The notes beneath the pieces were generated by a model, which was not told where the DNA came from, searched no databases, and saw nothing but the letters and a program-made list of their open reading frames with translations. DNA of 64,000 nucleotides from Eledone cirrhosa. Lineage: Eukaryota. Location of the stretch: positions 179,242,001-179,306,000 of the forward strand of contig OZ024741.1 in the NCBI GenBank assembly GCA_964016885.1, given 5' to 3'. Positions 1 to 64,000 of the stretch are shown here, piece by piece; position 1 is the stretch's first letter, and each line of letters opens with the position of its first letter. Made by a program: the position numbers and the translations under genes.

Positions 1-1550
1 TCGCAGCAAAGACAGTAAAGGTGTCCAAAGTTAAGAGATGGGAGGAATTTGAGGTTAAGTTGGAATCCAACTTCAGGACACCAAAAAGAATGTTCTCGCA
101 GAACATCCGCCCTCTTCATAATAAGAATTCCTTTTCCACGCCCACTATCGGGAACGCGCCTGGGCGTTCTTCTCTCTTCAGAGAGATGCATCCTCGTGAA
201 GTGGAGAGAATACTTTGCCGATCTCCTAAATCCGATCACAACAGCATCTTCTGATGTAAACGAGGTGCATCTGGGAGTAATGACTAACCTCTCCGAGGCT
301 GAGGTCACAAGAGCAATTAAAGAGCTTAAATGTTGCAAGGCCACTAGGGAGGATGAAATTCGACTCGAGATGTTAAAAGCTTTAAATAGAGAAAATACTC
401 TCCCTGGCTGACTCGTGTCAGCCGAGGGAACTGGATCTCTGGAAAGGCACTTAAGGAATGGCAACCAAGAGTGATAATCCCAATCTTCAAAAAATGTGAC
501 AAGAGAGATTGTTCCAAGTATTGAGGAATCACCTTCTTAAGCCTCCTCGGTAAAGTCTATGCTAAGTGTCTTGGAAAGAGATGTAGGAAGATTGTCGAGT
601 CCAAGCTAGCTGATAAACAGTGTAATTTTCGCCCCGAACGTAGTACAACCGACCAAATATTTACACTGCAGCGAGTCTTTGAGAAATGGTGAGAGAATTG
701 CCACGAGGTGTATTCTCATTTTTAGACTTCAAAAAAGCATATGACCTCATTACACGAGACATGTTGTGGAAGGTTCCGCGGGAGAATGGGGCGGTGGACA
801 GCTTCTTGTTGCCCTGATGTCTCTATACGAATGCCCAAGTATTTGTGTTTGAATAAATGGTGCTAAATCGAAACAATTCAATGTGGTAGGTCAGACTCTG
901 CCAAGGGTACGTACTGTCAACACTCCTGTTCATAATCTTTATGGACATGATTGACGTGTGCAGCCGGGCTGGAAATGGTATCGAGACTGGCGGGTCTAGG
1001 ATCAGTCGGCTGGAATTTGCGGATGATATGATACTACTTAACTCGTCAGAAAGTGATCTCTGATGTGCTATTGATAGGTTTGCTGCCAAGTGCTGAACGA
1101 CAGGAATTAAAATCAGCGCTGCAAAGACTGAAACACTCATCCTCTCAAGAAAGCCTGCGCAGTGCTCTCTACATGTGAATGGATCTCTTCTGAAGTAGGT
1201 AGAAAAGTTAAAATATCTCGGTGCCGTGTTCACGAGTGGTGGAAGGCAAGAGACTGAATTAAGTGCAACAATTGCAGGAACTGGTGCAGAAATGCGTCAG
1301 AGTTAGCTTTGGTCATCGGAAGAAGGGAGGTGGGTGTAAAAGCTAAATTCGCAATCTTCAATTCGGTATTCACGCCAAGCCTTACCTATGGTGATGAATC
1401 TTGGGTAATGACCGAAAGAATACGATCGTGAATATAAGCGACCGAAATGGGATTCCTCCGAAGTGTCTTTGGAGTAACGTTACTCGGAGATCAGAAAGTC
1501 GCTCCAGGTAGAACCGCTACTTCACCGAATTGTAAGATCGCAGCTCCGAT
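1..1550 (+). pseudogene. Decayed RTE-clade LINE reverse transcriptase (ORF broken by stops/frameshifts)
   Basis: Frame-hopping translation gives RT motifs: WREYFADLLN, EDEIRLEMLKAL, GITFLSLLGKVYAKCL, FRPERSTTDQIFTLQRVFEK, DFKKAYD, EFADDMILL, KYLG, LTYGDESWVMT; runs off the window start. Confidence 0.9.
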
Positions 1551-1619
1551 CTTTTGTTGACCCGAAGTTGTGGTAGAAGAGGCTTTCCCAAGACACCGTG
1601 CTATTGGTATAGGACTACA

Positions 1620-2280
1620 TTTTACGATGTATACTGAATGGCGAATCTTCGCTTGCGAAGATCAGTGGGAAGAATTGTTGTCCTGTTCTGTGCGGTGCGG
1701 TGGCACGTCCTGGGGTGGCTGTAGAGGCCAATTCTGAACCTGCGGGCTTTGGTACAGTTGGGGCAAGTCTGTACTTTGTCATTGGGGATAGTGTGGTGGA
1801 CAGCTTTCTTCTTTGATGTTTGTCTTGGACCAGCTGGTGGATGAGTTGTCCGTCGTAGAAAACTGCCTGAAGTCGTCCATGCGCGAGACATGACCTGCCC
1901 AGCGAAGCTGTCTCATCATCAGTATGCTCTCAATACTTGTGATATCGGCCCCCTTGATAACTTCCTCGTTTGTTACATAATCCTGCCAATGGATGCCCAT
2001 GATGTAGCTTGATCTGCTTCCAGTACAGGACCAGCTTTCAGCTCCGTAGGAGAGGGTAGTGATTACAACAACTCTGTCAACTCTGACCTTTATAGTGAGG
2101 CGTAAAGAGTGCTTCTACCACACACGTTTCTACAAGCGTCCGAATGAGCTGCTGGACTTTAGCAAAGCGGTTATTAATGTCCTTTACTGAGGTAGCGTCG
2201 TTGGTGATGACACTTCCCAAGTATGTAAAGTGCTCCAATGCACTGAGGAGGTGCCCGTCGATGTTAATCTGCGGGTCCGT
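1620..2280 (-). pseudogene. 3' part of a second RTE (BovB-like) LINE
   Basis: Minus-strand translation INIDGHLLSALEHFTYLGSVITNDA, IHWQDYVTNEEVIKGADITSIESILMMRQLRWAGHVSRMDD and terminal Zn-finger-like CPNCTKARRFRIGLYSH. Confidence 0.88.
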
Positions 2281-3009
2281 TTTTAACGTTAGTGAGTGGA
2301 AAATATGACTGCTCTTTCTAACATGTCAAACGACCACGTAGTGGCTCCAATGACAATTACATTATATACTTAATCTTATATGTCAAATATGTAATAATAT
2401 AAAACTAAATCTCACATTCGTACAAAGCCATACATTTCTAGAGGATTACTATAGTTGATTCAATAAACCCCAGAATGTAGATGGCACTTGTTTAACAGCA
2501 ACATTAATAATGACTAGCAGAAAAACCACCCCTCGGGTGGTTTTCTGCTAGCATATATAGTGTGTATATTGATATTATACGCAAGTATATATACATGTAG
2601 ATATGATACATCAAATAAAATCGTAATTGACAATATACACAGGAATTGAACGAAGACTGCGTTACAGTCTCTTATGTAATCAGTAACGTAATCCATGGTA
2701 CATTAAAAAAAAGACGATATTATATATAAACTGCATTAGGAGAAAATTAGTGACGGAAACATATGAATGTTTATTAAAGTGATCGCTAACCGGAAGTGTT
2801 GACATTTGAAAATTTTAAAGAAGTGAATCTTAAAATAAGCAACAAAATTATTTATATTTAATCAAGAATAACGAAATTTAGTAGATAAATTATGTAATAT
2901 TCATTCATTATTTATTCAAAGTAATCCAGCTTATTTTACAAACGGGCTAAAAAATATATTCTGGACACATACCGCACTCCTTACTTTATTATAGTTTAGA
3001 TTTCTTATA

Positions 3010-3122
3010 TAGGCACAAGGCCAGTAATTTTTGGGGGGAGGGTAAAGTCGATTAAATCGACCCCAGTACGTTACTGGTGCTTTATTTTATCGACCCGGTA
3101 AGGATGAAAGGCAAAGTTTGAT
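3010..3122 (-). mobile_element. tRNA-derived SINE (abundant family), 3' portion
   Basis: Reverse complement of the conserved block TTTGCCTTTCATCCTTACxGGGTCGATAAAATAAAGxACCAGT...CTGGCCTTGTGCC. Confidence 0.8.
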
Positions 3123-4059
3123 CTATGAACACAAGTATAACGGTCTCTATTCCTCCTCAGAGTTAGTGTCGTGCCGCCCCTCATCCTTTACTGTCATTCC
3201 AAACTGTCACAGTTTAAGCTGAATTTCAAAGCCATCAGTCTTTCTGGTTGTCGAGAGCCTGTGAAGGCCATGGGCAATGTCTCTTCCTCCAGAGCTACCA
3301 AGTAAAAAATAGCTCTTAGTTCAATGATAAAGAATAACCTTATGTGTCAAACCAGGACTACGAATAAAGTACATGTTTTCACACGTTTATGGAATTATTT
3401 TAACGCATACCAATTATTGAATTTTTATGCGATACATCATTTAGATCATCGTAGTTGCTCCAAGGCCATTCATGCAAATAATTCCCCATCTCAAATATTT
3501 TGTTCACTCTTCTCTTGTGAACGAAGACGAATTGGCAGAGTCGTTAGGGCATAGATTAAATACCACAGTGTTTTTCGGTTGGTTTTTATCCTTTCAGAAT
3601 CGATAAATAAAGTACAAATCTATATCTGTGAATAACCGAATTTGCTAAAGAGTCAGACGAGATGCTTTGCGGTATCTCATCTGATTGTTAGTTCTGTGTT
3701 CAAATTCTGTCTCCTGTCTGTAGTTGCGACCAACAGATATATCTGATGGAAAAAAATAATAGAAATATTCTTTCTTTAGTCCGATATGAGGATCAGCTCC
3801 ATTCTTTTTTTTTCTCTTATGTAACTAATTTTATTCAGGATGACTCAAAACAAGCTGTCCCTGATCACGTTTGTGTCGCTGTATATTCATTTGATAACCT
3901 ATCAATCTTGAATTTATGGACATGGTGGATGAAAAGACAACAAGACCACAGTAGGAGCTCCAGCAATAGATATTCTATGTGAAACACTACTATAAGTGTG
4001 GCTCGTACAAACAGGTCCAGGAGTAATTTCATGCATTTTTTGGAAGGGACTAATATCGC

Positions 4060-5123
4060 TTCAAAGTCAATATACAAAACTGGGTGAAGAGGTTTGAGAC
4101 CTCTTACCTACCCTGGACGGCCCAAGAAGCGTGCACAGGATGTTATTGACATGGTACGAGAGTCTGTAGAACAGAGCCCAAAACGATCGTTGCGCAGAAG
4201 TCAATTCTTGGGCTCCTTCACAGACACTTGCAGAAGAATTGTTTAAAAGGATCTTAAAAAGTATACAGGGATAAATAAAATTTTACTGTAGCTAATACAA
4301 GAGAAAGGCTGTGGCTGAGAAAATGCTGGAGAAGATGGAAAACAACCCACATTTTCTGAATCTGCTGTGGACCCCTGATGAAGCCCACTTTCTCTTAGAG
4401 GGGAATATCAACTCTAAGAGAACAATGTGTTCTGGGGGTCACAGAAACCCACTGAAGTGGCTGTGAAACCTCTCCACTCAGCTAAATGTACCGCCTGGGG
4501 TGCCATTTCTGAGAGAGTGTTGATTGGCCCATTTTTCTTCAAAGTACATGGTGTCACTGCTACAGTCACAAATGAACGTTATGTTGAAGTCCTGGAAGAC
4601 TTCATCTATTATGAAGAAGTTCTGGGTCCAGTAAGACGCAGCAAACCCTCAAGATCCAATGAGTCGCGAGAATGGCTGATAAGTAAGTTTGGAAATCGTG
4701 TGATCAGTTTAAGATTGATTTTAAGTGGACTCCACACAGCCCTGATTTAAGCACATACACCCACACGCCCACACCCAGACTTTTTTCTTTGGGACTATCT
4801 GAAGGATAGGCTATATGTCAACAAACCCAGGACAAACACTTAACTAAAGAAAAACGTCAGGGAGGAGATCAGAGCCTTCCCTAGGTCAGTTTGTCAAGAC
4901 GTTATGCTAAACTTCACCATGTGTCTCAAAAATGCATGGATTCAAGTGGAGATCATTTAGAACACGTGCTGTAATTCTGGACAGAAACATGATATGGATT
5001 TTTTGATATGTTCTTTTTAATGGGCTGAATCAAATATGTTTGGAGTTTCATCCGTTTTTATCACAAAATGAATAATGTAGACAAAAATGAAATAAGGCCA
5101 GTTATTTTTTTAATCACACTGTA
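4060..5123 (+). mobile_element. Tc1/mariner-superfamily transposon remnant (transposase pseudogene with probable right TIR)
   Basis: LWTPDEAHFLLEG, PLHSAKCTAWGAISERVLIGPFFF, TVTNERY, WTPHSPDL..PDFFLWDYLKDRLYVNKPRT; ends ...AATCACACTGTA (CAGT/TA-type terminus); left TIR not seen. Confidence 0.85.
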
Positions 5124-5336
5124 TCCTCATTAACTTCTCTTTTTTTTTAATATATCTGTGACATGATCTTTGAGAGATTTTCTTTGTGTATTAGAACGAC
5201 GTTGTTTTGTTTGAAGCGACGTAAGCGACGTAAGCCTCGTTATTGTTATATCTATATTGATATCAACTTTCTCTATTCTGTTTGCTGGGATTCTACACGT
5301 CAGAGAGCTTTCTCCCACATTCCCAGGCATATATCA

Positions 5337-5337
<1 letters not shown>

Positions 5338-5426
<89 letters not shown>
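5338..5426. repeat. (CA)n microsatellite
   Basis: Direct reading. Confidence 0.99.
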
Positions 5427-5430
<4 letters not shown>

Positions 5431-6751
5431 TTGCTTTGTAGTGGACCACAGCTTACAAATCCATTTACCATATTGGATTGAAAAATTCAAATGGCATATT
5501 TAATTTGAAAGGTAAATTAATTAAAATTCGCTTATGAACGATGTACGACTTCAAAATGGATTCGACTAAAAAATATCAACCATGCATTTTAACATATGCT
5601 AGAAAGCGGAAACCATGAAATTACCCAGAGGTTTTAAATCATCAAACTACGAAATAGCTCAATTGTGAATAACTGGTACTTTGCATTACAGATACACCAA
5701 GAGTATTTCGTTTTGATACTTGATTTGGTAAATGAAATACCAATGGTATTTTTTTAACTCTTCTTGAGTACTAAAAAATGTATACTTCTTACTGAAGATG
5801 GCTTCAAGTTCGTTAGATTATTTTTTCTTCGCCAGCGCAATTTTTTTAGGTTTATCTAATGTCCATTTTCTTTTTCACATTCACCCTCTCTGAATTCTCA
5901 CACGTGATACAAACCTGCCAAACTCTAAAAACCCAAACGAGAAATTACATGAAAAGAAGTGTCCCAAAACGAAGAGAAATGAGCCAAAATGGAGAGATTT
6001 TATGTAATGAAAAGTATACCTATTTTCACAAGAGAAGAAGGCATATCTCACTCACGCCAAAGTGAGTGAGAGATCTTCCAGTTGGACGGGGAGAGTTGAC
6101 GGGTCTGGTGATACTACTTATGAAATGTTACAGTTTGCAAGTTTTGATCTTCAAGATGAGTGTTTTGATAAATTTTACACATCTTGTTGGTGTTGTTTTG
6201 CTTCGTTTTCTTTGTTTATCTTTTATAATCCTTCTCCATTATGACCGATTTGTGTGTCGTACTGTGTGGTTGAAATATGTGCAGCTGCCAGTCGAGCAGA
6301 ATGACCTTCTTATAAGCATTTGTGATAGATTACCGTGTTTGATGAATGATATTGTATCCAGCACATGTAGGGATACAAACTTTTAGCCCGTTGAAAGTCC
6401 GTGTTACAATAATAGATATTATTTGTATTATTTGGTTTGTGTCCTTTCTCGTCTCCGGACTATCTAAAAATTTGCTTTTATTCAATTTGTATGATACAGT
6501 AAATAGGATGGTAATGTTTTTAAAACCATTACAACCTTACATTTCCTCACAATTTCCACATCACTACATTTGTCACAACACTACAACCATCACAACACTA
6601 CAACCATAATAAAAGTACAACCATCACAACAATACAATTGTCATTACCACAACAATCACAATACATTTGTCATCACCACAATTATCACACTATTATAACC
6701 ATCACAGAGCAACATTTATCAACACTATAATTGTTACATCATTATTACTGT

Positions 6752-6945
6752 CAGTGGATTGGCAGTATGGTAGAGGGTCGGACGCCATGCTTTGCAGCAT
6801 GGAGTTACGGCCCTTTATGGTATAAGTTCAAATCCGGCCGAGGTTAACTTTGCCTTTCATCCTTACGGGGTCGATTAAATAAAGTACCAGTAGTAATACA
6901 CTAAGATAATTGCTGGCCTTGTGCCAAAAGTAGAAACAATGATTA
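6752..6945 (+). mobile_element. tRNA-derived SINE, near full-length
   Basis: A-box-like TGGCAGTATGGTAG, B-box-like GTTCAAATCC, central GCCTTTCATCCTTACGGGGTCGAT and 3' TTGCTGGCCTTGTGCCAAAAGTAGAAACAAT. Confidence 0.85.
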
Positions 6946-7073
6946 CTGTCATATAACATTTATCATCCCAATTGTCATATTACTACAACTATCGCAACAA
7001 CTACATTTGTCATCACCCCCAAATATCACATCACTACAGTCTATAATCATCACTACAGCCATCACAACACTAC

Positions 7074-7495
7074 AAATGTCACCTCACAACAACCACAACA
7101 CTACCTTAGTCATTACTAAAATGTCACCTCACAACAACCACAACACTACCTTAGTCATTACTAAAATGTCACCTCACAACAACCACAACACTACCTTAGT
7201 CATGACTAAAATGTCACCTCACAACAACCACAACACTACCTTAGCCATTACTATAAATGCCACCTCACAGCAACAATAACACTACCTTAGCCATTACTAT
7301 AAATGCCACCTCACAGCAACAATAACACTACCTTAGCCATTACTATAAATGCCACCTCACAGCAACAATAACACTACCTTAGCCATTACTATAAATGCCA
7401 CCTCACAGCAACAATAACACTACCTTAGCCATTACTATAAATGCCATCTCACAGCAACAATAACACTACCTTAGTCATTACTATAAATGTCACAT
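7074..7495. repeat. Minisatellite: ~4 x 45-bp units followed by ~5 x 46-bp variant units
   Basis: ATGTCACCTCACAACAACCACAACACTACCTTAGTCATTACTAAA then ATGCCACCTCACAGCAACAATAACACTACCTTAGCCATTACTATAA, head-to-tail with no spacers. Confidence 0.95.
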
Positions 7496-7616
7496 CACTT
7501 GATTACCCACTGCACTACATCGTCATAACTACAATTATTATCATTTCACTAATCATTATAATCGTCACAATACTATCAACCTCAGATACATTCCATTATC
7601 TGTGACCCCTCTAATA

Positions 7617-7802
7617 ATTGTTTCTACTTTAGGCACAAGGCCAGCAATTACCCAGTACATGACTGGTACTTTATTTTATCGACCCCGTAAGGATGAAAGG
7701 CAAAGTCAACCTCGGCGGGATTTGAACTCACATGGTAAAGAGACGTAACTTTGCTGGAAAGCATGGCGTCCGACCCTCCACCGATACTGCCAATTCACCG
7801 CC
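7617..7802 (-). mobile_element. tRNA-derived SINE, full-length
   Basis: Reverse complement of the 24470-24655 copy. Confidence 0.88.
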
Positions 7803-8009
7803 ATACATTTCCGCATGCAATTCAGGCGTTTCCTCACTGACCGCACAGAAAAATATTTACTGACTTCACCACCCTTACTAAGAGATTTGTCCGGTGGGTT
7901 GCTTCTTACTGCGTTACATGTTTCCAAAGCCACCCGTACATTGCTTGTACGCTGAGAGAAATAGATGTCATTTCTCAATTAATCCAGTACCGAATCAACT
8001 TTCTCAGTC

Positions 8010-8073
<64 letters not shown>

Positions 8074-8076
<3 letters not shown>

Positions 8077-8380
8077 TAAAAGGAAAAGAAAATGCTGACA
8101 AATTGTTCCCAGTGAAAAATAATTTAATTAGGAATAAGTAAAAACTAGTAATAAGTATTGGTTAGTATTGAGTTTTGGTTTTAAGTTTTTACCGGTTGCG
8201 CATTTCTAATGCTTTTCAAAAATAATTTTGAGATAGAGCGCCCGTGATGTTTGCTCTAATCTGATTAGTTTTGCAAATTCTACCTGTTTTATGTGAAAAA
8301 AGTGGCTCCAGATGTATTAAAATAAGTTTCGCGCCAATTTGTGTTGCAAAAATTCTTGTGGTCAAAACAATTTTATAAAT
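8074..8380 (-). mobile_element. (TA)n-embedded element with degenerate U3-A8 hammerhead (family D)
   Basis: Minus strand 8186-8223: UUGAAAA-GCAUU aga AAUGC-GCAA(GAAA mutated)-CCGG-UA; same architecture as 32531-32568. Confidence 0.55.
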
Positions 8381-8381
8381 A

Positions 8382-8714
8382 TATATCTAAATCATTTTTC
8401 TTTTATTCTGGTGATTATGATGAGGCACAACCTTGAAGAGACTTATTGGATCATATCGAACCCAGTACTTATTTTATCGATCTCTTTGTTATGAGACATG
8501 AACAAACAGTAAGCGTCAACGCATATAAACGATGGGCTTCCACACAGAATTCGTCTACAAAATTTAACTCACAAGTCAAACAAAAATGTTGGTATAAATC
8601 CCTTGGCAAAAGGGCCACGCAGTTAGACTGAACTCCAATCCCCGTTGTTAAGAAGCGATCTCTTTAATCTCACATATATAACTGCGTCTTTCTCTCTTGA
8701 TATATGTATGTATA

Positions 8715-8750
<36 letters not shown>

Positions 8751-8774
8751 CACACATATATACACATATATACA

Positions 8775-8810
<36 letters not shown>

Positions 8811-9259
8811 AAAATGTGTGTAATCCTTGGTAGTTAGGTATATATAGGGGGAAGAAAAAAATGGCTTCACTTGTGCTTTCAACAAATTTATTTTCTTCAC
8901 AAAATCCAAAAGGAATTTTTTTCCGGATTAGAAAAAATTTTTTTTTTTTAATTTTTATAAATTGAGTCGTTCAATTTATAAAATTTTTTTTTAAAGAATT
9001 TTTTCTAATCCGGAAAAAAATTATTTTTGGATTTTGTGAAGAAAATAAATTTGTTGAAAGCACAATTGAAGCCATTTTTTTCTTCCCCCCTGTCTTATAT
9101 ATATATATATATATATATATAGGAACCAGTAATATATATAGGAACCAGTAAGACCCCAAGACCGGGGTCTTACTGGTTCCTATTACCCACTCTACTACCT
9201 CAAGTATTGAGTACTTTGGTGCGTTATGGTCCACCTGGTTCCTTACCACATTTCCTTCG

Positions 9260-9316
<57 letters not shown>

Positions 9317-9337
9317 TGTATATATGTGTATATATGT

Positions 9338-9393
<56 letters not shown>

Positions 9394-9725
9394 AGAGAGA
9401 AAGACGCAGTTATATATGTGAGATTAAAGAGATCGCTTCTTAACAACGGGGATTGGAGTTCAGTCTAACTGTGTGGCCCTTTTGCCAAGGGATTTATACC
9501 AAAATTTTTGTTTGACTTGTGAGTTAAATTTTGTAGACGAATTCTGTGTGGAAGCCCATCGTTTATATGCGTTCTTCTCTGCATGTGTTGACGCTTACTG
9601 TTTGTTCATGTCTCATAACAAAGAGATCGATAAAATAAGTACTGGGTTCGATATGATCCAATAAGTCTCTTCAAGGTTGTGCCTCATCATAATCACCAGA
9701 ATAAAAGAAAAATGATTTAGATATA
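8382..9725. repeat. Nested inverted duplication: ~320-335 bp arms (8382-8700 / 9391-9725, plus adjacent TA tracts) around an inner ~120-bp-arm hairpin (8847-9090)
   Basis: Arms are near-exact reverse complements; the right arm has an extra ~17 bp (TTCTTCTCTGCATGTGT); inner hairpin loop GTCGT at 8966-8970. Confidence 0.92.
9121..9260 (+). mobile_element. (TA)n-embedded hairpin element, family B (short form)
   Basis: 20-bp-arm hairpin 9138-9183, then shared tail CCTATTACCCACTCTACTACC..AAGTATTGAGTAC..TGGTGCGTTATGGTCCA. Confidence 0.8.
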
Positions 9726-9819
9726 TAAAGATAGTGTCCCTCGACAACATATTTATATGTATAGGAAGAGCCCCAGCATGACCAATAAAAGAATATATAT
9801 ATGTGTGTGTATGTATATT

Positions 9820-10312
<493 letters not shown>

Positions 10313-10476
10313 AATTAAATTGAATTAAATTAAGGATGTCATGTCCGAGAGACATGCGCCATATCCACTGTAGTTACCTACATCGCTATGTGTGCTTACA
10401 CACTTTTACAAATTATTCCCTGTGATTATTTCATGTTTATTTTGGATATATATATATATGTCAGTCAATTTCTAGT

Positions 10477-10563
<87 letters not shown>

Positions 10564-10666
10564 TATATATATAAATATATATATAAATATATATATATAA
10601 ATATATATATAAATATATATATAAATATATAAATATATATATATATAAATATATATATATATAAAT

Positions 10667-10760
<94 letters not shown>

Positions 10761-10770
10761 GTGTGTGTGT

Positions 10771-10828
<58 letters not shown>

Positions 10829-11022
10829 TGTTATACTTGGGGAGGGTCATATTTTTGTAATAATATTGCCAGAATTAATAACAGAACACACTCACTGTTT
10901 CGTTGGTTTTCGCTTCTGTATCTTTTATATCAGTTAATTTATTCGGTCCTCAATGTTTACCATTGACTGACCAACGGTCAAAAATACAGATATAATATAG
11001 ACACAAACACATATATATTTAC

Positions 11023-11070
11023 TTTCCTCAGACGAAGAGATATTATCTCGAAATATCAAGATATATGAAT
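11023..11070 (+). ncRNA. Degenerate type I hammerhead-like motif
   Basis: CAGACGA (U4>A)-a-GAGAU auu AUCUC-GAAA-UAUC aa GAUA-UA; stem I poorly paired. Confidence 0.5.
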
Positions 11071-11161
11071 AAATTAAGGTAAAAGACTAATCGTCAGCGT
11101 TATCTCTTACATTTATATTCTATCTCCAAACCTGCATTGCTCTGGCCTTCTAACTCCAAAC

Positions 11162-11192
<31 letters not shown>

Positions 11193-11360
11193 CTATCCCG
11201 AGTTCAATCGGAGGTAACCACAGTAAGTAAGGTACTCAATACAAAGCAGAGTGTAGATATTTAATATAGAAAAGGCTTCTACAGGACTAGAACTGTTTCA
11301 TCCGGGGGAAATCAGCAGAAATCATCAGCGCTCCCTGATGATTTCTCCCGAATGAAACAT
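11193..11360 (-). mobile_element. (TA)n-embedded element, family A, with rearranged hammerhead and short inverted cap
   Basis: Shares AATCGGAGGTAACCACAGTAAGTAAGGTACTCAATAC and TTCTACAGGACTAGAACTGTTTCAT with 40603-40740; inverted CTGATGATTTCT..AATGAAACA at 11335-11359. Confidence 0.75.
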
Positions 11361-11368
11361 ATATAGAA

Positions 11369-11458
<90 letters not shown>

Positions 11459-12139
11459 TACCCCAGCATGGTCACAGTCTAATTACTTAAACCACTAAAA
11501 GAATGTACCACATCGTAGATATTTGAAATATTCTGTAATCTGGTGTTTCATCTTAGATCAACATTTAGCTGATTACTCTTTCCATTGGATTTGTTTCGGC
11601 TCTTCCCGCTCTTCCTTACTTTTCTAGTTGGATTTCCCCCCTTGAGATTGTGCGTGCAATCAAAAGAGCTGATCTATCTGCTCTCTTATTGGTGCTAATA
11701 GTATAGGTCGATTCTTCCATTATGTCTTTTCTTACTTCTTTTCTGTCACTCTCATTCTTCTCCGGAAGAAATCGAGTGTGTTCAGATCTGGAGAGAGAGT
11801 AGAGTCAGCCAGGTTACAAATGCCCAAGACATATGTGTATCACTACGACACCCCTACGACACCATCAGAAATTACGGGTTATGGAAGGATGAAAAGATCG
11901 CAGACGATTCTTTCCTGCTTCCACACTTCCTTTCTATCATTGTCTCTTCCAACATTTAGCTGTGTCACCGCTGTTATCTATATATTGTCCTTCCTTGCTG
12001 TTAGGTGTTTAGAGACAGGCAAATGCTTGCTTTTCCAAATCAACATCCAATTCCTCTGCAAGATTATGCAACAAGGGTGAAAATCAGTGAGTAGACTTTC
12101 ACGCCGTGTAACAACTTTAATCAGTATTGAAAACTTATG

Positions 12140-12173
<34 letters not shown>

Positions 12174-12289
12174 ACAGAAAAGACAATTCAAAGGACAGCC
12201 TTTAACAGACCTTGAAGCACTGCAAAATTTCATTGTCCAGCTGGGAAGATGCAACAAAGAACAGATAAATAGGTGCTTTCTTGCCACTC

Positions 12290-12530
12290 AGCATTTCCCG
12301 AGTTGTCTAAGCTTCGCTCAGATCAGGTCACCGTCAGCAGAAACAGATGCGTGTCCCAACAGTAGCACCAGCGACCACCATTTGGGCCACAAGCACAGGT
12401 TGTGTGCAGCATGTGCGGTCGGGATTGTAGGTCCCTTGTTGTGCGTTTCCCCCCATATACGAGCCTATCGCCAGCTGCCATGAAGAGAAACGTTATCGTC
12501 CATTTTGATAGACTACAAGGAAGGCGTTAG
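12290..12530 (+). pseudogene. RTE-like LINE extreme 3' end
   Basis: ...QVVCSMCGRDCRSLVVRFPHIRAYRQLP* resembles the RTE terminal CxxC-RxCxS-H zinc finger. Confidence 0.5.
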
Positions 12531-14254
12531 TATGTGTGTATGTGTGTTTGTGTATGTCTGCGCGCGCGTGTGTACGTGTTTATATTTTAATAACAATCAT
12601 TTCTTTTAAATAAAGAAAATAGTCATTTTCAGAGAAAAACTACAAGTAACAGTGTAATATTGTGCTTTAATTATTTTTCTTTCAAATTGTTTTTAATTCG
12701 TTTGACAGATGTGACGCACACATGCAAACTACCTGCCTGAAGGATATGCTTCAATTTCACTATATGTTTACACCAACTTAGTAATTATGTCAATAGTTAT
12801 GGTATCATGGTAGCTTGTCTCTAATTACAAAAGGCAGCTCTGTGTTAAAGGAAGGAGGGGGGGGTCTAGGAATTTGGATTATAAGACTTGGGTTATATAT
12901 TTGTCTGTATTCTTTGTAATATACTGGGAAATTTATTAGCACAGAGAAGTAAAGTGACGAGAAAGATAATTTCAAATAATCGAAGCTAACTCAGTGTCAA
13001 GTTGAGTTGAGCTTTGTTGAACAACGCTTAACAAAACCAACAAATTCAAGAGTAACCACTCAAAATCGAAGCGTAAAACAACATTCCTTTCAAATTTTTT
13101 TTTTTTCAAATTGATTACATCAGTATATATCAGACATGGGCCAACCTTTTGCGAGCAGTGGGTCGCATAAGGTGGGTTGCAGTACTAAAAAAACTCAAGA
13201 CAATTTTGAAATTAGGCGTGCCATTCAGAAAGCCAAACGGGAAACATAACTGGTATAGATACAGCCAAGGGCCACTTTAATGACATCATGATGGGGTTGG
13301 GTATGGGATAAACAAGTTTGTTTTAAATCTATCAACTTCATTATCGTGTAAGCACTTTAGTCATAATAATAGTACTGCCTTTTACAGTCTTCACAATCAC
13401 ATTGGTCCAATCTCTTCACGACACATTAGGCAAGAAGTATCAGACAAAATATTGTGGTATTTAGTTAGGCTCTTTACGTTCTCAGTTCAAATCCCGCCCA
13501 TGTCAACATTTTATCATTCCGGGGTCGATGAAACAAAGTACCAGTCAAATACTGAGGACAATTTAATCAACTGTCCCCTAACCCCACAAACAATTACTGA
13601 CGTTGCGCTTAAATTAGAAACAATTCCTATTACAAGGATTAGACTTAAGACCGATAAATATTTATAAATGAATGAACAAGACAAAAAAAACATTATTAGA
13701 TACATAAAATTGATACTAACTCAGAAGCATATAAAAACGAAATAATTGGACAAAAAACAAAACCTGACAAAGAGTGGAAGAACTCATAAGAGTCAACGAC
13801 CATCCAAAAGTGTGTAAATATGTATATACACATGTACATATTATGTATATGTGTATATACATGGGTGCATGTGTATATACGCGGGGACATAGAAATAGTC
13901 GGGCTGGACACCTGATTGCGCGGTTAAACCACTGGGAGTGAAGGACCCCTAGTCTTTGTCAGGGCATTCTTCTAGGAGAAGGCAACTCAGGAAACTGGGA
14001 TAACTCCGATATAAAACCTGCGGCTCAGTAGTTACCGATGATGCTGATCTTTTCTTCTTTTCGGGTTATAGCTACTGTCACTCAGAGAGTGGGATTGGCT
14101 CAGTGCACAGTCTTTCCTCACTTTAAAAAATATCTTCACGCACAGGCATTGCACGATAGAATTAATTGATAATTATTAATAATGATATATATATATATTG
14201 ATAATTATATATATATTATATATATTGATAATTATATATATATTATATAATAAG

Positions 14255-14575
14255 TGTTTCTACTTTAGGCACAAGGCCAGCAATTACCCAGTGCATTACT
14301 GGTACTTTATTTTATCGACCCCGTAAGGATGAAAGGCAAAGTCAACCTCGGCAAGATTTGATTATATAATTATCATTATTATATATTATATAATAATTGT
14401 TTCTACTTTAGGCACAAGGCCAGCAATTACCAGTGCATTACTGGTACTTTATTTTATCGACCCCGTAAGGATGAAAGGCAAAGTCAACCTCGGCGGGATT
14501 TGAACTCAGATCGTAAAGGGACGTAACTATGCTGGAAAGCATGGCGTCCGACCCTCTACCGATACTGCCAATCCA
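14255..14575 (-). mobile_element. Two tandem tRNA-derived SINE copies (partial 14255-14360, full 14393-14575)
   Basis: Same conserved SINE body. Confidence 0.88.
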
Positions 14576-15115
14576 ATAATGATAATTATATATATTGATA
14601 ATTATTAATAATGGCCTTACTCGATAACGAGGGGGTAGCCATCATATATATATATAGGATTGTACAGTTTTAGGTATAAAAATAACAACAAACATTTGCT
14701 AATGAGGTGTTTCCATACATGTAGTAATGACGTATATCTTTAAATGACATGGGCGACACGAGAGTACTCCTTAACCGACATTGTGTGCGCGTCTGTTTGG
14801 GTATGTTATATGTTCCATAAGTGCATCGTTAGTTATTTGATAACGATATTACACAGCATTTGTTTGGGTTACCATTGGTTTCTCATGATAATTGTTTCTT
14901 AAATGACGTTAAAACAAGCCACGGCTGAAAATCCGTTAACCCAGACCAATTACATTTTAGAATATGGTTGTTCAACAGCCTATATATATATGGAGCTCTT
15001 TTACCACTTGTTGAATATAAAACACGCATTAGTAAACTTATTTCGTCTTATGAAAGACGAAAGCGCTAGATTCAAATTATAAACAAGTTTCATTATATTT
15101 CTTGACCCAAGTGAA

Positions 15116-15164
<49 letters not shown>

Positions 15165-15172
<8 letters not shown>

Positions 15173-15334
15173 TAAAATAACAGATTAAAGTTTAAGCAAA
15201 GAATCGCTGCTTTCACCCTTAACGGGATCTTCTGAAACTAACAAGAGATTGACTTTGTTAGTTTCAGAAGATCCCGTTAAGGGTGAAAGCAGCGATTCTT
15301 TGCTTAAACTTTAATCTGTTATTTTAATAAATAT
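15165..15334. repeat. Perfect ~80-bp-arm palindrome containing a hammerhead-like motif in each arm
   Basis: 15165-15244 is the reverse complement of 15255-15334, 10-nt loop; + arm 15260-15310: AGUUU-CAGAAGA-u CCC guuaa GGG u-GAAA-GCA..UGC-UU-AAACU. Confidence 0.9.
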
Positions 15335-15597
15335 TTGCTCTACGGTTCTTATATATTTGATATATATTTATCCTTATCGAGCACTCTTTGGATTTTAGTC
15401 TTCAAATTTATTATTATTACTATATATATATATATATATATATGAAAAATATGGGGAGAAGAATACTGCATGGTTGCACATGGATTACATATTATAAAAT
15501 TAGTCCCTCATCAGTGATTTGCCAACGATCATTGGTATTTCATCGCATTAAAAATCATATATATATATATATATATATAAAAATCATATATATATAT

Positions 15598-15714
<117 letters not shown>

Positions 15715-15733
15715 CGTATATATATATATATAC

Positions 15734-15802
<69 letters not shown>

Positions 15803-15806
<4 letters not shown>

Positions 15807-15865
15807 GTGACAGTCAAGTTTGCAATTTTCAACAGTTGAAAATTGCAAACTTGACTGTCACCACA
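15803..15865. repeat. Perfect 31-bp-arm palindrome directly abutting a (TA)n tract
   Basis: TGTGGTGACAGTCAAGTTTGCAATTTTCAAC-A-GTTGAAAATTGCAAACTTGACTGTCACCACA. Confidence 0.95.
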
Positions 15866-15870
15866 CATTA

Positions 15871-15909
15871 TGAACCTGAAGATTGCGAAAGCATGAAAGA
15901 ACTTGTTCA
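15871..15909 (+). ncRNA. Minimal type I hammerhead ribozyme
   Basis: Stem I UGAAC/GUUCA; CUGAAGA; stem II UGC-GAAA-GCA; GAAA; minimal stem III AGAACU; cleavage triplet CUU. Confidence 0.7.
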
Positions 15910-16050
15910 ATTCACACTTAACATTTAATATTCTATCATACTATTTCATTATAATACCATTATAAATTTTAAATGATTGTAAATAAAACGAGTAAATCAG
16001 ACAAAGTTGGAATTCCTCTTATTAATATATATATATATATATATATATAT

Positions 16051-16400
16051 AAGAAAGGAAGTAAGTAAAAAAATGTAGAAAATGCAACTGGAATCTTTAA
16101 GAAGTTTTATTGACAGAAACATTACCGGTTTCACAGTTTAATGATTTTCAAAAGTTAAGTGAGATGAAGAAATATGTGACTATAATAATAGGAAAATGCA
16201 AATGTTAAAAATGAAATCTAACACCACACGGTAACTTCCCAACAGGAATAAAATAGTTTGGCGGGTCATCGGGAATTCAAATGCCCACATATAATTATAT
16301 CCGGATAAAGAGATGCGTGAAGCCATTAGTTGCCGGAAAACGGATATTATACTTGTGTATACGAACCAACAACTAACACACGCACACACACACCCTATAT
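16051..16400 (-). mobile_element. (TA)n-embedded element, family D, with degenerate U3-A8 hammerhead
   Basis: Minus 16118-16157: AACUU-UUGAAAA-...-GAAA-CCGG-UA-AUGUU; shares GAAAATGCAACTG with 32478-32491. Confidence 0.6.
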
Positions 16401-16594
16401 ACAAAGCGATATTTTTCTTTTCAGTTAAACGTGTTCGATCACCGCCTTTTAAAACGAGATGATTTAATTTTATTATACACCGACGCTACAAGCGTCCGAA
16501 ACGTTAGGACTCTTTTCCTACTATTATATATCAGCGTAAAACAAATATATTTCTTCATTGTACCGTGTCGCTTGCTTTGTTATTTCTGTGTGCC

Positions 16595-16687
<93 letters not shown>

Positions 16688-16726
16688 ACACACATCTACA
16701 ATACACACAAATATTTATATATATAT

Positions 16727-16900
16727 AAGAAAAAGGTTTAGGGCCCCGGCGGCTGAGCTACAGCCGAACTAGTTCGGATCTAGCTGTCGAAACGATCTGA
16801 GCTCAGCCGTTGGGGTCCTGAATCTTTTCATATTACGCACTCTACTGCCACAAGTATTGCGTACTCTGGTGGGTTATGGTCTAGCTGGTTTTTTATCAAA
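16727..16900 (+). mobile_element. (TA)n-embedded hairpin element, family B
   Basis: CTAGCTGTCGAAACG..TGAGCTCAGCCGTTGGGGTCC plus family tail; partial inverted arm upstream. Confidence 0.75.
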
Positions 16901-17011
16901 TCATATCTGAAGCTTTCGCAGTATTTTTTTTTAGAAATTTTAGCCAAAAAAAATATAGTGAAAGCTTCTATATCTAATTTCAAACTCGCTTGCTGTTTCA
17001 AAACATACTTA

Positions 17012-17111
<100 letters not shown>

Positions 17112-17635
17112 CTTTCGAAACTGAAGATTTATTTCGCCATTACTCAGTTTTTCTCGGCGCGTACAATCCAGAAAGGCAAAGGAATGAACCAATCAGCTTT
17201 ATATGAATAAAAAAAGAATCTACTACATTTTACGTGCACTGAGTCAAACGTATATAACTCTATATATTACATATTCTCTATCAAAGGTATTGAATTCTTT
17301 TTTATTATGTAGCATTACCGTGTAGTGAAATAGGTCTTACAAACGCACAACTACATAAACCCTACATGTGTGCATGTGTGTGTGTATGTGCATTGTGTGT
17401 CCGCATGTGAATATGTAGGCATATATGTGTGTATGCGTGTGCGTGTGCGTGTGTGTGCATGTATATGGAGAGAGACTGAGTGAAAATGCAGTGAATGGGC
17501 AAAGTCGATTCAGTGTCGAGTAGATCACCTTGTAGTATTTCTTTCTGTGCTTTGAGTTCAAATCCAGCCGAATTCCGCTTTTCCTATTGTCGTCTATAAA
17601 TAAAGTACTAATCTAGGTTGGTAGTATTAGGGTCA

Positions 17636-17638
<3 letters not shown>

Positions 17639-17716
<78 letters not shown>

Positions 17717-17728
17717 TCTCTCTCTCTC

Positions 17729-17765
<37 letters not shown>

Positions 17766-17771
17766 TCTCTC
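17639..17771. repeat. (CT)n microsatellite
   Basis: Direct reading. Confidence 0.97.
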
Positions 17772-19927
17772 ATTTAATCTTTCTAAGTCCTCTGCCGAAC
17801 GGTAGGGTTGCAATGAAAAGTGAAGGGATACATTTGTTGCTGTCACATTTTCATCACATCAATGAAACGAGCGGACTCTATACTGAAGCGGGATAAACGC
17901 TTAAAAAATTGTAATAAGATACAAGCGGATCACATGAAATAGATACCAATAACTACCCCTATTTTCACCCTCGTTTTCAATCCATCCCCTCCTATCCCCT
18001 TATGTGACTTACCACCCTTCTATTACTGATGTTATACAGATGAAAGCTTACAAATGGTCTGCATTACGAGTGTAATAATTCGACAGACTGAACTACAGTT
18101 AGTTGTAATCTTAAATTGTCTCTCGACTTCATTATTTTTAGTCACCCTGCAGCAGTATTGAGTCCTTTTTAATTGTGAATGTATGAATGTATGCACATCA
18201 ATGCAATATCATTACACTCCCAATAACATCCTCTATTCTGTAAATGTCTTATCAATGTTGCAAAGCTGCTATTGCCCTAACAGCATAGTAAAATTCATCT
18301 AAAATAAAAATGAAGTATTATGATATCCATACGATCTTCAGCTAGTTTTTAGAATAACTTTTAGTCTTGATTTCCATTCTGTGTAGAGCTGTACAACACA
18401 TGGAGCCATCTTTGGGTATTTTCAGTAGCATAACAGCTTGTATTTTTGTTTTTCATGAGAAGAGATTGTTCGCTCCTCATTCAACACTTCTCCATTTCTG
18501 GTGAAAGAGAAGCAGTAATTAGTCCCACTACAGATCTCACAGCACAATTCAGACGATTTTCGCTAGTAGTTTACAGTTACTTATTTATCGACCCCATAAG
18601 AATGAAAGTAAATTGATATCGACAAGATTTGAACTCAGAACACAGACATCCGGAAAAAATACAACTATACTGTGTCTCTGACGCTCTAACGACTTTGCCA
18701 ATTCTTGCCTTGAATATGGCAATGTAAATATGTTCTTATTGTTTATCCCACGTTAACTATGACCGGGTAGACCTGTGACCAAAAGTGTTCCAGGCGTGAC
18801 TATCCCATCTTTTTCTCCTTGTTAGAATATCTGAGACTATATTATCTAATGAAGCTGTTTTGTTTTTATTTTTTTTATTTTCATGACAGATGGATATGAT
18901 TTAAATGTACTATGGGTACTACTTCTAGTAAATTGAATGACCCGTAGAGTGCTCTTTCGTTAGATCCCGCTATAACTTTAGCTTGAAAGAGTGTTGGCTA
19001 TCATCAGTAAATTACTATATCTGGAGAAAATAAAGTTTAGCCTTGAATAAAAGCCTGACATTTACCTAAAAACTGCTGCCATAGGATTAACCCCATGTCT
19101 GCTGCAATCGAACAATGATAGTGTTAAAATCAATGCTATATGAAGTACTCTTGTTGATTTTGTCTACAAGAGAGATTCTACCTCGTCACTTGACCTGCAA
19201 GAAATAGCCAATGCTTTCTTAAATCTAAGACTACATCGGATAATATAGTATGAGATACATTGCCTTTCATCCTTACGGGGTCGATAAAATAAAGTACCAG
19301 TAATACACTGGGATAATTGCTGGCCTTGTGCCCAAAGTAGAAACAATTATGTCTATGGTGAAAAAATACAGGATGGTAATTGCTGGATAATTGAGGGATA
19401 ATTTTGATCTTTGGTTTCCTCAACCAGGACCGATCCGAGATTAAACGACTGTAAACCAATAAAAATAGATAATGACATTATTAATGCTAACTGGAGTCAT
19501 ATAAATATCAGGTTGTTATTTAGCCCTAGATCAGTCTGGTAGAGGCCGATTGACCTGTGACCACACCACATTCCAGTGATAACCTTTCTGTTTGAATAGT
19601 GTACCTTGAACCCCAAAAGTGTCTTTTTCTAAGACGGTAATCAGTGTATATATAGTCAATCATTCGAGCATCAGATTAAAATGCCTCGTGATATTTGTTC
19701 CGGTTTTCTGCGTTCTGAGTTCAAATCCTATCGAGGTCAACTTTGCCGTTCATTATTCCATGGTCAATAAATAAAGTTTAAGTCTAAATGGATTGGCAGA
19801 ATTGTTAGAACGTCGGTTGTGGCATCTTGCGATATTTCCTTCAGCCCTTTGCGTTCTGAATACGATCTCACTGATGCCAATCTGTGTTGGCCTTTGTCTT
19901 TCCCTTGGATAACATATACAGAGTATA

Positions 19928-19962
<35 letters not shown>

Positions 19963-21907
19963 CTATATATATATATATATATATAGTATATATGAGTTAC
20001 GACGACACTGGTGTCAGCCTTTGCCTTTCCTTGGACGAGAAAAGTGACTTGAAAGGGGGAGAATTTCATACATAGGCGATTGCAGGTCTTCTATTTTAAA
20101 ATAAATATTTCTTAGGATAACGCCCTGAAGAGAATCTTTTTAGGAGCAAACAAGTGAGCAATACAGGTCTTCAAACACTGTGAATGGTTTGAGCGATATT
20201 TGATTGTTATTTCTAGCTAGTCTAGCTGTCATGTGTAAGCCCTTTCGAAGTCTGTATTGCTTATTACTTATCTGTCCACTCTATTTTGTCATATCCAGTT
20301 CAGCCATTGTTACTGGTTTGGTTTCAGCTATCATTCCCTACATCTTGCCTATTTCTATTTCAGGATTTTGTATTTAGATAATGTGGCCGCAGGCATAGCC
20401 ATATGGGTATAATGTTCGATTCGCAATTATGCAGATCCGAGTTCGATCCCAATGCGCGGTATTATGGACAAGTATCATGTGAGGGAAAGTAGGCAGACGG
20501 AAACGGTTTAGAAGCTCGTTCGATGGAATGTAAAAATGTAAAAGCAATGAATGTATGTGTGGGGGGGGTATGTGTGTGTGTGTGTGCGTGCGTGCGTGTA
20601 TTTTACTATATTATACTTAATACCCTATATACAGCTTGCATTGCTGAACACACTTTCTCAGCTGTCAACTGGAGATCTCTATAATTTCGTCGCCTTCCGA
20701 CGGTATAGCTCTCTCCAGCGGTGATAAACAGCATTGATACTACTTGAGAATGTCCGGGGTGATATGGCACACACTGTAGTATAATTTTTCCTTCCGTTAT
20801 CCCTGCAGCCACCGCAACAAATTGAGTGCAACTGTCACCAGTCTAATATAGATCCAAGATACTAGAGCCCAATAAAGTACACAATATATTATGTGTGTAG
20901 AGTCTATTAATTTATTAAGGAAGTCCGTTCGATGAATTGTATCTGTAATTCAAAGGTTCGGCCTTATCAGGTGTTGTGCCGCGCTGATTCGGCTTGAGAA
21001 TTACGTTAAGAGTACATACACTAGTCTGTGGAATATTCGACCACACATTTCAGAAACTGGACGTTCAGCTCATCTGACAGCTGAATGCTCATCGTCGAAA
21101 TCGAAGGAGGACCCATCATGAATACCTTCAAACGATACAGATTCCTTTCTTTCTTTTTTTTTTTTGCTAAACAGTTATATCTTTTTCTACATATGAAAAG
21201 ATATAAAGGTGTCTTGAAGCTATTGTATTATTGTAAGATTCATTAGTATGTGTGCATGCGTGTGTGGGCGCGCGCCTGTGTGTGTGTGTGCATACGTGTG
21301 CGTAAGTCCATGCGTGTGCGTACCTGTGCATGCGTGTGTGTGTGTGTGTGTGTGTGTGTGCATCTTGCGAAGCGGAAGTAACCCCGGTAAAAGAGCTCAC
21401 AGATTGCGATATTACATAGACAAATACAAACAGGCTATAGATAAGACCGGCATCAACAGGGAAATGCGACCAGCGCGTGGTGAACCCCCATTTACTGATA
21501 ATTGTGAGAGATGGAGAGAGAGAGGTAGACGGAAGCAGTGAAAGTGGGAGTTTGGTTTCTTTGTGATCGGACCTGGTGTATATATGTATATGTTTCACAG
21601 ACACACACTCACAATAATTCACTATACTAGAATTTTTTTTCCATACGCTAACGCGTATGTGTATATGTGTGTGCGTGTGTGTATGTGCATATGCATACAT
21701 TTATATGCATGAGTATATAAATATAAACGTTCAAACACAGACACGCTTACAAAAATACACACTCACAGACATACATTCACACAAATACACACACATGCAT
21801 TCACGCAGGCAACAGACATAAAGAGAGAGGATTAGTATGAAGTAGTCAAACTACTACTCTCTCTTTACGTGTTGTGACAGAATCGCAGAAATTTATATAT
21901 AGATACA

Positions 21908-21947
<40 letters not shown>

Positions 21948-22112
21948 TGTAGAGAAGCACAACAACAGCAACAGATCGCATGCTATAGCTTCAAAATAGC
22001 TCGACCACTGCTGAACTGATTGTACAAGAACAACATAGAAATAAAGAAAACAGACAATTCCACTCTTCCATGCTCCAGTCCAGTGACGGTTTTATTCAAG
22101 GATAAGTCTTTT

Positions 22113-22240
22113 GGCAGTCAGGCAGACAGGCAGTCAGGCGGTCAGGCAGTCAGGCAGTCAGGCAGTCAGGCGGTCAGGCAGTCAGGCAGTCAGGCGGTCA
22201 GGCGGTCAGGCAGTCAGGCAGCCAGGCAGTCAGGCGGTCA
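22113..22240. repeat. (GGCA/GTCA) compound tandem repeat
   Basis: GGCAGTCA / GGCGGTCA units. Confidence 0.9.
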
Positions 22241-22315
22241 GCAATATCAGATTAACAAAGGAAAAGAAATGAAAAGACTTTACGCAATAACAGAGAAACG
22301 AAGAACAGCCTACGG

Positions 22316-23167
<852 letters not shown>

Positions 23168-23184
23168 ATAACAATAACAATAAC

Positions 23185-24425
23185 AATGGTTTCTGATTTA
23201 GGTACAAGGCCAGCAATTTGGGGGATGGGAATGTCGATTAACTGGTACTTTATTGTATTGACCCCGTAAGGATGAAAATCAAAGCTAACCTCGGCGGGAT
23301 TTGAACTCAGAACGTAAAGGACGGGAACTCACAGTCGTAAAGCATATTGTCCGACGCTCTACTGATTCTGCCCATCCACCACCCAATAACAATAATAACA
23401 CTAATGTTGACGAAGAGGAGAAAGAATGGGATGATTTCTCACAGAGGTACGAGGTCAGGAACCTATGGAAAGGTAACAGTCAATTATACGTTGGCATAAC
23501 TATTTGACTAATACTTTATTTTATCGACTCCAGACAGAAGGATGAAAGCCAAAGAGAGTTTCAGCAGGTTTTGAACCAAGAAAGGGAATGACTCCTAATC
23601 AAAGCAGGAGTCAGAACATACACTACTGGAGATGGTATCCAAATATGTACGTATAGACTCGTAACTTCTGGTGGAGTCGTGGAGGCACCGTACTGACATA
23701 CGATGTGCTTTTGGCGGAGCCAATCCCTCTCCAGGTTTAAATACAACAGATTTCTTCTAGAATGGGAGGTGGGTGAGAAAGAGATATAGATAAGAGTCAA
23801 CACGAGTACTGGTAATCTTTCATCGACCTTGAAAGAAGGATGAAAGGCAAAGTTGACCTCGGTGCGATTTGAACTTATAGCGTAGAGAGCCGGAACTAAT
23901 AGCGGTAAAGAATTCGATCTGACGTTCTAATTGACTGTGTTAATTCACCGCCTTCGCTATCCAAATGTAAAGATCTGGAAATAAGTATAACATGAATGGA
24001 GACGGTGAAAATAGAAACAGTCCCTATAATAATAGGTGCCTTGAGAATTGTTAAAACACACACAGCCAGATACATAACTAAAACACCCGGGCTTTACAAA
24101 TATATACAGCATGTAGAAAAAAAACACCACTACTAAGCATTGCGCGTACACCACAGAGTAAAAACAACAGCAAAACATAACACTTATACAACCAAGCCTG
24201 GAATAATAAAATTCCCAATGTTACTAATGGTTTCTAATTTTGGCATGAGGCCAGCAAGTTAAAGAGGAGTAGTCGGTTACACAGATCCCATTCTATGGCT
24301 GGTACTTTATTTTATCGACCATGGAAGGATGAATGGGACCTCATTGGAATTTGAACTCAGAACGTAAAGAATCCGAACAAATTCTACTTAGGATTTGTTC
24401 TAACAACTCAGCCAATCCGCCACCA
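23185..24425 (-). mobile_element. Cluster of minus-strand tRNA-derived SINE copies (about 23185-23385, 23810-23955, 24225-24425)
   Basis: Each has AGGATGAA..CAAAG..GACCTCGG..GATTTGAACTCAG (reverse of SINE head/body). Confidence 0.75.
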
Positions 24426-24469
24426 TCAACAATAAGAATACTAATAGTAATTATTATTATTGTTAAATA

Positions 24470-25185
24470 AGGGGCGGTGGATTGGCAGTATCGGTAGAGG
24501 GTGGACGCCATGCTTTCCAGCATAGTCCTTTACGATCTGAGTTCAAGTCCCGCCGAGGTTGACTTTGCCTTTCATCCTTACGGGGTCGATAAAATAAAGT
24601 ACCAGTAATGCACTGGGTAATTGCTGGCCTTGTGCCTAAAGTAGAAACAATTATTATTGTTAAATGAGTTCAAATTCCGCCGGGGTTAGCTTTGCCTTTC
24701 ATCCTCACGGGGTCGATTAAATAAATTACCTGCAACGCACTGAAGTCGATTTAATCGACTCCCTCCACCGAAAAAAAGAATTGCTGGCCTTGTGCCTATA
24801 GTAGAAATCATTATTATTATTGTTAAGGGCAGTGGATTGGCAGAAACGATAGAGCGTCGGACAAAATGATTTGCAGTATTAAGTTATGGCGCTTTACATT
24901 CTGAGTTCAAATCCCACCGAGGTTAGCTTTGCCTTTCATCTTGTATGTACTAGTAATGCACTGGGGTTGATTTAGTCGATTTTCACTTTCCATTCAAATT
25001 GCTGGCCTTGTGCCAAATGTAGAAACAAGCATTATTATTGTTATTATCATTACCTCTTTATGGTCTGAGTTCAAATCCTGCCAAGGTTAACTTTGCCTTT
25101 CATCCTTACGGGGTCGATAAAGTAAAGTACCAGTAATATACTGGGATAATTGCTGGCCTTGTGCCAAAAGTAGAAACAATTATCA
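24470..25185 (+). mobile_element. Head-to-tail array of four tRNA-derived SINE copies
   Basis: 24470-24655 is full-length (A box TGGCAGTATCGGT, B box GAGTTCAAGTCC, (ATT)n tail); further copies follow at ~24660, ~24826 and ~25060, each after an ATT tail. Confidence 0.88.
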
Positions 25186-28100
25186 TTACCTCTTTATTGG
25201 TCACGATACCGCCTCATACAATTACGGTAAAGGTGGTTTGCATCCAGTTTAAACTTTACAAATAGTACAATGTGACAACTGATCACATAATTTCTGGTTA
25301 CCCAATCGTTGTCAAGTACGAGTATATTCCCACAATTTAGAATAGCGTCATTTGGCTGTGAAAACAAATAAATAGCATAAACATGTAACGAACATTGTGG
25401 ATGGCTACAACCAGGCCACATTTATCTGAGACATGCAATTCTAGATAGAAAATAAGTTTACAAAAACTATCCAGATAGAATTATCTGACCAAAATATTGT
25501 CCAGTAATAGGTGGAGTGATTGTCAAAGTACAATGATTTTGAAACTGAAATAAGCGGTATGAACTTGAAAACATTACCTATAATGATAAAGGTACTGTGT
25601 ATAGTGAAAACATGAGCAAAAATATAAGTCATATTATGGCTCACAATTCTACGCAGACTGGCTAGGCGCAGTTCACATACTACATATACCTCACAGCTCT
25701 ATACACAGACATGCGCAGCTCATATCCTATGCTTTCAGTTCAAGAGCGGTAACATGAAGAGGGGAGAGTTCTATACATAGGTAACTACTGCTCTTTCCCT
25801 GAGAATAAAAAACCTTGTCCAGGCCTGTTTTTTTCAAAAGAAACTTTCCGTCTAAAGATCCATGATCTCTTGGGATATACGGATGCCCTGGACATAGTAC
25901 GTAACTTACATATTTTATCTGCCCTGTAGGTTCATGAAGTGACGTAACTAAATACCCCAAGACACTTTATCCGACGCTCTGACAGTTTTGTTAAATAATT
26001 TTTTCTAGGATTGAAACAAAACCAGCAATTTGGGTGAAGGGAAAATCATTTAAATCGACCCCAGTACTTAACTGGTATTTTGTCAACTCCGGAAGGACAA
26101 AAGGCAAAGTTGACCTCGGCGGGATTTGAGCTTAAAATGTAGAAATTCTTGACTAAATACCGCAAAGCATTTTGTCAGGCGCTCAACCGATGCTGCCAAT
26201 CCATTGCCATCTAAATGGCTTGTAACGTAGACATAAGGCAAACAATGTTGATGGCAAAATTGATTAAATGGACTCCAGTACATGACTGGTACTTAATTTT
26301 ATAGACCTCTGAAAGGATGAAATGCAAAGTTGACTTCGGTGAAATTTAAATAGAGCGTAAAAAGCTGGAATAAATACCACAAATCAATTCGCCCGACACT
26401 TTAACGATTCTGCCAATCCACCACCCTAAATTCTGTCAAATAATAACAACAATAAAATTAAAACAATATCAAACTTGAAACTATTGGTAATTTCTGAAAC
26501 ATTTACTCTGAGCAAAACTCTGTGATTGTTGATACGAAAATTCTCCAAAATTCTACAAAAGATACAGCATGGTTGAATGGTTAAGAAGTTTCTCCTCCCT
26601 CATTAGGCCCCTGGTTCGATCCCACTACTTGTCATCTTGCGCATGTGTTATTTACCATATCTTCGGGTCGGCCCATGCTGGAAATCTTTAAACGTAAACT
26701 GTAAGCCTGTCGGCTGGACTGTATCTGTAATTCAAAGAACATTCGTGTCACATACACTAGCATGGTAGATCTCAAGTACTACATTTATGGTACACATGCC
26801 TGTGGAATGCTCAGCCCCTTGAACGTTGATTTCAATGAGCAGGCTCTTCCGTTGATCGAACAACTGGAACACTCATACTGGAACACTCATCGTCGAAGCT
26901 AATGGAGCTCCATTTCACATGCAGAATAGTTAATATATGTGCTAGTATCGTAAGCTAGCCGTTAGCGCATCGGATAGAAAGCATCGAGGTATTCATTCCG
27001 ATTCTCTGCGCTTTGAGTTTGAATCCCGCTGAAGTCAACTTTGACTTTCATACTATTAATATCGATAAATAAAGTACCAGTCCAGTATTAGAGCGAATTT
27101 TTCCCTCCTTTTCTTTCTTTTGGGGATAAATCGGCTGTAGTTAGACTTGGTGAGGGATGGGCTTCAAAAGGTTTAAGTGCCCAAGATACGTTGCCATGAC
27201 GGCGTCTGTTACGACTCTACCAGGATTGAGGGCTTCCTAAGAAGGATGAAATTCGGAATATTACATAAATATTTGATTGAATAACAGATTTTAAATTACC
27301 ACATACATAAAAGGTAACTAAATTCAATTAAAAATGTACACCAGGCCCCATAAAATTATTTCAAACGAACTTTGTCAAACATATTAGAATTATTAATATT
27401 AATTGAAATTTTAAAAAAAAGAAATTATGTTTACTCACTGACGAGCGACTACCATTATTAAGGCTGTGGTTACTGTTTGTTTATGCTTCAGAAATCGAAA
27501 AAAATAAGTACTAGGATTGATATGACCGACTATAATCCCTTCAATGTGTTCCCCTAGTATGGTCAGTCTTGTCGTTGTTCTTTATGTTCTTGTCATTATT
27601 TACGTTATGTTTATTGTTGCCGACCTACTTTTTTATATTGGGGGGGGGGGGTCAGAGATTCTTCTGTTTTTCACCTAACAAAATAGTTTAAGGAACGTTC
27701 CTCCTCATATACAGATTACTTTACGTCCAGCTGAATTTTGAAATATTATTTCATGTACGATATACTTTGCACTTGAAACGTTCTTTTTAATTTTCGCATC
27801 ATCATTATCATCGTCTGATAGCAGCAAAACATGGTCACAACCTCCTCCACCCATTACAGCTTTCATAATCAGTTATGAACCAGTGGTCGGGTGATCTGAA
27901 TATTTAGACAGAAATTGAACTCAAGACGCGAAGTGCTACGTGAGATACCGCAAGGTAGCTCATTTGACAGTCAAACAATTCCACCAAGTCAACTGCCATG
28001 AAGTTGGAATTTATTTTATCAACCTCAAAATAAATAAAATATATGAAAGGTAAAATTGACCCCAGAGTGAACAAATACCATAAGATATATCCGACGCTCA

Positions 28101-29180
28101 AATAATAACGTTTCGCCGCCTATGTTTCAGTTTTCCAATACCATTGTGAGCCTGTCTGAATTCTCTTCCCTCAAAAGAAAACCGGTGGGTCAACTGTCGT
28201 TAAACATATTCTACAGAGAAAGCAATGCTGGAACATCACATAAAGTCACTCGCAGACACACTCAATTCTCTGGCCTACAGGGGTGCTATTTCTTCGTTCA
28301 GTTGTTTTTACTACCACTACTACAATAGTCTGTCCTCCTCAGACTCAGTTGGTTCCTCCTCCACTCAAACACTTCCGACTCACTCGATCTCTCCATCTCT
28401 CAGCACCTTTTTGTCCAACTTCCTTACGTAGACCTCACTAACTCCAATACCCAGAACTTCTTGATCAGAACGTCGGCTCTTTCGATCTGCTCATGGTTTT
28501 TCTACATGCAATAGTTGAAACGGAACATCAACGGCATCAATTTCTCCAGTCTCACAAACTTGTGAAGACGAAGCATTGCTCCTTCCTCCGGACTTTCCAA
28601 GTGGAAAACACATTGTAAAGGAGTAAATTATATAAACAACAAATACTTTTTTCTATAACATGTTCATTCTCTTACACAGGTCATCCTATATTCCATGAAA
28701 TTGGATCTTAAAGTGCATATCAATGTTTCTTTGAGGGTGTGTTTTTTGTGTTTTTGTTGTTTTTATGTTTTGTTGTTTTTTTGTTGTTTTTTTTTGTTAT
28801 TCGTTAAAATAACTAAATGTGACTGAATAAATGTTACCGTTGCAGTTTTGTTCAACTTTAATGACTTCTTTATCGCTTTCTACTGAACTTTGACCATATT
28901 TCTCTATATTTTCCCTTCAATTAATAAATTAATCTATCTTTGAAAGAAATATATATTATGAAATTGTTCATTAAAAAAAAACTTCCATTGTTAATTCAGA
29001 AAATAGAATGATGTTTATTTTTTCGATGTAATATGTTTTCATATTTTACGTGAGTGATAATTTATTGCAAGGACAAAAAACTTTGAAACATACATATATA
29101 CACAACGAGAGAGAGAGAGAGAGAGAGAGAGAGCAAGAGATATATACATGCACGCAGAATACAGTAATATTTTAGGATAC

Positions 29181-29450
29181 TATTGAGTTGGCAAGAAAGT
29201 AATTTCGGTTTTTTAGTGTGAAATAAAAGTCATTTTTGTTTTTCATACAAAGAATGATCTAATCAATTATAATCAATTATATATTTTCCATTTTTGTTCG
29301 ATGACCTTTTGCCATCTTTCTGGCAACTTCATGATTCCGCGCTCATAGAACTTCTGGTCCTTATCAGCCAATAACTGAAGCAAGTGCGATTTCAGGTTAT
29401 CATCATTATTGAAAGTTTTACCATTCGAAGATTAACATTCAGAAGCGGAA
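29181..29450 (-). mobile_element. mariner-type transposon 3' end with TIR
   Basis: TIR TATTGAGTTGGCAAGAAAGTAATTTCGG resembles mariner TIRs; minus translation NGKTFNNDDNLKSHLLQLLADKDQKFYERGIMKLPERWQKVIEQ. Confidence 0.88.
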
Positions 29451-29460
29451 GTCAATCATA

Positions 29461-30802
29461 AAGGAAGTCAATCATAACGTTTTGGATTACGTCCTTCATT
29501 AGATGCTTAAGAGAAGGAGAATTGTTGTTCACGGCTTGGTCTAGATTGATTAGACATGTGGTGCAGGCAAACTCAGAAGACGTTTAAGTTTTTGGTGGAA
29601 TGTTCGACTGACTGAAAATGGCGGGGGACAGGAAAATCTGCGAAGCGAATGCCACGGAGGAACTCGGTGTAGCAAACTGCCAATCAGCTCACTCTCTGGC
29701 CGATGTAAAAGGTGGGACACAATGAGAATCTTACGCAGTAAATAAGTTTAAAAGAGATACAACTAAAGGAGTCCGAAATATGGAAGGTAGGCAATTGTGT
29801 CCAGTGAGGGAGTTGATGTTAGTGATGAACGGAGAGGTGTGGTAACAAAGTCAGGAGCAAAGTTAAGATCCGTGTGGCAAGATGGAAGGTAGGGGAGAGC
29901 AGCTGTGAACCAGGGTTACGAAGGTTACCGATGTGCTTGAAGGAAAATAGTGGTGGATTGAGATGAGATGTTGTCATGTGGGATCGGATTGGAGAATGCG
30001 GAAAGTGTGCATAGTTTTATGATGAAAGTATAAAATGGAGGGCTAGTAGGAAAGAGGAAAGGATAGACTATCAGTGGTCTACGTGGAGTAGGAAGATGGG
30101 AAGTTGAGGTAAGGGTGGGAGGCAGCAAAAGTAGATAAGAAGTGATTTGGGTAGTGGATAGAAACAGAGATGTCAGATAAGCTGGGGGAGGTGTCGGAGA
30201 TGGCAGATGGGCACTGAAAAATAGGATGAAAGGAATTGATGTAGGGGGAGAGTACTGAATAGTGTATGAGAGAGGGGGTAGTTCCGATAATGTCGTCAAT
30301 GTAGTGGCCATGTAGTCAAGGGTGGGGGTCGGACGAACGATGAGAACATAGCCAACGATAAGATTAGTATAGTTAGGACCTATTTTCGTTCCCATAGCCA
30401 CCACTTTAACTTGGTGGTAAACATTTCCCACAAAAACCATCACAGTTTAGGATGAGGACAAGTACAGTAAGACGGAAGAAGGAGGAAATGCTGGGTTATG
30501 TGATAGTGTGACAGTTAAGGGGTCATTGTTGTAAAAGGATAGTAGTACAGAGAGATTTTCTGCCCGTGATGATAAACGAGAGATCGAAAATTAAGAAAAA
30601 TTTGAAGTGACGGAAAGTGTGGTTGTGTCATGGACTTGAAAGGGGAGGGAGTCAACTAAGGGTGTGAAGATGAAGCCAAGGCATTTTTTAGATTAGTTTA
30701 ATGAGGCAGTTGCAGACGGAAATAAGGTGGCCAGGGCAGCTGAGCTTATGGAATTTGGAGAAGGAAATAGATGGTGGAAGTGTAAAGAGTGCAGACGATA
30801 GG
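29461..30802 (-). pseudogene. Penelope-like element remnant (RT + C-terminal GIY-YIG; Neptune-like), 5' end at a (TACA)n tract
   Basis: QVKVVAMGTKIGPNYTNLIVGYV, YIDDIIGT (RT); DSFSCISFKLIYCVRFSLCPTFYIGQ...PVPRHFQS (GIY-YIG). Confidence 0.85.
29473..29505 (-). ncRNA. Degenerate minimal hammerhead at the PLE 3' end
   Basis: CAU-CUAAUGA(G5>A)-a-GGA cguaa UCC-AAAA(G12>A)-CG-UU-AUG immediately downstream of the GIY-YIG remnant. Confidence 0.6.
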
Positions 30803-31028
30803 TGTATGTATGTATGTATGTATGTATGTATGTATGTATGTATGTATGTATGTATGTATGTATATAATGCCATCGTAACAGCATATTTTACGATTACAGG
30901 TGATGAAGGGCTTTCCATTTGATCTGGATTGCGTAACTAGGTAAACCTAATTAAAATATTAAAAGGAAAGAAATGTACATCACGTAATAGAAGATTGAAA
31001 TTTAATTACATCTTTATCTCGAAGCCTA

Positions 31029-31125
<97 letters not shown>

Positions 31126-31139
31126 GTATATATATATAC

Positions 31140-31199
<60 letters not shown>

Positions 31200-31218
31200 G
31201 TATATATATATATATACG

Positions 31219-31560
<342 letters not shown>

Positions 31561-31764
31561 CCAATGTCTGAAATGCAGATGAAAATTGGGTTAATTCTAG
31601 TATTTTATCATTAAAGGCAAAAAATCTCAATATCACTTTTGAACTTTTGATTGAACATTTTCAAAGAAACCATTGGAGCTTCGTGTCTCAATATGTGGCT
31701 TTCTGTAATTCCTTTCAATTCTATTTTTTTTCCAAAATTAATAAGGCATCCCTCCTCTTTCACT

Positions 31765-31830
<66 letters not shown>

Positions 31831-31837
<7 letters not shown>

Positions 31838-31997
31838 ATACTTTGGGAGGGTCATGTTGCCAATAAGAAATACACGCACCAGTTGCTTTCACTTCAATTT
31901 ATTATAATATTGGCAACATGACCCTCCCAAAGTATAACAATATCGGTTTCAACACACGTTTTCAGATAAAGAATCTTGCTAAACAAATTCAGAAACG

Positions 31998-32000
<3 letters not shown>
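31831..32000 (-). mobile_element. (TA)n-embedded element with 35-bp inverted repeat (31831-31865 / 31908-31942)
   Basis: TATTGTTATACTTTGGGAGGGTCATGTTGCCAATA repeated inverted; same terminus as 10826-10852; truncated CUGAAAA..GAAACCG on minus at ~31943-31967. Confidence 0.7.
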
Positions 32001-32032
<32 letters not shown>

Positions 32033-32080
32033 TAAAATATCAGAGGCCATATTCAGTTGATTCAGGTTTATTTAAAAGTT

Positions 32081-32137
32081 CGTTATACATATTTCACTGA
32101 GGACTGTCAGTTATGATAGCCTGAGCTCTTCAGGCGG
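32081..32137 (-). ncRNA. Hammerhead-like motif with long stem II
   Basis: CGC-CUGAAGA-(GCU c AGG CUAUCA uaac UGACAG u CCU c AGU)-GAAA-UAUGUA-UA-ACG; stem I weak. Confidence 0.5.
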
Positions 32138-32297
32138 TAAAACCTAAAATAAACATTGAAAGTTCCAAAGGAACATTTAACTTTGGAAGAATCTAATACT
32201 TTCCTCGAAAAAAGATTTTCATTTCACATCCGACAGATCATAATGTGGTCCGCACATCTCTGTGTTCGGTTAACCCCATACTCTGATATATATATAT

Positions 32298-32399
<102 letters not shown>

Positions 32400-32530
32400 G
32401 TGAGTTTTTTTTTACAAAATGAAAAATAACCGAGGTGTCCTACACGAGTGGAAGTATAAAGAAAAAGAGATGAAATCGAAAATGCAACTGAAGTCTTATT
32501 TTTTTTTTAAATATATATATTTATTTGGTT

Positions 32531-32568
32531 CCTTTACCGGTTTCGCAGTTCTTCTGCTTTTCAAAAGG
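32531..32568 (-). ncRNA. Minimal type I hammerhead ribozyme with U3-A8 covariant core (family D)
   Basis: CCUU-UUGAAAA-GCAG aagaa CUGC-GAAA-CCGG-UA-AAGG; stems I and II perfectly paired, palindromic stem III ACCGGU, GUA triplet. Confidence 0.78.
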
Positions 32569-32584
32569 TGAGTTGAGATGGAGG

Positions 32585-32624
32585 GTCTGTGGTTTTTCTC
32601 ACATCTGTGAGAAAAACCACAGAC
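32585..32624. repeat. Perfect 19-bp-arm palindrome capping the family D element
   Basis: GTCTGTGGTTTTTCTCACA-TC-TGTGAGAAAAACCACAGAC. Confidence 0.95.
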
Positions 32625-32631
32625 TCTCTTG

Positions 32632-32811
<180 letters not shown>

Positions 32812-32849
32812 TATATATGTATGTGTGTGTGTGTGTGTGTGTGTATATA

Positions 32850-33178
32850 AATCAAGAAAATAGAGTGACATGGTTTGCTATATAATAAGGGCTTTATTCA
32901 CATTGCTGACAATTGTTTCTCTGAACTGGTAGGTCTAGAGATCGCTACCCGCCTGTTTTTGCGTCAATCGATCACCAATACTTTGTTATGACCAGTCTAT
33001 TCATCAGAGCAAAGTATTGGTGATCGATTGACGCAAAAACATTATTATTACTCCAAGTGTAAACTACATAGAAATCACTATGGAAACGTCTTGTCGAGTC
33101 AAACTTAGCCAAGCGTTAATACTATCCACTACTCGGAGTACCCTAACTGGACTACCTGTAACAATAATTTGTTATCCC
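32850..33178 (-). mobile_element. (TA)n-embedded element, family C, with hammerhead interrupted by an inverted duplication
   Basis: Minus: UUGCU-CUGAUGA (33012-33001) ... GAAA-CAAUUG-UC-AGCAA (32919-32903); 32955-32985 is an inverted copy of 33010-33041. Confidence 0.75.
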
Positions 33179-33399
33179 ATATATATATATATATATATAT
33201 ATATAAGTAATGTAAATAATAATTTTATGTTTTGATAATTTTCTGCCTTGCCATACGTATTGCAATACATATTTATTGTCTCCGTAATATTATCATATGA
33301 GTACGTTCTGGAATACGGTATTGTTCGCATCTAATTTCCATTGAGCTTTTATGGAACAACGAAATCGAGATGTTATTATTTCGATTTATTTATGCCTGT

Positions 33400-33444
<45 letters not shown>

Positions 33445-33495
33445 AGATTCTACAGGACTAGAACTGTTTCATTCATTTGAAATCATCAGGAATCT
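33445..33495 (-). ncRNA. Type I hammerhead ribozyme (family A), intact core
   Basis: AGAUUC-CUGAUGA-u UUC aaau GAA u-GAAA-CAG uucuaguc CUG-UA-GAAUCU. Confidence 0.85.
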
Positions 33496-33728
33496 GGGTA
33501 TCAAAAAATAAATATGGTATTTATAGGTCTCTACAAGTGGTAGGAGAGGGTGGGGAGTGGGATGGGTGCAGGTCATTGGTTGATAGAAAAGGGAATTCAT
33601 TAAAAGCTAATTCTACAAAGCTATAGTTTATTTTTATTTTTATTATTTATGTTTTTAGAGTAACAAGGGCAGACAGAATTCTATAAACAGGTTCCGGATG
33701 GCAACAGGCATATATATATATATAACTG

Positions 33729-33928
<200 letters not shown>

Positions 33929-34061
33929 TGAAGTGAACCTAAATACTGAGTGCTCACCCGGGTGAACCTACAGTAACTCCAAGTTACACTCCCTGGATAC
34001 ATATATATATATATATATATATAAATGAAAGGTATAGAAAATATTGTAGCAAAAAGCCAAT

Positions 34062-34121
<60 letters not shown>

Positions 34122-34151
34122 ATATTTATATATATATACATATATATATAC

Positions 34152-34269
<118 letters not shown>

Positions 34270-34393
34270 CAATTTGGCTTAATTTTTTGTAATCCTAAAC
34301 GGCTTCGTGGGTATAAAAGTATATAAAGGATTTGGACATATATACATATATATTATACACACACCACACACAGATTATATATATATGTATATC

Positions 34394-34434
<41 letters not shown>

Positions 34435-34437
<3 letters not shown>

Positions 34438-34514
34438 AAAAGGCGGCTGAGCTTCGGCCGTTTCTCAGCTAGATCCGTTATGGTCCACATGGTTCCTTAC
34501 CACACTTTATTTGT
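34435..34514 (+). mobile_element. Internally deleted family B element
   Basis: GGCGGCTGAGCTTCGGCCGTTTC fused to CGTTATGGTCCACATGGTTCCTTACCACAC. Confidence 0.65.
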
Positions 34515-34556
34515 TATATATACACATGTGTGTGTGTGTGTGTGTGTGTGTGTACG

Positions 34557-34588
<32 letters not shown>

Positions 34589-35098
34589 ACTCTTGATTTT
34601 GTCGTGCGAGAGAAGAACTATTTCAATATTGAAAGATATTTCGAAACAATGATCGACAACAAAGGAAATAACACACCAGTTGATCTCAGAGCCTGTAACA
34701 TGTGGTGTATATCGTGTAGATATTTTTCCAATTTCTTGTTTCCTTGTATAATCATTTCTTGCAATCGAAATATCCGTTTTTGTGAGCAGATAGAGTGATA
34801 TATTTAATAGAATTGTTACGGTTGACATAGTTAGCCATCACCGATTAAATGGGGCTTCATTGGCTTATTTTTCCACTTTTGTTTCCTAACATGCTTGAAT
34901 TTTTTAGATTTGGTTCATAATTCTTTCTTTAAATTTGTCGTACTGTTTTCTGTTGTTTTTTTTTTTTGCTTCTTTTGTTGCTGTTTTTTTTTTGTTTTTA
35001 ATTTGTTTTTGTCGTATTACTAAACCAAGAGGACAGGTCATAACTAATGATCTAGGAACTCTTGGTTACTCTCTCCTGGAGTTTATGCGCCCATCATC

Positions 35099-35134
<36 letters not shown>

Positions 35135-35289
35135 GCATTTATCTTGCTTTATGTTCATACGAGTTATCACCAAGTCACAACCAGTAACCTCAAGAGACAA
35201 CAAGGTCCGCCATGTTCAAGAAAGAACATACATACACACACACATGCATCTTTATGTGTTTAGACTTGTGATGTACTTATATTATTATT

Positions 35290-35362
35290 ATTACGGGGTC
35301 GATAAAATAAAGTACCAGTAATGCACTGGGTAATTGCTGGCCTTGTGCCTAACGTAGAAACA

Positions 35363-35409
<47 letters not shown>

Positions 35410-35607
35410 GGGTGGTGGTTTGGCAGTATCGGTAGAGGGTCGGACAACAGGCTTTGCAGCACAGAGTTACGCCCCTTTCTGATCTGAGTTCAAATCCTGC
35501 CGAGGTTAACTTTGCCTTTCATCCTTACAGGGTCGATAAAATAAAGTACCAGTAATGCACTAGTACCAGTAATGCACCAGTAATGCACTTGTGCCAAAAT
35601 AGAAACA

Positions 35608-35656
<49 letters not shown>

Positions 35657-36450
35657 GGGCGGTGGATTGGCAGTATCGGTAGAGGGTCCCATGCTTTGCA
35701 GCATAGAGTTAAATCCCGCCGAGGTTAACTTTGCCGTTCATCCTTACGGGATCGATAAAATAAAGAACCTGTCACACACTGGTGTCGATTTAATCAACTT
35801 TCCGCTCCCCCCAAAATTACTGGCCTTGTGCCTATATAAGAATTATTATTATTATTATTATTATTTCTTCCTGCTGTTGTAAAAGGTGGTGAATTGGTAG
35901 AGCGTCGAAGAAAATGCCATTTCGTATTTGTTCTGACTCTTTGCATTTTGTGCTCAAATCCCGCTGAGGTCAACTTTACCTTTCATGCTCCTGAATTTGA
36001 TAAAATAAAGTACCAATCAAGTACTGGGATCGATTTAATCGACTTTCCCTTCCTCAAAATTGCTGGCCTTCTGCCAATGCTAGAAAGAATTATTAACATC
36101 AAGCGACACATTGCAGAGTTGTTAGAGCGTCAGATTAAAATGTTTCACGATATTTCTTCTGGCTTTCTGCGCTGAACTCACCTTTGACTTTCATCCTTCC
36201 GGGGTCGATAAAAGAAAGTGCCAGTCAAAAACTGGGAATGATTTAATCGATTCTTCCTCAGCCCACAAAACATTGATCTTGCGCATATAGAAACTAAGGA
36301 CGCTTGATGGCCAGAATCGTTAGAGGCCAACTTTGCTTTTCATCCTTTAGTGGTCGATAAAATGAAGTATCAGTTATGTAGTGATCTTGATGTAATAGAT
36401 TTTTCCACTCCCTCGAAATTGCTGGCCTTGTGCCAGTGTTAAAATCAAAA
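35290..36450 (+). mobile_element. Head-to-tail cluster of 5-6 tRNA-derived SINE copies separated by (ATT)n
   Basis: Repeated SINE bodies at ~35290, 35408, 35656, 35883, 36170, 36325. Confidence 0.82.
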
Positions 36451-36721
36451 TGGTTGGCTGTAAAATTAACCAAACTTGGAAAAGGCGTTACATATTTTAC
36501 CTCGATTTCTTTTTTATCTATGCTTTGTTTATTGAATACGCTCTAGCTGACGCCATATTCCTACTAAGTATCTTCATATTTTAGTTTAAGAGTTTTACAG
36601 TCCATGAAAGAAAACACGTATGATCAATAATAGTCTGAGTAGACTTGTTAAATCTCGTATCAAATATATATATACATATATATATATATATATGCAATAT
36701 ATATATATATATATATATATA

Positions 36722-37068
<347 letters not shown>

Positions 37069-37285
37069 ATGGAATATATATATATATATGTTATGGAATA
37101 ATGTTAGCTTCTCGCTACAACAATTTCTATACTTTTCATTTTTATATATATATATAAGGTGCTTATACGCAGTTGTTACGTTGTAACTTCTTGAGGATAA
37201 GCTGGTCCGAGCGATCCAAAAGCACTTCACATCAGTAGTTTATCCCAGCAAAGAGTTCGTGATTAGGAGTGACGGAGTATTCATT

Positions 37286-40271
<2,986 letters not shown>

Positions 40272-40273
<2 letters not shown>

Positions 40274-40413
40274 GTTATTCCGGGTTGAATCGGAGGTAAC
40301 CACAGTAAGTAAGGTACTCAATACATTGCAGAGTATAAAAGTTTACCTCCGTTTCAACCCGGAATAACGTACCTTTTAGCACTCTCTGTGCCCCTTATAA
40401 CCATTGAATCTCA

Positions 40414-40420
<7 letters not shown>
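40272..40420 (-). mobile_element. Rearranged family A element (terminal segment duplicated in inverted orientation)
   Basis: ACGTTATTCCGGGTTGAATCGGAGGTAA ... TTACCTCCGTTTCAACCCGGAATAACGT; ends in GAATCTCATCTATATTA. Confidence 0.75.
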
Positions 40421-40506
<86 letters not shown>

Positions 40507-40526
40507 CATATATATATATGTATATA

Positions 40527-40565
<39 letters not shown>

Positions 40566-40567
40566 AC

Positions 40568-40601
<34 letters not shown>

Positions 40602-40602
40602 A

Positions 40603-40860
40603 GGTAAGTTATTCCGGGTTGAATCGGAGGTAACCACAATAAGTAAGGTACTCAATACATAGCAGAGTATAAAAACTTTAATATAGATGAGATTCTACAG
40701 GACTAGAACTGTTTCATTCTTTAGAAACCATCCGGAATCTGGCTTTCCAAAATAAATACCACATTATAAATACCACAACATTTATTTTGGAAAGCCAGAT
40801 TCCTGATGATTTCTAAAGAATGAAACAGTTCTAGTCCTGTAGAATCTCATCTATATTAAA
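40603..40860. mobile_element. Family A element with 81-bp inverted arms (40677-40757 / 40780-40860)
   Basis: Arms are reverse complements; the minus-strand arm core is mutated (CGGAUGG), the plus-strand arm is intact. Confidence 0.88.
40797..40847 (+). ncRNA. Type I hammerhead ribozyme (family A), intact core
   Basis: AGAUUC-CUGAUGA-u UUCU aa AGAA u-GAAA-CAG uucuaguc CUG-UA-GAAUCU; predicted cleavage after GUA at 40841. Confidence 0.87.
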
Positions 40861-40872
40861 ACTATACATATG

Positions 40873-40953
<81 letters not shown>

Positions 40954-41067
40954 GCATACACACATAAATATATACACACATATATATATGTACATATATA
41001 TATATGTATAAATGCACACACACATATATATATATATATATACATACCCATACACATATAGACACAC

Positions 41068-41199
<132 letters not shown>

Positions 41200-41200
41200 G

Positions 41201-41485
41201 TGGAGGCACGTGGCCTAGTGGTAAGAGTGTTGGACTTACGATCATAATGTCGTGGGCTCGATTCCTGGGTTGCGTATTGTGTTCTTGAGCAAAACACTTC
41301 ATTTCACGTTGCTCCAGTATACTCAGCTGAAAATGAGTACCAGCAATAGCTGGAGGTTTAACCCTGCGATGGACTGGCGTCCTGTCCAGGGGGGAGTCTG
41401 GTACTCTCAGTCGCTTCACGCCATGAAACCGGGATAAGCACCGGCCAAATGAGCCTTCTGGCTTAAGACAGACTTTAGACTTTTT
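41201..41485 (+). mobile_element. Full-length tRNA-derived CORE-type SINE
   Basis: A box TGGCCTAGTGGT, B box GGCTCGATTCC, CORE-like GTGTTCTTGAGCAAAACACTTCATTTC, CCTGCGATGGACTGGCGTCCTGTCCAGGG, GACTTT tail; related copies at 52450-52690 (-), 57400-57560 (-), 60930-61110 (+). Confidence 0.85.
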
Positions 41486-41549
41486 TTAGATATATGTACA
41501 TATATTTATTTATATATATAAAGTCGAAGCAGTATATCGTTTTAAAGTA

Positions 41550-43650
41550 TTGTTAGTCTGTACATATTTACTACATGTTCACACGTTCTTAAAAGTATGA
41601 CAAACGGAAACATTTAGTTTCTTTGTTGAAGATCCATTCTTCTGAAAGTTAACTATAAGCTGATTTACTATGACAAACGGTTAACTGGTTCGAAAATATC
41701 TAACCGTAACAATTCTATCTTCTTTTTTTTTTAGGTAAATAATTTTTTTCAAACAACTTCAATTGTTCAACAATGTTTCATACAGTTATTTTTCAATCTT
41801 CCATAGGGTGTAATCATTTCATTTTGATATTAGGAATATCTGTGACATTTCTTTATATATCTTACAATTTTCAGAAATGTTTTGTTCAGTATTTTGTTTA
41901 TGTTGTTATTGTTGAAATAAATGATGTTCTCTCTTTATTTACGATTATTGTTCATTTCTTACAAATATTTGATTGAAAACCTTTTCTTTTTCTTTATCTT
42001 TACCCTAGGCTCCGTAGGGGCCTCTAGGATTCATCATCTGCTGACCAAATAAATGGCGCCTATAATGCCTGTGTCTTATTGTTTTGGGGGTTTTTTTACA
42101 ATTCTAATTTGTATTATGGCATTCAAATGTTTCGGTGGTGTGAGTTACACAAAACAAATCAATATCAAAATTTGATTCATCACCTGTTTTGCATCATCTC
42201 ATATATCAGAGTTTGATGTGATCATCAATCAAGCTTTACATATTTTCCATTATGATATGAATCTATTCATAAACTGGCTTCATATTCTCTGTTTCGGAGC
42301 TTGATCGAAATTCACATTTAAATTTGACAACTATTCGTATGGCATTTTTCAGCTTTTGTCAACGGAGAGTTGAATAGAAAAGGATTAAATAAAGCGAATG
42401 AATTGCACCAAAAGAAAGGTTACGATCAATATATTATGATTATCAACATGCACTCTTCCCAAATTCAGAGAAAAATTATCACAATTTATAAAAATAGCTT
42501 CACAATTTTTCATTAATCGTCTATTGAACAATTATTATATAACCAGCTATAACTGCAGTAGTGTCATAGCATTGAGATCGACAGACCTCTGACACCATTT
42601 TGTCTTCTGTAAGTTGTTCAAATTTATATCCACCATTTTGTCTTCTATAATTTGTTTCACCATAACATCACGTCTTCAGCATTCTTTCATTTTGAGCAAA
42701 TTCAAGAAAGACTCTTTTATATGTAAAAAATATTACTTTTCTTCATAAAATCATTCTCAACATAACTACCAGTTGTTGTCAATTGTTTTTGACGTGCTTG
42801 ATCTAGAGTAGAATTTAAGATGCGGCGAAAATATTTCGTTTTATGAATGTTAAGTAGCAATTTCTGGCAAACAATTGAATATATTAATTCTGCACTAAGA
42901 GGGATAAATATGATATCCTTCCAGAGTTCTTTGGGGAAATTACTGATATTCTTTTATAACAATATCAAATTTTGCCGACAATTTTAATAACCATAAACAA
43001 ACTTTCTTCTTTCTGTTTATATTATTCTTTGTGATAACACAGTACAGGGCTTGAAATGAAGATTTCTATGGAGAATATCTCGCCATTTTGGTTTTCCCCG
43101 TGCAATTTCAGTTTGAAGTTCTATGCCATTGATTCCTGGATTTTCTAAAAGATCTCTTTTCATTTCCTTCCATTGGCTGAAGCAATACCAATAATTATTT
43201 TTATACATTTTTATCATTGCTACGTTTTTCTGGTGCTTTCCAGTGAACGAATCCATTTTCTTGTTCCAATAAAGACTTATTGGTGTTTCGTAAAAATAGT
43301 AAACAATAAAAGCAAAAAGTTGCTTTTTTTCTCTAGAGACTAAACGAGCCATGAGCATCAAATAACTTCTCCATATCCATCTCACAATATTCTTTTAAAC
43401 CATTATTCCCTCATTGATCAGGTTTGTGTGGGAACAAGTGGCCTTTCACTATTTTGAAAATACAATTCGAACTCAATGCAATTATTTTCTGTCCGTAGGA
43501 TATCTGATAAAATTACAGTTCTTTTTTTGCTTTTTGTTGTTTCTTTCTTTAAAAATTCAAGAAACCTGCATCGTGATGTTGAATCATATTTGGTATAGAC
43601 GACTAGAGTGTGTTTTCTTCTTATATTGACGGCTCAACAATTTGAAAGAC
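41550..43650 (-). pseudogene. Highly decayed hAT (ZMYM1/Ac-like) transposase
   Basis: Minus-strand fragments KESFLEF, CRSQCYDTTAVIAG, NCDNFSLNL, TFFGAIHSLY resemble hAT motifs CRSQCYDNAAVMAG / NCxNHSLNL; boundaries approximate. Confidence 0.65.
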
Positions 43651-43899
43651 ACAATTCTCCTGTTAATACATTGACGGTTCGGTCTGCATTCACTACAGAT
43701 AAAATTAATACTGAAGAAAGACTAGGCTATTGATGAAATTACACGAAATTACATAATAAACACTCGTTATATAATATATATAATATATATAATATATATG
43801 TCTGTACATATATATATAGTGGAAGACAACTTGTGTCCGAGTACGACACGTGCTATTGATGTTGCTGTCGCTGCTCCGCCATAGATGATTCATCTAACC

Positions 43900-44460
43900 A
43901 GGAAGTGATTTACATGTCATACCACACACTGTGGTGGTGAGTTCTCCGCCTGCTTCAGTTTATTGGTGTGTCATGCTTTGTGGTGCCGTGATAGCCTATC
44001 TGCAAACTGACACACTTTCATACAGGGCTACATGCAAAATCAAGGTGCATGAAGTACTCAAATGTGTTATTTCCATAAGAATGACATCTGCTATGGTTTA
44101 GTAGCCCAGCCTTTGACATGCATACGCATCCGCATCCATCACAGGTACGAGTCTCTTTCGAACCCCGTTCTAAGGGAGTATTAACATACCCCGTATATTT
44201 GGCTACTCGCTTCACCTCAGCCTATGCCCTCCGCTTTTGTTCATATTCCTTAAACACCGGTAGCAATCAAATTTCGCCACTGGACTCTACCTGTTGCAAA
44301 ATTTTCACCTGTTTCGGTATTGATATTAACCTTCATCGGAGAATTTTTCAGGCAGTCTTTAAAGTGCTTGTGCGGCTTGCACTGACGCGTTAGCCTGGTT
44401 ACAGCTCTCTATAAATATAATACAATACCATACGGTTGGCTGGAACAGGTAACAGAGTAA
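43900..44460 (-). pseudogene. RTE-like LINE 3' region
   Basis: KPHKHFKDCLKNSPMKVNINTE..ENFATGRVQWRNLI and CDGCGCVCMSKAGLLNHSRCH zinc finger. Confidence 0.6.
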
Positions 44461-44566
44461 AAGAGTAATACATACATACATACATACATACATACATACA
44501 TACATACATACATACATACATACATACATACATACATACATACATACATACATACATACATACATA

Positions 44567-47500
44567 GTCAGTCAACGCGATCAGTCGCATATTTTGGTGT
44601 GGGAGACTATTCATTAAATTTAAGATGAATACTATCTCTGACAGTAATGCCACAACTACCAGTCATATTGAATAACTGGATATTCTTCTAACTATATCTA
44701 CTGAAGACACCTTTTATTCGAATTCGTAGAGATATCCGACTAAATACATAATTCACTTTACAAGGAATTGCTACAAACAGCATGGCTGAACACAACATCA
44801 ACAACAACAACATCAATGGAGTACCGAAGAAAAACGAGAAAGGTAAGCAAAATTTATTCAGTTGTAACTACAGAAGAAACCGAAATTATAAATCGCATTT
44901 CTCTTGGAGTTGCGAACTTAATGATGATTTATTTAATTGTTATAAAATGGCAAAAAACAATCCCTCCATTGGCTATATGAACAGAATGAAGCTACGCTGG
45001 GACGAAATACACCCAGAGCTAAATCATTTCACAGCGTCAACTACGCCAACAAGCGACTTTGTTGAACCTAAAAATAAGATAAATATTATTCATTGTAAGT
45101 CCCCCACAACAAACACGGAATCAATAACACGTGCTACAGGTCGCCATGCTACTAGACTTCCCAGCAGCCAGGTCGAACAGCGCCTTGAGACAACTATGCC
45201 TGTAAGAAATTTGACACCACGTGTACCATCTAAATCTACCTCGAATGCTGGGGAAAACACTATCGATAATAATAATAATCGAAGAAATAATAATAATAAT
45301 CGAAGAAATGATAATAATAATCGAAGAAATTTGACACCACGAGTCTACCTCGACTATTGTGGAAAATACTATCGGTAATGATAATAATGAAAAGTATAAA
45401 CAATTGAAAATTTCCCTCAACGAAATCTTCCAGAGAGAAATTAATTCCTGTATAAACATTTCTCTTGCTGAACGTTTTAAAACAACAATATTTAATAAAA
45501 AATAAAAAATAAAAAATAAAAAATGAAATATTACGTGTTATTGACGAAACAGGGATGAATATTTCCGACGGATAAAAACCCCAACATTTTGGCAAATCTA
45601 CGCCTGTTTATATGCCTTAGAAACGACAGTGAAGCATTATCTTGGTGATAGCAGAGATATTAACAAGAAAAAACACCACCAAAAATACCACCATATATAA
45701 CTAAAATAGAAAAAAAATTGCTGACCTACGAAAAACCATAAGATATGTGACAAGGCTCCTTACGTGCAAACAAGCACACAAAAAAACTTCACTCCTCACC
45801 AAAAAAGAGTGAAAAATAAAATAGGGACGATGTTTGGTAACAGTAAAACCAGAACTCTTCAATATAAGCTGATTACCCTCAAACAAGAATTGAGAGCTGT
45901 TAGCGAAAAACGTCGATACCTGAAGAAAGTAGATGAAAGAAAAGTGCTTAATAAAAGATTCAGACGAAACCAAACATCAGTCTATAGAAATATGAAGAGC
46001 AAAATAATAAGTGTCACTGAGGCTCCATCCCAGAAAGACAGATTCCTTTTGGAGAAAAATATGGGGTGAAAAGAAGAATTTCAACCAAGATGCAATGTGG
46101 CTAAAAGAAATCCAAAAAAACTATTGCTCCTACACTACAACAAAAACATACGAAATAAGTGAGGGGACCCTTGCAACTGTGATAGGAAAACTCCAAGATA
46201 AAAAAAACACCAGGAAGAGACATGATTGTCGGCTACTGGTACAAAAAACTGATATTCTATCGGAGGTATCTTACCGACCTCTACCAACAAGTTCTTAAGG
46301 GAAATACATTTATACTAGAATGGTTGACATTAGCACAAACATTACTGGTCCCCAAGAACAAAGACACCCACCTGGCAAAAGACTACCGACCCATTGCATG
46401 CCAGAACCTGATGTATAAGATGTATACAGCCTGCCTGAACCTATTCCTCCAAGATCACTGTGAAAATAATAACATCATCACAGATGAACAAGCAGCTGGA
46501 AAGAAAGGGGTTTGGGGATGTGTTGAACAACTCCTAATCAACAAAATTTCGGAGGTGCGACAACTTAGGAGGAATATGGCTACAGTCTGGCTGGACTACA
46601 GGAAAGCTTTCGATTCTGTTCCCCACTCTTGGGTGTTGAGGCCCTCCGACTTTCTAAAGTCCCAGACATTATTATTAGAGCCATAGAAAAGCTGTCTTCT
46701 TCTTGGGCTACTATCCTAAGGTTAAAGACAGAGAAGGAGGACTCTATTTTCACTGATAAAATAAAATATCGCAGGAGTATATTTTAAGGAGACTCTATTT
46801 ATCCTGTCATTAAACCCCTTATCCTTTCTGCTCAAGAAATGTGAAGGATACATCATTGGCTCGCAGGAGGACAGAAATACGAACCTAACCCATAATTTCT
46901 TTGTGGATGATCTGAAACTCTATGCCAAGAACATGGATGGGATAAAGAAAACTCTTGACCTGGTTACAACATTCTCAAAGGATATAGGAATGGAGTTTGG
47001 CCAAGATAAATGCTCATACGTGACTGTAAAGCGGGGAAAAACAACCGAATCTAGCAACATTGTCATCAATAGCCTAACTGTTTCACCGATATCTGATGAG
47101 GACTGCTACAGATACCTGGGGATAGATGAGAACATATCCTATAATGGTATCTGTCATAAGGAACGCGTAACCAGGGAATACTACACCCGATTAAGAAAGA
47201 TATGGTCATCGGAACTCTCTGCGCAAAACAAAACAGTGGCTCACAATGTGTTTGCTGTGCCTGTCCTAACACCAACTTTTGGAATACTCAATTGGACGAT
47301 AGACGAAATCCGAGCGATTGATGTTAGAACTCGAAAAATACTAAGCAACACCGGAAACTTCCACATCAACAGTGACATAGACCGCCTTTACTTGAAACGT
47401 AAGTACGGAGGCAGAGGCCTAACATCAGTCCAGACAGCATTTGAATGTCGCATCATATCCCTCCGACAACATCTAAGAACCTCAAAGCGTAGGAGCCCGT

Positions 47501-48683
47501 CTCTTGAGCAAGTCTATCTGCATGAAACAGATAAGATCATGAGAGTTGGGAAGGAACTCCTCGAGAGGTATTCCCTGTGTGATAATCAAAAACTCACACC
47601 CAGGGAAGTTGCCCAGCAGTATCGCAGTGAATCCATGGATGAAAAACTGCATGCTTATCACCAAAACATCATGCATGGATATGTTGCCAGGAAGCTTCAG
47701 AGTGAGAGTAATATAGATAAAGAAAGTAGTCTATCTTGGACCAACAACCGCTATATTGGTTCCCACTTTGAAGGATACGCTTTTGCAATCCAAGAACAGG
47801 AAATCAACACGAAATACTTGATTCACAAAAGAGATAGGGATGCAGGTAAAACACCTAGATGTGATAACAAGTGCAAACTCTGTAGAATTAACATCGAAGA
47901 TGTCACCCATGTCATCAGCAGCTGTCCAAAGATGTCATCGCGGTACTATCTACCTATGATGCATGATGTAGTGGCCAAAACACTGTACAATGCAATCCGT
48001 AGAAAAGATAGCCCCGATAATAAACACATTAAAAGCTACAGCAATGTGGAAGACATACATATACATAATATGAAAGAGTACAGGTGGAATGTTCCAGTAA
48101 AAACCCCAATAAAATGCAGGTATAACAGACCAGATATTATAATATGGGACAGGGAAAAGAAGGCATGCACAGTGGTGGAAGTTAGCTGTCCAGCAGATGC
48201 CAATATAATATCAAAGATTAGCGAAAAGAAGAATATTTATGCAGAACTGATGAGAAATCTGCAGATACTCCACCCTGATTATACCTTCAGATTTATGCTT
48301 GTGATTATTGGGGCACTGGGATATGTTAGTAACTGCCTCAATACGAATCTTGAGAAGCTAGGCTTCACAGGAACAGAAAGAACACAGCTAGTTAGGAAAT
48401 TACAAGTACAATCCATTAATGGAACAGTAAAAATATATAAAATATTTCAAACATTTTGCATCTAATAACTGCATATACACATGTACAGATACTAAGCATA
48501 TACACATGCATACATACAACTCAAAACATACACATCCACACATACAATAACATCCATATCTACACATGCATGCAGACATATCTACCTAGTTGATGTTGTG
48601 TAAATTCCAATGATCTTGTGTCTATGTTAGAAACCGACTGTCTCTCTATTAGCAAAAATTTGTGAAATTATAAAACCAGAAGA
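44567..48683 (+). mobile_element. Near full-length R4/Dong-type non-LTR retrotransposon (RT + CCHC + REL endonuclease), inactivated
   Basis: YRPIACQNLMYK, WLDYRKAFDSVPHSW, FVDDLKLYA, YRYLGI, RLYLKRKYGGRGL, CKLC..EDVTHVISSC, RPDIIIWD..VVEVSCP; frameshifts plus a stop/deletion at the QGD motif; flanked by (TACA)n on both sides. Confidence 0.92.
46903..48465 (+). CDS. Intact C-terminal half of the R4/Dong ORF (RT thumb, zinc knuckle, PD-(D/E)xK endonuclease); part of a broken ORF
   Basis: 520-aa open frame beginning at the VDD catalytic motif. Confidence 0.8.
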   Translation: MDDLKLYAKNMDGIKKTLDLVTTFSKDIGMEFGQDKCSYVTVKRGKTTESSNIVINSLTVSPISDEDCYRYLGIDENISYNGICHKERVTREYYTRLRKIWSSELSAQNKTVAHNVFAVPVLTPTFGILNWTIDEIRAIDVRTRKILSNTGNFHINSDIDRLYLKRKYGGRGLTSVQTAFECRIISLRQHLRTSKRRSPSLEQVYLHETDKIMRVGKELLERYSLCDNQKLTPREVAQQYRSESMDEKLHAYHQNIMHGYVARKLQSESNIDKESSLSWTNNRYIGSHFEGYAFAIQEQEINTKYLIHKRDRDAGKTPRCDNKCKLCRINIEDVTHVISSCPKMSSRYYLPMMHDVVAKTLYNAIRRKDSPDNKHIKSYSNVEDIHIHNMKEYRWNVPVKTPIKCRYNRPDIIIWDREKKACTVVEVSCPADANIISKISEKKNIYAELMRNLQILHPDYTFRFMLVIIGALGYVSNCLNTNLEKLGFTGTERTQLVRKLQVQSINGTVKIYKIFQTFCI

Positions 48684-49004
48684 ACATACATACATACATA
48701 CATACATACATACATACATACATACATACATACATACATACATACATACATACATACATACATACATACATACATACATACATACATACATACATACATA
48801 CATACATACATACATGATGGCTGAAAACTTTGCTAAGAGTACTGCAATCGCTTATCAGATTATAAAGTTTGGTTCTCCATCCGTAGAACCTATGTTGTGC
48901 CATGCTAGGTTGCCAGATTTGATAGTACATAGGTATACTATATTAGATTCGAGGCATCTATTCTGCAGTGGGAAATTATCCGGTAGGTGGCAGTTACACT
49001 TGGA

Positions 49005-49260
49005 TTTAACCTAAAAGATCACAAAAATAATTTCGAAACAAACCCTACAATTAGATTAATATGCCCATCGAAGTCAGATATAGATAGAATTAACAAGTAT
49101 ATACTAGATAGCGCAGATCAAAGACAAACTAGAAATTAAACTATGGGGTAACACTAACGAAGCAATCGATTGGTTTAACAAAATAGACAATAAGGAAACA
49201 TCCAACTTCATACAGTTCGATATCAATGACTATTACTCATCCATCTCCCCAGTCACCCTA
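49005..49260 (+). pseudogene. Penelope-like RT N-terminal fragment (different clade from 29461-30802)
   Basis: LKDHKNNFETNPTIRLICPSKSDIDRINKYILD..LKLWGNTNEAIDWFNKIDNKETSNFIQFDINDYYSSIS; ends at a TA tract. Confidence 0.8.
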
Positions 49261-49276
49261 AATATATATATATATG

Positions 49277-49475
49277 TGGGGGGGGGGGGGGTCAGGACCC
49301 CGACGGCTGAGCTCCGGCCGTTTCGACAGCTAGTTGGGGACTGTCTAGAACTAGCTGTCGAAACGGCCGGAGCTCAGCCGTCGGGGTCTTGACTCTTTTC
49401 CTATTACCCACACTACTACCATAGAGTACTCTGGTGCGTTATGGTCCACCTGGTTCCTTATCACATTTCCTTCGG
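49277..49475 (+). mobile_element. (TA)n-embedded hairpin element, family B (best-preserved copy)
   Basis: 45-bp arms 49291-49335 / 49349-49393; right arm = stem II 3' strand-GAAA-CGGC cggagcuca GCCG-UC-GGGGUC. Confidence 0.87.
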
Positions 49476-49511
<36 letters not shown>

Positions 49512-51009
49512 GATATATTGAGTGTTACTATCAACATGTAACCTAGTACAACCTGTCACATGGTCGAGCCATCAATGACTAAACCGGAAATCCTACCAAG
49601 TTTGCTTGGTGAGGAGGAGGATTTTGGACACCCTGCAGGATGAAAAACAAAACCTGCCAGAGGGCAGAGGATCTCATTAGAATCTACAGTCATCCAGTAG
49701 TATTAGTATGTACATATACATATATGTCGTGTTGGTGTGTAGATATGTATATGTTAATTTAAGAGTGTGCAGAGTTCTTATATATTTCACTGGTTGGCAC
49801 TGGATGGTCTTTTATGGCGTCCACGTGTTTCTCAGTTTGTTCAACATGCCGCTCAGCGAACCGATGACGCGCAATATATGCTCAGTCAAGCTAAGCACCT
49901 AGCCTCTCTCATTTCGAAGAGCAACCTGCGTGGGGAAAAGCCACATGCTACACGAGGTGCTTTTAGTATGTCTATCATAGGATAGTCTAGCAGAACAGAT
50001 TGGATCTAGAGGTGTAAGCTTCGATAAAAATCCTACTTGTCTCATAGTAAGCAGTAGTTCATGTGACGATCATCAGTTTAATTAGATGACCTCGGCGTCG
50101 TAAATACCAGTGTCTTCGCAGATGATCGACTATTAATTCAACAATGGGTTGGCACAACTGTTCCAGTTAGCGGAGAAATCTATGAGTATGTAAGTGTGCG
50201 AGCAGCATATATTCTAACCATTCTAGAAAAAGCAAAATGAATGCTTCATCTTCGAAAAAATAGGAATGAATCAAGAAGAAAAAAAGATGCATGTGTGTGT
50301 GTGTGTGCGTGCGAAAATTAAATGGAAAACACAGTAAAACGATACAATATAATTAATATATATATATTAGTTTAACGCTTGATATAGTAGGAAAAGGGTC
50401 TCGTTTCTAGCGTTAGTCCTACATCAAAAAATAGGAAGAGAAATAGATGAAAAGAAAGATAGATTGAGAAGAGGAAGAAACGGAAAAAAAATGTTTCGAG
50501 AAAAAACATGTCTGCTCTGTCAAATCCGACCCAAACTAAACATCAAAAACAACTTCAGGAAGAGAGAGTCTGAATTCATGGTGTCGAATGTTGACCAAAT
50601 GGAGATAGTAGTTCCTTAAATTCATATTTGTCGGCTAGCAGAATCGTCAGGCAGGTCATTATATGTAAATATTATATATGCTTGTTCATATGTATACATG
50701 TGTGTATGCATGTGTGTGCATACATGTATGTATATGCTTGTTCAGGAGTGTATACATATGTGTGATAAAATATGGAGACGTGGTCGAGTCCATCGGTAGA
50801 GGTGGGGACTAAATGGCACTGCCCCCTCCCCTCACCCCCACTTTTCAATTGTGCACCTTCAAATTTAGAAACATTCAGTGATATGTTTATTCCGAAACTC
50901 CACCTTAGAATTATCCCCACACACCCCTAGCATCAAAGCTTAGCAATGGACCTGGATATGATATTTGAACATATACATAAATTATAAAATGGATCACAAA
51001 GATTTAGAG

Positions 51010-51354
51010 CAGGGGAATGCAACATATTCCATTGGCGGGCCACTTTTGAACATTGGAACAACTATATTAGGGCGTCACTGTAAAAAATATGTAATCTAAT
51101 GAAAACCAGGGAATTGAGTCATAAATACATTGTGAATACATTTTTAAACAATAAAGACAAATAAAATATAATTTAGTTTTATTAATGTGAGACATGGTAT
51201 TTGGTACAGGTCGACTAACAGAAAATTGTATTACGGTTACGAAAAAAATTTTAAATAAGCCTACAAGGTAAAAATTAAAAACGGTCATCGTGGGCCACTC
51301 TGACTGGTCTGGCGGGTCGGATTGTGGCTGCAGGCCGCCTGTTTCACGCCCCTG
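51010..51354. mobile_element. Non-autonomous hAT (Charlie-like) MITE
   Basis: Termini CAGGGG...CCCCTG, subterminal GCGGGCC motifs, perfect 8-bp TSD ATTTAGAG (51002-51009 / 51355-51362). Confidence 0.9.
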
Positions 51355-52449
51355 ATTTAGAGTATAGAGCATGTAACCCCCACCCGTCCCACCATAGTTA
51401 CGGTGCTGCTGGAAAAGCCTTCGCTCAATAGGTTTGTCCAATCTGAGCTGACCTGCGGCTAAACAACATTGCTGGAATAAATAAGAGTGCCTATTTAGAA
51501 ATACCTCAGAAAATTCTTTTTGTTTTTCTTTCTCTTTTTTCTTACAAAAGATTAACCAAGGATACAGCATTCATAAAATGACATGACATATGTGTCCACA
51601 TGTCTTACTAGTAATAATATTATTGATTGTAGATCAATAAGCAGATATAGGATTTCGTCATCTCACAACCTGAGTGTTGTTCTATGTAATCGTTATTTTC
51701 TTTGATCTTACCGTCTTTCGTTTTACTTGGAAGCTAACAAATTACTTTGAATTAATCAAAGCTGAAATAATATAATCGCCGAGACTTAATTTCTTGTCAC
51801 TACTTCCACGCGATTATGCAGTCAGTTGCAAGCATTCTCTTTTAATATTGATATTAATTGAAAAATATCATATAGGAGCAGAATTTAATTAAGATTACGA
51901 AGAAGCTCCACAGACGATAAATGTATGGTAAAGCCAGACCAGATGTATACGTTTGTATCAATATCTCAATAGTTCTATAGACAGACAAGAAGAAATAACG
52001 ACCTTATAAATAATTCAACTATCTTCTCTGTAGAAATGGAGTCTGACTAACTGTGTACTTAATTTACTTTTTGCTTCATGGAATGTTCCGAGCTTGGTTC
52101 GAGTATTAACAACTGCTCAGGGAAACATTCGATTAGTTGGGACAAGTGACAACTTCTAGATTCCAGGGGGGGGGGGGTCCTATTGCGAGAGAGTAATCTA
52201 AACACTGTTTGTGTGTGTAAAATGTGTCTTGACCGTTACTCAATATATACTATTGTATTTTCACAGTAAAGGCTTTACTTTGCATAATTATCTCACATAA
52301 TATCGAATATATAAGATTTTGATATTATTTATTTTGAGAACAATACCTTAACATCAGTATGAGTGGCCAGTTACAGCCGGAGTGACCAAAAAGAGGTGAG
52401 AGAATTCTGGCTGCATAAGACCGATTTAAATGCTAATGGGTTAGGTAAG

Positions 52450-52690
52450 AAGGCTCGTTGCGCCGCTGTTTATCCCGGTTTCATGACGTGAAACGACTGC
52501 GAGTACAAGACTCCTCCCTGGACAGGACGCCAGTCTATCGCAGGTTTAAACCCCCTATTTTTTTTTTTTGTACTCATTTCAGCTGAGTATACTGGAGCAA
52601 CGTGAAATGAAGTGTTTTGCTCAAGAACACAACACGCCCTGGAATCGAACCCACAACATTATGATCGTAAGACCAACACCCTTACCATTA
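52450..52690 (-). mobile_element. CORE-type SINE copy
   Basis: Reverse complement of 41201-41485. Confidence 0.82.
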
Positions 52691-55329
52691 GCTGAATTAA
52701 ATGCGTGTGTGTGTGTGGTTGGATTAATTGTGTATATGTTTGTATATGAGTGGTTAAATGAAATGTACCATTGTATTTAGTTTCGTCTCTCCAGGTTCCG
52801 TATCCCAATCCCGTCTAAGTCGGGTTTGTCTTTGTGTATCTCACTGGTTAATAAAATAAATAGCAGTGTTATTCTGAAATAGATTCACTAAACTTTCAAC
52901 TTTCTTCGTTGCAACACATTTTTCCTGTAGCTGGTTAAAATAAATCAGTTTTTAAAAAACCTAGCCAACGTAAAACCTGTTGCTAAATATGTTGAGCAAG
53001 CTGTGCTACTGAAACGATTCGGTGGTATTGGTTTACGTATAATCTCTTCTTTATTGGTCCAATGTTTCAAAACCTTATTTCTATATATTTTGACATCGCT
53101 GCACTGCCAAAACGATTCAGATGTTTTTACTTATGTGAATTCTCTTTTTTATCGGTCCCCTGTTTCCATTCTTGTGTTCACGTTTGCTCTTCTTTGGTGA
53201 ACAACACCCTCTCCTCTTCAACCTGGATTGGCTCCAACAAGGAGATAATTGAAACCCCATAACTGTGAACGGGGTTTAATTTTGGTATTCTTTATTATTA
53301 TTATTACACCTGTCTTCCTTTGGAGCCAGTCCAGATTGAAGAGCAGAGGATGTTGTTCACCAAAGAAAAGCAAACGTGATGTGTTATCCCTCTTATTCGA
53401 GTTGCAGGCAACCCAGACGTCCTTCTCTAAAACGGTAAGGGTGAGGTTAGGGAAAGTTGGTAGTTATTTCTATAAAGTCGCGTGACCAAATAGAAACTGC
53501 CCCGCTGGCTCTACCAATACTTACTAAACGATGGCAATATATGTTAGTGGATTAAGGTAGTGCATTGGCAGAATTGGTAGAGCGTCGGGTAAATTAGTTC
53601 GTGATATGTTGTTATTTAGTTACGTCTTCTTGCAACTTGAGTTCAAACTTGAACCAGAGTGTGTGTGTGTGCAGGCAAATGGAGTTTAAGCTGTAAGTTC
53701 CTAGTTACCATCCTCTTAAAACAAACCATTTGGTTTCCTCCACTCATACTATCTAAATAAATAGTCCCCAAATCAGAGATCGTCTTGAGCCTTTTGATAC
53801 CAATCCGCCAGAAACCGCCCTGGTTCTACAATACGAAACTATTTGTTTTAAGATGTTTATATTTATCTAAAAACCTAAAAAGGATTAAAGTGCTTGTATT
53901 TATTTATCTAAAAACTTTCCATCGTAATGTTATATAAGAAGCCTTGTTAAATTATGTTTCAAACACTATTTGGGAAAGTTATATTACTAAATCCCAGCAA
54001 ATTTTATATTATTTTCAAAATTAATTAAAAATCGTAGGCTGTGTATTCCATTAACAATATGTAAACGAAGTGGTTAAACTCCAAGTATGAAATATATCCT
54101 TCAATATCCTGTAATTTAAAAAAATCACCCATTGTGATGGAAAACAGCGTAAAAGATTCACATGCCTACTATGGTCTTATAACTCAATATTTTTCTACTG
54201 AAATCTTCGGGTATGGAAAGCAGGGTTAGTGATAAAGTTAGAGTAAAATAACGGTTTCTGATTTAAACACAAAATCAACAATTACAGGGAGGGGAATCGA
54301 TTAAATGGACCCCAGTGTGTTACTGGTACTTTATTTTATCGACCTTGTAAGGATGAAAGGCAAAGCTAACCTCGACGGGATTTGAACTTAGAACGTAACT
54401 GATGGCTGTAAGTCAATGCCAAAAATAAAAAAAATAAATAAAAAAAAGCATGTTGTCCGACGCTCTACCGATACTGCCAATCTACCATCCTGTTCTAGTA
54501 AAATAATAAAAATGTATTATAAGTGTATCTAACATACCTTAACAAAATAACAACAACAAGGAAACGCAAACTGTCAGCTGTGATCCCATTTTGTTTAAAC
54601 TGTTTCGTCAGGGCAGCGCTCAATTTACCAATGTCTTTCAGAACAATTTGCAAGATGTAATTAAAATGGCGATAGTTTGTATTCTATTTACAGGTAAACC
54701 CTTCTGTGATTGGCCAATTTGTATCAGTGAAGCCAACCACAACAAATTCCGTAATTACTGCTACTTTGAAACCTTTTAAGACAAGATTTAGTGCCTTTCC
54801 TTCATGATCAGCAACAATTTCATGGCGTACTCTCTGGTGGAATAGACATTCGTCGATTTTGACGATGAGTGTTACAGTTGTTCGGTCAACAGAACAACCT
54901 GCTCGTGAAGTTAACATATAAGTATCTGAGCCTTCCACAGACACGTGTACCCCTTAACGTAATTCTTGGAGAGAGATTTAATATCACATAATTACAGCTA
55001 CAGTCCATCCGGTAGACTTCCGCCTATCCAACTTCACTCACAATACAGGTCGACCTGAAGTTGTGGTAAATAACACAGGGGCGTGTCGAACCTGGTACCT
55101 CGTAATTGCGAAGAGAACTCTTTAATCATCCGACAAGCTGTCTACTATTAATTTCCAGCCACAGTAATATGGGTTTTTTACCCCCATATCTCCAACTGAC
55201 AAACATAAGCATCGCTACTTTATTCATATTCCATTGCATATAATTACAAACAGAAAAAGGCGGAAAAGGTGGATTACAAAATCGAAAGATAAAGAGGACA
55301 GAGGAAAACTCTACACCCTGGAATGGACG

Positions 55330-55570
55330 GTATATTTCTGCTGTGTCCTGCAGTCAAGATGGCGAATGTATTGCCGTGTAGAACAGCCAGCGATACTCGC
55401 TGCATCATCCCTTCCACCTTACAAGGCTCCATCCTCCTGATTTGGCGGAGTAAAACTACAGCCGGTGTCAGTCCAGGTTCTGGGGACACTGGAAGTCTCG
55501 ATGGCGACCAGCACAAAACGAAAACGGTGCGTTCAAGTGTTGCCGCAAGAGAATATAGAGTAACCAAAAT
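55330..55570 (-). pseudogene. CRE-like REL-endonuclease LINE C-terminal remnant
   Basis: RFRFVLVAIETSSV and MQRVSLAVLHGNTFAIL resemble FVPVAIETxG / QRxSxAxxRGNA. Confidence 0.6.
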
Positions 55571-56874
55571 TGTACAAGTTTGGAGAATAAAGGCAGGCTT
55601 ACTAAGGTATCTACACAGAACTAAATGAACAATGAGAGGATACACTGCATACTGACTCTTTCTGGAGAAGTGTGTAGTAGACCGTGAATACACGTAGCTT
55701 AGTGGGTAGGGTGTTCGGCTCACTATCGTATAGTTATGCGTTCTATTTACGGCGGCGCGTTAAGTCTTTGGAAAAGACATACTTTAAGTTGCTCCAGTCC
55801 ACTCAGCTGGTAAAATTAGTTTAGTTGTACAAGTGATACAAAAGGCCAGCCTTTTCATAAACTGTATCACGTTGAATCTCCATGAGAAATGCTTTAAAGG
55901 TAGTCGTGTCTGTGGAATTCTCAGTGACTTACCAGTTCATTTCACAAGTAGGTTGTTCTGTTTTTCAAACAACAGGAACACACATCGTCAAAATAAACAC
56001 ACCTTCACACGCACGTGTAGCAGACCATGTCCGTTGCCACATCAAAATGGTTACGGTTTGCTAGGACCTAAAATATATACTTTTGAACCTATGTGGGCTA
56101 AATCTAACCAAAAGCTTAGCAAATGTTTCAATACCATTGTACTGAGTCCAAAAAAAACTAAAAATACTGCGTGCCCACCCTGTTCAATATTTATTAATGG
56201 TTTCTAACTTAGACACAAAGCCAGCAGTTTGGTGAGAGGGAAGAGTCGATTATATCGACCTCAGTACTTGATTGGTACTTTATGGCAGCATAAAATAGAA
56301 ATTTGACCTTGGTGGGAATTGAACTCATGATGTGAAGGGCCGGAACAAATACTTCAAAGGAATTTTGTCCGATGATCTACGAATTCTGCGGATCCACTGC
56401 TCCCACTCTTGCTTTATTAATGAGAAGACAATGTCGAATTATATTATTTAATGTGATATCATAATAGAATTATATCAGGATTATGATTTATAATAGAATT
56501 CTAACAGAATTGTGGCTATACAAATTCTTAATTTTATTAAAAATGGTAATTAGTCGGCTCAAGTTTCCTTCGATAGAATCTTTAATCTGTTAAACATCAA
56601 CTGTATCACAACGTCTGTTGGTTGATATGAAGATATTTTTCCTCTAGAGCATACTTTCACAATATGGCGATCGCGACCTTCCTGAAGGGGGTTAGGGTTG
56701 TGAATGAAATTAAGAATGTTTATTTTATTTTATATTTTAGCTATATTTGTTGGTTATTGCGATTTTTTTTCTGCAAAAAATCTTAAATAAAACTATACGG
56801 TTGTACATTTAAGAACAAATCCACAAATTTAAAACGTAATAATAACCATACCGAAAAATTCTGTCATATTAAAA

Positions 56875-57270
56875 TAATTGTTTCTACTTTGGACACAAGG
56901 CCAGCAATTACCCCAGTGTATTACTGGTGCTTTATTTTATCGACTCCGTAAGGATGAAAGCAAAGTTAACCTCGGTGGGATTTGAACTCAGAAAGTAAAG
57001 GGCCATAACTCTATGCTACAAAGCATGTTGTCTGACACCCTTCCGATACTGCCAATCCACCACCCTTAATCTGTCATATTAAAATAATGTTTTTTTTATT
57101 TAGACTCAAGGCCAACAATTTTGAGGGAGGGGCAAGTCGATTAAATCGGTCCCAGTGTGTTACTGGCACTTTATTTTATCGACCCCTTAAGGATGGAAGG
57201 CAAAGCTAAGCTCGGCGGGATTTGAACTCAGAACGTAAAGAACCGTAACTCTATGCCGTAAAGCATGTGG
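56875..57270 (-). mobile_element. Two tandem tRNA-derived SINE copies
   Basis: SINE bodies each preceded by the duplicated flank TCTGTCATATTAAAATAAT; further copies at 54250-54490 and 56200-56400. Confidence 0.82.
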
Positions 57271-59089
57271 GTCGCGATTTAAAAAGTTTTTGGTGGCCTG
57301 GCTCTAGAGAATATTTCTATCAACTATTTTTCCACAAGCCCACAGTCTCATCAGATGGGAACTTATTCTGGTTTTATTGGAATTAAATGACTGAGAGTAT
57401 AAGACACTCCTCTCTGCGATGCCACTCCGTTACTGGTACCCTTTTCTTTTTAGTTGAGTGGACTGGAACAACGTGAAAAGAAATGTCTTGCTCAAACACA
57501 CAACGTGCTACCTGGTCCAGGTATCGAACCTACGTTACGATCATCAAACCATTAGGCCGGGCGTTTTCTCAGTAAATACTGGGTACAATGGATTCTTATA
57601 CACTTTCCAATATCGTTAATCTGTCATTCTGGCAGATGATCGTCTAGCCTGGCTTTATTAATTATAATTTGACTGCAGTGTTAGAAATTTCAAGCTACAC
57701 ACACACGCACACATACACACTTACACTACAGATCAATACACGAGCACAAATACACATACACCAACACACACAACTCACCAACACACAGAGATCACAACAC
57801 ACTACACACACGTACAACACACAATACATATTCGCAGCGGCAAATCGGTCGAGTCTTTAGAGCGAAGAACAAAATACCTTGTTGTATTTGTTCCGACTCT
57901 CTACGCTCTGTTTTCAATTCTCGCCAAAATCAATGTTTGTCTTTCGTGTTTCTGGGGTTAATAAAATAAAATACCAGTCTGTGGTGGTGGATTAGTGGAA
58001 TTGTTAGAGTGTCAGACGAAATCTCTTGCGGTGTTTGGTCGGGAAATTTGCATTCTGGCATCAGTCCACAGAAGACTATAGTAGAAGAGTATCGCCCAAC
58101 GTGCCGCCTCGCAGTGGGATCGAACCCGACTTACCGTAGTTGCGAAGCGAATTTTTGACCCACACAGGCAGGTATACGCACCTATTTTGATATCTGAAGA
58201 AAATGTATATATAACGCTTTATGTGTCGGGGGATACCCTTAAACAGACGACCTAGTTCGAATATTTGCAATAGAGTGGATCCTGCAAAAGACATCGAAGG
58301 ACAAATTCACAAATATAAAACGTAATAATAACCATACCGAAACATTCTATCATTGAAATAATGTTTTCTGATTTTGGAGGACCAGGTGGTGGTATTGAAC
58401 CAAGCAACGAATTCAGTCTACCGTCCAAATAGAATCACATGGTGATTTGAACTCAAACCGCGATATAGCTGGAACAAATACCACCAGACATGTCATCTGA
58501 TGATCTAGCTGTTGCACAAATCCACTACCTTAGACTGGTACTTTATTTTATTGACACCGAAAAGATAAAAGGCAAAGTTGGCATCGTTTGCTGTAACAAA
58601 TACCGCAATGCATTTTGTCCTACGCCTACATAATTACTCTAGAACCGAAAATCAAGGGCGAAGACTATCATACATAAATGTTCAGTGTTGCCTCCCCTGT
58701 TTGCTCCACCCGGCCTGAATAACATTTGTTGTTTCTGTCTAAATATACTGTAATTACGCGAGCCAGTTCACGATCGCAAATCGTGAATTCGATTCCTGGA
58801 CCAGGCGACGTATTGTTCTTGGCGAAGCCACTTTATTTTACATTGTTCCAGTCCATTCAGCTGCCAAAAATGAGTTGCTCCTGAAATTCAAAGAACCAGC
58901 CTTGTCACACATTGTGCCACGCTGAATCTCTTTGCAAACTACATTAAGGGTATATGTATCTGTGAAATGCTCAGCCACTTTCACGTTAATTTCATGATCA
59001 GGCAAATCCTTTGATTAAATCAACTGGAGCACTTGTGGTCAGGGACGATGCAGGTCCAACGAGTTACACAGCGGAAACAATGTTTTCCA

Positions 59090-60590
59090 GCTTTTCCATT
59101 TTCGAAAAGAAGAGGGCTTAAAAAGCCTACCCGTCCTACTTACCAATCACAACCCCACAGATCTTGACATACCTCTAGTTGCTAAAACTCATTTCTATCA
59201 CTGTATCTGAAATTAATCATAGTCTTTGAACTCGCTCCTGTTCTATCTAAACTTCATAATTGCTCTGTTGATTCTCGCTTTCCATCCTGTTGAAAATTCT
59301 CTTGTTGTTCCAGTCTGATTCTTCTATCATCTTGTTAGTCTATTCGCTCTTTTTGGCAAAGTATTTGAGGATTTAATCAATTCTCAATTGGTTAAGCTTC
59401 TTACCTCACTGGGTCTTATTTCAGATATAAACAATATGGTTTTCGCTTCTCACAATCAATTATTGTTATTGCTGTGAGAGTTTGTCGTGCTTTAAACCTG
59501 GTGAAACTAGGGTTGTTGCTTTAGATATTTCTAAGGCTTTTGACAGGGTTTGGCATGCTGGTCTCCTTCATAAGTTGGGGGTTATGGTGTTTCTGAATGT
59601 ATTTTCAAATTGATTGAGACTTTCTTATCTAATCGTAAATTGAAGGTTGTCTTGAATGACAAGACTTTCCACATTAATGTAGGGATCCCTCAAGTCCTAT
59701 ACTGTTCTTAATTTTCAATTATTTTCCCGGTGACATATTTTCTTAGCTTGGTATCTATGCTGATGACACAACTTTCTATTCTTGTCTTAATGGTAAGTCT
59801 GGTATGTTGAATTGGCAGCTGATCTTGATAATGACCTTGTTGAGCGTGGCTTGTTACCTTTAATGTATCTAAGACTACACTGCTACATTTCAATCGCTAT
59901 AGAGAACCACTTTTGCCTTCTATTAGCATGGCTGATCATATCCTCCAAGAGAGCAGCACTATACGCATTCTTGGTCTGATATTTTCTAATGGTTTGAGCT
60001 GGAATTATTATATTACATCGATTGTCCCAAGTCTGCTGCCCAGAAAGTTGGTTCGCGCTGTCGTGACAAAAATGTTTTCACTCCTGAAAATATTTATCTT
60101 TATAAATCTATTATTTGTCCTTGTATTGAGTACTGTTGCCTCATCTCGTCTGGTTCTTCTGTCGTGCACCTAGATAGTCTATAGAAGAATCGTCAACATT
60201 ACTGGTCCTAACTCATCATGTCAGCTTCAGTCACTATCACACCGTCCAAATGTTGCCTTGCTTTTCCGTTTATAAATATTTTCATATGAATTGTTCTGAT
60301 GAGCTTTCCTTTTTGTTGTCTTGTCTTCCTGAGTTTAAACAAAGCACCAGATTTGCAGCTAAGTCTCATCAATTTTCAGTTGAAAGTCATATATGAAATC
60401 ACAAATTCTATTCTGATAGTTTCTTCCCTCATCTATGGAATTCTCTTCCAGCTTCTTGCAAAAAACCAAAGGCAACATAATCGTCATCATCTTGAATTAT
60501 GTACTCTCTGTCTTGTTCACCTCCCTTTTCAGTATCCTCTTGTATTTCAGTGGTTTTAATGTCATGCTTAGGGTGAGCAAATAAAAATCG
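59090..60590 (+). pseudogene. Decayed CR1/Jockey-group LINE RT and 3' end
   Basis: GKVFEDLINSQLVK, QYGFRFSQS, VVALDISKAFDRVWHAGLLHKL, FLSNRKLKVVLN, IYADDTT, IRILGLIFSNGLSW. Confidence 0.85.
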
Positions 60591-62069
60591 TTTACTTCAA
60601 GAGATAGCTTGTACACAAGGGAGACAACTTATACATCAAATATTTGATTTAGCTCCCTGTAACATTCCTGCTCTTTTATTTTTTTTTTTACGTGTTTTAA
60701 TGTCTGCTTCAGCAGAAATAATTTTAAAAAATAAAAAAATAAAAAAAAAAACCTTCCAGGCATGACTAGCTCATATTTTTATAAATTTAAAACTACAATT
60801 TCAAAACGCTGGGTGTGATCTACAGAATCTTGACTCTTATTCCTATCGAATCGAGTAACCATGTATAGACGAGTTCTTTTATCCGTGAAGGCACAATGTA
60901 TTGGGATTACAAATGTAAAGTCGCAGTGTGTGGTACTTCATTTCACGTTGCTCTAGTTTACTGGCATGAAAAAATGTGTATTAATGGTAGCTGAGGGTTA
61001 ACTCTGCGATGGACTGACGTCTTATCTAGCGATGCATTGGTCCTATCAGTCGCTTTAGGCTAAATACACCAGGATCAGCTCCAGTCCAGTGAGCCCTCTA
61101 CAGACTTTTGGATTCGTGATTACAAGGGGTGATGGTCTTAACAAAAACACTGTAACCAGAAACATTCAAAGTGTTTTTCATTCCTCTATAAGCAATAAAA
61201 TTACAAGGATGTTTCATTGTAGGTATATTAAATAGCAGGCAAAACGAAACTGAAATAAAGTGAAAGAAACTTCCTTATAAAATTAAACTGGATGAGATGC
61301 ACAAATCTTAGAGCCTTAGATTATTTCTTTTCTGGTATTGAGATTGATATCTGACTGTCACACCTTGTTCAGCTAATTTATTGATGAGTGGCAATTGACT
61401 ATAGTCTGTTGTAAGAGAGCAGGTCGGTATTGAAAAATATTCACAAATCATTCAGGTGTGTCAAGGACTTAATAGTAGTGGTGCCACAGTAAAATACACC
61501 CAGTACACTCTGTAAAGTGGTTGGTGATAGGAAAGGCATTCGGCTATAGAAACCATGCCGAAATTTAGAACACATTTCCAGGTAAGAACTGACTCGGGTT
61601 TTGACAATCCATCCAAGTAATGGCAGCATGGAAAGCAGACATAATATTATGACAATCTTTGGCGTATATGAGTAAGATTATGGAGACAAGCGAGAATCAG
61701 ACTGATCTATACACTGGTCTACAATGTTAGGCATTTGGTTATTTTGGAAGCTGAGATGCGAGTAGGAAAAAATAAAATAGAGCTGATCACCAAATCAGAC
61801 CAAGGAAATAATGCTTCCATTGGTTATTCTATTGCTGATACTAAAAGCTAATCACAACTACTGGCAGAAGGAAGTGGGATTTGAAGCATATCTTCCAAAT
61901 CTTTAACAACTCTGCCAATCAACTGTCCCAGTACTAATACTTTATTTATTGGCACCAAAAGAATAAAAGGCAAAGCTGACCTCAATGGATTTTAACTCAG
62001 AGCACATTTAACCCTTTCATGATCACATTTCTAATGAAATGTACTGTATTTCAATTACCGTATTTCAAT

Positions 62070-62234
62070 TACCGTATTTCCCGGCGCCAAAGACCCTTCG
62101 TCCTCGAGGATGCACTCTAATTTTGACAACCAAAAATTAAAAAAAAAATAACTTTCAGCCTCCAGCACACATGGTAGACTTTTTAGACTTATTTTAGGAA
62201 AAAAGTAGCGTCTTCGATGCCAGGAAATACGGTA
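62070..62234. mobile_element. Tc1/mariner-pogo-type MITE
   Basis: TA-CCGTATTTCCCGGCG ... TGCCAGGAAATACGG-TA terminal inverted repeats with TA TSD. Confidence 0.85.
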
Positions 62235-63334
62235 ATTAGTAAAAAATGTTGAAGGATTCACTAAAATTGTTATATTACTAAGAGAGCAACTTAATATATG
62301 GTTCTTATATCAAATTATACTGGAATATTTTAACTAAAATAGGAACCCTGGTTTCGTTTTATAGAAAGTTTGGTTGGGGCTGAGTTGGTATCAAAAGGAT
62401 TAATAAAATGCCCTAAAAACTCTGCCAATTTTATATTTTGAAAAAAAAATACTCATTTGAAACTGATGAAAAAAATCATAAATATATTTTATTATATAAA
62501 GAGAAATAAAATTGTTTTAAAAGGAGACAACTGCAAGCTGACATGCCTTGCTTTTGTCTAACTCTCCTCATCCGTGTCTGATAGAAGTAAGAGTTCATCT
62601 AAATCTGGTAATGTCATATTTTCAACTTCAGGTTGGAAAGAAGGCATCTGTGCTGAGTATAAAGCTGTCTCAAAGAGTCCTTGTTCTAGAAAAAAAAGGA
62701 AACGAGGAATTTAAGATTAACAAAAAGTTTTGGGCTTGTAAATGTTAAGCAAGTTAAATTATTTGAAGAGACATTTTAACCATTCAACAAAACACCAAAG
62801 CATACAAAAACCTAAGTTCAACAAGTGATTAACTCTTAACATCCTGTACCACATTAATCTGCATTAGCAAGACATTCTTGAAAAGTGTAAAACAACACTA
62901 TGTCTGAATCACATTAAAAACTAATGTCTTCAGTTTACAGTGAACTCTTACAATGATCTATCCACAAATACCAGCAATCAATACTGGCCAGTAACTAAAT
63001 TTCAAATAAGTTGATGTGAAATTGTCATTGATCAGGCCTCAAGAAGTGCAACAAAAGCCTTTTGTTAGCATATTTCTAATGAAATGCACTGCCAATGGGT
63101 TTCAATTAATTTTGAAAAATAAAAAAAATTAGAGGAATTTAGTAAAATAATTATATTTTTTCATTACTTTACAAAAATTTATTACAAGAAATTATGATGG
63201 GAAGTATTAATATAAGTATGAACACATTTGTGTCACAAAAGCAGAGGTGGTTTAAGGTATTTTGAGATCAAAAGGGTTTTTTTTTTTCGGGGGGGGGGGG
63301 GGGGGTTAATGTTTAAAATAACTCTTTCATAATA

Positions 63335-63520
63335 TAATTGTTTCTACTTTTGGCACAAGGCCAGCAATTACCCAGTGCATTACTGGTACTTTATTTTATC
63401 GACCACGTAAGGATGAAAGGCAAAGTTAACCTCGGCAGGATTTGAACTCAGAATGGCAAGGGCCGTAACTCTATGCGTCAAAGCATGGCGTCCGACCCTC
63501 TACCGATACTGCCAATCCAG
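63335..63520 (-). mobile_element. tRNA-derived SINE, full-length
   Basis: Reverse complement of 24470-24655. Confidence 0.88.
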
Positions 63521-63624
63521 GTCACAAAGAATATAATGAAAATTTAGACACAAAGATAAATGTGAAAAGTGTGTGTGAGTGCTGCTGAATAGCTAAAATG
63601 ATTTGCCCCCAATATTTATACATC

Positions 63625-63890
63625 ATAAAACATCCAGTCCACACTGTAAAGTGGTCATGTAGGTGTCACAACAAAAAGCACCCAACCCTCACTGTAAAGT
63701 GGTCGTGTAGGAGACACAGCAAAAAGCACCCAGCACCCACTGTAAATGTCGTTGGCGTTAGGAAGGGCATCCAGCCATAAAAAAAGCAGCTAAAAACAGT
63801 CCTATATGAGCGAGACACAGTCACCCGACCCAACTTGCCTCAAATGGAACAAACCCATCTAACCCATGCTAGCATGGAACAATGATGATG
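63625..63890 (+). repeat. Dispersed repeat with ~50-bp internal tandem duplication
   Basis: CACTGTAAAGTGGTC..AAAAAGCACCCA x2.3, then GTTGGCGTTAGGAAGGGCATCCAGCC..AGCATGGAA; related copy at 61490-61640. Confidence 0.65.
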
Positions 63891-64000
63891 ATAAAAGAAT
63901 ATGATAAAATATTTGATTCTGACATAAATTCCTTTAAGGAACAGCAACATTTACAACATTCCTGCACAAAAATGAAAAGTCCATGCATCCATCTCTTTGT

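What the first reader, a model, noticed from the sequence alone, without database searches (positions are those of the whole stretch)
49277..49475. Family B: only the 3' half of a hammerhead, with the CUGANGA half replaced by a fold-back at stem II
Seen: the right arm reads AACUAGCUGUC-GAAA-CGGC(cggagcuca)GCCG-UC-GGGGUC, i.e. stem II 3' strand, GAAA, stem III, GUC triplet, stem I 3' strand. Where CUGANGA should be, there is the reverse complement of this half. The same geometry occurs at 36724-36835, 31333-31447 and partly 16727-16830. Inference: nascent cDNA snaps back in the stem II hairpin, self-primes and copies itself before rejoining (TA)n, disarming the ribozyme. Alternatively the half motif is a substrate strand for trans (I/II-format) cleavage by an intact relative.
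Basis: partly seen in the sequence, partly recalled or inferred. Interest (0 to 1): 0.75.

Follow-up and report, generated by a model that had tools for sequence, protein, structure and literature searches.

The report
Head-to-head stubs of a Penelope retroelement
This hairpin is one of more than 15,000 short, mirror-image stubs of a known kind of jumping gene (Hydra-clade Penelope) whose long copies carry a complete hammerhead-ribozyme motif; the stubs hold only half of the motif, likely because the element's RNA starts inside the ribozyme and is likely copied twice, once from each side of the cut DNA.

Summary
The half-hammerhead is real, but it is not an orphan and not disarmed by a snap-back at stem II. 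Long copies carry the complete type I motif with core UUGAnAA (U3-A8, a published PLE variant): 7,142 pattern matches against 75 controls, 133 against 0 for the finding's own subfamily. They flank a 719-aa RT/GIY-YIG ORF with the Hydra-clade motifs. Insertions have one tailed and one tail-less end facing outward; the hairpins (at least 15,747) are the shortest cases. Both arms stop at a hard edge 33-48 nt before the cleavage site (123 of 205 arms, 3 in the next 52 nt, none at the stem II 5' strand), junctions differ (81 of 88), and the tail-less arm is often the longer one, so it cannot always be a self-copy. Best reading: two run-off cDNAs from an RNA that starts in loop II, joined head to head. 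The RNA start and any cleavage are inferred; no RNA run was available. The scan noted Hydra-PLE stubs and U3-A8 before, on other DNA of this and other genomes.

The parts
49291..49342 (-). Inverted arm (tail-less end): positions about -41 to +11 of the element, counted from the hammerhead cleavage site; outer ~10 nt replaced by a G run at 49278-49291
49343..49403 (+). Direct arm: end of loop II, stem II 3' strand, GAAA, stem III, GUC, stem I 3' strand, up to the 'short end' TTCCTA (inferred first RT start site)
49351..49387 (+). 3' half of the type I hammerhead motif; predicted cleavage between 49382 and 49383
49404..49477 (+). Tail = 5' leader of the next tandem unit in full-length copies; ends at the 'long end' (inferred second RT start site); holds a small hairpin that is repeated after the long end in full-length copies
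49262..49275 (.). (TA)n target, left side
49476..49512 (.). (TA)n target, right side
36724..36916 (+). Sister hairpin insertion, another subfamily; arms end at -37 and -40
31334..31507 (+). Older, decayed hairpin insertion
16728..16901 (+). Hairpin insertion with a deletion in the inverted arm; direct arm starts at -42
9122..9262 (+). Insertion whose two arms both stop at the predicted cleavage site (-1 and -2)
34435..34516 (+). Deleted copy: part of the inverted arm joined to the end of the tail
49005..49263 (+). Frameshifted RT fragment of a related Hydra-type PLE next to the finding; a separate, older piece, not shown to be part of this insertion
   Evidence: tblastn E 7.6e-24 to the L247 ORF

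Best explanation
The hairpin is the shortest insertion form of an abundant Hydra-clade Penelope-like retroelement whose long copies carry a complete U3-A8 type I hammerhead motif, and it likely forms when both strands of a cut (TA)n target prime a cDNA on an RNA that likely starts inside loop II. Shown: parent element, ORF motifs, complete motif, one tailed plus one tail-less end per insertion, hard 5' edge at about -41 to -46, arms mostly of one subfamily, junctions unique. Inferred: one cDNA starts at about +20 (short end), the other at about +100 (long end); both run off the RNA 5' end after about 65 and 145 nt; their 3' ends are trimmed and joined with 0-4 nt of microhomology or a few filler bases. 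Inferred: the RNA 5' end is a transcription start at an initiator-like T(C/T)A(G/T)T motif in loop II, so this RNA lacks the UUGAnAA strand, cannot cut its own leader in cis, and is copied across the GUC site. The hairpins are then by-products of insertion, not a self-spreading hairpin element.
For: Parent found beside the window (L073, L080). Complete motif 7,142 vs 75 control; own subfamily 133 vs 0; 93.7% of stem cells paired in 19 copies, slid controls 24-52%. ORF of 719 aa with RWR, DKT, CxCx5C, CxxC, CxH, the Hydra features of PMC8557442 section 11. 9 of 10 long insertions show one tailed and one short end in opposite orientation by pattern, the tenth by blast. 123 of 205 arms end at -48..-33 (7.7 per nt), 3 at -100..-49 (0.06 per nt), 10 run past -100. 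Contig depth of public runs steps up at the same place: X1 about 0.2 to 1.5-3.5 million, X4 519 to 5,140-13,814 at -45. In the first 50 of 2,783 insertions with both arms reaching -41, no arm follows the parent past -47, and a non-parental G precedes A(-41) in 8 arms against a non-parental A in 1 (by-eye tally, after removing 4 and 3 cases that the partner arm explains). T(C/T)AGT is the conserved part of an otherwise divergent loop. Tail-less arm longer: 23 of 88 hairpins, 6 of 10 long insertions. Head-to-head chimeras with other TA-targeting elements (L041, L051, L036) and one pair of arms from two subfamilies (L197). In vitro, an anole PLE extends both target strands from two internal start sites that bound the tail, on uncleaved RNA (PMC11167929).
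Against: No RNA data test the start site or cleavage. 53 of 66 arm pairs agree within one base in the subfamily-specific 12-mer (shuffles: mean 11.9, max 25), which two cDNAs explain only with strong cis preference and a self-copy explains at once. For the 52 of 88 near-symmetric hairpins the junction cannot tell end-joining from fold-back. Deletion after insertion could make arms unequal in short hairpins. The arm mapper misplaces copies with internal deletions (it put the finding itself at +43 without partner), so the counts are approximate. Compensatory changes are few: 3 pairs, all in stem II, largely one split between two lineages, not above shuffles as a count of pairs (319 of 500). Rfam does not recognise the complete motif; minimum-energy folding gives the three-way fold for L235, a weak version for L122 (z -0.5) and another fold for L226. 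23 of the first 100 complete motifs read C3 with A8, a mismatch (by-eye tally). I saw no downstream promoter element match (by eye; consensus recalled).
Confidence: 0.7

Rival explanations
1. One cDNA runs off the RNA 5' end at about -45, folds back on a few bases of itself and copies itself as far as TTCCTA (self-priming, but at the template end, not at stem II).
For: Arms nearly always share a subfamily. Recurrent junctions with 3-4 nt of overlap such as GAAT/ATTC. Self-priming has been proposed for head-to-head PLE palindromes (PMC3846280 passages).
Against: Cannot give a tail-less arm longer than the tailed arm, chimeras or filler junctions simply; gives no reason to stop at +20, which is an independent end in long insertions.
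Confidence: 0.15
2. The edge at -41 to -46 is not a transcription start but an RNA cut or an RT block in loop II of a longer read-through RNA; two-ended priming holds otherwise.
For: No RNA evidence for a promoter; the edge lies in a structured, AU-rich loop; extra A/T runs at many junctions fit any template end.
Against: The edge is sharp in divergent subfamilies with unlike loops, falls on an initiator-like motif, and shows an excess of non-parental G.
Confidence: 0.1
3. One reading: snap-back in the stem II hairpin that disarms the ribozyme.
For: Centres do lie just upstream of the stem II 3' strand.
Against: 0 of 88 hairpins reach the stem II 5' strand or keep the loop.
Confidence: 0.03
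4. A MITE-like or retrozyme-like hairpin family that spreads as a unit.
For: Very high copy number and a constant outer form.
Against: 81 distinct junctions in 88 hairpins; a continuum to kb-long insertions with the same two ends; the inverted repeat is not terminal on the tail side.
Confidence: 0.02

Closest known systems
Hydra clade of C-terminal EN+ Penelope-like elements (Craig et al. 2021, PMC8557442; passages, section 11 and supplement rows seen; includes Hydra-1_Obim, 2507 bp, (TA)n)
   Same: Single ORF with RWK-type, DKT, CxCx5C, CxxC and CxH motifs; (TA)n target; about 3.1-kb unit; partial tandems, inverted 5'-truncated copy, tail at one end only; hammerhead in the pLTR.
   Different: The paper reports canonical hammerheads; here the core is U3-A8 with a long stem II. 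The tail is about 80 nt, not 30-40. Most insertions are minimal hairpins. I did not align this family to Hydra-1_Obim, so identity with it is untested.
PLE hammerhead variants of Schistosoma Cercyon elements (Cervera and De la Pena 2014, PMC4209133; parts 1-2 of 4 read)
   Same: U3-A8 in place of C3-G8, long helix II with an unpaired base at its 5' end, motifs in pairs on opposite strands.
   Different: Those motifs lack helix III and are thought to act as dimers; this one has a 5-bp helix III with a 9-nt loop and a ~33-nt loop II.
Poseidon element of Anolis carolinensis in vitro (Frangieh et al. 2024, PMC11167929; parts 1-2 of 4 read)
   Same: Two internal RT start sites that bound the tail, both target strands cut and extended, AT-rich target, uncleaved RNA used as template.
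   Different: Other clade; starts lie inside the ORF there, upstream of the first Met (+190) here; the parts read do not map an RNA 5' end inside the ribozyme or test how inverted copies join.
Penelope of Drosophila virilis (PMC2377424, passages) and Adineta vaga Penelopes (PMC3846280, passages)
   Same: Internal promoter in the pLTR with an initiator; inverted terminal repeats of variable size; head-to-head palindromes.
   Different: An intron follows the start there; arms here are colinear with the parent from -45 to +100. The Adineta paper favours self-priming, which the unequal arms here argue against as the only route.
Metazoan non-LTR retrozymes (bioRxiv 10.64898/2026.07.22.740005, part 1 of 5 read)
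   Same: Non-coding PLE-derived pieces with type I hammerhead sequence.
   Different: Retrozymes are head-to-tail tandems with a complete motif in each unit; these are head-to-head with half a motif.

Membership tests
Hydra-clade PLE | Single ORF, RT followed by C-terminal GIY-YIG | tested here: met
   719 aa from first Met in L244; FIQFDI, YRDDG, YIG..R..QH. Pfam gave no hit on three fragments.
Hydra-clade PLE | RWK motif, DKT, CxCx5C linker, CxxC and CxH in place of CCHH | tested here: met
   RWR 37, DKT 117, CNCPDRSIC 572, CNLC 670, CKH 698; definitions.
Hydra-clade PLE | Insertion into (TA)n; tandem/inverted pLTRs with a tail at one end | tested here: met
Hydra-clade PLE | Placement in the Hydra clade on an RT tree | not tested
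   No tree built; reference sequences not fetched.
Type I hammerhead (long copies) | Three stems around the core, G10.1-C11.1, GAAA, NUH site | tested here: met
   93.7% of cells paired; stems I and III 97.9%. Rfam gives no hit.
Type I hammerhead (long copies) | Watson-Crick pair between core positions 3 and 8 | tested here: met
   U3-A8 in 75 of the first 100 listed, C3 with A8 in 23, U3 with G8 in 2, C3-G8 in none (by-eye tally); T to C at position 3 in 24% of depth in X1.
Type I hammerhead (long copies) | Self-cleavage | not testable with these tools
   Arm ends at the cleavage site are only slightly enriched (2.0 vs 1.17 per nt): inconclusive.
Type I hammerhead (hairpin copies) | Core strand and stem I/II 5' strands present | tested here: not met
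   Absent from the finding and from all 88 mapped hairpins.
MITE | Terminal inverted repeats at both ends and a fixed internal sequence | tested here: not met
   Tail lies outside the inverted repeat; 81 of 88 junctions differ.
Non-LTR retrozyme | Head-to-tail tandem units, each with a complete hammerhead | tested here: not met
   Head-to-head, half motif.

The most novel reading that the evidence does not exclude
The element's promoter sits inside its own ribozyme: the mRNA begins with the substrate half of a hammerhead, and the only enzyme strand lies 3 kb downstream in the same transcript. The split keeps the leader with both RT start sites uncut by default, while pairing of the 3' enzyme strand with the 5' substrate half would cut it and give ends that can close a monomer circle. 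The more than 15,000 hairpins are then a fossil 5'-RACE record of that start and direct genomic evidence for two-sided priming in Penelope insertion.
Probability: 0.2. Interest if true: 0.65.

Novelty: new member of a known kind. Interest (0 to 1): 0.33.

Why it matters
The element class, the U3-A8 core and the inverted-plus-tail layout are all in print, so the hairpin itself is ordinary. The family is useful as a record: tens of thousands of insertions with a sharp 5' edge and unequal arms bear on an open question (how PLE inverted repeats form: self-priming or priming from both target strands) and give a precise, cheap prediction, a capped RNA start inside loop II. It also shows that searches fixed on CUGANGA miss thousands of motifs, and that so many perfect 50-bp hairpins could be a source of double-stranded RNA in introns (inference, not tested).

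Tried and rejected
Canonical core upstream of the arm: 58 matches; the first 30 of 58 were read and none had a stem I strand plus a closing stem II; they were junction accidents or chimeras. Rfam: no hammerhead among the best 150 of 227 window hits, none on a complete parent. Pfam: nothing on three PLE fragments. A type II permutation with the core in the tail: looked for by eye, no usable core or stem II partner. A peak of arm ends at the cleavage site: weak (16 arms in 8 nt against 34 in 29 nt), and several are deletion artefacts. A spliced leader (lead from e1-10097286): arms are colinear with the parent through the AG dinucleotides at -41/-40 and -36/-35, so no intron is seen there. First arm-mapping missed inverted arms and the first concordance count was mis-anchored; both were redone. 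RNA: no RNA holder listed, which says nothing on expression. Co-folding an enzyme strand with one arm did not give the hammerhead as minimum-energy fold. Literature searches listed no paper on a start site inside a PLE hammerhead; only listings and the named parts were seen, subscription papers are not covered, and supplement S2 of PMC8557442 (hammerhead drawings) was not seen and may hold this motif.

Full report
Observation. The window lies in a 3.0-Gb animal genome. The hairpin is far beyond chance. Five more copies lie in the window. The 29 best genomic relatives fetched are all hairpins with the same outer ends and differing centres. Exact patterns count 41,829 tails and 15,747 hairpins; both are lower bounds.

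The parent. Searches for CUGANGA failed. A profile scan of 464 kb around the window found arms without a fold-back in L073 and L080. This pattern has 7,142 matches against 75 controls, and 133 against 0 in the finding's own subfamily, whose stem II differs by compensatory changes. Covariation is modest and mostly one lineage split; Rfam does not see the motif; folding supports it unevenly. U3-A8 is a published PLE core variant (PMC4209133). L244 holds an open 719-aa ORF with all Hydra-clade motifs, and its tail runs into the next unit's 5' leader, as in L073.

Insertion layout. Ten long insertions each have one end with the tail and one without, facing outward. This is the inverted-copy-plus-tail layout described for PLEs (PMC8557442; PMC2377424; PMC3846280). 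The hairpins are the same layout at minimum length. I mapped 117 tail-anchored copies (95 anchors from the first 90 or so listed tail matches on contig C1, 22 from the 464-kb neighbourhood); 88 have an inverted arm within reach. The mapper misplaces copies with internal deletions, the finding among them, so counts are approximate.

Where the arms stop. With the cleavage site as zero, 123 of 205 arms end at -48 to -33, 3 at -100 to -49, and 10 run past -100. Contig depth in runs X1 and X4 rises about tenfold at -45 and falls after +100 (summed contig depth, possibly the same material as the assembly, so a check of the edge and not a copy number). Among the first 50 of 2,783 insertions with both arms reaching -41, none follows the parent past -47, and a non-parental G precedes the A at -41 in 8 arms against an A in 1 (by-eye tally). 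T(C/T)AGT at this place is conserved while the rest of the loop is not; it resembles the initiator consensus (recalled). These are marks of run-off at a template 5' end, likely a capped start. Penelope has an internal promoter in its pLTR.

One cDNA or two. The tail-less arm reaches further than the tailed arm in 23 of 88 hairpins (13 the other way, 52 near equal) and in 6 of 10 long insertions. The tailed arm must come from RNA, and an arm that is longer than it cannot be its copy, so the tail-less end is an independent start. Arms also join head to head with other TA-targeting elements. An anole PLE extends both target strands from two internal starts that bound the tail and uses uncleaved RNA (PMC11167929). 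Against this, arms agree by subfamily in 53 of 66 pairs, and symmetric junctions fit fold-back equally well; self-priming is in print as a proposal. Junctions are nearly all different (81 of 88), so hairpins form anew and do not spread as a unit.

Model. Shown: parent, motifs, two ends, hard edge, unequal arms. Inferred: transcription starts in loop II; the leader lacks the core strand and stays uncut; RT starts at about +20 and +100 on the two strands of a cut (TA)n; both cDNAs run off after about 65 and 145 nt and are joined. Long insertions would come from starts in the downstream pLTR of read-through RNA. A similar motif with a small hairpin follows each of the two ends in L244 and L073, which agrees with earlier scan notes on twin hairpins; I checked it on two copies only. 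Cleavage by the motif is untested, and arm ends at the cut site are only weakly enriched.

Novelty. Class, core variant and layout are known, and earlier scan notes on other DNA reached the same class (unchecked AI notes, not evidence; they point to a cephalopod host, which I did not check). What may be new is a start site inside the ribozyme and the quantitative case for two-sided priming; six literature searches listed nothing on the first, within the limits given under Tried and rejected. Verdict: new member of a known kind, interest 0.33.

Noticed in passing
window 11193-11368 (-), 33441-33507 (-), 40685-40870 (+ and -): A second family with a complete canonical CUGAUGA type I hammerhead motif, the same inverted layout (40685-40870 has the motif in both arms) and a tail motif shared with family B; found head to head with a family B arm in L041.
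   Followed up: partly
window 15806-15947 (+): Third TA-flanked element: a hairpin followed by a minimal CUGAAGA..GAAA motif; the same family is joined head to head to a family B arm in L051.
   Followed up: partly
window 44752-48465 (+): Decayed non-LTR retrotransposon with RT, zinc-binding and restriction-like endonuclease-type motifs, ending in (ACAT)n; the endonuclease type is my reading of the sequence.
   Followed up: partly
window 15190-15310, 31825-31945, 32575-32635, 2505-2556: Further fold-back repeats of other families, most next to TA runs; possibly stubs of other PLEs.
   Followed up: no
L108, L109, L125, L126 and 19 more rows: A subfamily whose core reads C3 with A8, a mismatch; about a quarter of complete motifs. 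It spread all the same, which fits cleavage being dispensable for insertion.
   Followed up: partly
L031, L053: Family B arms of two subfamilies joined to the same unrelated ~220-nt TA-flanked element (93% alike).
   Followed up: no
window, about 30 copies, e.g. 24478-24940, 35291-36294, 54243-54512, 56910-57266: A very abundant dispersed repeat, SINE-like by its spread.
   Followed up: no
window 38278-40272: A 2-kb (TA/CA)n tract.
   Followed up: no
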